Assembly: GCA_005862225.1 (NCBI GenBank)
Contig: SZXV01000006.1
Coordinates: forward strand, 18,367-82,366
Source: Chlorobium sp.
GTDB taxonomy: Bacteria > Bacteroidota > Chlorobiia > Chlorobiales > Chlorobiaceae
DNA: 64,000 nucleotides
Direction: 5' to 3'
Shown: positions 1-64,000 of the stretch, piece after piece
How positions within the stretch are numbered: the stretch's first letter is position 1
How the letters are laid out: every line of letters begins with the position of its first letter
Made by a program: the position numbers and the translations under genes
Notes under the pieces: generated by a model
The model's database searches: none
The model's input: the letters and a program-made list of their open reading frames with translations, nothing else
What the model was told of the DNA's origin: nothing

Positions 1-4
1 AGAG

Positions 5-697
5 TCAATCGCAACAATGCTGCCCTGAAATAAGCTGCTCCTCGCTGCCGAAAATAGAGCATACAGATGCCGCAGCGGCAAGCAAGGCCGAGTAAAGCTC
101 TTTTGTCTCCTTTTTGAGATCGCCCAAAGTGCCTTTGTTGTACAGCACATAATCGGCCATTGAAATCAGTTTTTCCTGTGGCCACTGTGCGGCAATACGC
201 CGCATGATCTCTTCAGGTCGCCCCATTCCTTTCTGCACCGCTCTGTCAATTCGCTCCTGCTGATCAGCCACGACAACCACTACCGCATCAAGCACCTCGT
301 TTCCGCCAGATTCAAACAGAATTGCCGCTTCTTTTACAAGAATTTTTGTTCCCTTCTTTTCAGCATCACGCACCGCCTTGCGAAACTCAACGAAAACCTT
401 CGGATGAATGAGACGGTTCAAGGCCTCCAGTTTTTCTGGCTCAGAAAAAACTATCTGCGCTATTGTTTTTCGGTTCAGCAGCAATTGACCGGCAGCATCA
501 ATCGAATACACCGCCTCTCCAAAAAGCCTCCTGATTCCTTCAACCACTTCCTGATCATGAAGCTGCAACTCTTTTGCTACCTGATCAGACTCAAAGAGCG
601 CACAACCCATCTCCGAAAGAAAATGACAAACCATTGATTTTCCACTACCAAGACCACCCGTTACCCCAACAAGAAAAGGATACGTTCGTTTCATCAT
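5..697 (-). CDS. coaE: Dephospho-CoA kinase
   Basis: N-terminal GVTGGLGSGKS P-loop; LNRLIHPKV and EAAILFE CoaE motifs. Confidence 0.93.
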   Translation of the reverse strand: MMKRTYPFLVGVTGGLGSGKSMVCHFLSEMGCALFESDQVAKELQLHDQEVVEGIRRLFGEAVYSIDAAGQLLLNRKTIAQIVFSEPEKLEALNRLIHPKVFVEFRKAVRDAEKKGTKILVKEAAILFESGGNEVLDAVVVVVADQQERIDRAVQKGMGRPEEIMRRIAAQWPQEKLISMADYVLYNKGTLGDLKKETKELYSALLAAAASVCSIFGSEEQLISGQHCCD

Positions 698-1038
698 TGC
701 GCACCTGTTTTTTTGCGGATATTTATTCGAGCCAGCTCCAGTACCGATCTCCAGCGTTCAGAATTCCTTTTGTAGATCTCTATCTTGCGCTTCATACTTT
801 CACGGGTAAGAGCGTGACGAACCAGAAGCTCATTGATATCAGCCGAATTGAGCGCAACCAGCTCCGAACTGCCGGCAGCAGGCGCTACTCCTGAGAAAAG
901 CAGATAATCGCAATAGAATCCTGCAAAATGAATATCATCTTTGTCAAGCGCCAGCGGCTTCGAATCACTGCACCCTGTCAAGCCATGGCAAAAGATAATG
1001 CACGCAACAAAAATGTGAATGATATGCCTGAATTTCAT
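694..1038 (-). CDS. Hypothetical lipoprotein
   Basis: Signal peptide with LTGC lipobox; 4-bp overlap with coaE start. Confidence 0.7.
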   Translation of the reverse strand: MKFRHIIHIFVACIIFCHGLTGCSDSKPLALDKDDIHFAGFYCDYLLFSGVAPAAGSSELVALNSADINELLVRHALTRESMKRKIEIYKRNSERWRSVLELARINIRKKTGAQ

Positions 1039-1166
1039 GAGCGCATGAGTGAATTTGAGAAATGCAAGAAACTAAATCTGCCAAATGAAAGTTTAAACAT
1101 TTTTAATGGTATAGTAACTTTAAGTGATTAATGTATTGACTTTTTTAAACTCTAAATAATCAGTTT

Positions 1167-1772
1167 ATGGCCTATCAGCAACCTGCACTTTTATACGCAG
1201 AAAACGCACTTGAACCTTATATCTCTGCAAAAACTCTCAGTTTTCATTACGGCAAACACCATGTTGCATACATCACAAACTATAATAACCTCGTAGCTGG
1301 AACTCCTCTTGAGAGTCTGAGCATCGAAGAGGTTATTGCACTGACAGCTACAGATCCACAAAAGGTCGGTATTTTTAATAATGGTGCGCAAGCCTGGAAT
1401 CACTCATTTTACTGGAACTGCCTCACACCCAACGGCGGGGGCCTGCCATCCGGCGAACTTGGAGCCAAAATAACCAAAGATTTCGGCAGTTTTGAAAAAT
1501 TTAAAGATGAACTGAAAGCGGCGGCGGCAACACAGTTCGGCAGTGGATGGGCCTGGCTTGTGCTTGATGGTGAGACACTGAAGGTAGTAAAAACAGGTAA
1601 TGCCCAAACGCCCTCAACCAGTGGCCAGAAACCAATTCTGACTATTGATGTATGGGAACACGCCTACTACCTTGATTACCAGAATCGCCGGCCTGACTAT
1701 GTTGCATCGGTGATCGACAACCTTCTCAATTGGGAGTTTGCCTCAGAAAATTACAAAAAAGCAACGGAGTAA
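1167..1772 (+). CDS. sodB: Fe/Mn superoxide dismutase (probably Fe-type)
   Basis: HYGKHH, WNHSFYW, FGSGWAWL and DVWEHAYY motifs. Confidence 0.95.
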   Translation: MAYQQPALLYAENALEPYISAKTLSFHYGKHHVAYITNYNNLVAGTPLESLSIEEVIALTATDPQKVGIFNNGAQAWNHSFYWNCLTPNGGGLPSGELGAKITKDFGSFEKFKDELKAAAATQFGSGWAWLVLDGETLKVVKTGNAQTPSTSGQKPILTIDVWEHAYYLDYQNRRPDYVASVIDNLLNWEFASENYKKATE

Positions 1773-1798
1773 CAGAGCTGAAAGCTTGATGGCAATAC

Positions 1799-1832
1799 GG
1801 GCGATTTGTCACGGTTATTGACAATATCGCCC
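1799..1832. terminator. Hairpin between convergent sodB and DUF4292 genes
   Basis: gggcgat-ttgtca / tgacaa-tatcgccc inverted repeat. Confidence 0.55.
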
Positions 1833-1838
1833 AATCCA

Positions 1839-2693
1839 TCAGAGCCATGGCTGAAAGTCTGCATCATCAATATTGACAACCTTCGCTTTTTTCGGCATTG
1901 ATAATCTGAGAGAAGACATTTCCTTGTTAAACACCCGCTCATCGTAGGATATAACCATTTGATGTTCCCCCATTCCATCTTTACTGTTGTAGAGCAACAG
2001 ATCAATCTCTTTCGGAACAAGAACATTGTGACCATTGATAGTCAGTGACTCAAAATTCCTGAAATGCATCTCGGTGGTCGTTTTTCCCTCCAAATCCTTC
2101 AGAAGAAGTGCTGTCAGTGTCCGGTTAAACGGATCGATAACAACCTCCTTGCTTCCCGCAGAACTTGCGACCGTAAAAAGGAGCATTCCGGCGCCTTTTT
2201 TCACCGATGTGATAGCAGTTACCGGCTCTGTAATGTTGACCATCCCAAGAAGAGATTCCATCAACAACCGATATCCTGAATTCACTCCAAGAATTTTCTC
2301 AAGATTCATATCATTGTTACTGCCAAGAAAGAGTCGGTTATTCAGCATATCGTGCACGAAAAGCGAATCCCTGCTGAAAAACATATCAGCAACAGGCCAT
2401 CCTATAAAACCGGCAGTGACAATCATTCTTGACTCAACTCCACGATTGACACGAATATTGCAGAACACTCGATTCTGGCGTTTCGGCGTTTTTATCCAGA
2501 CATCAGCATAACCATCAAGCGAACGAATAAATGGCGACGCGCTGGTTACTTCCTGATAAAGAGCCGCATGTTCAGCAATCAGCGCCGTCTGTTCAGCAGG
2601 GAGTTCCTGCTTGCCTACCGTCCGAAACTCCGCACATCCCCACACCAGAACAAGCATAAAGAGCACAGACAACAACACTCCACTTCGTTTCAT
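1839..2693 (-). CDS. DUF4292-like outer-membrane lipoprotein (LolA/LolB-like fold)
   Basis: Lipobox VWGC; 284 aa beta-rich protein of Bacteroidota/Chlorobiota type. Confidence 0.6.
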   Translation of the reverse strand: MKRSGVLLSVLFMLVLVWGCAEFRTVGKQELPAEQTALIAEHAALYQEVTSASPFIRSLDGYADVWIKTPKRQNRVFCNIRVNRGVESRMIVTAGFIGWPVADMFFSRDSLFVHDMLNNRLFLGSNNDMNLEKILGVNSGYRLLMESLLGMVNITEPVTAITSVKKGAGMLLFTVASSAGSKEVVIDPFNRTLTALLLKDLEGKTTTEMHFRNFESLTINGHNVLVPKEIDLLLYNSKDGMGEHQMVISYDERVFNKEMSSLRLSMPKKAKVVNIDDADFQPWL

Positions 2694-2895
2694 CCCGCAA
2701 TTCCCCTGAAATTATTTCCTTTGAGATTCAGCTCTTTTGCTGCACATTGCAACAGATACGTTGAGCACCGCGTTTAATATATTATGACTGAAAATACCCT
2801 CTTCTCACAAAGAGAGCAACTCTGTATTATACCATCATACGTTATATTTAAGGCAAAATACAGAGCTATCAAAACCACAACACGTTATTAAAAAC

Positions 2896-4077
2896 ATGCA
2901 CTCCCTCTACCTTAAGCCAAAAGAGCACCATCGGATCCAGAAAGGCCATCTCTGGGTGTTCAGCAACGAACTTGCAAGCCTTCCCAGAGATATTGCTTCC
3001 GGCGAAACTGTACAACTCTTTACCCACGACAAGAAATTACTCGGAACCGGCTTTTACAACCCCCACTCGCTCATCTCTGTCAGACTTCTTACACGTACGG
3101 ATGAAGAACCTGACAAGAATTTTTTCCGCAAAAAGTTTCTTGAAGCGCTCGCATTGCGTGAAAAAATCTACAACAATGAGGAGACCAACGCCTGGCGCCT
3201 TGTTCATGGAGAGTCGGACGGACTTCCCGGCCTTATTGTTGACCGATTTAACAAGGCGGTCGTGCTTCAGGCTTTTTCGGCCGGTATGGACATTCATCTG
3301 CCACTTGTCTGCGATGTTCTGCAGGAGCTGCTTGACCCTTCAATTATCATTGTGCGCAATGAATCGCCCTTGAGAGAACTCGAAGGGCTGACTCTTCATA
3401 AAGAAATTGTAAGAGGAAAAGCATCAGAAGCGGTGCAGACCATTCATGACGCTGGCATTACGTATCAGGTGGATCTTTTTCAGGGACAGAAAACCGGTTT
3501 TTTCCTTGACCAGCGCGAGAACCGCCGTCTTATCAGGAAATTTGCCAAGGGAGCTGAAGTCCTTGACGTTTTTACCAATGATGGAGGATTTGCCCTGAAC
3601 GCCCTATACGGCGGAGCTCAATCGGCCATTCTTGTCGACGCATCCAAAGAGGCACTGCAACGGGCGGAGCACAACGCACAACTGAACAAATTTTCCGAAT
3701 ACAGTCTTGTTGCTGCCGATGCTTTTGATACGCTTGACCAGATGGTCGAGTCGAAAGAGTCATTTGATCTTGTCGTTCTTGATCCTCCAAGTTTCACCAA
3801 AAGCCGCAAAAACCTTCCCGGTGCCCTCAAAGCCTATAAAAGGCTTAACAAGCTCGGGCTGCAGCTCCTGAAAAACGGAGGGTTTCTTGCCACAGCCTCA
3901 TGCAGTCACCACGTCTCAGAAGAAGACTTCCTGCAGTCCATCCATCAGGCCGCTCTAGCTGCTGGCTGCCAGCTCAGGCTGATCCATAAAAACTCGCAAC
4001 CCTTTGACCATCCCGTCCTGCTGGCCATGCCAGAAACAAGCTACCTCAAGTTCGCCTGTTTTTATGTAACACGATGA
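2896..4077 (+). CDS. Class I SAM-dependent rRNA methyltransferase (RlmI/YccW-like)
   Basis: PUA-like N-terminus GHLWVFSNE; [14 protein letters not shown]; LDPPSF. Confidence 0.88.
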
Positions 4078-4109
4078 ACCGGGAAGCATGACAATCATTC
4101 GCCATCCGC

Positions 4110-4142
4110 GCCACATCGCAGCCTTCGGGCTGACGATGTGGC
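4110..4142. terminator. GC-rich stem-loop with cUUCGg loop between convergent genes
   Basis: gccacatcg-cagcc-ttcg-ggctg-acgatgtggc. Confidence 0.55.
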
Positions 4143-4146
4143 TGAC

Positions 4147-4320
4147 TTACTTCGAGAGTTCTGAAATAGCTGCTCGCAGATAGTCCGCAGCCTCATCAAG
4201 AATTTTTATCGCCTGACGAATTTCATAATCGTCATCAGCATCATCTTTAGCCCTTTCCATACGCCTTTTGGCATCCTGAACAGCATCAGCAGCAAGCTGA
4301 AGTTTTGAGGTAATCGCCAT
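4147..4320 (-). CDS. Small helical hypothetical protein (57 aa)
   Basis: ATG at 4320 (MAITSKLQ) preceded by an AAGGAGAG SD-like site; amphipathic helical sequence. Confidence 0.7.
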   Translation of the reverse strand: MAITSKLQLAADAVQDAKRRMERAKDDADDDYEIRQAIKILDEAADYLRAAISELSK

Positions 4321-4468
4321 AACACTCTCCTTTTCTTGATTATGATGTTCCGTAATCATAACTCTAATGTACCACCGATTGAGGATAATTGATAACGCCA
4401 TTTATCAAAAACTTCCATTGAATGCTGGCACAATCAGACATCAGAACCCTGCTATTGCAGAGGATTCA

Positions 4469-4888
4469 TCAGTTCCCTGACTCCTTGCCAAACGAAGATA
4501 AAACCATAATTTTTGCGGCGCTGATAACATCGGCCACTCCACCGGGAATATCGCCTTCGGAGAATTTTGCGGTTGCTCGGGCAGAATATGCCGTTGCGGA
4601 TTTTGGATTCAATTCAATAGCCTTCGAAAGATCACTAATGGCGCCCTTGTTATCTCCGGAAGCATATTTAACTGCGGCTCGACCTACATAGACCTTCGCT
4701 GAAGTGGAGTCAAGTTTTATTGCTTTTGAAAACTCGGCAATTGAACCCTCAACAGCGCCACTGCCAATCTTTGCTCCAGTACTCAGTAAACTGTTTTTTG
4801 ACTCATCTGAAGCGTTGTTGCAAGCTGAAACAGTCATACCCATGAGAGCAATAAACGAAAAGGAGAGTATTCTTAATGCTTTTTTCAC
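4469..4888 (-). CDS. TPR-repeat lipoprotein
   Basis: Lipobox VSAC; AIAEFSKAIKLD and AISDLSKAIELNP TPR units. Confidence 0.8.
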   Translation of the reverse strand: MKKALRILSFSFIALMGMTVSACNNASDESKNSLLSTGAKIGSGAVEGSIAEFSKAIKLDSTSAKVYVGRAAVKYASGDNKGAISDLSKAIELNPKSATAYSARATAKFSEGDIPGGVADVISAAKIMVLSSFGKESGN

Positions 4889-4897
4889 TGACGACCT

Positions 4898-5899
4898 CTA
4901 TTTTATGATAGTTAATGACGCGTTGTGCTTGTGATTATTCGAAATATTCTCCACTGTCCACTCTACTCTTCGCCTGCATTCTGCTTTACGAACAGCACAG
5001 CCCTCTTTTTGACATATTTCACACGAGAAGTCAAGACATCCATCAGTATGAACAGATAATTCAATATTCTCACCAAAATTTTCGTTGACCAGTCTACTGA
5101 GTTTGTCGATTTCCCGATGAGCTTCGTGAACATTGAGGTACCATGGAACCGTCAGATGGCAGTCAAGATGGAGAGTACTGCCATATTTGATAATGCGCAT
5201 ATTGTGCAGATCAATCCACTCCGGAGTACGATGAGCCTCCAATAAATTGACCATTTTTTTCAGTAGCTCTTCATCAGCTTCATCCATAATTCCTCGAAGA
5301 GAATCTCGGATAATCTTGTATCCAGTATAAACAATGAGCAGGGCAAAGATCAGCGCAACAACACTGTCCAGCCAAAGCATTCTGGTAAAAAACAAAAGAA
5401 TCAGTCCGAGAATGATACCAATCGTCGAGTATGTGTCTGACTGGAGATGTTTGCCGCTGGCAACAAGGGCAAGAGAGTTGTTTTTCCGTCCTTTTTTAAC
5501 AGCAAGAGCGCCAACAACATAATTGATTATAGCGGTAGCCGTTATCAAGAGGATACCATAATCAAGCTGGCCGATCGGCTGGGGATTTCCAAGATTTTTG
5601 ATCGCCTCATAAATAATGAGCAGACCGGCGCATGCAATCAATGTCCCCTCAATTGCCGCCGAAATAAACTCAACCTTCCCATGACCGTAAGGATGGTGAG
5701 TATCTTTTGGCTTTGCAGAGATATAAAGGCTGTACAACCCTATAAATGCACTGGTGACATTAACCGTACTTTCCAGTGCATCGGTAAGAATGGCGACTGA
5801 ATTGGTAAGATACCATGCCCCCATTTTGATGAGAAAAAGCAAAACACCGGTAACCGCGACAATCTTCTGGAAATTAAAGTTTTGTTTTGCTGTTGTCAT
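4898..5899 (-). CDS. Cation diffusion facilitator (FieF-like) transporter
   Basis: SVAILTDALES, HPYGHGKVE, HLQSD motifs; 6 TM segments plus C-terminal domain. Confidence 0.9.
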   Translation of the reverse strand: MTTAKQNFNFQKIVAVTGVLLFLIKMGAWYLTNSVAILTDALESTVNVTSAFIGLYSLYISAKPKDTHHPYGHGKVEFISAAIEGTLIACAGLLIIYEAIKNLGNPQPIGQLDYGILLITATAIINYVVGALAVKKGRKNNSLALVASGKHLQSDTYSTIGIILGLILLFFTRMLWLDSVVALIFALLIVYTGYKIIRDSLRGIMDEADEELLKKMVNLLEAHRTPEWIDLHNMRIIKYGSTLHLDCHLTVPWYLNVHEAHREIDKLSRLVNENFGENIELSVHTDGCLDFSCEICQKEGCAVRKAECRRRVEWTVENISNNHKHNASLTIIK

Positions 5900-5938
5900 G
5901 AATGCGACATGGTATTTTGAAACATAGAAGTATCTCTT

Positions 5939-6229
5939 TTAATCAAACAATTCACCAAGAAATCCAAGTGCCCCTCCTTTTCTCTTTCTGCGTCCTGTTT
6001 TCGGGTCAATATAATAATCGTGATCATCATCATGGTGGCCGTGATGTGACTCCTCTTTACGATATTCCTGAGCATAACCCGCAGTGCGCGCTTGAGGAGT
6101 AGCACGTTCAATGATTTTATCAAGCTCACCCCGGTCAAGCCATACCCCCCGGCATGATGGGCAATAGTCAATTTCAATACCCTGACGCTCAGAAAGAAGC
6201 AGATCGACATTACAGGCGGGACATTTCAT
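5939..6229 (-). CDS. zf-TFIIB zinc-ribbon protein with His-rich tail
   Basis: CPAC...IDYCPSCRGVWLDRGELDKII. Confidence 0.85.
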   Translation of the reverse strand: MKCPACNVDLLLSERQGIEIDYCPSCRGVWLDRGELDKIIERATPQARTAGYAQEYRKEESHHGHHDDDHDYYIDPKTGRRKRKGGALGFLGELFD

Positions 6230-6478
6230 GACAGATTACTGATTGATGGTGATGTGAACTAAATTTTACTGTTTCTAACTTTTTTATGTTTTTCAAAATA
6301 CCGACACTTTTCTTAAAAAAGTCTGAAGCCCAGCTTAAAAATGCTTAAAAAACACACATGCTCGCTCAAGGAATAGTCCTTTCCTCTGGTTTCCCTATTG
6401 CGACGACAGGATCAACATAAAGGACAATCGTCATCAACTCTTGATTGACTTGAATCCCAAGCCTAAAAAAAATATAAC

Positions 6479-6516
6479 TGAACACCTTTTCGTTCTTCAG
6501 ACAAAAAAGGTGTTCA
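6479..6516 (-). terminator. Probable rho-independent terminator after ompH
   Basis: tgaacacctttt / aaaaggtgttca stem, followed on the minus strand by a T-rich tract. Confidence 0.65.
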
Positions 6517-6546
6517 ATCTCACCAAAATATTCAGCTAATGATAAA

Positions 6547-7098
6547 TTACTTGATATTCAACTGATTCATTACCTTATATGTCAGATCATATTCTGGAGT
6601 CACATAGAGGGAAATATTTTTTTCAAGAACAATTTCAAACCCTTCTTGTCGAGCGATAGATTCTATAGCTCCTAAAACTTTCTTACGAATAGGAGCAAGC
6701 AGTTCCTGCTGCTTCTTCTCAACAACACCACCCGGGCCAAATTTATCCTGATTGTATTTCTGAAGACTCTGAGCAGTCAGGGCAAGTTCCTTTTCTTTCT
6801 GATCTCGTGCGGTTTTTTTCATAGACGCAAAATGCTGGCGATAAGCAGCGGAAGACTGCTGATAATCCTGATTCAGACGTTCAAGCTCCTGCTGCAAAGG
6901 AGCAACAGTTCCCTGCAATAATGCTTCAGCTTGCTTTGTTTCAGGAAGACGCTGCAGAATTGAGCCGGAATCTACAACACCAACTTTTTGGGTGGTGCTT
7001 GTTGCGGCAAATGATTGAGGAGCTGTCAGCATAATGCTCAGAACGGCCAGCATAACAATACGACCAGACGCTTTCTTCAAGACTTTTGAATGATTCAT
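6547..7098 (-). CDS. OmpH/Skp periplasmic chaperone
   Basis: Signal peptide, KVGVVDS start, coiled coil, YDLTYKV end. Confidence 0.88.
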   Translation of the reverse strand: MNHSKVLKKASGRIVMLAVLSIMLTAPQSFAATSTTQKVGVVDSGSILQRLPETKQAEALLQGTVAPLQQELERLNQDYQQSSAAYRQHFASMKKTARDQKEKELALTAQSLQKYNQDKFGPGGVVEKKQQELLAPIRKKVLGAIESIARQEGFEIVLEKNISLYVTPEYDLTYKVMNQLNIK

Positions 7099-7175
7099 TG
7101 GTTTAATTATTTAAGTAATTAATAGTTTATCCTTTTGAAATCCATGTAAAAAAAAGGTTTAAGGTGCCTGAAATC

Positions 7176-7749
7176 TTAAAAGCCAAGCCAGGCAATCAAC
7201 CCAAAATAAACCCCACAAACAGCACAAGTCAAACTTGCATAAACCAGCCATCTGCGACGTGTCAGAAGGGCCATTGCTGCGATTGAAATAGCAATCTGCA
7301 TCGTTGTCATTCCCGTAGCCCAACGATGATGTGCTTGCATAAACTTTTCTGAACGCACATCAGCCTCATAGGCCATTTTATCAAGATTTTCAGCCTTTTT
7401 CTGGATCTCTATTTTTTCTGAGCTGTATCTCAAGACATTTGTTTTACTCTCCTCTTGATCTCTGCCTTTGGTCAACCTGGCAGCAAGTTCGGATATGTTT
7501 TGCTTATTGCTTTTTGCTTTTTGCTTGATAATAATTCCACTGATTCGACGATTCGGTTTTTTTTATTGATGCTTCGTTTTTCAAAATAATAGCCTCGCCC
7601 AAAGTAAGGCTGGCTTCGTAAGACAGCAGGGCACCAAGAGTAGCCATAATCGCAGTCAGAACCGCAAGCCGGTTATTAAATCCTTGACTTGCTTTCTCCC
7701 CTTCCAATGCTTCTTCGTGAGGTCCTTTGACTTCGAATTCTTCAATCAT
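7176..7749 (-). pseudogene. DUF4337-like membrane protein frameshifted by a 7-bp tandem duplication
   Basis: ORFs 7504-7749 and 7176-7475 are out of frame. Removing one AAAAAGC copy (7509-7522) gives a 567-nt ORF reading WNYYQAKSNKQNISEL. Confidence 0.8.
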
Positions 7750-7929
7750 AGGGTTACTATTCTATTGTTCATTGAACAAGTACAAAAAATAATCGCGGTA
7801 AAAGCTCAAGAAAAAATGCTGATAATGGTACAGAACATGATATTTTTCATTTTACAGCAAACTGACGCCAATCATCTTGCAAAAAAAGTGGGCTATGGGC
7901 CGGTTTTTACATTGTAACAGAGTTATTTG

Positions 7930-8325
7930 CTATACAATTTTACAATAAATAACGGCATCTTCATCAAACGAATAGATAGCACACAAGCGATGGTATCCGT
8001 CAGCAATAACAACCTTTCCATGAACTGGATCCCTGATCAAAAGCAAGGGTGAAAGTGCTATTCCCGATTCAATTTTTTTCTGATCTTTTTGGACATGTGA
8101 GTTACTTACACCGAGCAGCGAAAGACCAGAAGCTCTGAAAATATCTTTTGCCTTGAATTCAGATATTGACGCACGTTTTAATTTCTTTATGTGCGATTTT
8201 ATAGAAGATTCATCATAGATCAGGCTTAAATAGGATTTTGCTGCAGGATAATCATGATCTTCTGCATCCTTCAACCACTTAATGTCCAGATTTGTTTTGG
8301 TCATAATTCCTCCTTTTTTTGTCAT
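7930..8325 (-). CDS. Hypothetical protein with ParB/Srx-like motif
   Basis: PLLLIRD...VVIADGYHRLCA resembles the ParB-N IxDGxHR motif. Confidence 0.6.
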   Translation of the reverse strand: MTKKGGIMTKTNLDIKWLKDAEDHDYPAAKSYLSLIYDESSIKSHIKKLKRASISEFKAKDIFRASGLSLLGVSNSHVQKDQKKIESGIALSPLLLIRDPVHGKVVIADGYHRLCAIYSFDEDAVIYCKIV

Positions 8326-8367
8326 AATTCATCTCTTCTCTATCTTTGTATAAAAAGCAATTTGGCT

Positions 8368-9150
8368 TTAAAGAGCATCAATATCAATCGTTCCTTGAGC
8401 AGCAATTGTGCCCTCGGCAGTTGGAGCTCCTTTAAGAATCCATTCAAACAGAACGCCAATCAAGGCTCCACACAATGGCCCGGCAATGTAAATCCACGTG
8501 GTGCTGAAATCGCCTCGAAACAAGTCAGGAGCAAATGACCTCACCGGATTCATTGATGCTCCGCTGATCGGCGATGCCCACAGACCTGCCATGATAATAT
8601 AACCGGCAACAGCAATTGAACCGTTTGTGCCGATATTACGGGCACCAGAGGCCGTACCAAGAATCGTATTTACCAGTCCTGTCGTCAGTACAATTTCTAT
8701 TGCGAACGCCTTCAAGTCACCGAATCTCGCACCCGGAATCGTCGCACCAAGATGACCGGCAGTACCGAAAAGCGATTGAAGTAAATAAACTGCGATTATA
8801 GATCCGGCGATTTGTGCGGCAAGATATGCAGGCACCCTTTTCTATGGAAAGTTACGTCGCACGGCAAATGCAAGAGTTACTGCTGGATTCAGGTGAGCCC
8901 CGCTTACTGTTCCCATAAAATAGATTATGGCCATGACCATAAGTCCCGGTGCAACAACTGTCATGGCATGAGTGACTTCACCAGAACTCACTGCTGCAAC
9001 AACCCCGCCGCCTGCTGCGGTGAGAACAAGAAGAAATGTTCCCCAGAGTTCCGCAAAAATCCGACGCCATTCTAACGAAGGATCAAGAAAATCCGGTGCT
9101 GTCTGCCCGTGAATCATACGGTTCTGCTGGGTATTATGAAATACACTCAT
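8368..9150 (-). pseudogene. Aquaporin (MIP family) with one in-frame TAG
   Basis: HLNPAVT and SMNPVRS NPA-type motifs lie in two same-frame ORFs separated by TAG at 8842-8844 (FP*KRVP; W expected). Confidence 0.85.
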
Positions 9151-9287
9151 GTAAACCTTGTTTTAAATTTCCAAAAAAAACTCTAATCATCAATAACCCA
9201 GATCTTGAAAACGATCTCTGCTCCCGTAAATTATTGAGTAAATACGAAAATTTAAGCTGATCGGTTGAGTTCCCCTCTCCATATTGG

Positions 9288-11933
9288 TTATTTCTTCATT
9301 ATTTCAAAATCCTCCTTCAGACCTGATGGATTGTTCCCCTTTGAAAGCAGTTCGATAATGCGTTTTGCTTCATCCTGCCGTCCGACATCGCGATATGCCC
9401 TTGCAAGAACATAAAAAAGACGAGGATCGGATTCAGGCGATGACTGACGGCCAAGTTTTTCAAGATAGCTGAGATACAAAGAGGCTTTCTGCTTTTGGCC
9501 AAGTCGTACAGAGAGGGTAATGACCGAACCGGCAAGTTCAGGATTCAAGGGAAATTGAGCCAGAGGCAGCAGTCTTGAGGAGGTATCAAGGAGCTGCAGG
9601 GCCAGCGCTCCCCTCTGGACAGTATGCAAGGTACCTGAAACATCTGGAATATTGATCTCCTCATCAGGATGGTCAGCCAGTTCAAGGGCAAGTCTGACAA
9701 AAAGAGGCATATAGTTGCCGCAAAGACGCCTTGAGGTCTCATCAAGAAAGACCTTTGGGTTATTGAGGTTTCTGTAACGGTAAACATCAACAAGATTCCT
9801 GTGGAGTACCACCGGATCTACATAGCTCATCGGATCTGCGCTTTTCATCGGCACTACTTTATAAGCCAGTCCATCAAGACGAAGATAGTTTTCGATGCCG
9901 ATCATGCTTTCAGCATCGACCGTCAAAGCAAAATAGATTGGCCTATTTGAAAAGTTATTCGTCACAATTTCATAAACAGCAATATCTTGCGGACGCAAGT
10001 ACCCTTGACCATTGTAGGTTAATCCGGGTTTCAGCATCCATGTCATCGTGTCCTGCGGCACAGCCGGGAGCTGAAGACTATGAAGACAGGACTCTCTATA
10101 AAGCTGCTGCCGAGCAGTAGACGACGGAAGAACCGCTTCAACCGAATCAATTGGAACATAGGTAATATCGGCAATTTCTGCATCACTTAAGCTGAAGGCA
10201 ATCGGTTTTGCACCCCGTGGGCTGGTATTTTTCAACTGATCGAGATACCATCCTGTATTGGCAAGACTGAGATTGACCACGCGCACATCGGTACGGATAT
10301 GTTCGACCTCCTGAAGATACCAGAGGGGAAAGGTGTCATTGTCGCCATTGGTAAACAGAATTGCGTCTGTTTCACAACTCTGCAGCATATTCCAGGCCAA
10401 ATCCCAAGGCACAAAGTTACCTGACCGGTCATGTGTACGGTAATTGGCATACAGCATCCGACCGTCAATCAAAAGAAAGCTTGCAGTAATCGTAACTGCT
10501 GCTAAAATAAGCTTGGTGCGCTGACCAGTACCTTTCAGCCGATTGCTCAGCAAGTACCAGATACTTTCAACCCCAATGCCAATCCAAAGGGCAAAAGCAA
10601 AAAAGCTTCCGACATAACTGTAATCACGCTCTCTTGGCTGAGGTTCAGTCTGGTTGAGATAGATAACAAGAGCCGCACCGGTAAGAACAAACAGCGCAGT
10701 GACGACAAGCCCCATCTTCCACTGCCGCCTGAAATGGGTCACTGCTCCGACAAGTCCGACAAGAAAAGGAATTCCCCAGAGTACCGGCCAGTCCACTCCT
10801 GCGCCTTCCATATCATGCTCCCGGCCGATAAACTGCCAACCCAGGTAGCGGAAGTACATCTTCTGCATCTGATAGGTGAGAAAATAGTCGAGATCACTTG
10901 AATACTGCTGGTAGAAATACTGATGCACCGGCTCGGACGACCACCGTCTCGGCCAGAGAGGCATCTCACCATACTGCTCTCTGTTAACATAAGAGAAAAA
11001 AGCCGCAGGAGTTGAAGGATTATTTTCGTTGATGGACGGCCCAGCCTGTGCACGAACATAGATCAAACCGTAAGAAGTATAACCGATAATAATGAGAAAA
11101 AACGACATCAGCAGTGTATTCAGAAGCGGCATCATCTTTTTATGCGAGTACCAGGTGCCATAGCCGAGTAAAGCGATAAGAAGAAAAAAACCTAACCAGG
11201 AGGTGAACTGAAGCAACATGGGAAGTCCCTTGATTATCCCGATATAGATCAGAAAAAACAATCCTAAAACGGCAATGGTGAAGAATGCAAAAGATTTGAA
11301 TGTAATCTCATATTTTTTAATGTAGCAGACAAGAGCAACAGCAAAAACCGCAAGAAGACTGAGCAGATGCACGCCAATTGAAAGTCCTATCACATACATG
11401 ACTACCATCAGCCACCGTTCGTGTCCTGGCTTTGGAGCTTCTTCATACCATCGAAGGCTGAGCCAGATAACGATGGCAGTAAAAGCCGATGAAGAAGACC
11501 ACACCCCAGCCTCAACGGCGTTAAACCAGAAACTCTCTGACAAGGCAAGGCTCAGAGCTCCGATAACAGCTCCACCATAGGCTGATATTTTTTCAGCCGC
11601 GCTCCAACTGTCGGGATCAGTACGACGATACAGTACGACAAAACGCACAGTAATCAGATAAGTCAGCATCACGGTATTCGCACTTGCAATAGTACTAATC
11701 AGATTAATCCGTGCCGCGTGATCACTGAAAAAAGGAATCATGGAAAACAGGCGACCAAACAGAAGAAAAAGAGGCGCACCAGGAGGATGAGGAATTCCGA
11801 GGGTATAGGCTGCCGCGATTGATTCCCCACAATCCCAAAAAGAGAGTGTGGGGGCCATGGTTGCGAGATATAAAATTTCTGCTGACAGAAAAAGAACAAC
11901 CGCAATGGTGCGGTTAATCGTCCGGTGTTTCAT
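9288..11933 (-). CDS. DUF2723 membrane glycosyltransferase-like protein (GT-C, TMEM260-like)
   Basis: TLSFWDCGE, IPHPPGAPLF, LFTNGDNDTFPLWY motifs; multi-TM N-terminal half. Confidence 0.85.
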   Translation of the reverse strand: MKHRTINRTIAVVLFLSAEILYLATMAPTLSFWDCGESIAAAYTLGIPHPPGAPLFLLFGRLFSMIPFFSDHAARINLISTIASANTVMLTYLITVRFVVLYRRTDPDSWSAAEKISAYGGAVIGALSLALSESFWFNAVEAGVWSSSSAFTAIVIWLSLRWYEEAPKPGHERWLMVVMYVIGLSIGVHLLSLLAVFAVALVCYIKKYEITFKSFAFFTIAVLGLFFLIYIGIIKGLPMLLQFTSWLGFFLLIALLGYGTWYSHKKMMPLLNTLLMSFFLIIIGYTSYGLIYVRAQAGPSINENNPSTPAAFFSYVNREQYGEMPLWPRRWSSEPVHQYFYQQYSSDLDYFLTYQMQKMYFRYLGWQFIGREHDMEGAGVDWPVLWGIPFLVGLVGAVTHFRRQWKMGLVVTALFVLTGAALVIYLNQTEPQPRERDYSYVGSFFAFALWIGIGVESIWYLLSNRLKGTGQRTKLILAAVTITASFLLIDGRMLYANYRTHDRSGNFVPWDLAWNMLQSCETDAILFTNGDNDTFPLWYLQEVEHIRTDVRVVNLSLANTGWYLDQLKNTSPRGAKPIAFSLSDAEIADITYVPIDSVEAVLPSSTARQQLYRESCLHSLQLPAVPQDTMTWMLKPGLTYNGQGYLRPQDIAVYEIVTNNFSNRPIYFALTVDAESMIGIENYLRLDGLAYKVVPMKSADPMSYVDPVVLHRNLVDVYRYRNLNNPKVFLDETSRRLCGNYMPLFVRLALELADHPDEEINIPDVSGTLHTVQRGALALQLLDTSSRLLPLAQFPLNPELAGSVITLSVRLGQKQKASLYLSYLEKLGRQSSPESDPRLFYVLARAYRDVGRQDEAKRIIELLSKGNNPSGLKEDFEIMKK

Positions 11934-12034
11934 AAAAGAATCGTTGTCAATGGGTATCTGCTCGTCGCATGATCAAAAACTCACACCCGACATACTTTTA
12001 CATCAATCTATTTCTTTGGCTTCAGCTACCTGAT

Positions 12035-12065
12035 TCACAAACCAGAAGGGTATTTCGGTTTGTGA
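12035..12065 (-). terminator. Hairpin downstream of tatA
   Basis: tcacaaacc / ggtttgtga inverted repeat. Confidence 0.5.
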
Positions 12066-12110
12066 GCTTTTAATGAAACTGATGCTATCTGTTAGAGAAA
12101 TCTTACTATG

Positions 12111-12356
12111 TCAAGATGTTTTACCAGCTGAATCTTCCTTTTCATTTTTTGACGTTGCAGTCTCAACTGACTTATTTTTTGGTGTTGGGGTCTCAACTGC
12201 TTTTTTGATCTCATCTTCAAAATCATCCTGTGCCTTTTTAAATTCTTTCATTCCTTTCCCCAAGCCTCTCATCAATTCCGGGAGTTTTTGCGGACCAAAG
12301 AATAACAGAACAACAAACAGGATTAGAAGCAACTCTTGTCCACCTAAGCCAAACAT
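12111..12356 (-). CDS. tatA: Twin-arginine translocase TatA/E
   Basis: [12 protein letters not shown]...[23 protein letters not shown]. Confidence 0.93.
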
Positions 12357-12609
12357 AGCGATTCTCCTTCAAGTTAGATATCATTACAATCCCCAATCAC
12401 TAAAAATATAAATATGACACCAAAAAAAAACTAAAATAATAATGACATTTTTCGCGATGACTGAAAAAACTTTGGCGGAAGTCTCGCAAGGCGAATCAAG
12501 CGAATTGATGCATGATTTAATTCTCCTCAAAAGAGCATTATTTTTCTGGGCTATCTGTTTTCCCTGCTCAGGAACCCTCATCAGCAGGCTCTTCATCAAT
12601 CTGAAATCG

Positions 12610-12867
12610 TCAGTCTTTTTGAACAATGGGAATTTTTGATATTATTTCCCATAAATGACGCTGGGCCTCTGCTTGTTGTTGCTTGAGTTTTTCAAGTTCA
12701 TTGCCGGATAAGCCTACAGGATTATCCGGATCGATTAGGGAATCTTTCAGTGACTCTATTTCCAGGTTCTGCTCTGTTTTCATATAGCCGACAAACCTGG
12801 AAAGCAAAAAAAATACAAAAAAGGAAAAGCCTAAAAGTGTCACCCAGCTCATTGAATCCCACTTCAT
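12610..12867 (-). CDS. Small single-TM hypothetical protein (possibly ended early by TGA)
   Basis: N-terminal TM segment plus coiled coil; the frame stays open for 13 more codons after the TGA. Confidence 0.6.
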   Translation of the reverse strand: MKWDSMSWVTLLGFSFFVFFLLSRFVGYMKTEQNLEIESLKDSLIDPDNPVGLSGNELEKLKQQQAEAQRHLWEIISKIPIVQKD

Positions 12868-12923
12868 ATAACTAAATCGTTATGTTGAATAAACATGGTT
12901 GATAGTAATTGCGAAAAAAAATC

Positions 12924-13472
12924 TCAGTTTACTGATGGTTTGCAGTTCAAGCCTGGGACATCATCCCGGCAATGGTGGTGATTACGATACCAGCAGTGAT
13001 AACCGAAATCCTGCTTCATAGCAATATATGTCCGCATCTGCTGACGACTCAGAACGGCTGAAAGGTCATGAATATGATTACTTCGAAGTGATGCCAACTT
13101 TGCATGCACTTTTCCGATCTTGCTTCCAAGTATCGCAACATCTTTTGCATTAGGTGATTGCTTTATCGACTCATTAACGAGTTCGTGATTCAAGCGGAAC
13201 AATTCCTTAAACTCAATGCGAGCTTTTTGAATAAAGCTTTTCCGCAATTCATTCACACTGGCTTTTTGGCTGTCACTCAGACCAAACGAATTCTCCTGCC
13301 ATTGTCTTCCATCCTTATCAACTGAATCTATATGACGTGGATGGTCGTAAAACGCACTTGTAGCACTTGCTGGATGCAGATTCTCCCCTGCTGGCTTGAG
13401 TTCTTCTGCAAATGCTCTATGGCCGATTAAGAATAACCCTGGCATTAGGACTATCAACATACTCTTGTTCAT
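12924..13472 (-). CDS. Spy/CpxP-family periplasmic protein
   Basis: Signal peptide; LSDSQK and VLSRQQ resemble LTxxQ motifs; helical. Confidence 0.7.
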   Translation of the reverse strand: MNKSMLIVLMPGLFLIGHRAFAEELKPAGENLHPASATSAFYDHPRHIDSVDKDGRQWQENSFGLSDSQKASVNELRKSFIQKARIEFKELFRLNHELVNESIKQSPNAKDVAILGSKIGKVHAKLASLRSNHIHDLSAVLSRQQMRTYIAMKQDFGYHCWYRNHHHCRDDVPGLNCKPSVN

Positions 13473-13762
13473 GGGGTTATAATTTTAAATATTTACGATC
13501 AATCCTGACACTTCTACCATATATGACGTTAGTTCGTAACATTTCCAGCGGTAGAAATATGAAAAAAAACATTATGTCTCCGGTGCCCAGACTTGTGTCC
13601 ACATCTTTTGCTGTTTTCTCATTTTTTGGATGTAGTTCGGCAAGTTTTTGTCAAAAAAAACGTTCTACCTATCAAACAAGGGTACTGATGTATTTTGCAT
13701 CAGCGGCTCTATTTTTTTACGCCTCCGCAGTAAAAATTGTCAGTTTTATTCATTATAATCTT

Positions 13763-14122
13763 ATGGACAATAAGGGCTTTGGGGGAGAACAAAAAGTGCG
13801 TCTTGAAGAGAATATCTGTGTTCATATTTTCACAGTCTCTGCGGCGATGGTGGGTGTATGTCTGACAGTAATTGGTATTATCCAGATTGTAATCACATCT
13901 CAGGGCCTTACAACTCTTGCGGATGATTTTATTGCACTTGACGCTTTATTCTTCCTTATTTCAAGCTTTTTATCTTATTGGGCAATGAGACGGAGAGGGT
14001 TCAACAGAATACGTCAAATAGAGCATATTTCTGATATAGTATTTATTTCGGCATTGGTAGTTATGGCCTTTATCTGTATTATTATCACGTATGAAATATC
14101 ATTCCATAAAATTGTCGCCTGA
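13763..14122 (+). CDS. Small membrane hypothetical protein (3 TM)
   Basis: ATG at 13763 (MDNKG) inside the long ORF-track call; CVHIFTVSAAMVGVCLTVIG hydrophobic core. Confidence 0.65.
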   Translation: MDNKGFGGEQKVRLEENICVHIFTVSAAMVGVCLTVIGIIQIVITSQGLTTLADDFIALDALFFLISSFLSYWAMRRRGFNRIRQIEHISDIVFISALVVMAFICIIITYEISFHKIVA

Positions 14123-14308
14123 GTTAATAGCCATCTACAAACGACGTTTAGTGCTTGAAGCTATTCCATGTAAGATTGTATTGGCCCGAACCCTGTTGAC
14201 GGATACCATCGTAATGTTCTGTTTGTTGTCAGCTCCCGGCTTCAAAATTGCTTAACGCAGTAAGTCATCTGCCTTTTGTCGATACACTGGCCTGAGAGAT
14301 ACTCCGAG

Positions 14309-15850
14309 TTACCTCTGGGGGGCGCTGTTTACTTTTTCTTTCGCGTTCGGATCATTTGACCAACCCCCGCCCAGAGCGACGAAGAGTGCTGTGGTGTCCT
14401 GCAGTTGCTGGGCCTGGGCCTGCAGGTAGTTGATTTCAGCCTGATGAAACTGTATATCGGCGACCATGACCTGCAGGTAGTTAGCTGTTCCTGCCTGATA
14501 ATTAGCATTCAGGAGATCCATTGCAAGCTTTGCATCTTTCGCTGCCTGAGCTTCAATCGCGGTGACTTCCGCATCGTGCTCCAAAGCACGAACAATATCA
14601 GCGACCTGTGCAAATGCCGAAAGAACCGTTTGCTTATAGCTGGCTAAACTCTGCTCGTAAGCGTCAATTGCCACCCTGCGTTGTGCTCTAAGTGAGCCTC
14701 CTTTAAATATCGGAGCCGTTACATTCGCGCCTAACCCCCACACATTACTGGCACTGTTAAAGAGGTTACTCGTCTTCTGACTGGTCTGCCCATAACTTCC
14801 ATTCAGGATGAAACTTGGAAATAATGCTGCTGTAGCGACGCCAATCCCTGCGCTGGCAACATGTAACTGAGCTTCAAATGCAAGAATATCGGGGCGTTGG
14901 TGAACCAGTTCTGAAGGAAGAGATAAGGGTAACTGACGCGGCAGTGAAATATCCGTTAACAGAACTGTCGGTGGTTGGAATTCAGCCGGTGTTTTGCCTT
15001 CAAGCGTAGCGAGAAGATGTTCCGCCTGGCTTAACTTTTGGCGGAGAGGAGGCAGTGCCGCTTCAAGTGCTTTCAACTGGAGGCGTAACGTCAGTACTGC
15101 TCCATAGGTAGTAATACCAGCCTGGTATTGTTTTTCAGCAATGCTGATCTGGTCTTTTTCCAGATCAATCAACTGGCTGGTCTTGTCTATTTGTGCATGA
15201 TATGCGGCTATTGCAATAGAGGTATTGACAATATTTCCCGTGAGCATCATGTAAGCGCCAAGGGTTAAAGCTTTTTGCTGGTCAACCTGCGCGGCCAGCC
15301 CTTCAACAGCTCTTCGTTGCCCTCCAAAAATATCGAGCGCATAACTTACCGACGAAGAGAGTGTTGTCAAATTGAAGATATTTGCCGATGATGAGCTGCC
15401 AATGGTTGCTGGTGAACTTTTTTCGCGGGTTTGACCAAACGTTGCGCTGAGTTGCGGATAAAAAATGCCAGAGCCACCGCGCAAGTTTTCCTGACTCTGC
15501 CTGAGACTGGCCTCGGCCGCCTGTAAGCCGGGATTCTCAGCTAACCCGATACTTACTGCGGCATCCAGTTGCTTTGAATTAAACGATTGCCACCAGTTGG
15601 CTGCCGGGCCTGCACCTTCATCAAAACGTTGCGAAACACCTGCCTGAGCCACGATCTCTTTGGGGTCTCCTCCCTGATTGTATTGGGTTACCTTCGGTGC
15701 TTCAGGACGAACAAAGTCCGGGCCAACGGCACAGCCTGATAAAAGAAGCAGCGATACCCCGAATGGAACGAGGAAAGCGCAGCCCTTGCGATAGCATTGA
15801 AAAGCTGCGCTATTTTTTCGAGGTATGATTTTTCTCACCAATGTAGACAT
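14309..15850 (-). CDS. Efflux outer-membrane lipoprotein (NodT/TolC family)
   Basis: LSGCAVGPDF lipobox; PSELVHQRPDI; LFVALGGGW. Start placed at ATG 15850. Confidence 0.88.
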   Translation of the reverse strand: MSTLVRKIIPRKNSAAFQCYRKGCAFLVPFGVSLLLLSGCAVGPDFVRPEAPKVTQYNQGGDPKEIVAQAGVSQRFDEGAGPAANWWQSFNSKQLDAAVSIGLAENPGLQAAEASLRQSQENLRGGSGIFYPQLSATFGQTREKSSPATIGSSSSANIFNLTTLSSSVSYALDIFGGQRRAVEGLAAQVDQQKALTLGAYMMLTGNIVNTSIAIAAYHAQIDKTSQLIDLEKDQISIAEKQYQAGITTYGAVLTLRLQLKALEAALPPLRQKLSQAEHLLATLEGKTPAEFQPPTVLLTDISLPRQLPLSLPSELVHQRPDILAFEAQLHVASAGIGVATAALFPSFILNGSYGQTSQKTSNLFNSASNVWGLGANVTAPIFKGGSLRAQRRVAIDAYEQSLASYKQTVLSAFAQVADIVRALEHDAEVTAIEAQAAKDAKLAMDLLNANYQAGTANYLQVMVADIQFHQAEINYLQAQAQQLQDTTALFVALGGGWSNDPNAKEKVNSAPQR

Positions 15851-16757
15851 CAACAAGTTGACCCGGATAGATTGACACGCCCTTCTGTTTTTCAAAACTG
15901 AAAATAACCGGCAGTACCCGCACATCAACACGCTCGGTTCTCTGGCTTGAAAGCTCGATCTTCGGCGAAACATTCGGTTGTATTCTCACAAATTTCAAAG
16001 GGACTTTGATATCTGTTCCCTGAATAGTCATTCTCGCCTCTATCGCGGACGGGTCAGGTATCCTGTTAATCAGGATCTCATCAACGTAACACCTCACAGC
16101 AAGATCGCCTTTCATGTTACCTAGTACCATAACTGGCTGAAACACTCCCGTATATGTATCATAAACGCCCTGGCTTGATATAAAGCTGCCTGTAGCAGTA
16201 TTGATTGACAGAACCGTGCCGTCTGAAAGTGCCTTGATAACATACTTGTTCAAAAGTGCATTTGCTGCTTGATACTGCTTTTGAGCAAGCTCCAGAGTTG
16301 ACTTTGCTGCTTTGGCTGCATTTTCGGCGGTATCAAGAGCATCCTTGCTGACTGAACGTGGATCAAGTACCCATGAGGCTTTCTGTTTGCTGTACTGATC
16401 CTGAATGCCTTTGAAATTTGCCTTTGCTACATCAATCTGCGCTTTCGCCGACTCAGTGGTGGAGCGCTGTACTGAATCTTCAAGCACAAGCAATGGAGTT
16501 CCTGCCTTTACATGCTGGCCTTCAGTAACCAATATCTTAACCACTGTTCCCGGGACTTCAGGATAGATGTTGATATTTTCGCCACTGCTCTGGGCTGTTT
16601 CAATAATACCATTGGCATAAATACCCTTTGCATAGGGATTCGATGCAGGTTTGAATGCCGGAGGCTGTGGTTTGGCCGGTATGCCTGAAATATAGGCACT
16701 CCCGATTGCGAGCAGGACACCAAGTATGGCAAATCCGATTAATAGTTTATTTCTCAT
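15810..16757 (-). CDS. Efflux periplasmic adaptor (HlyD/DevB-like)
   Basis: N-terminal TM, lipoyl-like GTVVKILVTEGQHVKAG, coiled coil, RVDVRVLPV. Confidence 0.88.
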   Translation of the reverse strand: MRNKLLIGFAILGVLLAIGSAYISGIPAKPQPPAFKPASNPYAKGIYANGIIETAQSSGENINIYPEVPGTVVKILVTEGQHVKAGTPLLVLEDSVQRSTTESAKAQIDVAKANFKGIQDQYSKQKASWVLDPRSVSKDALDTAENAAKAAKSTLELAQKQYQAANALLNKYVIKALSDGTVLSINTATGSFISSQGVYDTYTGVFQPVMVLGNMKGDLAVRCYVDEILINRIPDPSAIEARMTIQGTDIKVPLKFVRIQPNVSPKIELSSQRTERVDVRVLPVIFSFEKQKGVSIYPGQLVDVYIGEKNHTSKK

Positions 16758-17458
16758 GCGACATGTAATGTGTTCCGTTCAAAGCCTATTATTTTTCCAT
16801 CTTCCATTTTCATGATTGAGTCTGCAAACTCATAGATGCGGCTGTCATGCGTCACAATAATGACGCATCGCTGTGGGTTGAGGATTTTTGTTTTGATGAA
16901 ATCCACGATCTTTCTTCCTGTATCACCGTCAAGCGAGGCTGTCGGCTCATCAAAGATGAGGATATCGGGATGCCCTGCAATTGCCCGTGCTATTGCCACA
17001 CGCTGCTGCTCACCACCACTTAGCTTGACCGGTTGCAGTTGGGCTCGATCTTTGAGTCCAACGATTTCAAGGTATTCCAGCGCTACTTTAATGGCTTCAT
17101 TCCAATCCATTTTTTTCAGTATCAGAGGTATCGCAACGTTTTCAACGGTGGTCAGGCGCGGAAAAAGATGGTAGTCCTGAAACACAAAGCCGATTTTGTG
17201 CAAGCGAAGATCAGCAATATCGTCACTTTTCATTTGCCAGAGATTTTTTCCCTCGACCAGAACAGCGCCCTCGTTTGGTTTGAGTATGCCTGAAATCATG
17301 CTGAGCAAGGTTGTTTTACCGCTTCCTGACGGACCAACGATATAGAGCAGTTCACCAAAGTTAGCTTCAAAACTTGCGCTTTTCACCGCAGTGGTTTTAG
17401 TCTCTCCTTCGCCAAACCACTTCACCAAAGCATCTGCCTTTATGGCTACATTTCCCAT
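16754..17458 (-). CDS. ABC transporter ATP-binding protein (LolD/MacB/DevA-like)
   Basis: GPSGSGKTT, LSGGEQQRVAIARA, DEPT motifs. Confidence 0.93.
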   Translation of the reverse strand: MGNVAIKADALVKWFGEGETKTTAVKSASFEANFGELLYIVGPSGSGKTTLLSMISGILKPNEGAVLVEGKNLWQMKSDDIADLRLHKIGFVFQDYHLFPRLTTVENVAIPLILKKMDWNEAIKVALEYLEIVGLKDRAQLQPVKLSGGEQQRVAIARAIAGHPDILIFDEPTASLDGDTGRKIVDFIKTKILNPQRCVIIVTHDSRIYEFADSIMKMEDGKIIGFERNTLHVA

Positions 17459-17460
17459 GG

Positions 17461-18660
17461 TCAGCCCCTGAAAATATCAAATGGTTGTATCTGGAGAACT
17501 TTCCGCACCCCGATATAACTGGAAACTCCGGCCATAATAAGCACCATAATAAATGCAAAGGTGAGATTGTAATAGGTAACCTGCGCAGCATAGCTTGGCA
17601 AACGTAGCTTGGCAAGAATCATAAGGCCTGAGGCCAGCCCGACTCCGAGTCCATAACCCAGAAGCGCAGTAAATGATGCCTGAAACAGAATCATGGTGAT
17701 AAGCTCGTGTCCTTTGGCTCCAATGGCTTTCAAGGCGCCAAACCGTTCGAGGTTTTCGAGGATAAAGGTATAGAAGGTCTGGCCGGAGATCGAAAGGCCA
17801 ACAATAAAACTGATTGCCGTCATCATCAGAACATTCATTCCCATACCAGTCTGGTATGTATAAAAATCAGAGATTTTCCGAACAAACTGATCGCGGGTCA
17901 GTGCCTGATAGCCAAGTTTATTGATTTGCTGCTGAATAAAAGGGATATCGGCTTCACTTTTTGGTTCAATAAGAATATATGAGGTGGTAAAGCGCATCGA
18001 AGGGATGTAGGTGATTGCTCTATTATACGTCGTATAGACCGTAGGGATGCCAAAAAGCCCCCCTGAAGTAACTTTAGCCAAACCAACGACGAGACCCCGA
18101 TGATCGTTTATTTCAAATTCAGTTCCAATTGTGGGACTTTCAAGCTTTTTGAATTCCGAATCCTTCACCACAATAAAGGCGGATTCCGCATATATATCTT
18201 CAATCTTTCCTTCGATCAATTCAGGTCTGCCATAGAGGGTTGCATCATCAAGACCAACAACAGATACTGCTTGATAAGCGCCGCTTTTGAGCTTTACCAG
18301 CGCGTTGCCAAAATAGACAGGAACAGCAAATTTAACACCATGAATACTTCGCGCATTCGAAAGGACATAATCAGGCATGGGGATACTGCTGGTGGCGTTG
18401 TTTACCGCTGGATCCATGACCCATATTTTTGCCCCGATATTATAAACAGATGAGGAGGAGCGAGCCAATATCCCCGAAAACATCGACATCATCATAATCA
18501 TGAGAAATACAGCAAACGTAATACCGACCAAAAGAGCGATAAATTTGCTCTTGTCGTTGACAAGCAGCTTCAATGCTATTTTAAGAATTCCTGACACCGG
18601 TGCTTTCCTGATATTCTTGTTTGAAAAAAAACTGCAAAATAGCTTCAACAATATATTCAA
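17461..18660 (-). CDS. ABC transporter permease (FtsX/DevC-like)
   Basis: MacB-type topology; FGALKAIGA motif. Confidence 0.88.
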   Translation of the reverse strand: MNILLKLFCSFFSNKNIRKAPVSGILKIALKLLVNDKSKFIALLVGITFAVFLMIMMMSMFSGILARSSSSVYNIGAKIWVMDPAVNNATSSIPMPDYVLSNARSIHGVKFAVPVYFGNALVKLKSGAYQAVSVVGLDDATLYGRPELIEGKIEDIYAESAFIVVKDSEFKKLESPTIGTEFEINDHRGLVVGLAKVTSGGLFGIPTVYTTYNRAITYIPSMRFTTSYILIEPKSEADIPFIQQQINKLGYQALTRDQFVRKISDFYTYQTGMGMNVLMMTAISFIVGLSISGQTFYTFILENLERFGALKAIGAKGHELITMILFQASFTALLGYGLGVGLASGLMILAKLRLPSYAAQVTYYNLTFAFIMVLIMAGVSSYIGVRKVLQIQPFDIFRG

Positions 18661-18888
18661 CTTCGATCGACTGTGTACAAGCTAATCAATTACATTAAAC
18701 GAGCCAGAACTAATGTTGGTTCTGTGTCCAGTACCAACATTTGACTTTTCTCTTTATATCTCATCTTGCACTGGTTCCGACAGCCCGTCTCCAGTTCAAA
18801 GAACAGAAGCCTCTCATGATTTCAGGATAGCACAATACAGCGCACCTATTTCTGAGCATCACTATCATACCAACTGAAAAGTCATGCC

Positions 18889-19248
18889 TCATTTGTTAAG
18901 GGGTAGTTTGTGCATCGGAAAGGCCTCTTTCAATGCTTCTGCCACTAATTGCCTTGCCGGCTTATTCAACTCCTCAGGGTGCATGTCCAGCCATTTACCA
19001 ACAACATCGCAAGCTTGACCTATCGTTACTCCGTCAGGTATGTTGAAAAGAGTATGCATATTTGCATCGCAAATGCCTGCAACATATCCAGTATAAAACC
19101 CGTCATCATTCTCATTGTATGAATTCCCGGCATTAGCTTTTGAATATTCCCTCCAGACCGTTAGCAGTCCATTTCCAGTTTTGAATTCAGCATGTGCCGA
19201 CTGGAAGGCGAACGTAGAGACAGCAATGACTATAAGAATCTTTTTCAT
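18889..19248 (-). CDS. Rap1a/Tai-family immunity protein
   Basis: Signal peptide; GYVAGICD...CDVVGKWLDMHPEELNKPA...LVAEALKEAFP matches the Rap1a pattern. Confidence 0.75.
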   Translation of the reverse strand: MKKILIVIAVSTFAFQSAHAEFKTGNGLLTVWREYSKANAGNSYNENDDGFYTGYVAGICDANMHTLFNIPDGVTIGQACDVVGKWLDMHPEELNKPARQLVAEALKEAFPMHKLPLNK

Positions 19249-19337
19249 GATTTGACCTTTATGTTTGATGATATATTTTCAAAAACTGAACTTGTATTCC
19301 TTTGTAATTTCCTCTAAGAGGCACTTTACTTGACCGA

Positions 19338-20072
19338 TCAAATGCCAACTTTTATACCAAGAAGCACACTGTTGCTATATAATCTGTTTTTTTCAAAGAC
19401 GGTATCCACAGTGACGTTCGTTGTAAAGTAGCGGTAACGGGCATCAAGCTTAATGCTCTTGTTGAGAGGAATTGTAACGCCAAAGCCAACCTGGTAAGCC
19501 AATGCGGTTTCATTGATCGAGGGTAAGTCAGGCAGTCCATACGGCAAGGAAAGTGAGTTGGCATTGACGTTAGCTAAACCTATGCCAGCAGTTACATAAG
19601 GTTGAACAGCGCCAAATACAGGGATATCATAGTAACCATTGGCCAGAAAAGAGAGCACTGAAATATTCCGATTTGCATTTATCCTGTATTCATTATTACT
19701 GTCGTCCGTCTGATAGCCAACTTCTCCCTCAAGTCGAACGTTGTTTTTGAAGCCATAGCCGACAGCTCCAAGCATCGCAAAGCCTGAGTGAGAGTGTCGG
19801 AAATCGTTATAGCTGTCGAAATAATCAACATTATCTATTTCCGCATCACCAATATTTGCACTAACGTATCCACCTGAAGTTGATGACGCTGGAACTATCC
19901 ACTTGCCTCGGCGAGTATAGACAACTGAAGGTGATGGTGACCATACGCTATTGCCTTCTTCTATAGCCGAATCCGGTACAGCCCTTCTGCTATCCCCAAT
20001 ATTTTCAGCGGAAGCTGGTCTTGTCCATAGAGCTACGCCAGCAACCAATAATGTCATTAATGTCTTTTTCAT
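19338..20072 (-). CDS. Outer-membrane beta-barrel protein (OmpA-TM/opacity-like)
   Basis: Signal peptide; RLEGEVGY, NGYYD, PYVTAGIG, LAYQVGFG, DARYRYF strands. Confidence 0.82.
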   Translation of the reverse strand: MKKTLMTLLVAGVALWTRPASAENIGDSRRAVPDSAIEEGNSVWSPSPSVVYTRRGKWIVPASSTSGGYVSANIGDAEIDNVDYFDSYNDFRHSHSGFAMLGAVGYGFKNNVRLEGEVGYQTDDSNNEYRINANRNISVLSFLANGYYDIPVFGAVQPYVTAGIGLANVNANSLSLPYGLPDLPSINETALAYQVGFGVTIPLNKSIKLDARYRYFTTNVTVDTVFEKNRLYSNSVLLGIKVGI

Positions 20073-20147
20073 TGCTTTATTAGTTTATTCATTACATTTT
20101 ATGCGATTATTATACACCGCCGCTACTGGACATATAGGCACAAAAAA

Positions 20148-20744
20148 TCAGTTATCTTTTTTCTCGCTATCATTTAAACGACGATCACTATGAGTATCGT
20201 TTAGATTTTTGCTGCTATTTATATCGCCACGATGCCCCCTGTTTTCCTGATTGGCATTAGTGTGAAACTCAATATCACGGGTTTTCCTTATATCCTCTAT
20301 GCGATGTTTTCTGATGATATCCGGCAGATTACTTTCCTGGATTACAGCCCACGGTCCGCGATAAAACGAAGAAGCATACCAGTCATTGTTATTATAGATA
20401 TAGTAAAGATTGTCGTAATAGATTATCTCATAAGGAGTTCCTATAGAAACTGAAAATCCGTATTCCGGTAGAACTATAAAACTCGGCGGAGTATCAATCA
20501 CCAAATACCCGCCATTCCATCCCCAATACGGACGGCCCCATTCCCAATATGATGCTCTCAATCTCAAAGATGGTCGTCCTCCCCATCCATGAACATGATT
20601 TCTACCGTCCGCCTGAACAACAGAGGATGCGGTGGCAAGAATTATTCCTGCAATTCCTGCTGCTAAACAAATATTTTTTTTCACCGGTTTTCTCCTGTTA
20701 AAGAAATCAGACCTACTTATCTCCTGATTTCTGTTGTTTTTCAT
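20148..20744 (-). CDS. Hypothetical secreted Tyr/Trp-rich protein
   Basis: Internal signal-like segment; YYDNLYYIY...WYASSFYRGPW; start uncertain. Confidence 0.6.
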   Translation of the reverse strand: MKNNRNQEISRSDFFNRRKPVKKNICLAAGIAGIILATASSVVQADGRNHVHGWGGRPSLRLRASYWEWGRPYWGWNGGYLVIDTPPSFIVLPEYGFSVSIGTPYEIIYYDNLYYIYNNNDWYASSFYRGPWAVIQESNLPDIIRKHRIEDIRKTRDIEFHTNANQENRGHRGDINSSKNLNDTHSDRRLNDSEKKDN

Positions 20745-20842
20745 CGAAATCGTATTGAATTAGCCTTCCTATATTTTGACGATCATTTTTATTCTTTCCA
20801 GCACATGAATATTTATTAAAACTTGTTAAGAAGTAGAATATC

Positions 20843-22002
20843 TAATTCCAATTTGCAATCAAGATAATCATAATATAAATTCTGTATGTACTGTTTTTGT
20901 CCGTAATTTGGCAAACAAGAAGCATACAGCATATGGCACGTCCAGCAATAGTCACTGATGATATGGTTTATCTGGCTCAACATATCGTAAAAGAAGCCGA
21001 TAGCGCTCGTGAACTTCGAGAAGGTTTGAGTGTTCTTATTCCAAAAACATGTGATATCACCTATTCGGAGACAGCGAAAGTGCTCGGTGTCGGTGTGGCG
21101 ACGGTGGTCCGTATGCAACGGAAGATTCGCGATCAAGTTGCAGGAAAGCCTATCACCAAAGGGACTTGGGGAGGACGACGAAGGCAAAACCTTACTCCGC
21201 AAGAGGAAGGCGAGTTTCTTCAGTCATGGATAGAAAAAGCAGCACAAGGAGGAGTACTCGTGGTTCCACCCATTCATGCAGCTTTGGAAAAACGCCTTGG
21301 AAGGTCAATTGCCGTCTCCACAGTCTATCGAATGCTGGCTCGTCATGGGTGGCGAAAAGTTGAACCCGATACCTGTCATCCGAAACACGATGTCGAGGCT
21401 CAGGAGGAGTTTAAAAAAAACTCCCGGAGATACTGGCAGAAGCTGCCAAACAAAATATCCTGAACCTGCCATTACGTTTAATGTTTCAGGATGAGGCACG
21501 ATTCGGAAGAATAAGTGATCCGAGAAAATGCTGGGCACCAGTGCCTCTTCGCCCAATAGTGAAATTGGCCCTTGTTCGGCAGTATGTCTATGCCTATGCC
21601 GCAGCATCACCAAGAGATGGTGTTATTGACTGGATGTTGGGTGGCAAGATGGATACTCCGAGTATGGGAGCTTTTCTCAAGCTTGTCTCTTCAAGACATC
21701 CTGAAGAGTTTATCATGATGGTTGTCGATGGTGCGCCATCGCATCGTGCAGAACATTTACAGGTTCCCAAAAACATGGCATTGGTCCGGCTGCCACCATA
21801 TTCACCGGAACTCAACCCAGTGGAACATCTTTGGGATGAACTGCGTGAAAAAGAGTTTGCCAATCAGGTATTTGATACGCTTGGCGCTGTCATCGCCCAA
21901 GCAGCGAGAGGATTGAAGAACATGGAGGACAGTCCTGATTCTGTTCAATCTATAACCGGTTGGGACTGGATATTAAGATCAATATGATCGCAAAATGGAA
22001 TA
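20843..22002 (+). mobile_element. IS630-family insertion sequence
   Basis: 17-bp terminal IRs match 15/17 (attccaatttgcaatca at 20845; tgatcgcaaaatggaat ending at 22001). TA occurs at both ends, offset by one base. Confidence 0.85.
20933..21987 (+). CDS. IS630 transposase (OrfA HTH + OrfB DDE joined by a -1 frameshift)
   Basis: T3A8 run at 21410-21420; FQDEARFG, DGAPSH, PYSPELNPVE motifs. Confidence 0.88.
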
Positions 22003-22201
22003 AGGCTTTCTCCTTTTATTTGAACCTACAAAGCATGTTTTATACTGCAAAAGCACTTAAAGTGCAATACAGCAAGAATATCTCATGTTTGTCTGGCTCG
22101 TTTTTTTTGAAAGGGATCACTTGATAATGCAGGCACGATTTGTAATGAAGCAAGCTGCCGATTCAGGCTCTCTAAAGCTATTAGTGATCAAACACTATAT
22201 G

Positions 22202-22426
22202 ATGAATCATTTTTGTTCTTGGTATTGTTCTAATTCCTCACCTGTGCTCTCCTTTCTGGTAATGGTGTTGTTATCGGGCTTGGATTTCATTTCATGCGTT
22301 GTCGCTTTTGCGCGAACACATCACAGCAAATTTGCTATCCTTACCTTGAATATCCTTCTCGGATGGAGCGGTATTGGTTGGATCGTTGCTTTGGTATGGG
22401 CGCTGGCCTATCCCGGTCACGATTGA
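22202..22426 (+). CDS. Superinfection immunity protein (T4 Imm-like); start uncertain
   Basis: VVAFARTHHSKFAILTLNILLGWSGIGWIVALVWAL. Confidence 0.7.
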   Translation: MNHFCSWYCSNSSPVLSFLVMVLLSGLDFISCVVAFARTHHSKFAILTLNILLGWSGIGWIVALVWALAYPGHD

Positions 22427-22438
22427 ATGAAAACAACC

Positions 22439-22487
22439 ATACTCTTTGAAAAACCGACTCACACTGATTAATTGCGCAGCCTTCTTT
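22439..22487 (+). repeat. 49-bp target-site duplication, left copy
   Basis: atactctttgaaaaaccgactcacactgattaattgcgcagccttcttt, identical to 24158-24206. Confidence 0.95.
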
Positions 22488-24157
22488 CCTGACTTCTGCC
22501 AACTTTGCAAAATTTCTTGAGCAAGATAAATAAATTATTGTTTTTCTGTTAGTTAGTATTTTCTGATTCGTCGGTTTCCGCACTAAATAGTATCTTTGCT
22601 TCATGCGTGGAGACTTGACAATCCGGAAGGTTAAGACTGCCTCGGGGGCAACCGCCGTTCAGGTGGTCCGCAATGAGGGAAAGAAGCGTGCCATTATCAA
22701 GCACGTAGGTAGTGCTCATAGCGAGAGCGATTGCGATCTGTTGATGGTAGAGGCTGTGAAGTATGCCGAAGCCCATCGCAGACAACCGTATTTGTTTCCC
22801 GAGATACCCAGCCAGACAAACTCTCCACAGCATCTGGATCTCTCTCATGCCGAACTTGTCGATGTAACGCATCAGTTTGCCCGCACTGCGCTGTTTGCTT
22901 GCGCCCGGATGTGTGGCTTGGGAGCCCTGCCAGAGCTGTATCTTGATTTTGCCATCATGCGCATCATTGAGCCTGTATCCAAGCTGCGGACTCTCGAGCT
23001 TCTGCAGCGGTATGTTCAATGTGCGTTATGCTGAACGGACCGTTTATCGCTTGCTGCCAAAGCTCCTTGAGTATCAAAAGGAGATCGAGACTGCCGCCAT
23101 CAAGACAGCTCGCGATGTACTGCAGGAGACCTTCAGCCTTGTGTTGTACGATGTCACGACGCTGTACTTCGAGTCTTTCAAAGAATACGACTTTCAGAAA
23201 CCTGGCTTCTCCAAGGACAACAAACCCCAGCAGCCGCAAATCGTCATTGGCCTCATCACCACCCGATTGGGTTTTCCGGTAATGCACGAAGTGTTTGAGG
23301 GCAACACCTTCGAAGGAAAAACGATGCTCGATATCGTACATCGTTTCCAAGAGCGGGTCGGCAACACCAAGCCGGTTATTGTGGCTGATGCGGGTATGCT
23401 CTCGAAAGCCAATATGCAGCAGTTGGAGGCTGACGGGTACAGCTACATCGTCGGAGCACGATTGGCAAGCACCGCAAGCTCCTTCATTGATACGATTCAC
23501 AAAGAGCTACCCCGCACTGACCAGACATCAAGGCGCTTCAGCTATTCGAACGCTGTCAAGAACGCCTCGATCATCTGTGAGTTCTCCGAAGCACGCTACA
23601 AGAAAGACAAACGCGAGTTTGACAAGCAGATAAAGCGGGCCCGTCAACTGCTTGAACGGAATGAATCAGGGCGGCGGGCCAAGTTTGTCAAGAAGTCTGC
23701 AGAGAAAGACAAGCCGTTCATCTTTGATAATGCTTTGCAAGCAAAGGCAGAAAAGCTTTTGGGCATCAAGGGCTATGTCACCAACATCCCGGAGTTAGAG
23801 TTTTCCAGTGCTGACGTAGTTGCCTACTATCGAGATCTCTGGCATGTAGAACAGGCGTTTCGAATGAGCAAGTCAGACCTGAAAGCCAGACCCATCTTCC
23901 ATTATACGCAGGATGCCATCAGAGCCCATATGCTCGTTTGCTTCTTGGCCTTGATGATGGGCAAATACCTTGAGATCAATACGGGGCGATCGTTACGTCA
24001 GATTCGAGACGAACTGTGGCAAGTTCAGGAGGCAAATATTCATGATCAGCGAACCGGAGAAGTACACTCTGTACGCATGAACACCGACAAATTGGCGAAC
24101 AGCACACTCATTCAACTCTTGATCCCTGAGTTTCCGCACTAATTGGCAGAAGTCGGG
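22488..24157 (+). mobile_element. IS1634-family insertion sequence (1670 bp)
   Basis: 15-bp IRs cctgacttctgccaa / ttggcagaagtcggg match 14/15 and abut the 49-bp direct repeats. Confidence 0.92.
22603..24142 (+). pseudogene. IS1634 transposase with a +1 frameshift near 23014
   Basis: LYDVTTLYF, GFSKD, VADAGM, VEQAFRMSKSDL.ARPIFH motifs. The span is 3n+1, and removing G23014 gives LQRYFNVRY. Confidence 0.85.
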
Positions 24158-24206
24158 ATACTCTTTGAAAAACCGACTCACACTGATTAATTGCGCAGCC
24201 TTCTTT
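24158..24206 (+). repeat. 49-bp target-site duplication, right copy
   Basis: Identical to 22439-22487. Confidence 0.95.
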
Positions 24207-24288
24207 GAGTACCATGGCATGAATCCACCGCCCGATATTGGTATGATCCGTGACGCCTCATCCGTCAAGTTAACCGGGTCTTAATCTT

Positions 24289-24555
24289 TCATTCTTGGCA
24301 CTGGGGCTTTTGGCGTTTTACACTGGCAAAATAGGCCACTCCCAGATATTCCAGGAACAACCAGACTCAGGCTACTGATTCGGTAGACCAATGGTAATTG
24401 CAAATGGCAGTCTGCACGTGAGTCGTCTCAACGCAGTCGAACCAATCCAGAATCTGTGCAAGTAAGCGTTGCTCAAGCCACGTCTCCAGTTTCTTTTCGA
24501 GCGAGACAAGTGCCTTGGTCTTTCCACAGAAACCATGATACCTGTCATACCAGCA
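24289..24555 (-). pseudogene. Probable C-terminal remnant of a second transposase (IS1634-like)
   Basis: Manual translation LEKKLETWLEQRLLAQILDWFDCVETTHVQT...WSTESVA*VWLFLEYLGV, with an internal TGA at 24367-24369. Confidence 0.45.
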
Positions 24556-24591
24556 CTGCTGGACGCAATTGAAAGATGCCGAGCATCATGA

Positions 24592-25241
24592 TCAAGAAAC
24601 AAGCTGGGCGATCAAAGCAATATCCATAACACCTGTAACGGGCAAACCGGCTTTAGCCTGATACTCTTTAATGAGCTTGACCGAGGTGTTACCAAAGATT
24701 CCGTCGGCTTTGATGTTGATGCTACGTTCAGAGAGGCCGAGCTGTACAAGCCTGACATCAAGACCATGCTGCAAAGGTGAGGTCACTGTCAGAACACGAC
24801 TACCGGGTTCCGAGCCATTGTAACATCCGGCAGGTGTGCCATTGAGGGCTGCATCAGAAATTTCAACCCCACGCACCACCAGTGTTAAGGGTAATCCCCA
24901 GTAATCCTGATCAACCAGTCGCTGCATGGCCTCCATCCGATAAGCTGTGGGCCGCAAGTCGGAGCGAGGATGCGTCGCCAGTCAAGCGTCAGATCACCAT
25001 CAGCAAAACGAGCCAGATAGGGAGAGAGTTTTGCTGCGAAACGAGCTCCGGGATTATCGCAATAACTCTGCAACAACTTCAGCAGATTACCTGAACCAAG
25101 AGTGGTTTGGGAGCGTCCAAAAGTCAGATGGCCGGTATCACCCCGAATCACCGTAACATTGCCATAGTCACCGAGCACTGAGCCTGTCTCAAAAATATTA
25201 ACAATTGCTTGTGCTGTTTTTTTCTGGGTTGTGGTCAACAT
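24592..25241 (-). pseudogene. Chitosanase/lysozyme-like hydrolase with C-terminal PG-binding domain, broken by an internal deletion
   Basis: N-part IVNIFETG...GDTGHLTFGRSQTT; C-part ADGIFGNTS...YQAKAGLPVTG (PG_binding_1); frames switch near 24981. Confidence 0.65.
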
Positions 25242-25326
25242 AGCTGTTATCCTGAAAAATAAAGGTTATCGTTTGAATAGTCTTTCCACTGTAGACTGAT
25301 AAATCCGTTCTGCAACGTTAACTTTT

Positions 25327-28300
25327 TTAAGCCTTGCCGCCAAGCCGATGCACAAACACGCTTCCGGCGAATTCTGCCTCCTCCGCAATGTCAACAATTT
25401 TCTGGTGGTGGGTAAAGAGAATCACCTGGCTTTTTTCAGCCAGATTGCTCAGTGCTTTAATGGTTGCCCGTGAACGAGCATCATCGAAGTTGATCAGAAT
25501 ATCATCAACAATAAAGGGCATGGGCTCGCTTGATTCTGAGCGCCATTCGAGTGTGGCAAGGCGCAGGGCAAGGTAGAGTTGATCGCGGGTTCCGGAGCTC
25601 ATGGCATCAACATGCAGGCGAATACCGTTTGGTCGAAGGCCGATCAGGATTGGGTTGTCATGGTCATCACTGTCGGTACGCAGACTTGCAAATGAACCTA
25701 TGGTCAATTGGCTGAAATAGCGTGAGGCCATTTTCAGAAGCGGAGCTTCGTTTTCGTTTCGGTAGCGCTCTGTCTCCTCACGAAGAATTTTTTCGGCGAG
25801 TTTGATACGGATATAGCGCTCGGTGAGACGACGGATTTTTGTGAGAGCGTTCTGGAGTGCATCTGCAAGTGTTGCAGCCTTGCCGCTGCCATCCATTCGT
25901 TCAAGTTCGCTTCTCTTTCTTCCTATTGTTTCGGACAATTGCTGTATCCCGGGATCAAGCAGGCTTGTTATCTCGTTGTTCAGGTTATCGATACGACCTG
26001 GCAGCTCATCAAAATCAACTGCGTCAGCCTGAGCTTCAAGGTTGGCAATGGTTGCTCCCTCTGCAATCCGGGTCAGTCGGCTTTCAATGTCGAACAACCT
26101 TTCATGAAGTTTTGTGTAATGCAAGGAACGTTGCTCAGCCTCAAGCAGCTCTTCGCGAGTATTGCAACAGGCTGACTGGCGCATGACCGCAAGATGCTCT
26201 TCGCAGTTTCGAACGTTGGTTTCAGCGATGATAACTGCTTTTTCAAGGCTCTCTCTCTCTTTCCTGTCTCGCAGCAGAATAGCCTGATCCTGACTGGCAC
26301 GACCAAGACGCAGCTTGAGTTCCGTCACGGCAGCCTTGGCATCAAGTCCGGCAAGGTCAGGAGCAATCTTTGTTACAAGGATCATGACATCTTTCTCAAA
26401 AAGTGTTGTGTCACGGTCAATCCCCTCAATCCGTTTCCGAAATTCGTCAGCTTCTCTAAGACGTTCAAAACAGCTTTGTAGAGCCTCAAGAAAATCAAGC
26501 GCCTCTGAGGGAAGAATATTGCAGTCAAGACCAAGTGGAGAAACTGATTCAGCCCAGTCGGCTCGCCATTGGCGCAACTCTGATTCAGCAGCTAAACTCT
26601 TATCCCTTAAAATATAAACAGAATTGTTGATGTCTGAAAGTTTTGCCGACATCACGTCTCTTTTTTTTTGATGTGCTTGCAGGGTATTCAGCAAAGATCG
26701 GGCAACGTCAAGAAGTGTCTCAAGTTCCCCGCCCGGAAATTCCCCCGATCCACCATGTGCAACAACCTCTTTGAGGAGGCTGACCCTCAACTCTTTGCGA
26801 CGTGACATCTTTTCAGTCAAATCGCTTGCAACTTTTTCCACATCTCTGACCTGAAGACGCAAACGATCAAACGAAGAAAGCCAGGCAATCATTTCACGGG
26901 GAGAGAGTGGCTCAATTCCGCAGAAAGCCCAAAGCTCCTGCCAGCGGCGGTCAAGGTTTTCAAAAGCTTCCCTGATACATCTCTCTCCTTCAAGAAGCAC
27001 CGCCAGACGCTTCTCCATGTTTTGAGCTTCGGCCTTCATTGATGAGTATTGCTGAACTCGATCTGCCTCATGATAAAGGCGATCAGCAATCCGGTCAGAA
27101 AGCAGGACCATCTGCTCATAAGCCACGTGCAATGGCAATGCAGCATCAAAACGTTTACTCTCTTCAACAACATCTTCCTGTTGCAGCCATTGACGGCAAA
27201 GAAGCTGCCATCCCTCTTCGCGCCTGCTCCTGCTCGCTGTCAGCTCCTCTTCTACCGGCAAATCAGCAGCCAACTCCAGATTATGTAATTGTTCCACCCT
27301 CTTCGCAAAATCCTTTTCAAGCATATCTTTCTCGACCTGAAGCTGGCGTTGCAAGTCCGCCTGTTCACGAAGCTCTTCATCAAAGCGGCTCACGCTCTCG
27401 GGCAATGGCAACGCCAGATGAGGCACAAGCTCCAGCGCTCCCTTCCAAAGTTCGAGCCGATTCAATAAGGCATAACATTCACGCTCTCCCTTCTCCCGCT
27501 CCTTTTCCAGCATTGTGATTTCCCGGTCGAGATCAGCGCCCCTTTCTGCGGCAAGCAGAGCACGAGCCAGTTGACCGGTTTCAGCAACAGACGGAAGCAT
27601 CTGCAATTCAGCACGAACTCTTTCCAGAGATGTTTCGGCGTCCTGCACCTGCACCTGCGCATTGCGACTCCCCTGCAAAAGAACCTCATAGCGCGAAGCA
27701 AGATGATGCACCGTCTTGCGCTTTGAAAGACCCGGACGAAGGGTTTCGACATTGTTGAGTGAAAACCCGGGCTTGATCTGGCTGAGAAGATCAGCCGCTG
27801 CCTTCCGGGCACCAAGACGCTGCCCTTCCCGCAGGGGACGGTCATTCTTTCCTTTCCGGTACTCTCCAAGCCGCTGATGCAACTCCTCTATGGTACCAGC
27901 CTCATCCAGCACATCTTGATTGAGGCAAAGAGCGTTCATCTTTTCACGAACCGCCTGAAGCTGTGCCTGCAGTTGCTCAAGCTGTAGCCGTGCTGCCCTC
28001 TCTTCCTGCTCAATGACCGTGCGTCTCTCGCTGAAATCAACCGGAAGAATGATAACATCTCCATATTCCTCAAGCTTTTGAAGCAGAATTTTACGCTCCG
28101 ACAAATCAGGCATTGCCTGTATCAATCGTTCAAGACGACGTTTTTCCCTCTCCAGCTCTTGCTTTGTCTGCTGACTCTCTGCCAGCTTTTTCAACGCGTC
28201 ATCCAGAGCCTGCTGATGCTCCTCCCACTCTCGGCCTGAGAGTGTCGCCTGTTTCAATTGGCTTTGCAGCTCCTTGTGGCGGGCAAGGGCTTCATTGAGC

Positions 28301-28842
28301 AACTGCCGTGATCCTTGCGGTTTGAAAAGACTCTCTCCCTCGGCTTCAAGCTCATCCATAAGCGGCTTCAACGACGCAAGACCGGCACCTGCCGCAAAAA
28401 GCGCCTTGCCCACCTCGCCCTGCTGATCAAGAATGCCTTCTCCGCCGCGAATGAGGGTTTCATGATTAATGCCATACAGAGCCGTAAAAAGATCCTTTTC
28501 AAGAGTATGCAGATAACGCGCCAACGCGGATGGATCTATCGGATGATCATCCTGGTCAAACAAATCTTTCGAATTTTTTTTCCGGCGGTAACAGGTCAGC
28601 TCCTCGCCATCGCTCCCTTGCAGGCATCCGCCGACAAGAAGCTGCTGATTCTGGTGTATGAAATTATCGCCGGTGCGTACGGGAAAACCAAAAAACCATG
28701 CGTACAGCGCTCGCATAGCACTGCTTTTGCCCGCTTCATTTGGGCCGTAGACAATGTGCAAACCCGGAAGAGGGGATGAAAAATCGAGCACCTGACCCGA
28801 AAAGGGGCCAAAGGCTTTCAGCTCCAGACGTTTGATCTTCAT
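25327..28842 (-). CDS. YhaN-like SMC/Rad50-type AAA ATPase
   Basis: YGPNEAGKSS Walker A, long coiled coil, MSSGTRDQLYLALRLA, PFIVDDILINFDD. Confidence 0.9.
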   Translation of the reverse strand: MKIKRLELKAFGPFSGQVLDFSSPLPGLHIVYGPNEAGKSSAMRALYAWFFGFPVRTGDNFIHQNQQLLVGGCLQGSDGEELTCYRRKKNSKDLFDQDDHPIDPSALARYLHTLEKDLFTALYGINHETLIRGGEGILDQQGEVGKALFAAGAGLASLKPLMDELEAEGESLFKPQGSRQLLNEALARHKELQSQLKQATLSGREWEEHQQALDDALKKLAESQQTKQELEREKRRLERLIQAMPDLSERKILLQKLEEYGDVIILPVDFSERRTVIEQEERAARLQLEQLQAQLQAVREKMNALCLNQDVLDEAGTIEELHQRLGEYRKGKNDRPLREGQRLGARKAAADLLSQIKPGFSLNNVETLRPGLSKRKTVHHLASRYEVLLQGSRNAQVQVQDAETSLERVRAELQMLPSVAETGQLARALLAAERGADLDREITMLEKEREKGERECYALLNRLELWKGALELVPHLALPLPESVSRFDEELREQADLQRQLQVEKDMLEKDFAKRVEQLHNLELAADLPVEEELTASRSRREEGWQLLCRQWLQQEDVVEESKRFDAALPLHVAYEQMVLLSDRIADRLYHEADRVQQYSSMKAEAQNMEKRLAVLLEGERCIREAFENLDRRWQELWAFCGIEPLSPREMIAWLSSFDRLRLQVRDVEKVASDLTEKMSRRKELRVSLLKEVVAHGGSGEFPGGELETLLDVARSLLNTLQAHQKKRDVMSAKLSDINNSVYILRDKSLAAESELRQWRADWAESVSPLGLDCNILPSEALDFLEALQSCFERLREADEFRKRIEGIDRDTTLFEKDVMILVTKIAPDLAGLDAKAAVTELKLRLGRASQDQAILLRDRKERESLEKAVIIAETNVRNCEEHLAVMRQSACCNTREELLEAEQRSLHYTKLHERLFDIESRLTRIAEGATIANLEAQADAVDFDELPGRIDNLNNEITSLLDPGIQQLSETIGRKRSELERMDGSGKAATLADALQNALTKIRRLTERYIRIKLAEKILREETERYRNENEAPLLKMASRYFSQLTIGSFASLRTDSDDHDNPILIGLRPNGIRLHVDAMSSGTRDQLYLALRLATLEWRSESSEPMPFIVDDILINFDDARSRATIKALSNLAEKSQVILFTHHQKIVDIAEEAEFAGSVFVHRLGGKA

Positions 28843-30086
28843 GACCGGCCTCCGATCCTGCCCATCAGCAGCTCTCTCACCTCATCCCGCAGGGCTGCAA
28901 GTTCTTCCTCATCCAGTCGAAACGGGTCACCATCATTCAGCAGATCAGAAGGAAGCTTGCTGCGAAGTTTCTCGAATTCCGGAACTAACCCTATGAGGGT
29001 TGACTTTTCAAACTGAAACGATTCAATGGAATGAAACAATGCACGGAGAGGAAATTCATCAGCAAAATCTGCCTGCAACTCATCCCGGCTCCTGCTCTTC
29101 AGGACGACCTTTTCAATCCAGACATCACCAAGAGCAGCCGCAACACCTCGAACCTCCTCACTCCACTGCATCGCTTTCTCATGCAATTGCCCATGAAGCG
29201 ACGTTACACCATCCACAAGAAGACGAACAGCAAGTGAACGACCATCAGCCTTAGCCCGCTCCTCTTCCAGAAGATCACGAACGAGATCTGAAAGAGAGTC
29301 GATGGTATCGCATCCAGCAGGGTCAACGCGGCAGAGCACCCAGCGAAGAACATCAAGTTCCCGCTCTTCAACGGTGATAACCTGACCCTCCTCGACTGAG
29401 ACAAGCGAACACCCTTTTGCGCCAATCTCACGAATATGACGTCCCTGAATATTGCCGGGAAAAACCACCCATGGGTCACGGCAAATCTCTTCGCGTTGAT
29501 GAACATGGCCAAGCGCCCAGTACTGGTAACCTTTTGAAACGAGAGCATCAAGCGTACAGGGAGCATAAGGCTCATGACCCGGGCGCCCGTTCAAACTTGT
29601 ATGAAGGAGTCCAATATTAAACAGCGCCGGATCGCCTTGCGGATAGTTCCGGACAAGATCATCCATCACCGAACGGGCAGAGAAACTCTGGCCGTGTATG
29701 GCAACTCCGTACTGTTCAAGGTGATGAGTTTCTGCCTTGCGATGCGGAAAGAGGATAACATTATCGGGAAGTTTCAGCGACCGGGTAATCTGGCTCGCGG
29801 CATCGTGGTTGCCGGAAACCATCATCACCGGAATACCTGCGTCACGCAGCCGACCCATACGGCTTACAAAATAGATACCGGTGTTATAGTCTTTCCAGTC
29901 GCCATCGTAGAGATCACCAGCAATCAAAACAAATGCAACCTTTTCGTCAACAGCCAATTGAACAAGATTGTCAAGTGCGCGACGGGCAGCAAGCCTGATC
30001 TGCTCAACTGGGGCATCCTGATATTCCTCAAGCCCTTTGAGAGGACTGTCGAGATGGATATCTGCCGCATGCAGAAAAGTAAACAT
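28839..30086 (-). CDS. YhaO-like Mre11/SbcD metallophosphoesterase nuclease
   Basis: AADIHLD, AGDLYD, SGNHD, WALGHVH motifs; 4-bp overlap with the ATPase gene. Confidence 0.9.
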   Translation of the reverse strand: MFTFLHAADIHLDSPLKGLEEYQDAPVEQIRLAARRALDNLVQLAVDEKVAFVLIAGDLYDGDWKDYNTGIYFVSRMGRLRDAGIPVMMVSGNHDAASQITRSLKLPDNVILFPHRKAETHHLEQYGVAIHGQSFSARSVMDDLVRNYPQGDPALFNIGLLHTSLNGRPGHEPYAPCTLDALVSKGYQYWALGHVHQREEICRDPWVVFPGNIQGRHIREIGAKGCSLVSVEEGQVITVEERELDVLRWVLCRVDPAGCDTIDSLSDLVRDLLEEERAKADGRSLAVRLLVDGVTSLHGQLHEKAMQWSEEVRGVAAALGDVWIEKVVLKSRSRDELQADFADEFPLRALFHSIESFQFEKSTLIGLVPEFEKLRSKLPSDLLNDGDPFRLDEEELAALRDEVRELLMGRIGGRS

Positions 30087-30174
30087 GAAACAAAGTGAGC
30101 ACAATAAAATAAATCAGGCGAAAAGCCTGTTCTGTAACGTCATGCTCAATATAGGGAGAAGCGTTGTTTTGCAG

Positions 30175-30420
30175 TCACGATTTTTTACTCTCTGGAGCAG
30201 TTTCAGCAACTTTTGGCGTCAACGGAGTAACTGGTTTATCTACAGGCTCTGAATCCTCTGCCACTTTGTTGAATTCATGCTCAAGATCAGCCTGAGCTTT
30301 CTTAAACTCTCTTATTCCTTTACCCAGCCCTCTGGCAAGTTCAGGAAGTTTTGAAGGGCCAAAAAATAACAGCACAATAAACATGATCAGCAACAGCTCC
30401 TGGCCTCCCAGTCCAAACAT
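30175..30420 (-). CDS. tatA: Second TatA/E paralog
   Basis: [12 protein letters not shown]...FFGPSKLPELARGLGKGIREFKKA. Confidence 0.92.
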   Translation of the reverse strand: MFGLGGQELLLIMFIVLLFFGPSKLPELARGLGKGIREFKKAQADLEHEFNKVAEDSEPVDKPVTPLTPKVAETAPESKKS

Positions 30421-30483
30421 GGCAACTTCCTCCTCTTATACTGTTTAGAATGCTATAAGTGCAATTATAAAAATAATAAATAA

Positions 30484-30515
30484 TCAGAAAAGCCCTTAAA
30501 AAAGGGCTTTTCTGA
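30484..30515. terminator. Strong stem-loop terminator
   Basis: tcagaaaagccctt / aagggcttttctga. Confidence 0.75.
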
Positions 30516-30604
30516 AAAGAAACTGAAAACCTTAACGCCTCACCTTATCATCACAAAGACATCTTTTTACTTATGGGCACTTAAGGCATCATGAAGAACA
30601 CAGC

Positions 30605-30823
30605 TTACTTTGCCTCTTCTTTCTTGGTCTCTTCTTTCTTTACAGCAGCCTTTTTAGCAGCTTTTTTCTTTACAGCCTTCTTTTTTGCAACAGGAGCTGC
30701 AGCTTTAACCTCAGTTTTTACTTCAGGCTTTGCAGCAGGAGCTGTTTCTGCAAAAGAGACACCACCAAAAAAGCCGGTCATTGCAAGAGATAAAACAATA
30801 CCTGAGATAAGATTCTTTTTCAT
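30605..30823 (-). CDS. Small secreted Lys/Ala-rich low-complexity protein
   Basis: Signal peptide (SFA-E) followed by PAAK / KKAVKKKAAKKAAVKK repeats. Confidence 0.75.
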   Translation of the reverse strand: MKKNLISGIVLSLAMTGFFGGVSFAETAPAAKPEVKTEVKAAAPVAKKKAVKKKAAKKAAVKKEETKKEEAK

Positions 30824-30975
30824 AAGTTATTTTACTTTTATTATTAGTTATACCATCTGATAGAAACCGAAGCAATTTACTTCTCCCTTATTAGTACGCA
30901 CTCCGCGAAAATTTCTTTCAAAAAATCTTTTCTCATTGTAATTTTTTTATCCGGCCACAAACGACAGCCATCGCC

Positions 30976-32295
30976 ATGAACAAAACAGCATCGATCCACT
31001 CCCTTGGGCCGATTACTCTCGCTCCTTCTGTGCTCCCCCGTCATGGCATTGCCTATCTTTATTCTGCTTTTTTTTCTATCGGACTGATAACGTTTGTCTC
31101 AATAGGGCAGGCATACATTCTCAATGAGCACCTGAAGATTCCGACATCACAGCAAGGCGCTATCAGTGGCGATCTTGTCTTTTGGACAGAGGTTATCACC
31201 CTGATGTTTTTTATACCCGCCGGGGTTCTGATGGATCGGGTCGGACGAAAACCGATATACTCTGCCGGTTTTATTCTTCTTGCGCTGGCTTATGCACTGT
31301 ATCCTTTCTCCCGTTCTCTCTCAGATTTAACACTCTGCCGGATAATCTATGCGTTTGGAATTGTTGCTGTCACCGGCGCACTCTCAACCGTCATGATTGA
31401 CTATCCTGCCGAACGATCACGAGGCAAACTTATTGCCATAACAGGGTTTCTCAATGGTCTTGGCATTGTAGTGCTGAACAGCTTTTTTGGAGGATTGCCA
31501 CAAAAGCTTGTCGCAAAAGGGTTCAGTGGCAATGATGCCGGAATTTACACCCACCTTGGCATTGCCGGAGTCGCACTTGTTTCCGCAATTGTGGTTGGCT
31601 TAGGGCTTAAGGGCGGCACTCCCGTCAGCAAGAAAGAGCGGCCTCCGCTTCGGGCACTCTTCACCAGTGGAATCAGTTGCGCGAAGAATCCAAGAATTCT
31701 GCTCTCTTACGCAGCAGCATTTGTGGCACGGGGAGATCAATCCATTATCGGCACCTTTCTTCCTCTTTGGGGAACAACCTCGGGTATTGCCATGGGGATG
31801 GCACCTGCTGAAGCTGTCAAAAAAGGCATGATGATTTTTATCATTTCACAAGCAGCAGCATTACTCTGGGCTCCGGTTATCGGGCCACTGATTGACCGCT
31901 GGAACCGGGTCACCGCACTTGCTCTCTGCATGTCTCTGGCCAGTATCGGGTATCTTTCGCTTGGCTTCATCGGCAATCCCCATGAACCGACTTCAATCAT
32001 CTTTTTTGTGCTGCTCGGCATTGGCCAGATAAGCTCGTTTCTTGGTGCTCAGTCACTGATAGGTCAAGAGGCGCCAAAGGCTGAACGGGGATCCGTCATC
32101 GGTATGTTCAACATCAGTGGCGCCATAGGAATTCTGGTTATCACAACCATTGGAGGAAGATTGTTTGATTCCATCAGTCCAAAAGCGCCCTTCATTGTCG
32201 TTGGCACCATCAATGCACTCGTCATGCTGGCAGGTATCATGGTACGTCTCAAGGCCCCAGGAAAAAGCTTTCAGACTGAGCATGAACACGCCTGA
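30976..32295 (+). CDS. MFS transporter
   Basis: GVLMDRVGRK and GPLIDRWNR motif A copies; about 12 TM segments. Confidence 0.88.
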   Translation: MNKTASIHSLGPITLAPSVLPRHGIAYLYSAFFSIGLITFVSIGQAYILNEHLKIPTSQQGAISGDLVFWTEVITLMFFIPAGVLMDRVGRKPIYSAGFILLALAYALYPFSRSLSDLTLCRIIYAFGIVAVTGALSTVMIDYPAERSRGKLIAITGFLNGLGIVVLNSFFGGLPQKLVAKGFSGNDAGIYTHLGIAGVALVSAIVVGLGLKGGTPVSKKERPPLRALFTSGISCAKNPRILLSYAAAFVARGDQSIIGTFLPLWGTTSGIAMGMAPAEAVKKGMMIFIISQAAALLWAPVIGPLIDRWNRVTALALCMSLASIGYLSLGFIGNPHEPTSIIFFVLLGIGQISSFLGAQSLIGQEAPKAERGSVIGMFNISGAIGILVITTIGGRLFDSISPKAPFIVVGTINALVMLAGIMVRLKAPGKSFQTEHEHA

Positions 32296-32328
32296 CTCTC
32301 AAGAGTTACCATAAAGCGAATCTCACTC

Positions 32329-33573
32329 ATGCAAAAAACGATTACAAAAGCATTTTCTTTCAAAACACTGCTCAGCTTTCTCGGCCCCGGGTTTCTTGTT
32401 ACCGTAGGTTTTGTCGATCCGGGCAACTGGGCCACCAATATTGAGGGAGGAGCAAAATTCGGCTACGAATTACTCTGGGTTGTTACTCTCGGCACCATCA
32501 TGCTGATCATTATTCAGCATATTGCAGCCAAACTTGGCATAGCCACCGGAAAATCACTGGCCGTCAACATCCGCGACTCTTTTCCGAAACCGGTGACCGC
32601 ATTTCTTGGTTTTACTGTCGTTCTGGCCTGTATTGCAACTGATGTTGCTGAGCTTCTTGGTGGAGGCATCGGGTTCAGTCTTCTGTTTGGCATACCCCTC
32701 TGGGCGGGATCACTGATAACCCTTCTTCTCAAGATTTTTCTGGTTATAAGTCAACGGTATCACCGAATTGAAACAATTATTGTCAGTTTTCTTGGCATAA
32801 TCACCTTATGTTATCTGGCCGAGCTTTGGATGGTAAAACCGGACTGGACAGCAACAGCGACAGCACTCGTTGTACCAAAAGTGCGCAGCGAAAGTATTTA
32901 TATAGCGCTCGCCATTCTTGGCGCACTGGTCATGCCTCACAACATATTTCTTCACTCCAACGTCATTCACAGCAGGAAATGGGGCATTTCTGAAGAAGAG
33001 AAGATGGATTTACTCCGATACGAAAAAATGGACACTCTTCTTGCCATGACTCTGGGCTGGATTGTCAACTCTTCAATGATCATCGTTGCTGCGGCAATCT
33101 TCTTTAAAAATAAGATCCCGGTCAACACTCTCGAACAAGCTTCGGCAACATTGATACCAATTGTGGGTCACTATGCCAGCCTGTTATTTGCCATAGCGCT
33201 TATTTTTTCAGGCGTTGGCTCATCGATGACATCTTCTATGGCTGAAGCCGATGTCATCACAGGATTTCTGGGCAAGCCAGAAGATCCCCAAACGCCATTA
33301 TATCGGCTCTCCGTTTTTGTGACGGCTATTCCGGCATTCATGATTATTTTATTCAGCATCGAGAGCTATAAGATCCTGATTTTCAGTCAGGTCATTTTAA
33401 GTATCCAGCTCCCTTTTACCCTGCTGCCTCTTCTCATTCTCAGCCGAAATCAAAAACTTATGGGCAGCTTTCGAAGCCATAATGTCGAGTTTGCAGCAGC
33501 ATTACTCATATCCGTGACAGTTATTGCCCTCAATATCTATTTTTTGTATACGACCGTAACCCAGGGAAACTGA
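32329..33573 (+). CDS. Nramp/MntH divalent metal transporter
   Basis: GFVDPGNW and ALVMPHNIFLHS metal-binding motifs. Confidence 0.9.
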   Translation: MQKTITKAFSFKTLLSFLGPGFLVTVGFVDPGNWATNIEGGAKFGYELLWVVTLGTIMLIIIQHIAAKLGIATGKSLAVNIRDSFPKPVTAFLGFTVVLACIATDVAELLGGGIGFSLLFGIPLWAGSLITLLLKIFLVISQRYHRIETIIVSFLGIITLCYLAELWMVKPDWTATATALVVPKVRSESIYIALAILGALVMPHNIFLHSNVIHSRKWGISEEEKMDLLRYEKMDTLLAMTLGWIVNSSMIIVAAAIFFKNKIPVNTLEQASATLIPIVGHYASLLFAIALIFSGVGSSMTSSMAEADVITGFLGKPEDPQTPLYRLSVFVTAIPAFMIILFSIESYKILIFSQVILSIQLPFTLLPLLILSRNQKLMGSFRSHNVEFAAALLISVTVIALNIYFLYTTVTQGN

Positions 33574-33574
33574 T

Positions 33575-33985
33575 ATGCCTGTATATAAAAAGATCCTTGT
33601 TGCTATCGACTGCTCGCCAGTTGATGAGGCCATCATTGAACATGTATCATCACTTGCGCTTCAGCTTGGCGCTACCCTGCACCTGCTGCATGTCGTCCAT
33701 TCGCACACACTCGACCAGGAGCGATATTTACGTGAACAGTCTGTGATGACCCTTGCCAGATTTGAGAAAATATTACGTGACGCAGGCATTGAAAGCCATG
33801 CTATTATCCGGAGCGGAGAACCGGAAAAAGAGATTCTCAGAGAAATTGAAGAAAACAGTTACGATCTTCTTGCAATGGCGATGCATGGCCACCGTCTTCC
33901 CGAAAGAATTCTTTTCGGGAGCGTATCAAGAACCCTTCGTCAAAAAGCCACGATTCCGTTACTGCTCATCAAACCGGTGAAGTAA
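33575..33985 (+). CDS. Universal stress protein
   Basis: YKKILVAIDCS; DLLAMAMHG; LFGSVS. Confidence 0.9.
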   Translation: MPVYKKILVAIDCSPVDEAIIEHVSSLALQLGATLHLLHVVHSHTLDQERYLREQSVMTLARFEKILRDAGIESHAIIRSGEPEKEILREIEENSYDLLAMAMHGHRLPERILFGSVSRTLRQKATIPLLLIKPVK

Positions 33986-34068
33986 TGGCGGCAGTACACC
34001 ATGAACAGAGCTTGCCTGCAACCCATTACTTCGATTAACCAGCTCGTTAATCCAAAGTCAGGCAATCA

Positions 34069-34473
34069 TTACCGAATAAAGAGGTAAACGATCATTCCTG
34101 CCAATACAGCACCAACTCCAGCAAAAATGAGAGATTGACGAATGAGACCGATTCTATGCAGCTCCATCCGCTGCACCAACGACGTATTCTGTTCAGCCAG
34201 TGTCTTGAGCAATCCAGATGATGCCTGAAGTTGTTCCTCCAAACTATCCACTCTTTGTGCCAATAGATCCAACCTTCCTTTTAGGATATCACTCTCCGAA
34301 AGCTCGGTGCTATATGAGGAATAAACACTGCTCTCATCAACTGAAAGAGGCTTTTTTTTATTTTTAATGGTAGTCCAGAGAGTTCCCGCCCTCTCTGCCA
34401 CGGTTGGCGCAAGCTCAATCACTTTATCCCATGGAATCTGAGAGGCAACTTTCAGTATTGTTCTTGCTAACAT
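34069..34473 (-). CDS. Hypothetical protein (coiled coil, C-terminal TM)
   Basis: 134-aa ORF with an IPWDKVIELAP N-terminus and a hydrophobic C-terminus. Confidence 0.65.
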   Translation of the reverse strand: MLARTILKVASQIPWDKVIELAPTVAERAGTLWTTIKNKKKPLSVDESSVYSSYSTELSESDILKGRLDLLAQRVDSLEEQLQASSGLLKTLAEQNTSLVQRMELHRIGLIRQSLIFAGVGAVLAGMIVYLFIR

Positions 34474-34631
34474 AATTTATTGATGTTATGAAGAGAGAAG
34501 AGATTTTTAGCCATTGAAATCACGAACAACATCTTGATCAAGGTAGAGATATTCTGTAAAAAAGATAATGCTTTTCTGGAGAAGCTTTAGGAGCAACCAG
34601 TCTCCATTGCAACAACAAACTCAGGCCGCAG

Positions 34632-36834
34632 GTTTCAATCCACGCGCCCGAAGGGGGCGCGACTAATGATGAAAATCTACCTTCTGACAAATCTTTGTTT
34701 CAATCCACGCGCCCGCAGAGGGCGCGACCAGATTTAACGCTTTTGTTGACGGAGATGATTGAGTTTCAATCCACGCGCCCGCAGGGGGCGCGACTCAGCC
34801 GGGGCTATCACCCCTGAAGAGGTGCGTGTTTCAATCCACGCGCCCGCAGGGGGCGCGACTATCCAGCCTTGATAATTTTTTCGTAGCATGCAAGTTTCAA
34901 TCCACGCGCCCGCATGGGGCGCGACTTGCTCTCTTTCTCCTGATTCTCCACCTTTTATTGTTTCAATCCACGCGCCCGCATGGGGCGCGACCCGGCAAAG
35001 TCAGTGATCGAGTTGTGGTAGGCTTGTTTCAATCCACGCGCCCGCATGGGGCGCGACTTTGTTCCGATCCACGGCAAGGCGTCACCACCGGTTTCAATCC
35101 ACGCGCCCGCATGGGGCGCGACCGAAAATGTTGACCGCTTTCCGCTCTTTTTTGCCGTTTCAATCCACGCGCCCGCATGGGGCGCGACTTTTTGTAGCTT
35201 GCTTCATGCTGGACTACTATGTTTCAATCCACGCGCCCGCATGGGGCGCGACTCACCGGGATTGATTTGCTCACCCATAAATTTCTGGTTTCAATCCACG
35301 CGCCCGCATGGGGCGCGACGGCCTCAGGTAAGCGTCCGTTATCATTTAATGCAAAGTTTCAATCCACGCGCCCGCATGGGGCGCGACCGTTCACTTTTTC
35401 TTTCTAAACTTCAAAAATTTGTTTCAATCCACGCGCCCGCATGGGGCGCGACTTAGTCTGGTTGAACTGGCGCGCTTTTCAAGGCGTTTCAATCCACGCG
35501 CCCGCATGGGGCGCGACATTTGTAGATTGATTTCGTGCACCGAGGGCAGAGTTTCAATCCACGCGCCCGCATGGGGCGCGACTTAAGAGTATCGCCAGGC
35601 AAGACCTCATCGACAGTTTCAATCCACGCGCCCGCATGGGGCGCGACTTCGAGAGTGCCGCCTATGTTGCTAGGTACATCATGTTTCAATCCACGCGCCC
35701 GCATGGGGCGCGACCATGGTCATGGATTCCATTCCCACTCTTTTTCTGTTTCAATCCACGCGCCCGCATGGGGCGCGACTGCTATGCAGACCTCGCAGAT
35801 CTCCCAGCAGCTTAAGTTTCAATCCACGCGCCCGCATGGGGCGCGACCTGTCATTGCTCGACGACCCTACTCGCCGGAGCGTTTCAATCCACGCGCCCGC
35901 ATGGGGCGCGACCAACAACACGAGCAACAGGTGTATTGCTCTCGATGTTTCAATCCACGCGCCCGCATGGGGCGCGACCAGAATTAAAGACGGCTTGTTC
36001 GCCAAGTGCCTGTTTCAATCCACGCGCCCGCATGGGGCGCGACTTATCTCTCCTCGACGATCCGTCTAGACGGAGCGTTTCAATCCACGCGCCCGCATGG
36101 GGCGCGACAATAGATTGCATAGCAATCTGGAAATCAGATACAGTTTCAATCCACGCGCCCGCATGGGGCGCGACTCAGGCCTCCCCAGCGGAGCCCCGGG
36201 GCTCCGCAGTTTCAATCCACGCGCCCGCATGGGGCGCGACAGGAGCGCTGAATATCAGCACTCGGGGTTATACCGTTTCAATCCACGCGCCCGCATGGGG
36301 CGCGACGAATAGCCTCACCGCGAGAAGTGGCAGTCCAAGGTTTCAATCCACGCGCCCGCATGGGGCGCGACCTCGACAAAAGACTTGTGGAATCCATGCC
36401 CATGTTTCAATCCACGCGCCCGCATGGGGCGCGACTTTGCAACTCACCAGCGTCCCTTAAAGTAATAGTTGTTTCAATCCACGCGCCCGCATGGGGCGCG
36501 ACTTGGGTATCAGGAGCGGTATGCCGAGTATCGGTACGTTTCAATCCACGCGCCCGCATGGGGCGCGACGCGGGCATCCCTCTCGTATAAACGTTGGATC
36601 TGGTTTCAATCCACGCGCCCGCATGGGGCGCGACTTACCACCAATAAGACCCATAACACCGGTAGCAACAGTTTCAATCCACGCGCCCGCATGGGGCGCG
36701 ACCTCACGCTGATGACTTGTGCTGGACATGCGCTCCTGGTTTCAATCCACGCGCCCGCATGGGGCGCGACTTAACACCAGTACGCTTGCGCAGACGTTTG
36801 AGGTTTCAATCCACGCGCCCGCATGGGGCGCGAC
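34632..36834 (-). CRISPR. Type I-C CRISPR array: 34 repeats (32 bp), 33 spacers (32-36 bp)
   Basis: Repeat on + is GTTTCAATCCACGCGCCCGCATGGGGCGCGAC (crRNA sense ends ATTGAAAC). Variant repeats lie at the 34.6-kb trailer end and cas2 is adjacent at the other end. Confidence 0.98.
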
Positions 36835-37010
36835 TGTCTAACTGTAATATCAGGCATTTCGTGGTTTTAACGTGGCCTTAACGCGAACCACTTCGTATGC
36901 CAAAAAACATTTTACGAAATCCTGATAATAAAAACTATAACCACAAAAATATTAAGCGAATAGGGATATCGCGAACATACCGGGAAAAGAGGTACAGCTT
37001 GACGTTCGCG
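36835..37010 (-). promoter_or_regulatory. CRISPR leader
   Basis: AT-rich non-coding stretch between cas2 and the first canonical repeat, with GCGAAC/GTTCGC motifs. Confidence 0.8.
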
Positions 37011-37301
37011 CTACACAATCAATATGCCTTCAAGATCCCGGGGCTCTTTGGCACCTTCGTGCTCAATACGATTTTCCCAGTTTGATCCGAGAAAATAAAA
37101 ACGCAAACTGTCATGTTTGTGATCCATCTCATGAACAAGCTTACCTCGTAATTTTACCCATTGCGCAGGATCGACATTGCACTCAAACACAGAAAACTGA
37201 ACACGCTGCCCATAATTCTGACAAGTCTTGGCAATACGGCGCAACCTCCTTTTTCCTGCGGGAGTTTCGGTATTAACATCATAAGTGACCAGAACCAACA
37301 T
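37011..37301 (-). CDS. cas2: Cas2
   Basis: MLVLVTYDV...RVQFSVFEC...DSLRFY. Confidence 0.96.
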   Translation of the reverse strand: MLVLVTYDVNTETPAGKRRLRRIAKTCQNYGQRVQFSVFECNVDPAQWVKLRGKLVHEMDHKHDSLRFYFLGSNWENRIEHEGAKEPRDLEGILIV

Positions 37302-37304
37302 GGT

Positions 37305-38336
37305 TTATCTCCAGACAAATGGCGGATAGGTATCAATATCGCCCCGGATATGACGAGCAAGCAGCATTGCCTGCATATGCCAGAGTAAACCGATGGCCAT
37401 TTTCTCTTTGACAAACGGGTGCTCAATCTCCTCCTGCTTCCGATTTTGATAAGCGGTTAAAAGCGTTTTACGGGCATCGTCTTTCAAAAGCACTGCTCCT
37501 GTTTCAGAGACAGTAAAATCATTGGACTGAATCTGGCCCCGATTGATCAACGACAGAGCCAACCGATCAGCAATGTAGGAACGGAACTCTTCAATCATGT
37601 CAAGCGCAAGGCTTGGCCGCCCCGGCCTGTCTTTATGAAGAAATCCTGCAGCGGGATCAAGCCCACACGACTCAAGCGCAGAACGAATATCGTGAGTAAG
37701 CAGCGTATAGAGAAAAGAGAGCAGGCAATTTATTCGATCAAGCGGCGGGCGACGGTTACGTCCGGTAAAACGGAATAATGGGTCAGAAGAGGTAATACAC
37801 TCATCGAAAACATCAAAATAAACTTTGGCAGCCTCCCCTTCAATCCCCCTGATACGCTCTTGATTGGTTTCATCCCGCAAGCGCTTCACGCAACCAGCAA
37901 GGACATGCTGAGCATTTTTCAACCTGACTGCGTTCACTTTTTCTGGATGATCTCTTACCGTCCTTGCAAGAGTTATCCGGGCATTACCAATTTTTCCAAT
38001 AACAAATGAGCGTGCAAGACAGGCTGTCTGCAAGTCATTATCAGCCATCCGATACTGTGCTCTCCGCAACAAAATATTACCCCGTGTAGCTCCCTGAACC
38101 TGACAAAGATATTTTCCGTATTGACTTAAAAAAGTTACTGTTACACCGGTTTCAGCACAATGACCAAGCAGAAACGGACTGCACGTCACCGCTCCAAAAC
38201 AGACAATTACATCAAGCATGTGAAGAGGAATACGCGTTTTAACCTCTTTTTCTATTTTGATAACAGCACACTCCCCCTCTTTTGAAAGATAAGCTCCCTG
38301 CGTGGTGACAAAAAGGGTATTGAGATATTTTTTCAC
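37305..38336 (-). CDS. cas1: Cas1 (type I-C)
   Basis: GTG start at 38336 ([13 protein letters not shown]) with GGAGGAG upstream; RGIEGEAA, LDMIEEFR, YPPFVWR. Confidence 0.96.
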   Translation of the reverse strand: MKKYLNTLFVTTQGAYLSKEGECAVIKIEKEVKTRIPLHMLDVIVCFGAVTCSPFLLGHCAETGVTVTFLSQYGKYLCQVQGATRGNILLRRAQYRMADNDLQTACLARSFVIGKIGNARITLARTVRDHPEKVNAVRLKNAQHVLAGCVKRLRDETNQERIRGIEGEAAKVYFDVFDECITSSDPLFRFTGRNRRPPLDRINCLLSFLYTLLTHDIRSALESCGLDPAAGFLHKDRPGRPSLALDMIEEFRSYIADRLALSLINRGQIQSNDFTVSETGAVLLKDDARKTLLTAYQNRKQEEIEHPFVKEKMAIGLLWHMQAMLLARHIRGDIDTYPPFVWR

Positions 38337-39004
38337 ATCTCCTCCTCCGAGAGTGTTTGAAGCAATTTTTGAAGGTACACTTTCGCCGATTTTCCCTGGG
38401 CAATCACCTCCGGCAGACACTCCTCTTTCAGGGAGCAGAGTTTGCATTTTGGCCCTGGGTCAGGTGGCGGCGTTACTCCATTCCGAAAAAGATCATGCAC
38501 TCCTTTGGCGGCAAGGCTTGTGCTTTCACGCAAAGCGTCATCGAAATCAACATCAAACCGATGTTTTGTCTGACCATAAAAAAGGGCACCTGCCGGAATC
38601 TGAATGTCGAGCATCTCCTCAAGGCAGATTGCCTGGGCACAAAGCTGGATTTTATCGGCATCATGTTTTTTCGGCTTGCCCCGCTTGTATTCAACCGGAA
38701 ACGGCTCTTCATGATTCTCCAGTTTATGCCATTCCACAACATCAGCCACACCGGAAACCCCAAGCAGAACGCTTCGCAATGCCGCACTCCTTGTTACCCG
38801 AACACCACTGCGATACGATGTTTTGCCATCATCAACCCGCTCATGCATCTCCCGGCCCTCAGCAGTATAACTATTCTCGCTCCATATCTGTTCGAGATGG
38901 ATCAAGGCGCACTGCCGGGGACAATAGACAAAATGCTGCAGTGCAGAGAGGGCGATGAAATCGGATTCGGGGTACATGGCATCTGTGTTATCTTTGTTAG
39001 CCAA
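38333..39004 (-). CDS. cas4: Cas4
   Basis: [25 protein letters not shown]-terminal CxxCSLxxxC. Confidence 0.95.
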
Positions 39005-39896
39005 GTTTTCTAATCAAATTGACCTCACCAAGATCATTGTCATTCACAGTTACGGCATAGTCCTCAAATGAACGAGCGGGGCCAGAAAGAGCGTTCTTCC
39101 GTTCTATTGTAATCCGGTCAAACAGGGCATAAGCCGGTGCATTGCCAAGTGCTGTGCTGTGCTCAAAGACATACAACCCCCTTGTTGCCATCATTCCCCT
39201 TGCTGCCGAACGGTCATGCTCGAACATGTTCAGCAATGAGTCCCAGAACAGGTTGAGATCCTCTTCGGAAAAACCAGTCTGATTTGCGAGATGAGCTGAA
39301 ACAAAACCGGATGCCCGATAAAGGCCATAAGGCACCGTATATTTGCGACCCATTGTCCGATTATCTCCGCTTTGTTTTTCAGCTTCAGCTTCTGTAGCAA
39401 CTGCCATTCTGGTAATACTGTGCTCCAGTGCCACAATCGGTTCAATAGAACGAGCAAAAGTTAACTGGACAGGCCCGCGAACCTGACCTGCATTTGCACC
39501 AGTTGACATAACAGCACCAAATGTCCGAATATCATAATACTGCTTACACATTTGCGCACGGCCTTTCTCGACCTCGCCACCTTGCGCCGTACCATCCTTA
39601 TTTCTCTTCTTCCCATCTTTTTGATCTGACGGCTCTTTAGTCAAATCAATTTTTAGATCTTCATACGCTTTATCGATCAAAAGATTGAGAACACCTTTTT
39701 CTTTGATGAAAATGTTTTGCCCAGAAAGCTGGACATAGTTCCGTACCTTTCGTTTCAGACAAACATCAGTCACCAGCCCCATTCCCGTCTCAGCATCTAT
39801 GCGGGGAAGATTGCCAGCATCAGGATCACCATTAGGATTGCCATCTTTCACATCAAACAACAGGACGAAATCATACCGTTTTTCGAGATTACTCAT
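38997..39896 (-). CDS. cas7: Cas7c (Csd2)
   Basis: [41 protein letters not shown]. Confidence 0.96.
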
Positions 39897-39901
39897 TGTG
39901 T

Positions 39902-41635
39902 TCACCCCTCATTTTTGTTTTCATTGTTTGAAGAACTTGTAAATAATGCCTGCCTCTGGTGGTAATATCCAATGGCAAAACGGGACTGATCTTCCATAGC
40001 CAGATGAGATGGCATTTCCGAGCCAATACCGTCAAAAATTTCAGTCAACATTCGCTCAAAGTTGATCTTTCTACCAACATTTTCAAGCTTGGCAAGATGA
40101 TGGTTTTTAAGCTTCAACAACTGCGGAAAAACTGTTACCGGTGACGATGACGCTGCACCATAGAACCTGTCACGAATTGTTGCATTCAAACCGGGATTTG
40201 CCTCTTCCTGGATTTTTTCAAGTACAGCAAAAAGACGCCCGAGACGATAACCCGGATTATTATTGGCAGTATCAAGAGCCACAGTGATCTCCTTTTCTTT
40301 GGTTGAGTGAATTCTGTAATATCGATTGAGATAAGCCTTCAGGATACCTGCCTGCATTCTGGTAACATCCCTCGTAGCCCGGATTCGACGAATGGTTTGC
40401 TGAAGCATTGTTGCCGGATAGAGCGAACCTGTCAGTACAGCCTGAACAATTTGGCCAGAAAGATTTGGCGGAACATTATCAACCTTGTTTTCCAAAGCCA
40501 TAGCAGAAAGAATCCAGAACAAAGCATAACGCCCCGTATCCTTTGGAGAACGAACAATTTTAAGGTCATCAAAATGCTGCCTGATTTTTTTGGCAAAGTC
40601 TTGAACTACTCCCTCATGCCAGAATCTTACTGAAAGACGTGCTGCATTAGGAGCAAGCCCAAGAACATAAAATCTCGTTTGAGAATCGCCGCCAGTATAA
40701 CCAGTAAAGACCCCTTCGTAAAGAGCGTTGACTGCGCGAACGTCAGCATCAGGATCATCTTTTGGGGGAAGAGCAAAAAAGGATGGGAAAAAATCTTCAA
40801 ACGCTGTAGGCTTTTGTGCCCAAAAGATGGTCGTGGCATCGCCAGCTTGAACTTTATTTTTAGAATCCTTACCAAGCAGCATATTCAGCACAGTGGTGTA
40901 AGCAAAAGCTGCAGATTCACCAATCGGCGCATTGTAATTCTGAGTTTTACCATAAGATTCAAAAGCTTTCAAATTAAACGATACCAAAGCAGCGCCTGAT
41001 GATTGAGCACCACGAACTCCCTTTATGGATGCATTAAGCCTGGCAATTGGTTCTTGAGCACCTGATACAAGGCAAATTCCAGTGCCTTCAACTTCTTGAT
41101 GCTTCAGGATATAGGGTTTCATCGTATCGCACAGGCTTGCGCTCTTTGATCCCAAAACCCTGAAGATCACATTAGCATTATTTTCATGTGCTTCTTTCCA
41201 GAGCTTATTTTCTGACTCTTGGGAGGTAATCTGTGCAATGGGATTGTGCTGAAGAAACTCAACCAATGGTGCTACAAGTGACGTTGATGTCTCTTCTGGG
41301 AATGTTTCTTGTAATCGGTTAAGAAATGCATTCTTCCGAGCATCAATGTCATTACGATCACGGGGATTTGCTCCCAGTGCATATTCAACATTGTCCCACA
41401 GCAAGTTTGCTTTAACTCCGACTGTTTTTTTCTCAGCAGCAGGCACTAAAAATACTTTTGCCCGTTTCTTTTTCCCATCCCCTTCACGAGTATCTTCAAG
41501 CGCCACAAAATTACCATCGTTATCAATAACAATCACAAAGGGGATTTCCTTCCACTCAAATCCTTCTGGCGCAATGCCACTATCAGAATCAGCCGCCTTG
41601 CGCTGATAATAGTCGTAGAGTGCCTGTAAAATCAT
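39902..41635 (-). CDS. cas8c: Cas8c (Csd1)
   Basis: [15 protein letters not shown]...[36 protein letters not shown]. Confidence 0.96.
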
Positions 41636-42345
41636 TTTTTCACCTCCTCACTTTCCCAAGCTGGAATTTCAATGACCCCATTTTTTAACTGGGCTCTAAA
41701 AAAAGCTGGGGCTGGACTATCTGGTTTTATTACAAAGTCGAGATCGTACAACATGAAACCGAGATCGCGAGTCTCATCAATGGCTTTTTGCTCTTGAGCT
41801 ATATCATCAATCAGCCGAAAATCACAACTGAATTCGCGACAACCGAGATAGGGTTGGTTGAAACATTGCCCTTTGCTGGCCCGTCGCTCAAACATAGCGT
41901 TGTATTTACCTGGATTCTCATCTTTTTGCCACTCATCCTTTTCGCTGTTCTCAAGCAAAGCCTCCATTACCGGACGAATAACTTTTGGTCTTGCCGGAGG
42001 AGGAATAAACTCCAGCTCAGCATGGAGTCGATAGGCCACATCTTGCAAAAAAAGTCCCGCTCGTTGTTGACGGTTATCTTCTATAAAAATACTGCGGCTT
42101 CGTTCACTGGCCGTAGTCCCGACCTCATTGCGCCGTACCGAAACCCATTTGATTGGTTTTAAAATCTCAATTTTTAGGATATGCCATTTGATGGCCGGTT
42201 TCCAGAAAATGGCCTCAAAAATCCCTCGTGCGGCTGACGGAGTAATCACGTCGTAGCTGACACGCTCAACTTTCATCTCCGGTCTTGTGAAACAGGCATA
42301 ATCTCCCTTGACTTCGAGACAGAATATTTTGTTGCAGTATTCCAT
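41632..42345 (-). CDS. cas5: Cas5c (Cas5d)
   Basis: GDYACFTRPEMKVERVSYDVITPSAARGIFEAI; PYLGCREF. Confidence 0.96.
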   Translation of the reverse strand: MEYCNKIFCLEVKGDYACFTRPEMKVERVSYDVITPSAARGIFEAIFWKPAIKWHILKIEILKPIKWVSVRRNEVGTTASERSRSIFIEDNRQQRAGLFLQDVAYRLHAELEFIPPPARPKVIRPVMEALLENSEKDEWQKDENPGKYNAMFERRASKGQCFNQPYLGCREFSCDFRLIDDIAQEQKAIDETRDLGFMLYDLDFVIKPDSPAPAFFRAQLKNGVIEIPAWESEEVKK

Positions 42346-42368
42346 AGCACGCTGCTTTTTTTGTTCAG

Positions 42369-44607
42369 TTACCAGTACAAATTTGGGGTTGCTTTGACAT
42401 CAAGACCGAATACCGGGTCATACAAATTTTTGTCAGTCTGTACCCAGATACCATTAACCTCTTCAATCATTCCGTTTTTATGCATTTCCTGCAGATCACG
42501 ATCGTAAACGTTGACTGAAAAGCGTTGCAATTTCCTCATCAAATTTCTGCTTGGGCCGATAAAACGCAATTGATTTATCAATTTTTCATTATCAGTCGTC
42601 TCCGATTGATACCGGACAATCAAGCCGTGCTGCTGTGCGTCATCAATAAGCTTGAACCGAAGCGCTGCCGTACGGAACTGAATCTTGAACTGCCGTGCAT
42701 CAGGCCCGGCAAGGAGATCCATGATCTGCTTTTTATCAAAATCATTCAGTCGGTTGAAATACAAGTAGAAGTATTGTCTGAAAGCTTCCGGCATCAGTGA
42801 TGCAGCAAGTTCAGGATAAACGCGAAACATCTCCTGCCCTGCCTGCTCTGCTTTCAGCATCACTCCTGCGGGTGGAGGCTTTGGTGGATTAAAAACAAAA
42901 ACTTCCCCCTTTTCCAATTTCCCTTCACGATTGCAGCGACCGGCGGCCTGCGCAATACTGTCAAGTCCGGTAAATGCCCTGAAAACAACAGAAAAATCAA
43001 TATCGACACCCGCTTCAAGCAGTTGTGTGCTGATCACTCGCACAACAATATTTTCTTTCAGCATTGATTTAATTCCAGTAATAACCTCACTGCGGTGTTC
43101 GGGGCACATCAGGGCTGAAAGGTGAACAGTCCCTTCGGGCATAATACCATGCAGGTCCCGACAATCGTTTCGAGTATTAACGATACACAACACTTGTTGA
43201 TATTTACGGAGCTGTTCAGCAACAGCTTGCCACTCCTGACGTTCATCTGAAGCGCCAAACATCTGAATATTCACACGCTGAAAAATCCTGAACAGATTTT
43301 CAGGGTCGGACATCAATTCCCGAACACTACCTTCGCTGAATCCTTTCAGAACATTCTGCCCTGAACCAATTCTGCCTGACAATACCGGCTGTGTTGCCGT
43401 ACAAAGCACAACAGAGGTTTTAAAATATTCTGCCAACACGTTTATAACCGAAACGATCGGTTGCAGATATTCAGTAGGCAGCATTTGCGCTTCATCAAGC
43501 ACAATCACTGAGTTGACGATGTTGTGCAGTTTTCTGCAAGCCGAGCTTTTAGAAGCAAAAAGCGACTCGAACAACTGGACATTCGTTGTGACAATAATCG
43601 GTGCATCCCAGTTTTCCGTTGCAAGTCGTGATTTTGAATCTTCTTTTTCCGAATCGAAATTACTGTGATGTTCAAGCACGGCATCATTGCCAAACACTTT
43701 TCGATAAACATCTGCCGTCTGCTCAATAATGCTGGTATAAGGAATGGCAATGATAATCCTCTTTTTGCCATGTCTGATGGCATGATTAAGGGCAAAAGCC
43801 ATTGATGAGAGGGTTTTTCCTCCACCGGTCGGCACGGTCAGCGAAAATAACCCGGATGCCAGCCCGGCGTTGTTTCTGCAATCATCCAGAATGGTTTTTC
43901 TTGCTTCATTAACCGGACTCTTTCGAGCCTCATCCTGTTTTTTATCCATGAACGAATCAAAAACAACCTTCAATTCCGCAAGGTTACATACACTTGTGCG
44001 AAGGTCAGCCTTTTCCGGACTCATAAACGACTCCGTATCAAGAAAATCGGCATCAACCAGACAGGAATAGAGCATTCTCACCCAGATATGCACGGCATCA
44101 TTATCCTTGAAAACCATTTTGCAGGGCGGTGTAGAAGGCAACGAAACATCCAGAATATCCTGTGGAGGATTACCTGACAAAGCTTTCTGTAAATTTTCAG
44201 CAACCATTAACCGACCAGAAAGAGCCCCTCCAACACCCTGCTCATGTTCCCAATCAGGTAATCCTGCATGATGCCCAGCGATGAGGTAGGCAAGTATTCG
44301 ACCAATGCTTTCATTTTTGTGAACCGCGTAAAGCGCACCAGCAGAAGAATGATCAATCTTGCCCATTATCCTCCTCGGAATAATCACCGTTGCTTCTGCG
44401 GATATATTCCTGCCACTGAGGATTGTATTTTCCAAGATCGTGTAACACACCGGCAGCTTTCGCCCAGTCTCCATTACCAAATTCATCGGCAAACAGGGCT
44501 GCTTTTTCAGCAACATGGATAAGATGATCTTTCAGGTCATGGACTTCCCATAAGCCATCAGAATTTTCCCGAAGATGGGCGACTGGTTGTATAGATTGTG
44601 CTGCCAT
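42369..44607 (-). pseudogene. cas3: Cas3 (HD nuclease-helicase) split by a frameshift inside the HD domain
   Basis: The 5' ORF has HL...LHDLGK and stops at 44353. The 3' ORF has DHS, AGHHAGL, LVDAD, PTGGGKT, DEAQ, QAAGRCNR. The span is 3n+1, and removing one G at 44362-44364 fuses them. Confidence 0.88.
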
Positions 44608-44976
44608 AAAGAAAATCAAAAAAGAAGTCAGAAATATCAATATCGCCCCAACATGATGAGCCAAAACATTAATTTTACACAATTTATTCAGAAAGCAAAG
44701 TATTTTTCTTACAGGATTTACGTATCAAGATCACATTACTGGAATATTAGCCCAAAACGACATCATATTCAGTAATCAAAAAACAGAAGAAAACAATTAA
44801 AAGCGTAGCTCGTTTTGTACATTATTAATGCTCAAAGTTGGTTTGCTTCGACTGATGCTATTACACCAATTGAGAACCATTAAGTACTTTTTTTTCATCT
44901 ATACCATTAACAACGGCTTGTTACTTTACATGCAACGTCTTGTCGGTATTTTTAATAACTCCCGGAGAAGTAACCT

Positions 44977-45552
44977 GTGGATAAACTGTTTCGCCTTGTT
45001 GATGTATCGTTGGTAACAACAATCATTTCAGGATTGCTGTACGTTTTGGGATATAACTACTATCTCTACTATTTTTCATACTTTGGCATAAACCTCCTGG
45101 TAAGGGACCCTGAAGTGGCATACATCTTTAAAAAGGGATTTGACTTCAGTGGCTATCTCTTGATGATTATTTTTCTGACTCTTCTTGTCTATATGGTTAT
45201 TGATCACAGCTTTCTTTGGATCAATAAAAAAATTTCCTCTATCACTATTCAGCAAGGCAAGTCAATGGCGTTGGCGCTCTCTTTATGCGTTTTTATGTTT
45301 GCATTTACGACCTTGCTTGATTACGTTCAGAGCTATGCCGAAGGCAATGCAAGGGTATTTGCCACAAACAGGCAAACAACCGGGCAAGCCGTCATATTTC
45401 TTCAGGATGGGAAAAAACTGCCTGGATCGTTCAGTTTTTTCTTTCTGAATAAAAGCAATGTTGTTCTTTTCAATACAGGGACGCCAATTGGAAAGAAACC
45501 AAAGCTGACCATTATTCCTTCTGCTAATGTCAGTTACCTTGAGGTCAACTAA
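44977..45552 (+). CDS. Hypothetical membrane protein divergent from cas3
   Basis: 191 aa; about 3 TM segments plus a soluble C-terminal domain; GTG start. Confidence 0.65.
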   Translation: MDKLFRLVDVSLVTTIISGLLYVLGYNYYLYYFSYFGINLLVRDPEVAYIFKKGFDFSGYLLMIIFLTLLVYMVIDHSFLWINKKISSITIQQGKSMALALSLCVFMFAFTTLLDYVQSYAEGNARVFATNRQTTGQAVIFLQDGKKLPGSFSFFFLNKSNVVLFNTGTPIGKKPKLTIIPSANVSYLEVN

Positions 45553-45625
45553 CAGAAAAGCAAGCTGCTTGCTTCGATGTTTACAAAAAAGCATGGCAAC
45601 AGGTACAACTCAATCGAAATGAAGT

Positions 45626-46078
45626 ATGGGAACTATTGAAGCGGTCTGTATCAGTACCGACAAAGGAATCGTAAAAACAGCCGTTGGCGAGATTACTCTC
45701 AGAACTAACTGGGGTATAGAGAATGATGCCCACGCGGGCAATTGGCATCGGCAGGTTTCGATTCTTGCTGGAGAGAGTATTGACAGAATGCGTGAAAAAT
45801 TGCCGGAGCTTGACCATGGCATGTTTGCTGAAAATATTGTCACCCGAGGCATTGATCTTTCGGGCCTATCTCTTGGTGACTCATTGTTCATTGGAGATGA
45901 AGTTGTGCTTGAGATTACCCAGATTGGCAAGGAGTGCCATAATGGAGGATGTGCCATACAGATGGCAACTGGGGAATGCATCATGCCGAAGGAAGGGCTT
46001 TTCTGCCGGGTAATTCAGGGTGGAATAGTCAAACCAGGAATGGCTGTCAGAAGAGTAACCGCAGTAAGTCTTCAGTGA
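45626..46078 (+). CDS. MOSC-domain protein
   Basis: GIENDAHAG.WHRQVS, FAENI, ITQIGKECH...C.MPKEGLF. Confidence 0.9.
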   Translation: MGTIEAVCISTDKGIVKTAVGEITLRTNWGIENDAHAGNWHRQVSILAGESIDRMREKLPELDHGMFAENIVTRGIDLSGLSLGDSLFIGDEVVLEITQIGKECHNGGCAIQMATGECIMPKEGLFCRVIQGGIVKPGMAVRRVTAVSLQ

Positions 46079-46189
46079 GCGCTTTAAATCCATTTGGAAT
46101 TGATCATGACAAAATGTTAAAATAAGTTTCTTGTTTGATTCTTGTAATCCACACTACCCATAAACTCTTAACTATAAGGAACATCTATT

Positions 46190-46525
46190 ATGTCTCGGTT
46201 TATTTCAGCAGCCTTTTGTGCTCTCTTTATTTTTTCAATAAGCTCAGTCGAAGCCAGTGCTGCGTATAATCCCGCTGCTGGCAAATCTGTGTACGAGACC
46301 AGTTGCACGACCTGCCACAAGGACGGTATTATGGGCGCTCCAAAAGTTGGCGATAAAGCGGTATGGGCTCCTCGCATCGCTCAAGGTGAGGCTATGCTGG
46401 TCAGCAAATCAATCAAAGGATTCACGGGTAAAAAAGGGATGATGCCAGCAAAAGGTGGAAATCCTAAACTTACCGATACGCAGGTTGGCAATGCTGTTGC
46501 ATATATGGTTAAACTGAGCAAGTAA
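46190..46525 (+). CDS. Small soluble cytochrome c (c5/c-555 family)
   Basis: Signal peptide, CTTCH, GAPKVGDKAVW, MMPAKGG. Confidence 0.9.
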   Translation: MSRFISAAFCALFIFSISSVEASAAYNPAAGKSVYETSCTTCHKDGIMGAPKVGDKAVWAPRIAQGEAMLVSKSIKGFTGKKGMMPAKGGNPKLTDTQVGNAVAYMVKLSK

Positions 46526-46550
46526 GATCCTCTTTTTCCTGAACATAAAA

Positions 46551-46569
46551 GGCGGGAGACTATCCCGCC
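46551..46569. terminator. Hairpin between convergent cytochrome genes
   Basis: ggcggga / tcccgcc stem preceded by an A-run. Confidence 0.5.
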
Positions 46570-46598
46570 ATTATGTTGCCTCTGCTGGTTGTTTTCCG

Positions 46599-47021
46599 CT
46601 ATGGATTGCTTGGCCCACGTCCCTGTCCGCCAAAACCTCTCCCCATGCCCATCGCCGGGTTGTACTGATCCCAGACCCATGCTGCGACAACGTTCAACTC
46701 TGCCGCTGAAAGCGCTACCGGGGGCATAAGACCAAATCTTGTGATTGCTTGAGGATCGATAGAATCTTCTTTTTTCGGTAATTTCAGGTATGCTGCAAGA
46801 TGATTGACCCCATCTTTTTTTGTCTTGAAACTCAGATGGTACCGAGATGCCAACGGAGTAATAGGTGGTGCCAATTTTGGAGGCGGGTTGACTGAATGGC
46901 AAGCGCTGCAGTTTTTGTTAAAAATGGTTTGGCCATCCAATGCTTTGGTCGCCGCATCTCCTGTGGAGTTAAAGATCAACCCCATGCCTATAATAATAAA
47001 GATATTTTTCATAGCTGACAT
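46599..47021 (-). CDS. Monoheme cytochrome c
   Basis: Signal peptide, CSACH, FGLMPP axial Met. Confidence 0.85.
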   Translation of the reverse strand: MSAMKNIFIIIGMGLIFNSTGDAATKALDGQTIFNKNCSACHSVNPPPKLAPPITPLASRYHLSFKTKKDGVNHLAAYLKLPKKEDSIDPQAITRFGLMPPVALSAAELNVVAAWVWDQYNPAMGMGRGFGGQGRGPSNP

Positions 47022-47151
47022 TACTTTATTTTTTTTAATAAGTTAAAAAATGACGTTCCACTCCTAACATCCAATTGAGTCATGACCTCTTTCCGCCTTG
47101 CAGACTTGATCCAGTAATAAAACCTCCTCGGAAACCTCTTTCTCCTTCTGA

Positions 47152-48498
47152 TTAAGATTTAAAAAACAATAACCATAAAAGCAGAAATATCGGCAGAAGA
47201 ATCGGGATTGAATATTTATAGGCATACTGCAAAAAATCCGGCATATCAACACCTGCCTGCAGGGCAATATTTTTAACCATAAAGTTAGGCGCATTGCCGA
47301 TGTAGGTCATAGCTCCAAAAAAGACCGATGCAAGAGAGATGGCCATCAGATAAATATCTGAGGAAACATCACCCTGAACGGAGGAATCCAGACCATCGAC
47401 AAACATTTTTATGTCTGAAGGTGAAGAAATTTTAAGTCCGAACTTTCCTAATGCGCCTGCAAAAAAATTCATGTAGGTAGGCGCGTTATCAAGAACACCT
47501 GAAAGAAGTCCGGTCATCCAGTAAAACCTTGATACAGAAAATGCGGCCGCATGAGTATGAGCGTAGGCTCCGATAAGCTCCAATGCCGGAATCATGGTTG
47601 CAAAAATACCGATAAAAAGAAAGGCAACCTCCCTGAGCGGCTCAAAATTGAATTCATTACCCTTGAGCGCCTTGTGATCAGCAGTTTTATGAGCTGCCAA
47701 AACAATACTGAACATGATCAGTTCACGAAAACCGAATGGCAGACGGAACATCTCCTGCAGACTTGGAAAACCTTCAATAACGGCCGGGTCAAGAAAAACA
47801 GCCAGAATGATCATTGCGAGATAAAAAAAGTTTTTTGCCCCTGTAATGCTGACTCCGCCTTTTATCTCAGCGCTTTGATTTGTACCGTTCCCTGCTCTTG
47901 CGTCAAGCACCAAAAATAGCAAAATGATGAGTGTTACAGTCGCTATCCAGGGAAACCAAACTTTTGAGAGTACCCAGAAAAAAGGCACCCCTTTCAAAAA
48001 TCCCAGAAAAAGCGGAGGATCTCCAACGGGAGTCAGGCCCCCACCGATATTGCTGACAATAAAAATAAAAAAGACAATATGAAACGGCTTGAGACGTCCT
48101 TGATTGATGCGCATGTAAGGTCGTATCAGCAGCATAGACGCACCAGTTGTTCCGATCAGATTGGAAAGAACCGCTCCGGTAAAAAGCAGAAGAGCGTTAA
48201 TCGACGGCTTTCCTCGTCGCTCGATTGTTATCAGAATACCGCCGGATACAACAAACAGTGATGACACCAGGGCAATAAATGACAGGTACTCTTCAAGAGT
48301 CCGCTCAAGCATTTGTGTTCCATTCTCAATAAACAAGCCATAGTAAGCTGCCACAACAATCCCGAGGCCTATGGCAATCACTGGATAGTGTCGTTCCCAG
48401 AATCGGTGAAAAAGCAGAGGCCCAAGAGCAATCATCACCAGAAGAATGACAAAAGGAGCTATGAGCCAAACCGGAGGAAGATGATCTGATAGTATCAT
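47152..48498 (-). CDS. Putative sodium:proton antiporter (IT superfamily)
   Basis: SNLIGTTGASM, GGLTPVGDPPLFLG, LDNAPTY, MTYIGNAPN. Confidence 0.82.
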   Translation of the reverse strand: MILSDHLPPVWLIAPFVILLVMIALGPLLFHRFWERHYPVIAIGLGIVVAAYYGLFIENGTQMLERTLEEYLSFIALVSSLFVVSGGILITIERRGKPSINALLLFTGAVLSNLIGTTGASMLLIRPYMRINQGRLKPFHIVFFIFIVSNIGGGLTPVGDPPLFLGFLKGVPFFWVLSKVWFPWIATVTLIILLFLVLDARAGNGTNQSAEIKGGVSITGAKNFFYLAMIILAVFLDPAVIEGFPSLQEMFRLPFGFRELIMFSIVLAAHKTADHKALKGNEFNFEPLREVAFLFIGIFATMIPALELIGAYAHTHAAAFSVSRFYWMTGLLSGVLDNAPTYMNFFAGALGKFGLKISSPSDIKMFVDGLDSSVQGDVSSDIYLMAISLASVFFGAMTYIGNAPNFMVKNIALQAGVDMPDFLQYAYKYSIPILLPIFLLLWLLFFKS

Positions 48499-48507
48499 AG
48501 CATGGTT

Positions 48508-49629
48508 TCAGTGACGCGATACTGTTCTTGCAGAAAAGCTGGCATCATGGCGGCCTTGAGGATCATTGATGTTCTTGAGTGCGCCGCCATTCTGGAGCGC
48601 AAGCTCCTCAATACGGGACTCGTCGAGAAACGATAAGAGCGAATTGTTTCTCTCAATATGACGAAGGATGAGTCTGCTGCGGGATTTTGGCTCATAACAG
48701 GCACAGAGAGGCTCAAGACGACCAGATTGAGGGTTCCTGAACGCTGTTGCGAAACGCAATGGATTTCGCTGGATAGAGAGCTGCTGGATGATCGACTCAT
48801 CAAGAAAAGGCAGATCACAGGCTGCAACCACCCATGCCGCTTCTGGTCTGGCCTGCTGGGCAGAAAGCAGGCCACCCATGGGTCCGATGCCAAGGTATGA
48901 GTCGGTGATCAGTGGAATCCCGAAATGGCGGTATGTTTCAGCCTGTTCTTCACGGCAGGAGATGAACACTTCGCGGCAGTGCTGCTGAAGAAGCGCGGCG
49001 GTATGCACCAGTTGGTTTTCGGCATGATATGCAAAAAGCGCTTTGTCACTTCCCATGCGGGAGCTGCGCCCACCGGCCAATACCAAACCGTTCAGCGGAT
49101 GCTCTTTTAATGAAGAGGTGAGCAAAAAGGTTTCAATACATGCGGCAATATCACCAATACAGTCACGATGCAGAACCGGGTAACCATATTCTGCATAAGC
49201 ATCGGACTCATCAGGGACAACCAGTCCAATGATATTGGTCAAGGCTCCTGTGCTGACAAGATCAAGTATCCTGCGTTCACTATCAACCAGCAGCAATTTT
49301 GGCAGGGGAAGTTCCTTGAGACCTTCAACCAGCAACAGATCCTCATCAGCAAAAACATGGCGTTCAAGGAGTTGAGAAGCTGAACTCTTCTCATGGCTTG
49401 TGATAACAGCTTTTGTTGCGGGATCAGAAATCATGACCGTGTGGACCCCTGCCTGACGTATAACCCAGGAGTCTTTGCCCTCACGGTCAAGATCAAACCG
49501 ATGGCAGCCATGCTTGTAATATGCAAGCGTAAATTTTGCTGACAGATGACGAACAACCCCTGCGATAAGTGTTGTTTTTCCGGAACCGGAATAGCCGCAA
49601 AAAGCTATTTCAAAAGGGTGAAAAAGCAT
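48508..49629 (-). CDS. MobB-MobA fusion (molybdopterin-guanine dinucleotide synthesis)
   Basis: N-terminal GYSGSGKTT...KHGCH..D..GKDS (MobB); C-terminal LAGGRSSRMGSDKA (MobA). Confidence 0.88.
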   Translation of the reverse strand: MLFHPFEIAFCGYSGSGKTTLIAGVVRHLSAKFTLAYYKHGCHRFDLDREGKDSWVIRQAGVHTVMISDPATKAVITSHEKSSASQLLERHVFADEDLLLVEGLKELPLPKLLLVDSERRILDLVSTGALTNIIGLVVPDESDAYAEYGYPVLHRDCIGDIAACIETFLLTSSLKEHPLNGLVLAGGRSSRMGSDKALFAYHAENQLVHTAALLQQHCREVFISCREEQAETYRHFGIPLITDSYLGIGPMGGLLSAQQARPEAAWVVAACDLPFLDESIIQQLSIQRNPLRFATAFRNPQSGRLEPLCACYEPKSRSRLILRHIERNNSLLSFLDESRIEELALQNGGALKNINDPQGRHDASFSARTVSRH

Positions 49630-49634
49630 GGCTT

Positions 49635-50864
49635 TTATGATACCAGACTTGCCCAGGGCAGCAACGTACAGGTCACCTCCGTTCCCGCAGAACGAGGAAC
49701 AGAAGAAGCTTCCGCTTCAACCAGACAGTTCGAACCAACAACCGACGTTATCATGTGAGATTCAACTTTTGGAGATACCCTGCACAGCAACTTGCCGCCT
49801 TCAATCCATACCGTTCCAAATAAAAAACGGTGACGCTTTTTATCTGTCGGAAATGGTTCAGCAAGAATGGCCTGAAAAGTATCAGGTTTATTATTTCCCT
49901 GCAACATGCCAAGCGCAGGAATACAATACTTCACAAAGCATACAAGTGCAGAAACCGGGTTCCCGGGAAGGGAAAAAACAGCTTTTCCCTCGGAAGTGGT
50001 ACCAAAATAAAGGGGTTTTCCTGGTTTTTGAGCAACATTCCAGAACTTTTTTTTCACGCCAAGCGCAGACAGCTCTTGTTGGACAAAATCATACTCTCCT
50101 GTTGAGATGCCACCTGCCGTAATGAGAATATCTGATTTATCAAGCCCTGACGCCAATGCTTCCCGTAACAATTTCCGGTCATCCGGAGCATAATAAAGTG
50201 CGACCGGCTCAACGGCAAGTGCCCGGCAGGCGGCATCAAGCATAAAGCGATTGCAGTTATAGATCTGGGCTCCTGTCACCTCTTCACCGGGCATTCGTAT
50301 CTCATCGCCAACAGTAACAATTGATACTTTGGGAGTTCTCTGTACAGCCACGGATGCAAAACCAAATGAGGCAAGAACTGCTATTTCGGACGGTTTGAGG
50401 GCATTTCCCTTACGGAGAAGTATTTCGCCCACGGCGACTTCTTCGCCACCATAACGAACGTTTCCACCTCGTTTTGGAGCACTGTAAATGTCGACATATT
50501 CTGAACCAAAACCACTGCTCTCTTCAAAAGCCACAACAGTATCAGCTCCTTCAGGCATAGGTGCGCCTGTCATAATCTCAGCACAACACCTGGAGACAAC
50601 AGGAAAAGTCGAGAAGGTACCGGCAGGAATTTTCTGGGAAACATACAATCGAACCGGAGAGTCTTCGGATGCATGACGAACATCGTCCCATTTGAGGGCA
50701 AAACCGTCCATCGCAGCATTGGTAAATCGCGGCAGTGAAAAAGGGGCTGTAATGTCCTGGGCAAGAACCCTGCCCTGAACTCCATCAAGCGGCAGCTCTT
50801 CAATGCCCAGTAGCGTCATCGACTGACTGATGAGGCTTTGTGCCTCGCGAACAGTTGTTATCAT
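49635..50864 (-). CDS. moeA: Molybdopterin molybdotransferase
   Basis: AAMDGFA, IMTGAPMP, ITAGGIS.G..D, QKPGKP, LPGNPVS. Confidence 0.93.
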   Translation of the reverse strand: MITTVREAQSLISQSMTLLGIEELPLDGVQGRVLAQDITAPFSLPRFTNAAMDGFALKWDDVRHASEDSPVRLYVSQKIPAGTFSTFPVVSRCCAEIMTGAPMPEGADTVVAFEESSGFGSEYVDIYSAPKRGGNVRYGGEEVAVGEILLRKGNALKPSEIAVLASFGFASVAVQRTPKVSIVTVGDEIRMPGEEVTGAQIYNCNRFMLDAACRALAVEPVALYYAPDDRKLLREALASGLDKSDILITAGGISTGEYDFVQQELSALGVKKKFWNVAQKPGKPLYFGTTSEGKAVFSLPGNPVSALVCFVKYCIPALGMLQGNNKPDTFQAILAEPFPTDKKRHRFLFGTVWIEGGKLLCRVSPKVESHMITSVVGSNCLVEAEASSVPRSAGTEVTCTLLPWASLVS

Positions 50865-51802
50865 GCGTGTCCCTCCCCTTTTATCATGGCAAATGCGTGA
50901 AATATTGCAGGCACAAGCACCTCAAGCGCATCGCTCACTGCTCCGGAACTTCCAGGTAAACAGATGACCATCGTCGATCCGACCATTCCTGCGGCAAGTC
51001 TTGAAAGCATGGCTGTCTTGATTTTCCCCTGCCCCCAATGAAAAAGCGCCTGTTCTATGCCCGGCAGTTTTCGTGAAAATCTGGGCAGAAGCGCCTCAAC
51101 AGTAACATCACGCGGACCGAGACCTGTTCCCCCTGTCGTAATAATAAGTTCAACGCCTCCAGCAGTCCATTCATCAATAACTGAAAGAATCTCTTCTTGA
51201 TTATCTGCAATAACCCGCAACTCTCCGATGGGGCATCCTGCGGCCTCAAACCCTTCTCGCAGCAATTTGCCAGAGCGGTCTTGCCCACGACCCGCAGAGA
51301 TCGAATCGGACATCACAAGAATTGATGTTTTCGGCCGATAGCCATTAAATTCATAAGATTTTCCGCCGGTTTTCTTGTCCAGCCTTATTGATCCTATCTC
51401 CATGGATTTGTCGACCGCCTTGCACATATCGTAAATAGTCAGCGCAGCCACCGAGACCGCTGTCAAGGCCTCCATCTCTACCCCGGTTGACTCTTGTGTT
51501 TTTACGGTGGCCACAATCTCAATCCGGTCTTGCTGAACATCAAAAACGATGTCGGCCCATGAGAGATTAAGCTGATGACAAAGAGGAATCAGATGAGCGG
51601 TATTTTTTGCCGCCATGATACCGGCAAGCTTGGCTGTGGTCAGAACATTGCCTTTTGGAAGAGCCGCGTGAGAGAGCAGTTCTAAAGTGGCAGGCTGCAT
51701 CAGGATATATCCGGAAGCCCGGGCAACCCGGAGCGTACCGGGCTTTCCCGAAACATCAACCATGGAGATATTCCCGGTGTTGTCAAGGTGTGTAAACTCC
51801 AT
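50861..51802 (-). CDS. moaC: MoaC-MoaB/MogA fusion
   Basis: MVDVSGK, LIPLCH, TGVEMEAL, YDMCKA; then TTGGTGLGPRDVT. Confidence 0.92.
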   Translation of the reverse strand: MEFTHLDNTGNISMVDVSGKPGTLRVARASGYILMQPATLELLSHAALPKGNVLTTAKLAGIMAAKNTAHLIPLCHQLNLSWADIVFDVQQDRIEIVATVKTQESTGVEMEALTAVSVAALTIYDMCKAVDKSMEIGSIRLDKKTGGKSYEFNGYRPKTSILVMSDSISAGRGQDRSGKLLREGFEAAGCPIGELRVIADNQEEILSVIDEWTAGGVELIITTGGTGLGPRDVTVEALLPRFSRKLPGIEQALFHWGQGKIKTAMLSRLAAGMVGSTMVICLPGSSGAVSDALEVLVPAIFHAFAMIKGEGHA

Positions 51803-51854
51803 CTCTATCGATACCCTTGTTTATGAAGGCAATTTATTACATCGAAGCTGACAT

Positions 51855-53105
51855 TTAATCCAGCCGGGGCTTGACGCCCTTGATATCATGAAAAGAGACC
51901 ACACCTAGCAGATAATCACTTTCATCAGTAATAGGAATCGCCCTGAAAGAGTAACGGAAAAACATGTCAACAGCATCATGCAGCGTATCATCCGGGTTCA
52001 GGGTAATAAGACTGTCCGTCATGATGTCCCCAAGCGTCTGCTCAGGCTCAGCCGCAATCAACTCCCGGATATCAACCACTCCCTGCAAGATGTTTTCTGC
52101 ACTCACAACATAGACATACATAATGACGTCCATATCACCGGCTACTTCCCGAAAATTATCGATCACCTCTTTAACCATCGTATCAACAGGGCGTTTGATC
52201 ACCTGCTGCGTCGAATAGAGCATGATATTTTCATCATTCTGATCAATGATCTGCTGCACTCTCTGCTTGTTTTCACTATCGACAAACTCGATAATCTCAT
52301 CGGCTTCAGAGGCCGGCAACACTGAAAGAATTCCGGCCACCTGTGCAGGACTCATCTCATTGATCAAGCCGGCAGCCTTCTCTTTTTCCATGGATCTGAT
52401 CAGTTCCCTCTGTACCCTTGGCTCAACCTCTTCGAGTGTATCAGAAGCCAGTTCAGGTTCAAGCTCGTTGAAAACCGCTATGCGCTGATTGCCTTCAAGC
52501 TCTTCGAGAATATCGGCAAGATCAACCGGATGAATGTCGTTAATATTTTCCTTGAGGACATTAAGCTTGACATTGCCTTCAAAACTTCCAATAGTGTCCG
52601 GCAAAGGCTGAACGTAAAGCCATGAGATACTGGAGTCTTCTTTGTGCCGCGCAAGATAGTTTGCAAGCTTTTTAAAGCCCATCCGACGAAGGATTCGAAA
52701 GCGATTGAAATCAACCTCGGTGACAAAAAGTTTTTCGTTCTGGAATAACAACTTGACATCATAGACCACCTCAACCTCATGACCATCCATATCAAGAATC
52801 TTCTTGTCAAGGATATAGTCTTTGAGAAAGATGTGGTTGTCAATCGGATTCAGTTCATACCCTTCTGTGGCAGTGATTTCTGAAACAATCTCGGTATTTG
52901 AAATCAGGGTAATTTTATCCCAGGGAATCAACAGACGAGGATCACCATAAGGGCGATGAACAAGAATATGAGTCACTTCCGGAATTTTACCCGCATTTTC
53001 CTGAATGACAAGATCCTTCAGTTTGCCAATTGAGTTCGATTTCAGATAGATTCGTCGTCCAACAATTTCACTCAGATAAAATTCACGATCAAGTACGGTA
53101 ACCAT
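51855..53105 (-). CDS. MgtE intracellular-domain/CBS protein with PRC-like N-terminus and no TM domain
   Basis: HPVDLADILEEL (MgtE_N), tandem CBS motifs, no hydrophobic C-terminal domain. Confidence 0.82.
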   Translation of the reverse strand: MVTVLDREFYLSEIVGRRIYLKSNSIGKLKDLVIQENAGKIPEVTHILVHRPYGDPRLLIPWDKITLISNTEIVSEITATEGYELNPIDNHIFLKDYILDKKILDMDGHEVEVVYDVKLLFQNEKLFVTEVDFNRFRILRRMGFKKLANYLARHKEDSSISWLYVQPLPDTIGSFEGNVKLNVLKENINDIHPVDLADILEELEGNQRIAVFNELEPELASDTLEEVEPRVQRELIRSMEKEKAAGLINEMSPAQVAGILSVLPASEADEIIEFVDSENKQRVQQIIDQNDENIMLYSTQQVIKRPVDTMVKEVIDNFREVAGDMDVIMYVYVVSAENILQGVVDIRELIAAEPEQTLGDIMTDSLITLNPDDTLHDAVDMFFRYSFRAIPITDESDYLLGVVSFHDIKGVKPRLD

Positions 53106-53120
53106 TTTTGATTTTAGGTT

Positions 53121-53297
53121 TTATACAACTTTTAATACCGTGATGAATTTGTAAACCATCAGTACAACAAGCAGAAAGAGATAAACCCGAAGTAACGCCA
53201 GTGAAAATTTCACACCTCGGGACATTTCGACCGTTGGTTTGGCATAGCGCTGGTTGATCTCGCGGATCTTGCTGAAAAATTGATTGATTGTCCTCAT
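53121..53297 (-). CDS. 58-aa single-TM protein missed by the ORF track
   Basis: Manual translation MRTINQFFSKIREINQRYAKPTVEMSRGVKFSLALLRVYLFLLVVLMVYKFITVLKVV*; fills the gap between two co-oriented genes. Confidence 0.75.
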   Translation of the reverse strand: MRTINQFFSKIREINQRYAKPTVEMSRGVKFSLALLRVYLFLLVVLMVYKFITVLKVV

Positions 53298-53313
53298 TAT
53301 CTGATACCCTCAA

Positions 53314-54582
53314 TTATTGGAAAATATTGGGAAAGAGTGCACTGACGCCATACATGGTGGAGAGAATGATGATCGATCCAACAATAACGCTGCTGATAAT
53401 ATTCTGTAATCGTGTATTGGCATACTCCCCCATAGTTTTTTTATCGTTGAGCAGCAGAATGAGAAAAACAAGCGCCGCAGGAAGAAGTGTTACCGCTACA
53501 ACCTGGACAAAAAGTGTGATGAGTACAAGCGGCGCGCCCGGAATCAAGGGAACAACTCCGGCCGTTATCAGGGTAAAGAGAAAAGAGATATAAAACCAGG
53601 GGGCTTCTTTTACCTTGGTGTTGAGTGAGTGCGCCCATCCAAAGATCTCTCCGAATGCCCATGAGCTTGCGAGAGAAATACAGATCGCCCCGAGCAAACC
53701 GGCATCAAACAAACCAATCGCCATGAACGCTCCGACATAATGATTTGTTTTCATCAACAATTTTGCTGCGGTAGCTGCATCATCAATTGGCGCACCATTC
53801 AGAAGCGTGCCGGTTACAATGACAATGAAAATCGCAATGGCAACAGTGATAATCGCGCCGATAAAGGTATCGATTTTGCCCATTTTGATATCTTTTTCCT
53901 GCAAGCCTTTGTCAACCACCGAGCTTTGCTGAAAAAAAAGCATCCAGGGAGCGATTGTCGTACCGATATTGGCCATCAGCAGAAAAAAGAGCTCATTGGT
54001 AAGACCTCCCGGAAGATTTGGAATCAATCCATGACTTGCAATATCGGCAATTGACGGGTTAACCATAAATGCCGCTGGAATATAAATCAGGTTCAAAAGA
54101 CAAAACCCAAGGGCGATTTTTTCCCAGGTCCAGTACCGGCCATTCAGCACGATAATGCTCATGAGCAGGACCACAAGAATGACGGTCAACCATGCCGGAA
54201 CACCAAAAATGCTTAACGCTGCTGTCATGCCGACAAATTCAGTCACGAGTGTCAACCAGTCCACAATCATGAGATCAAGCAGCGAAAACCACCCCCAGAA
54301 AGCACCAAAACTTTCAAAAATAGCTTCGGCATGTCCACGTTTGGTCACTGCCCCCAACCTCACGGTCATCTCCTGTACATAATAGGCCACCGGGATAAGA
54401 AGAAGCAAAAACCATATAAGGTGATAACCATATTTGGCGCCGGTAGCGGCATAAGTAGTAATGCCCCCGGCGTCATTATCAGCAATCATCACAACAAGAC
54501 CCGGACCTGCAATGACAAGGTAGAGGCGAACAGCTTTCCAGACTTTTTTAAACCGGTAGTAGAGAAGAGAAAAAAAATCCAT
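53314..54582 (-). CDS. Nramp-related transporter (NRMT-like, probably Mg2+)
   Basis: IADNDAGGITTY replaces DPGN; GTTIAPW replaces MPH; next to an MgtE_N/CBS gene. Confidence 0.82.
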   Translation of the reverse strand: MDFFSLLYYRFKKVWKAVRLYLVIAGPGLVVMIADNDAGGITTYAATGAKYGYHLIWFLLLLIPVAYYVQEMTVRLGAVTKRGHAEAIFESFGAFWGWFSLLDLMIVDWLTLVTEFVGMTAALSIFGVPAWLTVILVVLLMSIIVLNGRYWTWEKIALGFCLLNLIYIPAAFMVNPSIADIASHGLIPNLPGGLTNELFFLLMANIGTTIAPWMLFFQQSSVVDKGLQEKDIKMGKIDTFIGAIITVAIAIFIVIVTGTLLNGAPIDDAATAAKLLMKTNHYVGAFMAIGLFDAGLLGAICISLASSWAFGEIFGWAHSLNTKVKEAPWFYISFLFTLITAGVVPLIPGAPLVLITLFVQVVAVTLLPAALVFLILLLNDKKTMGEYANTRLQNIISSVIVGSIIILSTMYGVSALFPNIFQ

Positions 54583-54914
54583 ATCCGTCGAATTGGACGT
54601 TGACGAGACCCGGCATTGTGATTGAAAGAGAGAGGAGAAGCATTTCACTCAGAGAGAGTCGTTCAGACTTACCTGTCAATCAGGCGCAAATTTACAATTC
54701 TTTGGTAACTTTACAAAGCAGGATATCTTATATAAAGCCCGCTATTTGCGCATTAACAATAGAGAAATGGGAGTTATACTTTTGAGGCAATCATTCATCT
54801 ATTTGTTTTCGCGAGTAAATACACAAAATCACCAACGTCCCTTTAACCAGGGGATGATTTTTTCTATTATATTGATGCTCAAATTATCTATATGTTTACT
54901 TGCAGAATTTCTTT

Positions 54915-55790
54915 ATGGAACGTGGCGCGGGAAGAAAACCGGAGTGGTTGAAAATCAGGATGGTTTCGGGAGCATCGTTTGCAGCGACTCGGAAGTTACT
55001 TGGACGACATAGTCTGCACACGGTCTGTCGTTCGGCAATGTGCCCCAATTTGCAGGATTGCTGGTCGAGGGGCACCGCCACTTTTCTTCTGCTCGGTAAT
55101 GTCTGTACTCGAACATGCAGGTTCTGTGCGGTAGGCAAGGTGGCAAACCCTCCAGCACCTGATTTGCTTGAGCCCAATAATATTGCGCTGGCAGTGAAGT
55201 CTATGGAATTGAAGCATGCTGTCCTGACCAGTGTCACTCGTGATGACCTTTCCGATGGAGGTGCAGCACATTGGGTGAAAACGATAAAGGCTATCCGGAA
55301 CCAGACTCCTTTGGTTACTCTTGAATGCCTTATTCCCGATTTTCAGGGTAATGAAAATACCTTCGATCTGGTTATGGCAGAGGCTCCTGAGGTACTGAAT
55401 CATAATATTGAAACCGTACCATCCCTGTACACCAAGGTACGCCCCCAGGCAAATTACAAGGCATCGCTACAGCTTCTGCTTCGGGCTAAAGAGAAACATG
55501 GCCTTATCACTAAGTCAGGCCTGATGGTTGGAATGGGTGAAACGGCTGAAGAGATTACAGCGTCGCTGCACGACCTTGCAAGCCATGGATGCGATATGGT
55601 TACCATTGGCCAGTACCTTCAGCCATCTGCAAATCACCTTCCGGTTGAACGTTACATTCCGCCTGCGGAGTTTGAGCAGTACAGAATCATCGCCGAAGCT
55701 GCCGGTTTTCGCCATGTACAATCAGCTCCATTTGTCAGAAGCTCCTGGCACGCAGAGGCTTATGCACAGAACACTGAGATACTTTCCTAA
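54915..55790 (+). CDS. lipA: Lipoyl synthase
   Basis: [33 protein letters not shown]. Confidence 0.95.
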
Positions 55791-55809
55791 ACAAAAACCT
55801 TACCCTGCC

Positions 55810-56379
55810 ATGTCGGTACCAATGATGATCTATGCTTACTGGGCCTTCGCCTTTCTTGTCGGCATTCTCTTTTTCAGGAAAGACATCATGACCTTTAACC
55901 GTGAGTTCGATCTCAGAAGAGTTGCGCTGATTGTCGCCTCTGTGATAATCATTGCCATCAATGCCTGGGTCTATTCACACTCAACGACGGACGGTGGACG
56001 ACTTCTTGATCTCATGACGGTTCTGGTTTTCAGCATCGGAAATGGCATTGCTGAAACCTTTATGTTTTATGCTGTTTTTCGTCTTGGAACTTTTCTTGCT
56101 GGCCGCATGACACAAAACCCATGGCTGCTTTTTGTTGCGGGTTTTATCTGTTTTATGGTCTACAGTGGTTTGATCCATGGGCTTTTCTGGATTAACATTC
56201 TTCCTGAACACGTCGTGCAGACAAGCCCTTACAAGCCCTTTTTCATGCCTGTCCAGTTGTTGATTGCTGGAAGCTGGGCCTTGAATTTTTTCTGGTATCG
56301 CGATATCAGAACAGTTATTCTGCTGCATGCACTGGTTGATCTGACGATGGTATGCAATGTCAAATTCACCATGTTTTAA
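55810..56379 (+). CDS. Multi-TM hypothetical protein (possibly divergent CPBP-like)
   Basis: ATG at 55810; about 6 TM segments; IAET, LIHG and LHALVD motifs. Confidence 0.6.
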   Translation: MSVPMMIYAYWAFAFLVGILFFRKDIMTFNREFDLRRVALIVASVIIIAINAWVYSHSTTDGGRLLDLMTVLVFSIGNGIAETFMFYAVFRLGTFLAGRMTQNPWLLFVAGFICFMVYSGLIHGLFWINILPEHVVQTSPYKPFFMPVQLLIAGSWALNFFWYRDIRTVILLHALVDLTMVCNVKFTMF

Positions 56380-56625
56380 GCCTGAGATCTTCTTCCTGCA
56401 CATTGGGCAACCATAAGTGTTGCCCATGCAATCTTCTCTCCTTTCTTTCACGGCTTCCGACTACTCTTCGATATCTCTCCTCTTTTGACCTTGTCAACAA
56501 TCAACAATTTGTAACCTTTTCCATCTGTAATCTATCAGGAACATCAAACAAAATATTTTTGTATTCTGTAACAATGAAGACTGGAATCGGTAAACCCAAC
56601 AAGAAAGCGGTTCGAAATCATCACC

Positions 56626-57327
56626 ATGAAGTCATTCAAAGGTACTGTACTGGTTGCCGGAGCTACCGGCAGAACGGGAGCATGGATCATTAAACGCCTG
56701 CAAAGTCATCACCTTGACTATCATCTGTTTGTGCGAACCGGTAAAAAGGCACTTGAGCTTTTTGGGCCCGAAATCATTGATAAGCTGACCATTGGATCTA
56801 TTGAAAATCCACAAGAGATCATTGCGGCACTTCATCATGCAGATGCCGTTATTTGCGCTATAGGCGGCAATGTCACTGACCCTTCATCAGCGCCACCTTC
56901 AGCTATCGACCGGGATGGCGTCATAAGATTGGCAACACTGGCCAAAGCACAAGGTGTTAAAAAATTTATTCTTATAAGTTCTCTTGCCGTTACCAGAGAA
57001 AACCACCCCTTGAACAAATACGGCCAGGTGCTTACCATGAAGCTTGAAGGTGAAAATGAGGTACGAAAACTCTTTTCAGATCAGGGATTTTCCTATACTA
57101 TTCTCCGTCCAGGCGGTCTGATCGAAGGCCCACCACTCCAGCACTCACTGATTTTTGATACCGGAGACAAAATCGAAACCGGTTCCATCCCGCGAAGCGA
57201 TCTGGCTGAGATCGCTGTTCTCTCTCTCTTTACTCCAGAAGCCCATAATATCACTTTCGAACTTATTATGGGCGAACCCGCCAATCAATCTTCACTTATA
57301 AAATTTTTCAAAAAGATTACTGACTGA
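56626..57327 (+). CDS. Atypical SDR / NAD(P)-binding protein
   Basis: VLVAGATGRTG, ILRPGGL, IPRSDLA. Confidence 0.85.
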   Translation: MKSFKGTVLVAGATGRTGAWIIKRLQSHHLDYHLFVRTGKKALELFGPEIIDKLTIGSIENPQEIIAALHHADAVICAIGGNVTDPSSAPPSAIDRDGVIRLATLAKAQGVKKFILISSLAVTRENHPLNKYGQVLTMKLEGENEVRKLFSDQGFSYTILRPGGLIEGPPLQHSLIFDTGDKIETGSIPRSDLAEIAVLSLFTPEAHNITFELIMGEPANQSSLIKFFKKITD

Positions 57328-57329
57328 AA

Positions 57330-57905
57330 TATAATCCTGACTATACCAATAATCAGAGCAGAAAATCAAACAATATCACACATTAAAAATTATATCAATT
57401 CATCAAACCTATACGTTATTCCAAAAATGAATAGGTGTGATGAACACATTTATTTATAATAATAAAAAATATTTATACGCATTAATAATAAAGAATACTA
57501 CAAATTATTAACACAATTAATTAAAAGTTTTTTATAAACACCATCCTATTTATTGATGCAATAACACTATAAACCAAAAAAGAATTAATGACCATTTAAT
57601 CATTATTATAAAAATTAATTTTATAATAATGATTATAAGATTATTTTATAAATTTCAATAGAATGAAATTACTTATAATAATTAATAAATTTAAATAATT
57701 AAAGAGCAAAATTATTATTAACAACAATTAACCTTAATCAGACTGAAATAATATAATTATTAATGCCATTAATAAATTAATTAATAATAAATTAATAAAG
57801 ATTTTTTTAAATAAAATATTTTTATACAGAGTAATTTAAGATATTTAATTTTAAGTACTTAGATTTATCAATCTAACAAAACCTCTTAACATCAATAGCC
57901 GTTAT
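57330..57905. other. Extremely AT-rich non-coding block
   Basis: Hand counts: 4 G+C per 60 nt at 57601-57660 and 5 per 60 nt at 57781-57840; no ORF of 60 aa or more. Confidence 0.9.
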
Positions 57906-57931
57906 TTTTGCTCAAAAAACTAAAAATTATT

Positions 57932-58873
57932 ATGGATTTATATTCACATATAATTAAATTAAAATCGGCTGTAGATGTAAAGGAATCTTTATTTAGTGGT
58001 CAGTCATTTTTGTGGGATAACTATGAAAATAGAAATGATTATTATATGACTGTAATCAAAAGAATACCAATTATAATACGGCAATTAACTGATAATAAAG
58101 TTGAAGTAATATCAGATTCAATAACTGTTGACTCTATTTTAATAAGTGATTTTATAAATAATTACTTTTCTGTTAATGTTGATATAAATAAAATTTATGC
58201 AGAGAATTTCATGGAATTATATCCTGATATCTATAGCATGTTAAATGGATATTATTCTTTACGAATACTGAGGCAGGAGCCATTTGAAACCATGATTTCA
58301 TTTATGTGTGCTCAAGGAATTGGAATGCATATCATAAGAAAACAGGTCTCCATGCTTAAAAAATTTTATGGTGAAAAATTTTCAATAACCTTTAATGGTG
58401 ATGAGATTATTTTATATTCTTTCCCAACTCCACAACAGCTTGCAAACGCTGATTTATCTCAACTCTCACTTTGTACAAACAACAATAAACTTCGGGCTGC
58501 AAACATTATACTTGCGGCAAAGAGTGTTGTTGAAGGAAAATTGGATCTCAATATTTTGGGGGCATCAGAGATTCCTCTTGCTCAACTGCGTAACACGCTT
58601 TGCCAGATTCGAGGTATAGGATTTAAAATTGCTGACTGTATCGCTCTCTTCGGACTTGGTCGTTTTGATGCATTCCCTATCGATACTCATGTCAAACAAT
58701 ATCTTGGAACATGGTTCAAGAGTACCACGGCTCTTCGTTCTTTAACTCCGGCGAATTATCTTATCCTTGATGCAGAGGCGCGCACGTTCTTAAACCCGGA
58801 TTTTGCAGGATATGCGGGACATATTCTCTTTCACTGTTGGCGTAAAGAGATAAAAAAGCTTCACTCGTTCTGA
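57932..58873 (+). CDS. 8-oxoguanine DNA glycosylase (Ogg1-like, HhH-GPD)
   Basis: LFSGQSFLW, LRILRQEPFET, GIGFKIADC (catalytic Lys), FPIDTHV (Asp). Confidence 0.88.
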   Translation: MDLYSHIIKLKSAVDVKESLFSGQSFLWDNYENRNDYYMTVIKRIPIIIRQLTDNKVEVISDSITVDSILISDFINNYFSVNVDINKIYAENFMELYPDIYSMLNGYYSLRILRQEPFETMISFMCAQGIGMHIIRKQVSMLKKFYGEKFSITFNGDEIILYSFPTPQQLANADLSQLSLCTNNNKLRAANIILAAKSVVEGKLDLNILGASEIPLAQLRNTLCQIRGIGFKIADCIALFGLGRFDAFPIDTHVKQYLGTWFKSTTALRSLTPANYLILDAEARTFLNPDFAGYAGHILFHCWRKEIKKLHSF

Positions 58874-58907
58874 CTATAGTAATAATACAACCCTTGACGA
58901 ACTACTC

Positions 58908-59798
58908 ATGACAAAGATAAAGCAAGTGCTGGTTGCTGGAGCTTCAGGCTATCTCGGCAGATATGTTGTACAGGAGTTTAAGGAGAGAGGATATTATGTT
59001 CGTGCACTGGTAAGAAATCAGGATAAAATCAAAACGCCTGGACCATACGGAGAGCCTGCGATATATGACATAGTCGATGACATCGTTACTGGTGATATAA
59101 CCTCGCCACAAAGTCTCAAGGAGATATGCAGGGATATCGATCTTGTTTTTTCAGCACTCGGCCTGACAGCTCCACATCCCGAGCAGACCAGCCATGATGT
59201 CGATTACCTGGGTAATAAATGGATCCTTGAACAGGCTCTTGCGGAAAATGTATCAAGGTTTATCTACGTATCGGTCTTCAATCAGGAAAAAATGGCTGAA
59301 ATTCCCACCATCAAGGCACACGAACTTTTTGTTGATGAACTGAAAAAATCTGCTCTCTCATGGACGGTCATACGACCAAACGGATATTTTTCTGATATGG
59401 GACGATTTTTCTCAATGGCTGAAAGTGGCCATATCTTCATGATTGGAGAGGGAGAGAAAAAAATTAATCCTATTCACGGAGCCGATCTTGCAACGGTTTG
59501 TGTTAATGCGGCATCGGAGAAAGAGCCTCGGGAAATTGCCGTTGGTGGGCCTGATATTTATTCATTCAGAGAGATTATGGAAATGGCATTTCAGGCGTGC
59601 GGAAAAACACCATGGATAACGTCACTTCCGTTGTGGCTTGCAGAAGGAGGGCTCATAGTAACAGCTCTTTTCAACAGAAATCTGGCTGACCTTTTGTCGT
59701 TCGCTGTTGAAGCTCTTAAATTCGATCATGTAGCTCCCCCTTATGGCACAAAACATCTGAAAGATTTTTTTGCTGAACTTGCCAAAAAGAGAGAATAG
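58908..59798 (+). CDS. SDR/NmrA-like NAD(P)-dependent oxidoreductase
   Basis: VLVAGASGYLG, VDYLGN, VIRPNGYFSD, NPIHGADLA. Confidence 0.85.
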   Translation: MTKIKQVLVAGASGYLGRYVVQEFKERGYYVRALVRNQDKIKTPGPYGEPAIYDIVDDIVTGDITSPQSLKEICRDIDLVFSALGLTAPHPEQTSHDVDYLGNKWILEQALAENVSRFIYVSVFNQEKMAEIPTIKAHELFVDELKKSALSWTVIRPNGYFSDMGRFFSMAESGHIFMIGEGEKKINPIHGADLATVCVNAASEKEPREIAVGGPDIYSFREIMEMAFQACGKTPWITSLPLWLAEGGLIVTALFNRNLADLLSFAVEALKFDHVAPPYGTKHLKDFFAELAKKRE

Positions 59799-59990
59799 TC
59801 GACGAGAGTCTTAATGTTGTAATACCATCAGGGTAAAAGAACGGCCTTTGCTTCTTGCATCCTCTTTTTTTCAGGGCTTCCCGCTTTTTTCTCACTATCT
59901 AATTCAATACCTTGGGAATCGATTGGAAAGCACTTGATAAATGGCGCCGCTTTTTCCAAAAAACTGAAATTTTAGAGTTTACACGTTCCC

Positions 59991-62900
59991 ATGTTGAAAA
60001 TTTTTGAAAAGATCTTTGGCTCAAAACACGAAAAGGATATTAAAAAAATCCAGCCCATTATCCAGCGTATCAATGAGTTGCAGGCAGCCCTCTCATCGGT
60101 CAGTGATGACCAGTTGAGACAAAAGGGAGATGAGCTGAAACAAAAGGTCCGCAATACCCTGAAACCGTTTGAGGAAGAGAAAAAAAATCTTTCTCTGAAA
60201 CTTGATAAGCCGGATATCAATCTTGAAGAGGCCGAAACCATAAACACTCGCCTTGATGCCCTGGCGGAAGAGTATGATAAGGTAACCGCCGACATTCTGG
60301 AAGAACTACTTCCTGAGGCGTTTGCTCTTGTCAAAGAGACCTGCGTACGTCTTAAGGGACATACCTATCTGGTGATGGGAAGAGAGATGGTATGGAATAT
60401 GGTGCCCTATAATGTTCAGCTTATCGGTGGTATTGTGCTTCATTCAGGTAAAATATCTGAAATGGCCACTGGTGAAGGAAAAACCCTTGTCTCAACTCTT
60501 CCCGTTTTTCTCAATGCCTTGACTGGAAGAGGTGTACATGTTGTAACGGTTAATGACTACCTGGCCCAGAGAGACAAAGAGTGGATGAATCCCGTCTTTG
60601 CTTTTCACAACTTTTCGGTTGGTGTCATTCTCAACACCATGAGGCCTGAGGAACGCAGAGAACAATATTTGTGCGACATTACCTATGGCACCAATAATGA
60701 ACTTGGCTTTGACTATCTGCGAGACAATATGGCCGGAACGCCGGAAGAGATGGTACAACGTGAATTCTATTACGCCATCGTCGATGAGGTAGACAGCGTC
60801 CTGATTGATGAAGCCCGAACACCACTTATTATTTCAGGTCCGGTCCCCAACGCCGACAACAGCAAATTTCAGGAAATCAAACCATGGATTGAGCTGTTGG
60901 TTCGAGCCCAGCAGCAACTGGTGGCAACTTACCTTGGTGAGGCAGAAACAATCCTGAAAACCAAACCTAATGATGTTGATGCCGGTCTTGCATTGCTTCG
61001 AGTCAAACGCGGTCAGCCAAAAAACAGCCGCTATATAAAGATGCTGTCTCAGGTTGGTGTAGCCAAACTGGTTCAGGGAACTGAAAACGAGTATTTGAAA
61101 GACAACTCGAGCAGGATGCATGAAGTTGATGATGCTCTCTATTTTGCTGTAGACGAAAAAGGTGGCACTATCGATTTGACCGACAAGGGCAGAGAGTTTC
61201 TCAGCAAGCTCAGCCATCAGGACAGTGATATTTTTATGCTTCCTGATGTTGGTTCTGAGGTAGCGATTCTTGAAAGTGATACATCAATAGCTGTTGCTGA
61301 TAAAATTCAGAAAAAAGATCAGATTTACCGCCTTTTTGCTGATCGTTCGGAGCGTCTGCACAATATCAGTCAGTTACTGAAAGCTTACTCACTTTTCCAG
61401 CGTGATGATGAATATGTCGTTCAGAATGGACAGGTGATGATTGTTGATGAGTTTACCGGTCGCATTCTTGCGGGGCGGCGTTACAGCGACGGACTGCACC
61501 AGGCCATTGAAGCCAAGGAAAATGTCAAGATAGAGGGTGAGACGCAGACTATGGCCACCATCACTATCCAGAACTTTTTCCGTCTTTATAAAAAGCTTGC
61601 CGGCATGACCGGTACTGCAGAGACTGAAGCATCAGAATTTTATGAGATATACAAGCTTGATGTTGTCGTCATTCCCACCAATGCAAGCATTATCAGGGAA
61701 GACCGGGAAGATCAGGTGTATAAAACCCGACGCGAAAAGTACAACGCCATTATCCAGAAAATTGAGGAGCTGCAGAAAAAAGGACAACCAGTACTTGTTG
61801 GAACCACAAGTGTTGAAGTCTCGGAAACTCTTTCGAGAATGCTTCGTGGTAAAAAAATTATTCACAATGTATTGAACGCCAAGCAGAACGATCGTGAAGC
61901 GGACATTGTTGCTGAAGCAGGTCAGAGTGGCGCTGTAACCATTGCCACCAACATGGCTGGACGCGGAACAGATATCAAGCTTGGCCCTGGTGTCCGTGAA
62001 CTTGGAGGGCTTTTTATTCTTGGCTCCGAACGTCATGAATCCCGTCGAATAGATCGCCAGCTTCGCGGACGTGCCGGACGGCAGGGTGACCCCGGTGAAT
62101 CGGTCTTTTTTGTTTCGCTTGAAGATGAATTGATGCGCCTTTTTGGCTCTGATCGTGTTATTTCTGTGATGGATCGTCTTGGCCATGAAGAGGGAGACGT
62201 CATTGAACATTCGATGATCACCAAATCGATAGAACGTGCTCAGAAAAAAGTTGAGGAACAGAACTTTGCTATCCGTAAACGTCTGCTTGAATACGACGAT
62301 GTGCTGAACCAGCAGCGGGAGGTTATCTATTCACGCCGCAGAAACGGTCTCATCAAGGAACGTCTCACCAGTGATATTCTTGATCTCCTGAAAGATTACA
62401 GTGATACCATCATCAAGAAATATCACAAGGACTTTGATGTGGACGGTATTGAAGAGCAGTTGATGCGTGAACTCTCGATTGAGTTCAAACCTGACAGACA
62501 GACCTTTGAGCGCGAAGGAGTTGATGTCACGGCTGAAAAACTTTACGACACGGCACTTGCCTTTTATCGCAGAAAAGAGGATGCCGTTCCCGAAGAGATC
62601 ATGGGTCAGATCGAAAAATATGCGGTATTGAGCGTTATCGATCTTCGCTGGAGGGAGCATCTCCGTGAAATCGACTCACTTCGTGAAGGAATCAATCTTC
62701 GTGCCTATGGCCAGAAAGACCCGCTGCTTGAGTACAAGCAGGAGGCATTCCGTCTCTTTATTGAGCTGCTTCGCGATATAGAACTTGAGACGCTGTCGCT
62801 TGCTTTTAAACTTTTCCCGGTAGATCCTGAAGAGGCAAGGGAAATGGAGGAGCGTCAGAGAAAAGCTGCTGTCAAGCAGGAAAAGCTTGTGGCGCAGCAC

Positions 62901-63065
62901 TCCCCTGCAAACAGTGTTTACACCATTGTCGAAGAGAATGATGGGGATGACAATAAAGAAGTCCCGCAACAGCCGGTTATCGCTGATAAAAGACCAGGAC
63001 GTAATGATCTGTGCCCCTGCGGAAGTGGAAAAAAATATAAAAATTGTCACGGCCAACAGCCCTGA
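59991..63065 (+). CDS. secA: Preprotein translocase SecA
   Basis: [38 protein letters not shown]-terminal [17 protein letters not shown]. Confidence 0.98.
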
Positions 63066-63092
63066 TTCATCGAACCATTGAGTGGTAACGCT

Positions 63093-64000
63093 ATGAAACA
63101 TACTGAAGTGGAAGTCAACGTTGCCCTTGCGGCAGAACATGGCCTGAGTGCTGAAGAGTACGGCAAGATATGCGCCATTCTCGGAAGAACCCCATCATTT
63201 ACAGAACTCGGTGTATTCTCGGTCATGTGGTCGGAACATTGCAGTTATAAAAATTCGATAGCCGTGCTTAAAACCCTCCCAAGGGAAGGGGCTGCCCTGC
63301 TTACCTCCGCAGGAGAAGAGAATGCTGGCCTTGTAGATATTGGTGATAACCTTGCTGTTGCTTTCAAGATTGAATCACACAACCACCCCTCAGCCGTTGA
63401 GCCATATCAGGGTGCTGCGACAGGAGTAGGCGGCATTCACCGCGATATTTTTACAATGGGTGCCCGTCCGGTTGCATCGCTCAACTCGCTTCGTTTCGGT
63501 TCGCCAAAAGATCCGCATGTTCGATATCTCGTTGACGGCGTGGTGCGTGGTATCGGTGATTACGGAAACTCTTTCGGAGTCCCGACTGTCGGTGGTGAAA
63601 TCTACTTTGAAGAGGGATACACCGGTAATCCGCTGGTCAACGCCATGTCCGTCGGCATTGTTGAACACCACAAAACCGTCAGTGCCACAGCGCTCGGCAA
63701 AGGCAATCCTGTGCTGATTGTCGGCTCATCAACAGGAAGAGACGGCATTCATGGCGCAACATTCGCATCAGAAGATTTGAGCGAAGCCTCTGAAGACAAA
63801 CGTCCCAGCGTACAGGTTGGTGACCCCTTTGCGGAAAAGCTGCTGCTCGAAGCCACCCTTGAAGCCATTGCCACTGGGTATGTGGTTGGCTTGCAGGATA
63901 TGGGCGCTGCTGGCATCACCAGCTCAACCTCAGAAATGAGCGCCAGAGGAATTGAGAAAACCGGATCAGGCGGCATCGAAATTGACCTTGATCTCGTGCC
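63093..64000 (+). CDS. purL: Phosphoribosylformylglycinamidine synthase PurL (runs off the window end)
   Basis: Manual translation from ATG 63093: ...[37 protein letters not shown]. Confidence 0.95.

Follow-up and report, generated by a model that had tools for sequence, protein, structure and literature searches.

A type I-C CRISPR array of a freshwater Chlorobium with many spacers resembling gokushovirus-like Microviridae

The host is not known for most environmental microviruses, and we know of no cultured phage that infects green sulfur bacteria. The locus described here raises the question of which viruses one such bacterium has met, and how far its short CRISPR spacers can identify them. 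It lies in a window of 64,000 nucleotides, by which we mean the whole stretch of DNA analysed (contig SZXV01000006.1 of the Chlorobium sp. assembly GCA_005862225.1). A first-pass annotation of the window had described positions 35253-36802 as a CRISPR array dominated by microvirus spacers; this range corresponds to spacers 10-33 of the full array and leaves out the nine oldest (Table 1). The same annotation had left the host to be confirmed from SecA, which is 90-91% identical to SecA of Chlorobiaceae/Chlorobium MAGs and 83-84% identical to that of C. ferrooxidans and of Chlorobium sp. KB01, placing the host as a green sulfur bacterium and, by this marker, as a Chlorobium.

A complete I-C operon adjoins the array on the minus strand (cas3-cas5c-cas8c-cas7-cas4-cas1-cas2; seven contiguous cas genes, with no eighth and no cas6 in the ORF list). 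Matches to TIGR01863, TIGR02589, TIGR01876, TIGR03640, TIGR00372, TIGR01573 and TIGR01587 (NCBIfam equivalogs or exceptions) lie above cut-off, and the N-terminal HD match of cas3 is weak (TIGR01596, 39.3 bits versus a cut-off of 43.45). The repeat, present in 34 copies between spacers of 32-36 nt, is GTTTCAATCCACGCGCCCGCATGGGGCGCGAC on the plus strand and GTCGCGCCCCATGCGGGCGCGTGGATTGAAAC as read in the crRNA sense; its 32 nt are predicted to form a hairpin (stem of 7 bp, loop of 5 nt) followed by a 3' tail of 11 nt that ends in ATTGAAAC. By its signature genes and repeat structure we assign the system to type I-C (Dvulg), examples of which occur in Desulfovibrio vulgaris, Bacillus halodurans and Legionella pneumophila. 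It shares with this type the gene order, the length and 3' end of the repeat, the GC-rich stem and the spacer length, probably also a 5'-TTC PAM, and shows no mechanistic difference from it.

The orientation of the array can be read from its ends. Repeats 1-4 (at 34632, 34697, 34763 and 34828) are variants and lie at the low-coordinate end, far from cas2, indicating that the trailer end is there; transcription is accordingly assigned to the minus strand with the leader beside cas2, which makes S33, at the high-coordinate end, the newest spacer and S01 the oldest. A promoter scan found no sigma-70-like promoter in the candidate leader (the sigma-70 consensus is uninformative for this phylum), and the window's own genome contains no second array with the same repeat.

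Table 1. Coordinates and assignments of the array, its discussed spacers, the candidate leader and the cas genes (window positions)
Feature	Coordinates	Strand	Peptide	Assignment and evidence
Type I-C CRISPR array	34632..36834	-		34 repeats, 33 spacers
S01 (oldest)	34664..34696	+	NDENLPSDKS	Probably Rep; panel test p=0.005-0.008, HMM p=0.10
S09	35189..35220	-	IVVQHEASYK	Mu-type portal gene of Chlorobiaceae prophages, not microviral
S10	35253..35287	-	QKFMGEQINPG	VP1; HMM VP1 positions 101-111, p=0.0009; blastn matches on capsid genes
S11	35320..35355	+	ASGKRPLSFNA	Possible Rep N-terminus, weak; not significant in panel or HMM tests
S13	35453..35485	+	LVWLNWRAFQG	VP1; HMM VP1 positions 95-105, p=0.0006
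S15	35583..35615	-	VDEVLPGDTL	VP1; HMM 8.5 bits, no shuffle as high
S16	35648..35682	+	FESAAYVARYI	Replication initiator (VP4); HMM 12.9 bits; same peptide in L121 Rep
S17	35715..35747	+	HGHGFHSHSFS	VP1 site of S27, opposite strand, diverged variant
S19	35848..35880	+	LSLLDDPTRRS	Protein-coding, possibly VP3 C-terminus; twin of S22
S20	35913..35946	-	IESNTPVARVV	VP1 C-terminal region; HMM p=0.014
S21	35979..36011	-	ALGEQAVFNS	VP1; HMM p=0.0085
S22	36044..36076	+	LSLLDDPSRRS	Twin of S19; basis as for S19
S23	36109..36142	-	VSDFQIAMQSI	VP3 scaffold; HMM VP3 positions 86-96, p=0.0045
S25	36241..36274	-	GITPSADIQRS	VP1 N-terminus; by motif, HMM alone not significant
S27	36372..36403	-	GHGFHKSFVE	VP1; HMM p=0.0003; exact peptide in contig L403
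S29	36503..36537	+	GYQERYAEYRY	VP1; HMM 18.3 bits; 33/34 nt vs robinz microvirus RP_115
S30	36570..36602	-	QIQRLYERDAR	VP1; HMM 12.9 bits
S32	36703..36738	-	QERMSSTSHQRE	VP2 pilot protein; HMM 18.9 bits
S33 (newest)	36771..36802	-	LKRLRKRTGV	Rep; HMM p=0.004
Candidate leader	36835..37010	-		Between cas2 and first repeat; assigned by position
cas2	37011..37301	-		PF09827 at 5e-26; TIGR01573
cas1 (type I-C, DVULG class)	37305..38447	-		TIGR03640, 523 bits, above cut-off
cas4	38333..39004	-		TIGR00372, 152 bits
cas7/csd2	38997..39905	-		TIGR02589, 421 bits
cas8c/csd1	39902..41635	-		TIGR01863, 601 bits
cas5c/cas5d	41632..42345	-		TIGR01876, 260 bits
cas3	42369..44516	-		TIGR01587 (helicase core), 123 bits

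We evaluated the microvirus origin of the spacers against shuffled controls. By blastn against 50,697 phage records the spacers matched 127 records, nearly all of them microviruses (by organism name), and nearly all of the 40 matches listed fell on capsid genes; shuffled spacers matched three records, none of a microvirus, with a best E value of 5. At the peptide level, 11 spacers scored at 0.008 or below in a BLOSUM62 panel scan (119 IMG/VR microvirus contigs, 396 shuffled nulls), and 12 at 0.015 or below against profile HMMs of VP1, VP2, VP3, VP4 and VP5 (3300 shuffled nulls). The proposal that the array carries many gokushovirus-like Microviridae spacers, and that their translations exceed shuffled controls, thus stands. 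When the VP1-type spacer peptides only, padded with X, were used as a probe against 5.8 billion proteins, 8000 proteins matched, and the best 120 of these 8000 all belong to PF02305 (Phage_F), with E values down to 1e-36. The spacer peptides are collinear on VP1 of the reference gokushovirus L121, and the profile HMMs also place spacers on other core genes (S16 and S33 on Rep, S32 on VP2, S23 on VP3). Phage_F capsid motifs are common to the targets and to the Gokushovirinae (Chlamydia phage Chp2, Bdellovibrio phage phiMH2K, Spiroplasma phage SpV4), as are the FQERMS motif in VP2, a VP3 scaffold of the Chp2 type and a VP4 Rep; the difference from known members is that even the best VP1 proteins share 80 of the 107 spacer-encoded residues.

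An earlier report of a link between Chlorobiales and Microviridae was withdrawn because it reflected PhiX contamination, and we weighed whether the peptide matches could reflect chance, low complexity or the PhiX174 sequencing control. We give this explanation next to no credence and reject both chance and PhiX: the shuffled controls fail in the blastn, panel and HMM tests, related genomes carry Chlamy_scaf and Phage_ORF5 (gokushovirus genes, not PhiX), and contamination of reads is impossible for spacers that are flanked by repeats inside a chromosomal array.

On homology, at least 14 of the 33 spacers encode fragments of microvirus VP1, VP2, VP3 and Rep, namely the 12 found by profile HMMs together with S17 and S25, which were tied in by homology or motif. 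S17 matches S27 over 17 nt at 94% (15/16 by eye on the aligned letters), and GHGF occurs in 82 of 251 VP1 proteins; the S25 motif, P.A[DE]I[QP]RS, is found at the N-terminus of 136 of 251 VP1 proteins and in 0 other microvirus proteins. Among the HMM assignments, KRLRK (S33) is a Rep-only motif among microvirus proteins, carried by 121 of the 235 Rep sequences, and a near-copy of the S20 peptide, IESNTPVARVI, is present in VP1 protein P0029. Four more spacers (S01, S11, S19 and S22) are probably microviral too, S11 weakly so. S01 matches the Rep gene of contig L404 at 17 of 18 nt (motif ENLPSD). S19 and S22 are identical at 23 of 33 nt with one residue changed, and their peptides resemble the VP3 consensus LEFLSDPENRE; the motif of the twins occurs in only 3 of 232 VP3 proteins.

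Six-frame translation reproduced all of the peptides listed in the first-pass annotation, with their positions and strands, and profile HMMs back its assignment of seven peptides to VP1, of FESAAYVARYI and LKRLRKRTGV to Rep and of QERMSSTSHQRE to VP2, as well as its description of VSDFQIAMQSI as scaffold-like. Its weaker reading of ASGKRPLSFNA (S11) as Rep is weakly supported: its motif, confined to Rep among microvirus proteins, is found at 6 of 235 N-termini, but the spacer is not significant in either test (Table 1). VATGVMGLIGG (S31), suggested as a pilot-protein spacer, does not rise above shuffles and was dropped. Overlooked at that stage were S13, S17 and S25 (VP1), S01 (Rep) and the S19/S22 twin.

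Whether microviruses dominate the array, as had been claimed, depends on how the remaining spacers are read. Fourteen microviral spacers and four probable ones were found; a majority follows only from a calibration of sensitivity, and S09 derives from a Mu-type prophage. In this calibration, 45% of random 34-mers from a held-out Chlorobium-associated gokushovirus pass the cut-off passed by 12 of the 33 spacers, indicating that many spacers without assignment are expected to be microviral but undetectable; this would put the microviral share of the array at perhaps 60-80%. The competing explanation is a mixed array, about 40% microviral, with the rest drawn from unsequenced tailed phages, prophages and other Chlorobium elements. 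It accommodates S09, which has 88-92% nucleotide matches in two Chlorobiaceae prophage regions (G046:C10 and G010:C20) within a gene (PF06074, Portal_Mu) that adjoins a terminase; a spacer nearly identical to S09 lies in the I-C array of genome G042. It also accommodates the 14 spacers that match nothing in panel, HMM and plasmid searches (the last against 72,556 plasmids), the absence of microvirus-like spacers among S02-S09 (0/8 in the HMM test), and the finding that the arrays of C. clathratiforme are directed mostly at tailed phages (Sulcius et al. 2021, PMC8226683). Set against the low sensitivity of detection and the assignment of 14 of the newest 24 spacers to microviruses (all microvirus spacers but the probable S01 fall within these 24), we consider a mixed array of this kind rather unlikely.

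Our preferred reading, which we hold with high confidence, is that this chromosomal I-C array of a freshwater Chlorobium reflects repeated contact with gokushovirus-like Microviridae of at least two diverged kinds and with one or more tailed Mu-type phages. Three pairs of spacers (S13/S10, S17/S27 and S19/S22) fall on the same sites and come from diverged variants; S13 overlaps the S10 site by five codons with a different sequence, which points to a second virus variant as its source. Matches on both strands, noted before, recur among the 12 strongest spacers (nine coding-sense and three antisense on the phage), and spacers from both phage strands fit uptake from the double-stranded replicative form. 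From the known biology of type I-C systems, Cas1-Cas2-Cas4 would cut prespacers of 32-36 bp beside a 5'-TTC PAM from this replicative form, Cas5c would cut the transcript to crRNAs that carry an 11-nt 5' handle, and Cascade (Cas5-Cas8c-Cas7) would find TTC-flanked protospacers on the replicative form, which Cas3 would then degrade.

We infer the TTC PAM from a conserved Phe codon at homologous sites in related viruses and from the exact TTC that precedes both prophage homologues of S09. Such a codon (TTC or TTT) is frequent at the predicted PAM position in related microviruses, and TTC occupies that position at a mean of 22% of homologous sites versus 0.2% at the opposite end and 2.0% in the background, an 11-fold enrichment at homologous sites in relatives that also favors the assigned orientation of the array. 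For S20, S30, S32 and S33, 88-100% of homologous sites carry TTY; for S15, S21 and S29, TTC is at the homologous position in 0 panel genomes.

True protospacers were sought in IMG/VR, JGI metagenomes and INPHARED by exact or peptide-level scans with S29, S13, S21, S27 and the consensus of S19 and S22; none was recovered, the nearest match being about 94% over one spacer. Exact S29 had 0 matches in IMG/VR and in JGI metagenomes, back-translated S13 and S21 had none in IMG/VR, and the S19/S22 consensus had none in IMG/VR and, as a peptide-level pattern, none in metagenomes. Back-translated S27 matched one IMG/VR contig, L403, which is not close elsewhere. A blastn-short comparison of the 33 spacers with 253 IMG/VR microvirus contigs gave 33/35 nt (S29) as its highest match and at most two spacers per contig; L404 and L405, the contigs encoding the best VP1 proteins of the 5.8-billion-protein search, gave no near-identical spacer matches. 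The targeted lineage lies outside the sequenced genomes of the collections searched, and the convergence on one clade that had been proposed as a check did not appear (no near-identical target, no one retrievable clade). Nearly all related virus contigs retrieved are 4.0-5.4 kb long, and terminal direct repeats were present in most that were checked. The relatives of gokushovirus type are circular genomes of 4.1-5.3 kb, and the related virus genomes carry PF09675, PF20577 and PF23343.

L121 itself is a complete circular gokushovirus of 4232 nt, found as a separate contig of about 4.4 kb in G096, a genome of the same genus; its presence there may stem from faulty binning and need not indicate infection, and at the nucleotide level it is ruled out as the direct target of the array. 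A circular contig within a Chlorobium assembly would also suit a provirus source, in which the spacers derive from integrated or episomal gokushovirus-like proviruses of Chlorobium or its neighbours and not from lytic free virions, and both temperate gokushoviruses and microvirus proviruses of Bacteroidota have been described. We judge such a source improbable, and more so than a mixed array: among 138 Chlorobia genomes searched for Phage_F none had an integrated copy, the only match being the free 4.4-kb contig, and the window's own genome holds neither a microvirus capsid gene (Phage_F search) nor a self-target of the spacers.

Encounters of the kind we favor appear to be widespread in the family. 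Microvirus matches were found for 25 of 744 spacers in I-C arrays of 10 other Chlorobiaceae genomes (null rate at the cut-off, 0.0005), and a type I-F array in genome G029 carries at least four VP1 spacers. The array described here is enriched relative to the others (8/33 versus 25/744, Fisher p=2.9e-5). The link between these viruses and green sulfur bacteria is supported, but it is not new: from one SAG-associated genome together with two I-C spacers, Sulcius et al. 2021 (PMC8226683) proposed that Chlorobium clathratiforme is infected by Microviridae. Those spacers lie in CRISPR2 (I-C) of the Lake Kirkilai consensus genome, which is of the same genus and has a repeat differing by one base (PMC8226683). 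Spacer 16 (QERMSNTAHQRE) has the VP2 site, register and 36-nt length of S32, and spacer 5 (ERDARGGTRYI) overlaps the S30 site (PMC8226683). What is new here is the density and breadth of microvirus spacers (at least 14/33 versus 2/31 in CRISPR2; PMC8226683), neither a new mechanism nor a new kind of system. The two-spacer hint of 2021 becomes a consistent pattern over three Chlorobiaceae genera and two CRISPR types, which supports the view that green sulfur bacteria, keystone anoxygenic phototrophs, are genuinely and often parasitized by gokushovirus-like phages.

Other Chlorobiaceae arrays have spacers from the same conserved, Phe-flanked sites, and a broader proposal can be built on these sites, tentatively and with the odds against it: that an unsequenced gokushovirus-like lineage is a main and recurrent predator of freshwater Chlorobium, and that the coincidence of TTC with a Phe codon drives repeated acquisition of the same protospacers. 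On this proposal the PAM would coincide with conserved Phe codons upstream of capsid, pilot and Rep motifs, so that the same protospacers would be reacquired across Chlorobiaceae species, and the phage could escape at no cost to its proteins by a synonymous TTC-to-TTT change (both codons are common at homologous sites in relatives). If true, it would provide a testable model of how PAM-codon coupling shapes the arms race between CRISPR and ssDNA phages in anoxic lakes. The spacers and the conserved Phe-flanked sites are in any case concrete probes with which the virus could be recovered from lake viromes.

Five published C. clathratiforme spacers were checked, both microvirus ones included, and none is present in the window; those checked are likewise absent from the G096 array region and the other loci retrieved. 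The repeats are more closely shared: repeats 3 and 4 are identical to the repeat of genome G003 and to that of the published CRISPR2, and the loop variant CATG is specific to this genome, its relatives having CAGG, CGTG or CGCG.

In the array a 32-nt repeat (plus strand: GTTTCAATCCACGCGCCCGCATGGGGCGCGAC) occurs 34 times, with 33 spacers of 32-36 nt each between the copies, and a seven-gene cas operon on the minus strand adjoins its high-coordinate end. All 30 repeats from 34894 on are identical; the variants are the four oldest, with the loop variants CGAAGGGGG, CGCAGAGGG and, twice, CGCAGGGGG, and this variation at the low-coordinate end is the pattern expected of a trailer end. The CAGGGGG form seen among the oldest repeats is identical to the repeat of genome G003 and to that of the CRISPR2 array published for C. 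clathratiforme, which suggests that the CATGGGG form arose later, within the lineage of the window. Read on the minus strand (GTCGCGCCCCATGCGGGCGCGTGGATTGAAAC; 7-bp stem, 5-nt loop and 11-nt tail on folding), the repeat is canonical for type I-C, which indicates minus-strand transcription from a leader next to cas2 and makes S33 the newest spacer (we number spacers S01 to S33 from the low-coordinate end). Pfam and subtype-specific NCBIfam models match the operon above their cut-offs, except for the Cas3 HD domain (39 bits; cut-off 43). The first-pass annotation had given the range as 35253-36802, which corresponds to spacers 10-33 and therefore omits the nine oldest.

Coordinates of the array, the cas operon and other features in the window
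Feature	Coordinates	Strand	Remarks
SbcCD-like pair	25327-30104	-	1171-aa AAA_27/SMC_N ATPase and 421-aa metallophosphoesterase
Nramp-family metal transporter	32329-33573
ORF, 134 aa	34069-34473		Pfam match: none
CRISPR array	34632-36834		34 repeats, 33 spacers
Variant repeats	34632-34859		four oldest
Spacer S09	35189-35220
Spacer S24	36175-36208
Leader (predicted)	36835-37010
cas2	37011-37301	-	Pfam, NCBIfam
cas1	37305-38447	-	Pfam, NCBIfam
cas4	38333-39004	-	Pfam, NCBIfam
cas7/csd2	38997-39905	-	Pfam, NCBIfam
cas8c/csd1	39902-41635	-	Pfam, NCBIfam
cas5c	41632-42345	-	Pfam, NCBIfam
cas3	42369-44516	-	Pfam, NCBIfam
Nramp-family metal transporter	53314-54648
SecA	59991-63065

Every peptide that the first-pass annotation had read from the spacers was recovered by translation, in position and strand, and these peptides lie far above chance in five independent tests. 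The concatenated spacers matched 127 of 50,697 phage records by blastn, nearly all of them microviruses by organism name (best match S29, 33/34 nt), and among the 40 matches listed nearly all fall on capsid genes; shuffled spacers matched three records, none a microvirus (best E = 5). In an ungapped six-frame BLOSUM62 scan of a panel of 119 IMG/VR contigs (picked by a back-translated S29 pattern; nearly all 4-5 kb), 11 spacers scored at or below 0.008 against 396 shuffled-spacer nulls. Profile HMMs made from 253 IMG/VR microvirus contigs for VP1 (major capsid), VP4 (Rep), VP2 (pilot), VP3 (scaffold) and VP5 supported 12 spacers at p ≤ 0.015 (3300 shuffled nulls): S10, S13, S15, S20, S21, S27, S29 and S30 for VP1, S16 and S33 for Rep, S32 for VP2 and S23 for VP3. 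Placed on the capsid gene of a gokushovirus used as reference, the VP1 spacer peptides are collinear. Finally, a 540-residue probe holding the VP1-type spacer peptides alone at their profile positions, with X elsewhere, was searched against 5.8 billion proteins; PF02305 (Phage_F) is present in every one of the best 120 matches, E values reach as low as 1e-36, and the best proteins have 80 of the 107 residues encoded by the spacers. Shuffled spacers failed in the blastn, panel and HMM comparisons. The original observation holds, and its reading as spacers from gokushovirus-like Microviridae was largely right.

Other evidence ties in two further spacers. S17 encodes HGHGFH and aligns with S27 in the reverse direction (17 nt, 94%); it is the VP1 site of S27, taken from the opposite strand of a diverged variant. 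S25 (TPSADIQRS) carries P.A[DE]I[QP]RS, a motif present at the N-terminus of 136 of 251 VP1 proteins but absent from all other microvirus proteins. We consider S01, S11, S19 and S22 probable. S01 shares 17/18 nt and an ENLPSD motif with the Rep gene of L404, a contig encoding one of the best VP1 proteins (panel scan p = 0.005-0.008). S11 (ASGKRPLSFNA), earlier proposed as Rep, does resemble the Rep N-terminus, but its motif occurs in just 6 of 235 Rep proteins. The twins S19 and S22 share 23/33 nt yet differ by one residue, so they are coding, and resemble the VP3 consensus LEFLSDPENRE (motif in only 3 of 232 VP3 proteins). S31 (VATGVMGLIGG), once called pilot-like, scored no better than shuffled spacers and was dropped. 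A perfect palindrome of 20 nt (GCGGAGCCCCGGGGCTCCGC) shows up in S24 as a match of the spacer to itself in reverse; its source could be a hairpin or terminator in the target.

One spacer points elsewhere: S09 (IVVQHEASYK) has 88-92% nucleotide identity to a gene in two other Chlorobiaceae (G046:C10 and G010:C20) that encodes a Mu-type portal (PF06074) and adjoins a terminase in prophage-like regions, with exactly TTC directly before both homologues. The I-C array of a further genome, G042, holds a near-identical, independently acquired spacer. For 14 spacers no match was found anywhere searched, plasmids and the window's own genome included. Detection was calibrated with L121, a gokushovirus contig whose VP1 does not exceed 62% identity to the panel members, using HMMs rebuilt without it: at the cut-off passed by 12/33 spacers only 45% of the L121 34-mers are detected, and at the stricter one of 3.3 bits, passed by 8/33 spacers, only 36-39%. 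If the true targets are about as far from the panel as L121, the array could be approximately 60-80% microviral, an estimate rather than an observation; the earlier description of the array as dominated by microvirus spacers is thus partly inferred, since 14 of the 33 are assigned and a majority depends on this calibration. All 14 lie in the newest 24 spacers and, the probable S01 aside, none in the oldest nine (hypergeometric probability about 0.002, computed by hand), which suggests a drift toward microvirus encounters over the history of the array.

In related microviruses, an average of 22% of the homologous sites have TTC as the three bases upstream (crRNA sense), against 0.2% at the opposite protospacer end and a background of 2.0%. 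The predicted PAM position coincides with a conserved Phe codon (TTT/TTC) in 88-100% of relatives for S20, S30, S32 and S33; TTC stands there in 56% for S16, 30% for S13 and 37% for S25, and is absent for S15, S21 and S29. This enrichment and the exact TTC found before the S09 homologues support the predicted array orientation and canonical I-C PAM. Of the 12 strongest spacers, nine read in the coding sense and three in antisense (not a significant split; p = 0.15), and the occurrence on both strands is, as originally proposed, compatible with uptake from the double-stranded replicative form, which would also be the form attacked. The sites of S13 and S10 have five codons in common but differ there in sequence; this pair, S17/S27 and the same-register twins S19/S22 show that the spacers come from at least two diverged variants of the virus.

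Searches for the target virus in IMG/VR and JGI metagenomes (exact and peptide-level scans), in INPHARED and among the contigs on which the best VP1 proteins lie (L404, L405) gave single-spacer similarity at most, and the targeted lineage appears unsequenced in IMG/VR, the JGI metagenomes and INPHARED. L121 (G096:C163, 1-4373) is the complete circular genome of a gokushovirus (4232 nt, with a further 141 nt of terminal overlap; G+C 42.6%) with Phage_F, Chlamy_scaf and Phage_ORF5 genes; it is a separate contig of a same-genus Chlorobium assembly and the sole Phage_F match in 138 Chlorobia genomes. From the analysed region of that assembly's cas2-adjacent I-C array nine spacers were recovered, none of them from the published C. 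clathratiforme array.

The first-pass annotation had proposed a host link for an otherwise host-less microvirus group. This link is not new: Sulcius et al. 2021 (Genes 12:886, PMC8226683) had already proposed Microviridae as infecting Chlorobium, having obtained one Microviridae genome from single-cell genomes of C. clathratiforme and found two microvirus spacers in its type I-C array. The repeat of that array is one base off that of the window, and its spacer 16 (QERMSNTAHQRE) has the site, register and length of S32. An earlier Chlorobiales-Microviridae claim was retracted as PhiX contamination (PMC10064758), an explanation ruled out here because the relatives are of gokushovirus type, with Chlamy_scaf and Phage_ORF5, and the spacers lie within a chromosomal array. 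The window array is a dense, clean case of an infection record whose kind is already known, and what it adds is the spread across Chlorobiaceae and a PAM coinciding with conserved Phe codons. Near-identical I-C repeats occur in 40 of the 138 Chlorobia genomes. Among 744 spacers from cas2-adjacent arrays of 28 other genomes, 25 (from 10 genomes in three genera) reach at least 3.3 bits against the microvirus HMMs (null rate 0.0005), several at sites also hit in the window array (ESAAYVARYV, ERDARGG, QIQKLFEQDARG, TAHQREVADLK, IQD[DN]PP[IV]DRVI); the window array is enriched relative to these (8/33 versus 25/744; Fisher p = 2.9e-5). In another Chlorobium, a type I-F-like array of 109 spacers (G029:C43:48000-60000; repeat GTTCACTGCCGGACAGGCAGCTTAGAAA) has at least four strong VP1 spacers (YFTSALPWPQ, MPVYSVPGLI, ADEALPGDTF, WDNFQKFMGE).

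That the host is a green sulfur bacterium was borne out by SecA, which has 90-91% identity to SecA of many freshwater Chlorobiaceae/Chlorobium MAGs and 83-84% to those of C. ferrooxidans and Chlorobium sp. KB01. The genome spans 2.5 Mb in 13 contigs (G+C 45-49%), and the genes around the array are of the ordinary chromosomal kind (an SbcCD-like pair, transporters of the MFS and Nramp families, Usp, genes for molybdopterin synthesis, and SecA). Two Nramp-family genes lie within the 64 kb, with a universal stress protein gene after the first, and the 134-aa ORF lies directly past the trailer end. The SbcCD-like pair, approximately 4.5 kb from that end, may be an ordinary repair or a defence-associated nuclease.

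Follow-up and report, generated by a model that had tools for sequence, protein, structure and literature searches.

Spacers S1 (35848-35880) and S2 (36044-36076) of a type I-C CRISPR array were probably gained in separate acquisitions by one and the same system, from a homologous, PAM-anchored 33-bp site of one protein-coding gene in two long-diverged viruses. That the two spacers represent a homologous coding site of two diverged relatives is very likely. On balance, we predict that this site lies in VP3, the internal scaffolding protein of gokushoviruses (Microviridae), within its conserved C-terminal motif. All positions refer to the window, that is, the whole stretch of 64,000 nucleotides that was analyzed.

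The array (34632-36834, minus strand) is composed of 34 repeats, transcribed as GTCGCGCCCCATGCGGGCGCGTGGATTGAAAC, which alternate with 33 spacers of 32-36 nt; the modal spacer length is 33, as in S1 and S2. The host, a Gram-negative bacterium with a genome of 2.5 Mb and about 45% G+C and with a long SecA of the PRK12901 type, has no second array with this repeat. Beyond this host, the identical repeat is shared by arrays from many phyla. The array lies next to a complete type I-C system. The contiguous operon cas3-cas5c-cas8c-cas7c-cas4-cas1-cas2 (37011-44516, minus strand) gave NCBIfam matches above cut-off for the Cas3 core, Cas5c, Cas8c/Csd1, Cas7/Csd2, Cas4, Cas1c and Cas2 (among them TIGR01863 with 601 bits, TIGR01876 with 260, TIGR02589 with 421 and TIGR03640, the Cas1c model, with 523). 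The type I-C genes cas8c (csd1), cas5c and cas7c (csd2) are thus accompanied by cas3, cas4, cas1 and cas2, with no cas6, and the array adjoins them with repeats of about 32 nt and a leader on the cas2 side, as type I-C arrays do. This leader (36835-37010, minus strand) is A+T-rich, spans the 176 nt from the stop codon of cas2 to the first repeat, and is the entry point of new spacers; apart from a few SNPs, its sequence is the same in the related contigs L120-L122 from JGI metagenomes. The canonical type I-C system (Dvulg) has the same gene order (cas3-cas5c-cas8c-cas7-cas4-cas1-cas2), a 32-nt repeat ending in ATTGAAAC, spacers of 32-36 nt and a TTC PAM, and nothing notable sets the present system apart from it.

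The direction in which the array grew can be read from its two ends. Because operon and leader lie to the right, on the minus strand, the array is read in that orientation as well. At its far end (34632-34859), four repeats carry one or two changes each, and the remaining 30 are identical. The degenerate repeats mark the oldest units; S2, which is three units nearer to the leader, was therefore acquired after S1.

Both members of the pair are minus-strand spacers bounded by perfect 32-nt repeats. The plus strand is the coding sense and the crRNA is its reverse complement. S1 and S2 are 33 nt each and are alike at 23 of the 33 bases, at offset zero and in the same orientation. This is the top score among the 528 spacer pairs of the array (the runner-up has 18 matches), and the highest pair value in 200 shuffled arrays was 21. 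The ten mismatches fall at positions 1, 3, 6, 7, 9, 18, 21, 22, 25 and 27, none of them a second codon position (P = 0.0067 for ten random positions). Both the identity and the confinement of the mismatches to codon positions 1 and 3 had been claimed in a sequence-only reading of this DNA, and both were borne out. In plus frame 0 the spacers translate to LSLLDDPTRRS (S1) and LSLLDDPSRRS (S2), with 10 of the 11 codons giving the same residue. None of the other five frames is conserved between the two, and in three of these a stop interrupts one or both spacers.

The codon differences have the character of a gene under constraint. Six are synonymous, three of these with two-base changes (CTG/TTA, TTG/CTC and CGC/AGA), and the sole amino-acid difference (ACT/TCT) is a conservative one, Thr to Ser. 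Nei-Gojobori counts (S = 9, N = 24) gave a pS of 0.78, which is saturated, and a pN of 0.125. Ten random substitutions in S1 would leave at most one amino-acid change with a probability of only 3e-5. The signature of protein-level constraint, which the same reading had proposed from the two translations, is thus real. The two spacers differ by 30%, yet the repeats on either side of them and between them show 100% identity. Judged from the codon pattern, the two sequences had diverged within a translated gene before either was acquired, and the saturation at synonymous sites points to virus lineages that have long been separated.

The sequence-only reading had also noted a loose likeness of the peptide to a microvirus scaffolding protein. 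The C-terminal block of VP3 (Pfam PF09675, Chlamy_scaf) has the form 'F.NDP..[FL] [LIV].[FL][LC].DP.N[RK].E ....GL', as in IDFCSDPANRSE, VEFCDDPSNRAE and LEFCGDPANRDE, in LNAVFDPARRSE of a microvirus from dog faeces, and in INFLDDPKNKDE of L130, a gokushovirus contig that was placed in the bin of a congener of the host. The part that covers the site of S1 and S2 is '[LIV]x[FL]LxDPxx[RK]xE'. If a GAA PAM follows an in-frame spacer of 33 nt, the next codon is Glu, and the peptide would be extended to LSLLDDP[T/S]RRS-E. Of 86 VP3 genes, 80 encode Glu directly behind the 11-mer (GAA in 32, GAG in 48).

We compared the two peptides with eight fixed VP3 sites that were not chosen via S1 or S2. The mean BLOSUM62 score was 19.75 for S1 and 21.0 for S2; shuffles scored -9.5 +/- 6.4, and 5e-5 of them came up to the value of S1; the best frame of any other spacer reached 5.6. 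The 11-mers were also swapped into a real VP3, which scores 125.8 bits against PF09675 in its native form. The score was 116.4 bits with S1 and 117.2 bits with S2, against 104.4-112.4 bits with seven controls. A more demanding test considered all six-frame positions of 98 gokushovirus genomes, likewise not chosen via S1 or S2, and so counts the multiple testing. Here the mean best score of the 11-mer alone was no different from the null over the 98 genomes. With the Glu implied by the PAM, the top-5 statistic gave P = 0.03 for S1 and P = 0.01-0.017 for S2; for S1 the mean or the maximum gave P = 0.05-0.17 (0.05-0.09 for the mean best hit). Among the top 12 six-frame matches in the 98 genomes, 10-11 were sense-frame matches to the VP3 motif, that of L130 being one of them. 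The likeness to L.FL.DP.NR.E thus stood as far as the location and frame of the best matches are concerned, and its genome-wide significance is marginal. We consider the assignment of S1 and S2 to VP3 moderately supported (genome-wide P of about 0.01-0.04).

The pair lies at the edge of the natural variation of the VP3 site. Among real gokushoviruses, two genomes whose peptides differ here by no more than one residue may differ at as many as 9 of the 33 bases. The Arg at position 9 of the motif in S1 and S2 is unusual, VP3 proteins mostly having Asn, and IMG/VR held no VP3 context with DP[ATS]RRSE.

The remainder of the array provides a setting for this assignment. In blastn searches of all spacers against INPHARED, the matches were only to Microviridae, mostly to major capsid genes of gokushoviruses; the best was 33 of 35 nt to VP1 of robinz microvirus RP_115. 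Against a gokushovirus panel, 8 of the 33 spacers reached at least 22 bits and none of the 33 reversed controls did. At the same bar, a set of 1700 spacers taken from further arrays that have this repeat gave 46 matches and their reversed forms 30, which is background. Exact spacer peptides of 11-12 residues are present in VP1, VP2 and VP4 of IMG/VR contigs. On these similarities, at least ten spacers besides S1 and S2 are judged to derive from gokushoviruses (VP1, VP2 and VP4).

The two spacers between S1 and S2 (35913-35946 and 35979-36011, minus strand) are both from gokushovirus VP1 by their peptides, IESNTPVARVV and ALGEQAVFNS (minus strand). Their mean best scores over the 98 gokushovirus genomes were 28.8 and 31.7, compared with a null of 19.8 +/- 1.3 (maximum 27.2), and the homologous sites in relatives have GAA flanks. 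The peptide of 35913 was absent from IMG/VR. An older stretch of gokushovirus spacers (35253-35747, minus strand) is interleaved with three spacers that have no assignment (35320, 35388 and 35518). It contains 35253, 35453 and 35583, which were assigned to VP1 at the peptide level, 35648 from the VP4 Rep protein (FESAAYVARYI), and 35715, probably from VP1 (plus orientation, HGHGFHSHSFS). The Rep protein of L130 has FESAAYVARYI exactly; among 80 relatives of this contig the spacer matches were no better than 28/33 to 29/35. A newer stretch (36372-36738, minus strand), interleaved with the unassigned 36436 and 36635, contains 36372 (VP1, minus orientation, GHGFHKSFVE), 36503 (VP1, GYQERYAEYRY), 36570 (VP1, QIQRLYERDAR) and 36703 (VP2, QERMSSTSHQRE). 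The VP2 peptide of 36703 was found in 16 microvirus contigs, with a nucleotide match of at most 30/36.

At the homologous sites in relatives, the 3' flank in the plus orientation of the window was mostly GAA, where 1/64 is expected; the exact protospacers were not among these sites. This flank corresponds to the TTC PAM of type I-C systems and confirms the polarity of the array. Some of the mapped spacers run with the viral coding strand and others against it, which fits acquisition from the double-stranded replicative form. Spacers 35715 and 36372 both come from the 'GHGF.KSF.EHG' region of VP1, in different viruses and in opposite orientations. This second case of one region sampled twice supports plain resampling.

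How two independent acquisitions could come to share a register is suggested by the position of the PAM. At the site of S1 and S2, the in-frame Glu codon GAA directly after the 11 codons would itself be the type I-C PAM (5'-TTC on the strand identical to the crRNA). A conserved Glu codon GAA after a conserved block of codons would let the PAM persist across diverged viruses. In type I-C systems, Cas4-Cas1-Cas2 measures the spacer from the PAM. Acquisitions measured from a persistent PAM would fall into the same register in independent events, and the conserved Glu codon would explain both the common start base and the modal length of 33 in the two. S1 was acquired first, from one virus. The second virus, with ten mismatches to S1, would not have been covered by it, and a second immunization would have added S2. 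On an S2-type target, the crRNA of S1 has mismatches at 7, 9, 12, 13, 16, 25, 27, 28, 31 and 33 from the PAM; only one of the ten is in the seed, and the six PAM-proximal bases are unchanged. The usual criteria for targeting are at most five mismatches and an intact seed at 1-5, 7 and 8 (Deecker et al. 2021, bioRxiv 10.1101/2021.03.08.434514). S1 fails these on an S2-type target and should therefore, as far as the alignment predicts, not protect against the second virus.

A gokushovirus genome of 4.5 kb has about 186 GAA/TTC PAM sites, and a pair of spacers from the same site is expected by chance in 10-40% of arrays with 10-20 gokushovirus spacers. With a target so small and PAM sites so few, the same-site pair is unsurprising. 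The double immunization at one site is less remarkable than the sequence-only reading implied, since resampling is to be expected fairly often for a genome of this size.

Both protospacers, which that reading had proposed to look for in viromes, eluded us there and in the other collections. Exact and merged S1/S2 patterns and codon-degenerate LSLLDDP[TS]RRS had no match in IMG/VR, JGI metagenomes or the GTDB species genomes. Only chance matches of S1 and S2 were obtained by blastn against INPHARED and in PLSDB; an INPHARED match in a PriA helicase gene was discarded as chance, the contig being bacterial and mislabelled. The host genome has the S1/S2 sequence only as the spacers themselves, and none of the 1700 spacers in the further arrays with its repeat resembles S1 or S2. 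When the peptide was placed in X-masked VP3 flanks and searched by words against 5.8 billion proteins, 3150 candidates emerged, none at E <= 10, and a synthetic positive control scored E = 1e-4; this search is blind to the peptide outside VP3, where its 18 bits lie below the reportable score, and likewise with X flanks. With consensus VP3 flanks, a single protein was returned, matching the flank rather than the S1/S2 peptide. A scan for LLDDPxRRxE....G[LF] gave four matches, none in a VP3 context; the one that was inspected closely, L213, runs antisense to a gene of a fragment from a tailed phage. In JGI metagenomes, a relaxed VP3-context pattern retrieved seven genuine VP3 genes, which are only 13-18/33 nt alike to S1 and S2. 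The missing protospacers are an absence from the collections searched and not proof of absence in nature.

These searches bear on the possibility that S1 and S2 were taken from a conserved gene that belongs to a different mobile element, such as a tailed phage, a plasmid or an integrative element. We regard such a source as a possible but distinctly less probable one, and it would leave the account of two diverged relatives unchanged. It is favoured by the want of a VP3 with the S1/S2 motif in the collections searched, by the marginal genome-wide likeness of S1 and S2 to gokushovirus proteomes, and by the roughly 20 spacers of the array without an assigned source. However, the best matches cluster on one sense-frame VP3 motif and are followed by the predicted Glu, the Pfam swap placed S1 and S2 above all controls, and the spacers neighbouring them are gokushoviral. 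Moreover, the phage and plasmid collections gave nothing better than chance, and the matches to the relaxed motif outside VP3 were antisense chance matches.

The acquisition of S2 may also have been primed, as a variant of the preferred reading of two separate acquisitions. In that event S1 would have bound the site of the second virus imperfectly and thereby set off a burst that added 35913, 35979 and S2. S1, 35913, 35979 and S2 are four consecutive spacers of gokushovirus type, which would fit a burst. Fineran and colleagues are said to have found in 2014 that type I-E priming tolerates many mismatches. Nevertheless, ten mismatches, one of them in the seed, would be extreme, and priming is not needed where chance alone would yield same-site pairs at the frequency given above. 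For the subtype itself, priming with a GAA PAM has been shown experimentally in Legionella, and natural pairs of overlapping spacers, the older mismatched and the newer perfect, have been read as primed updating (PMC5071653). We consider a primed burst unlikely here. The stronger form, in which S1 acted as a cross-lineage priming spacer, with a ten-mismatch crRNA on a distant VP3 site triggering I-C primed adaptation so that the same site was re-acquired in updated form, seems to us somewhat less likely again.

A further explanation, raised in the sequence-only reading, is escape within one lineage: a single virus population would have evaded S1 by synonymous changes and then been sampled again. 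S2 is indeed the newer spacer, and it is known that escape can be followed by renewed acquisition (PMC5071653). Yet escape needs a single change in the PAM or seed, and here the six PAM-proximal bases are unchanged and nine of the ten changes lie outside the seed. With synonymous sites saturated, the divergence would also go back much further than three array positions are likely to have lasted. We therefore consider escape improbable, much more so than priming. That S2 is a mutated in-array duplicate of S1 (or the reverse), or resembles it by chance, has nothing for it but the similarity itself and is excluded, as mutation in an array is blind to codons, the flanking and separating repeats stayed identical, and 23/33 exceeds every shuffled array.

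Separate acquisition from two diverged viruses has close precedents in Legionella. In L. pneumophila, GAA-PAM priming by a type I-C system has been demonstrated (Rao et al. 2016, PMC5071653), and its I-C array has spacer pairs on overlapping or identical protospacers, read as repeated invasion by related elements, possibly with priming (PMC5071653). Those pairs share with S1 and S2 the subtype, the PAM written as GAA, and the coverage of the same site at different times in one array. Their target, LME-1, is known and the differences amount to one or a few bases, whereas S1 and S2 are in exact register, differ at 30% of their bases in a purely coding pattern, and have targets that are absent from collections. 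In L. pneumophila, the gokushovirus matches of I-C, I-F and II-B spacers are confined to conserved regions of VP1, VP2 and VP4, and in Legionella the microvirus spacers are adjacent in arrays and the true phages are missing from databases (Deecker et al. 2021, bioRxiv 10.1101/2021.03.08.434514). No VP3-derived spacer was reported for those arrays, whereas S1 and S2 would be VP3-derived and the host differs. Earlier publications thus already cover the repeated sampling of a site, I-C arrays directed against gokushoviruses and primed updating, and no new mechanism is proposed here. S1 and S2 stand apart by their exact register, by a synonymous divergence that is saturated and, probably, by an origin in VP3.

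The comparison of two spacers alone can thus reveal the reading frame of a target gene that has not been sequenced, and the selective constraint on it. One bacterium met at least two deeply diverged members of one group of small phages. Most microviruses are without a known host, and this array links a gokushovirus lineage absent from databases to a specific one. If cross-lineage priming were true, a spacer from a block of conserved codons would give family-wide "memory" against an unsampled clade of gokushoviruses, the host of which would then be identified here.

The type I-C CRISPR array (34632-36834, minus strand) has 33 spacers, at least 10 of which derive from the gokushovirus genes VP1, VP2 and VP4. 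All of these lie within 35253-36738, in the newer two-thirds of the array. The same enrichment was absent from the arrays of other bacteria carrying an identical repeat, where 46 of 1700 spacers matched, compared to 30 in the reversed control. Across GTDB genomes, 93 stretches (L011-L103) carry CRISPR arrays built on the exact 32-nt repeat (in the window, for example, at 34894-34925). They span many phyla, among them Acidobacteriota, Planctomycetota, Bacteroidota, Ignavibacteriota, Spirochaetota, Desulfobacterota, Negativicutes and Gammaproteobacteria, and the adjoining cas genes show only 65-79% identity to those of the window. Contigs of a sister strain or species (L120-L122) were noted in JGI metagenomes 3300077324, 3300077325 and 3300077326. 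Their Cas2 protein is identical to that of the window, their cas operon and leader are 91-95% identical to its own, and their repeat is a one-base variant, with C for A in the loop. The leader-proximal spacers of these contigs are entirely different.

The CRISPR locus is flanked by a cluster of metal-transport genes (30976-33573 and 51855-54648), which encode a MamH-like MFS transporter, two NRAMP/MntH-family transporters and one MgtE-like protein; a SecA of the long PRK12901 type is encoded at 59991-63065. The spacer at 36175-36208, TCAGGCCTCCCCAGCGGAGCCCCGGGGCTCCGCA, is G+C-rich and includes GGAGCCCCGGGGCTCC, a 16-nt sequence that is perfectly palindromic, which is unusual in a spacer. It may have been taken from a hairpin or terminator of its target.

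A gokushovirus contig of approximately 4 kb (L130, G021:C163) was binned with a genome of the host's own genus, and was the sole match to Phage_F among 201 related genomes. Its Rep protein contains FESAAYVARYI, exactly the peptide that spacer 35648 encodes. In its VP3, the candidate 11-codon site of spacers 35848-35880 and 36044-36076 reads INFLDDPKNKDE. L130 was rejected as the actual target of the array, given approximately 70% nucleotide identity at the conserved sites.

The VP1 region GHGF.KSF.EHG, conserved in gokushoviruses, is the source of spacer 36372 (36372-36403; GHGFHKSFVE on the minus strand) and probably also of spacer 35715 (35715-35747; HGHGFHSHSFS on the plus strand). The two were inserted in opposite orientations, and their peptides differ by a one-residue indel. 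This region would be a second site sampled twice by the array, besides the candidate VP3 motif, and the two spacers are derived from two different viruses.
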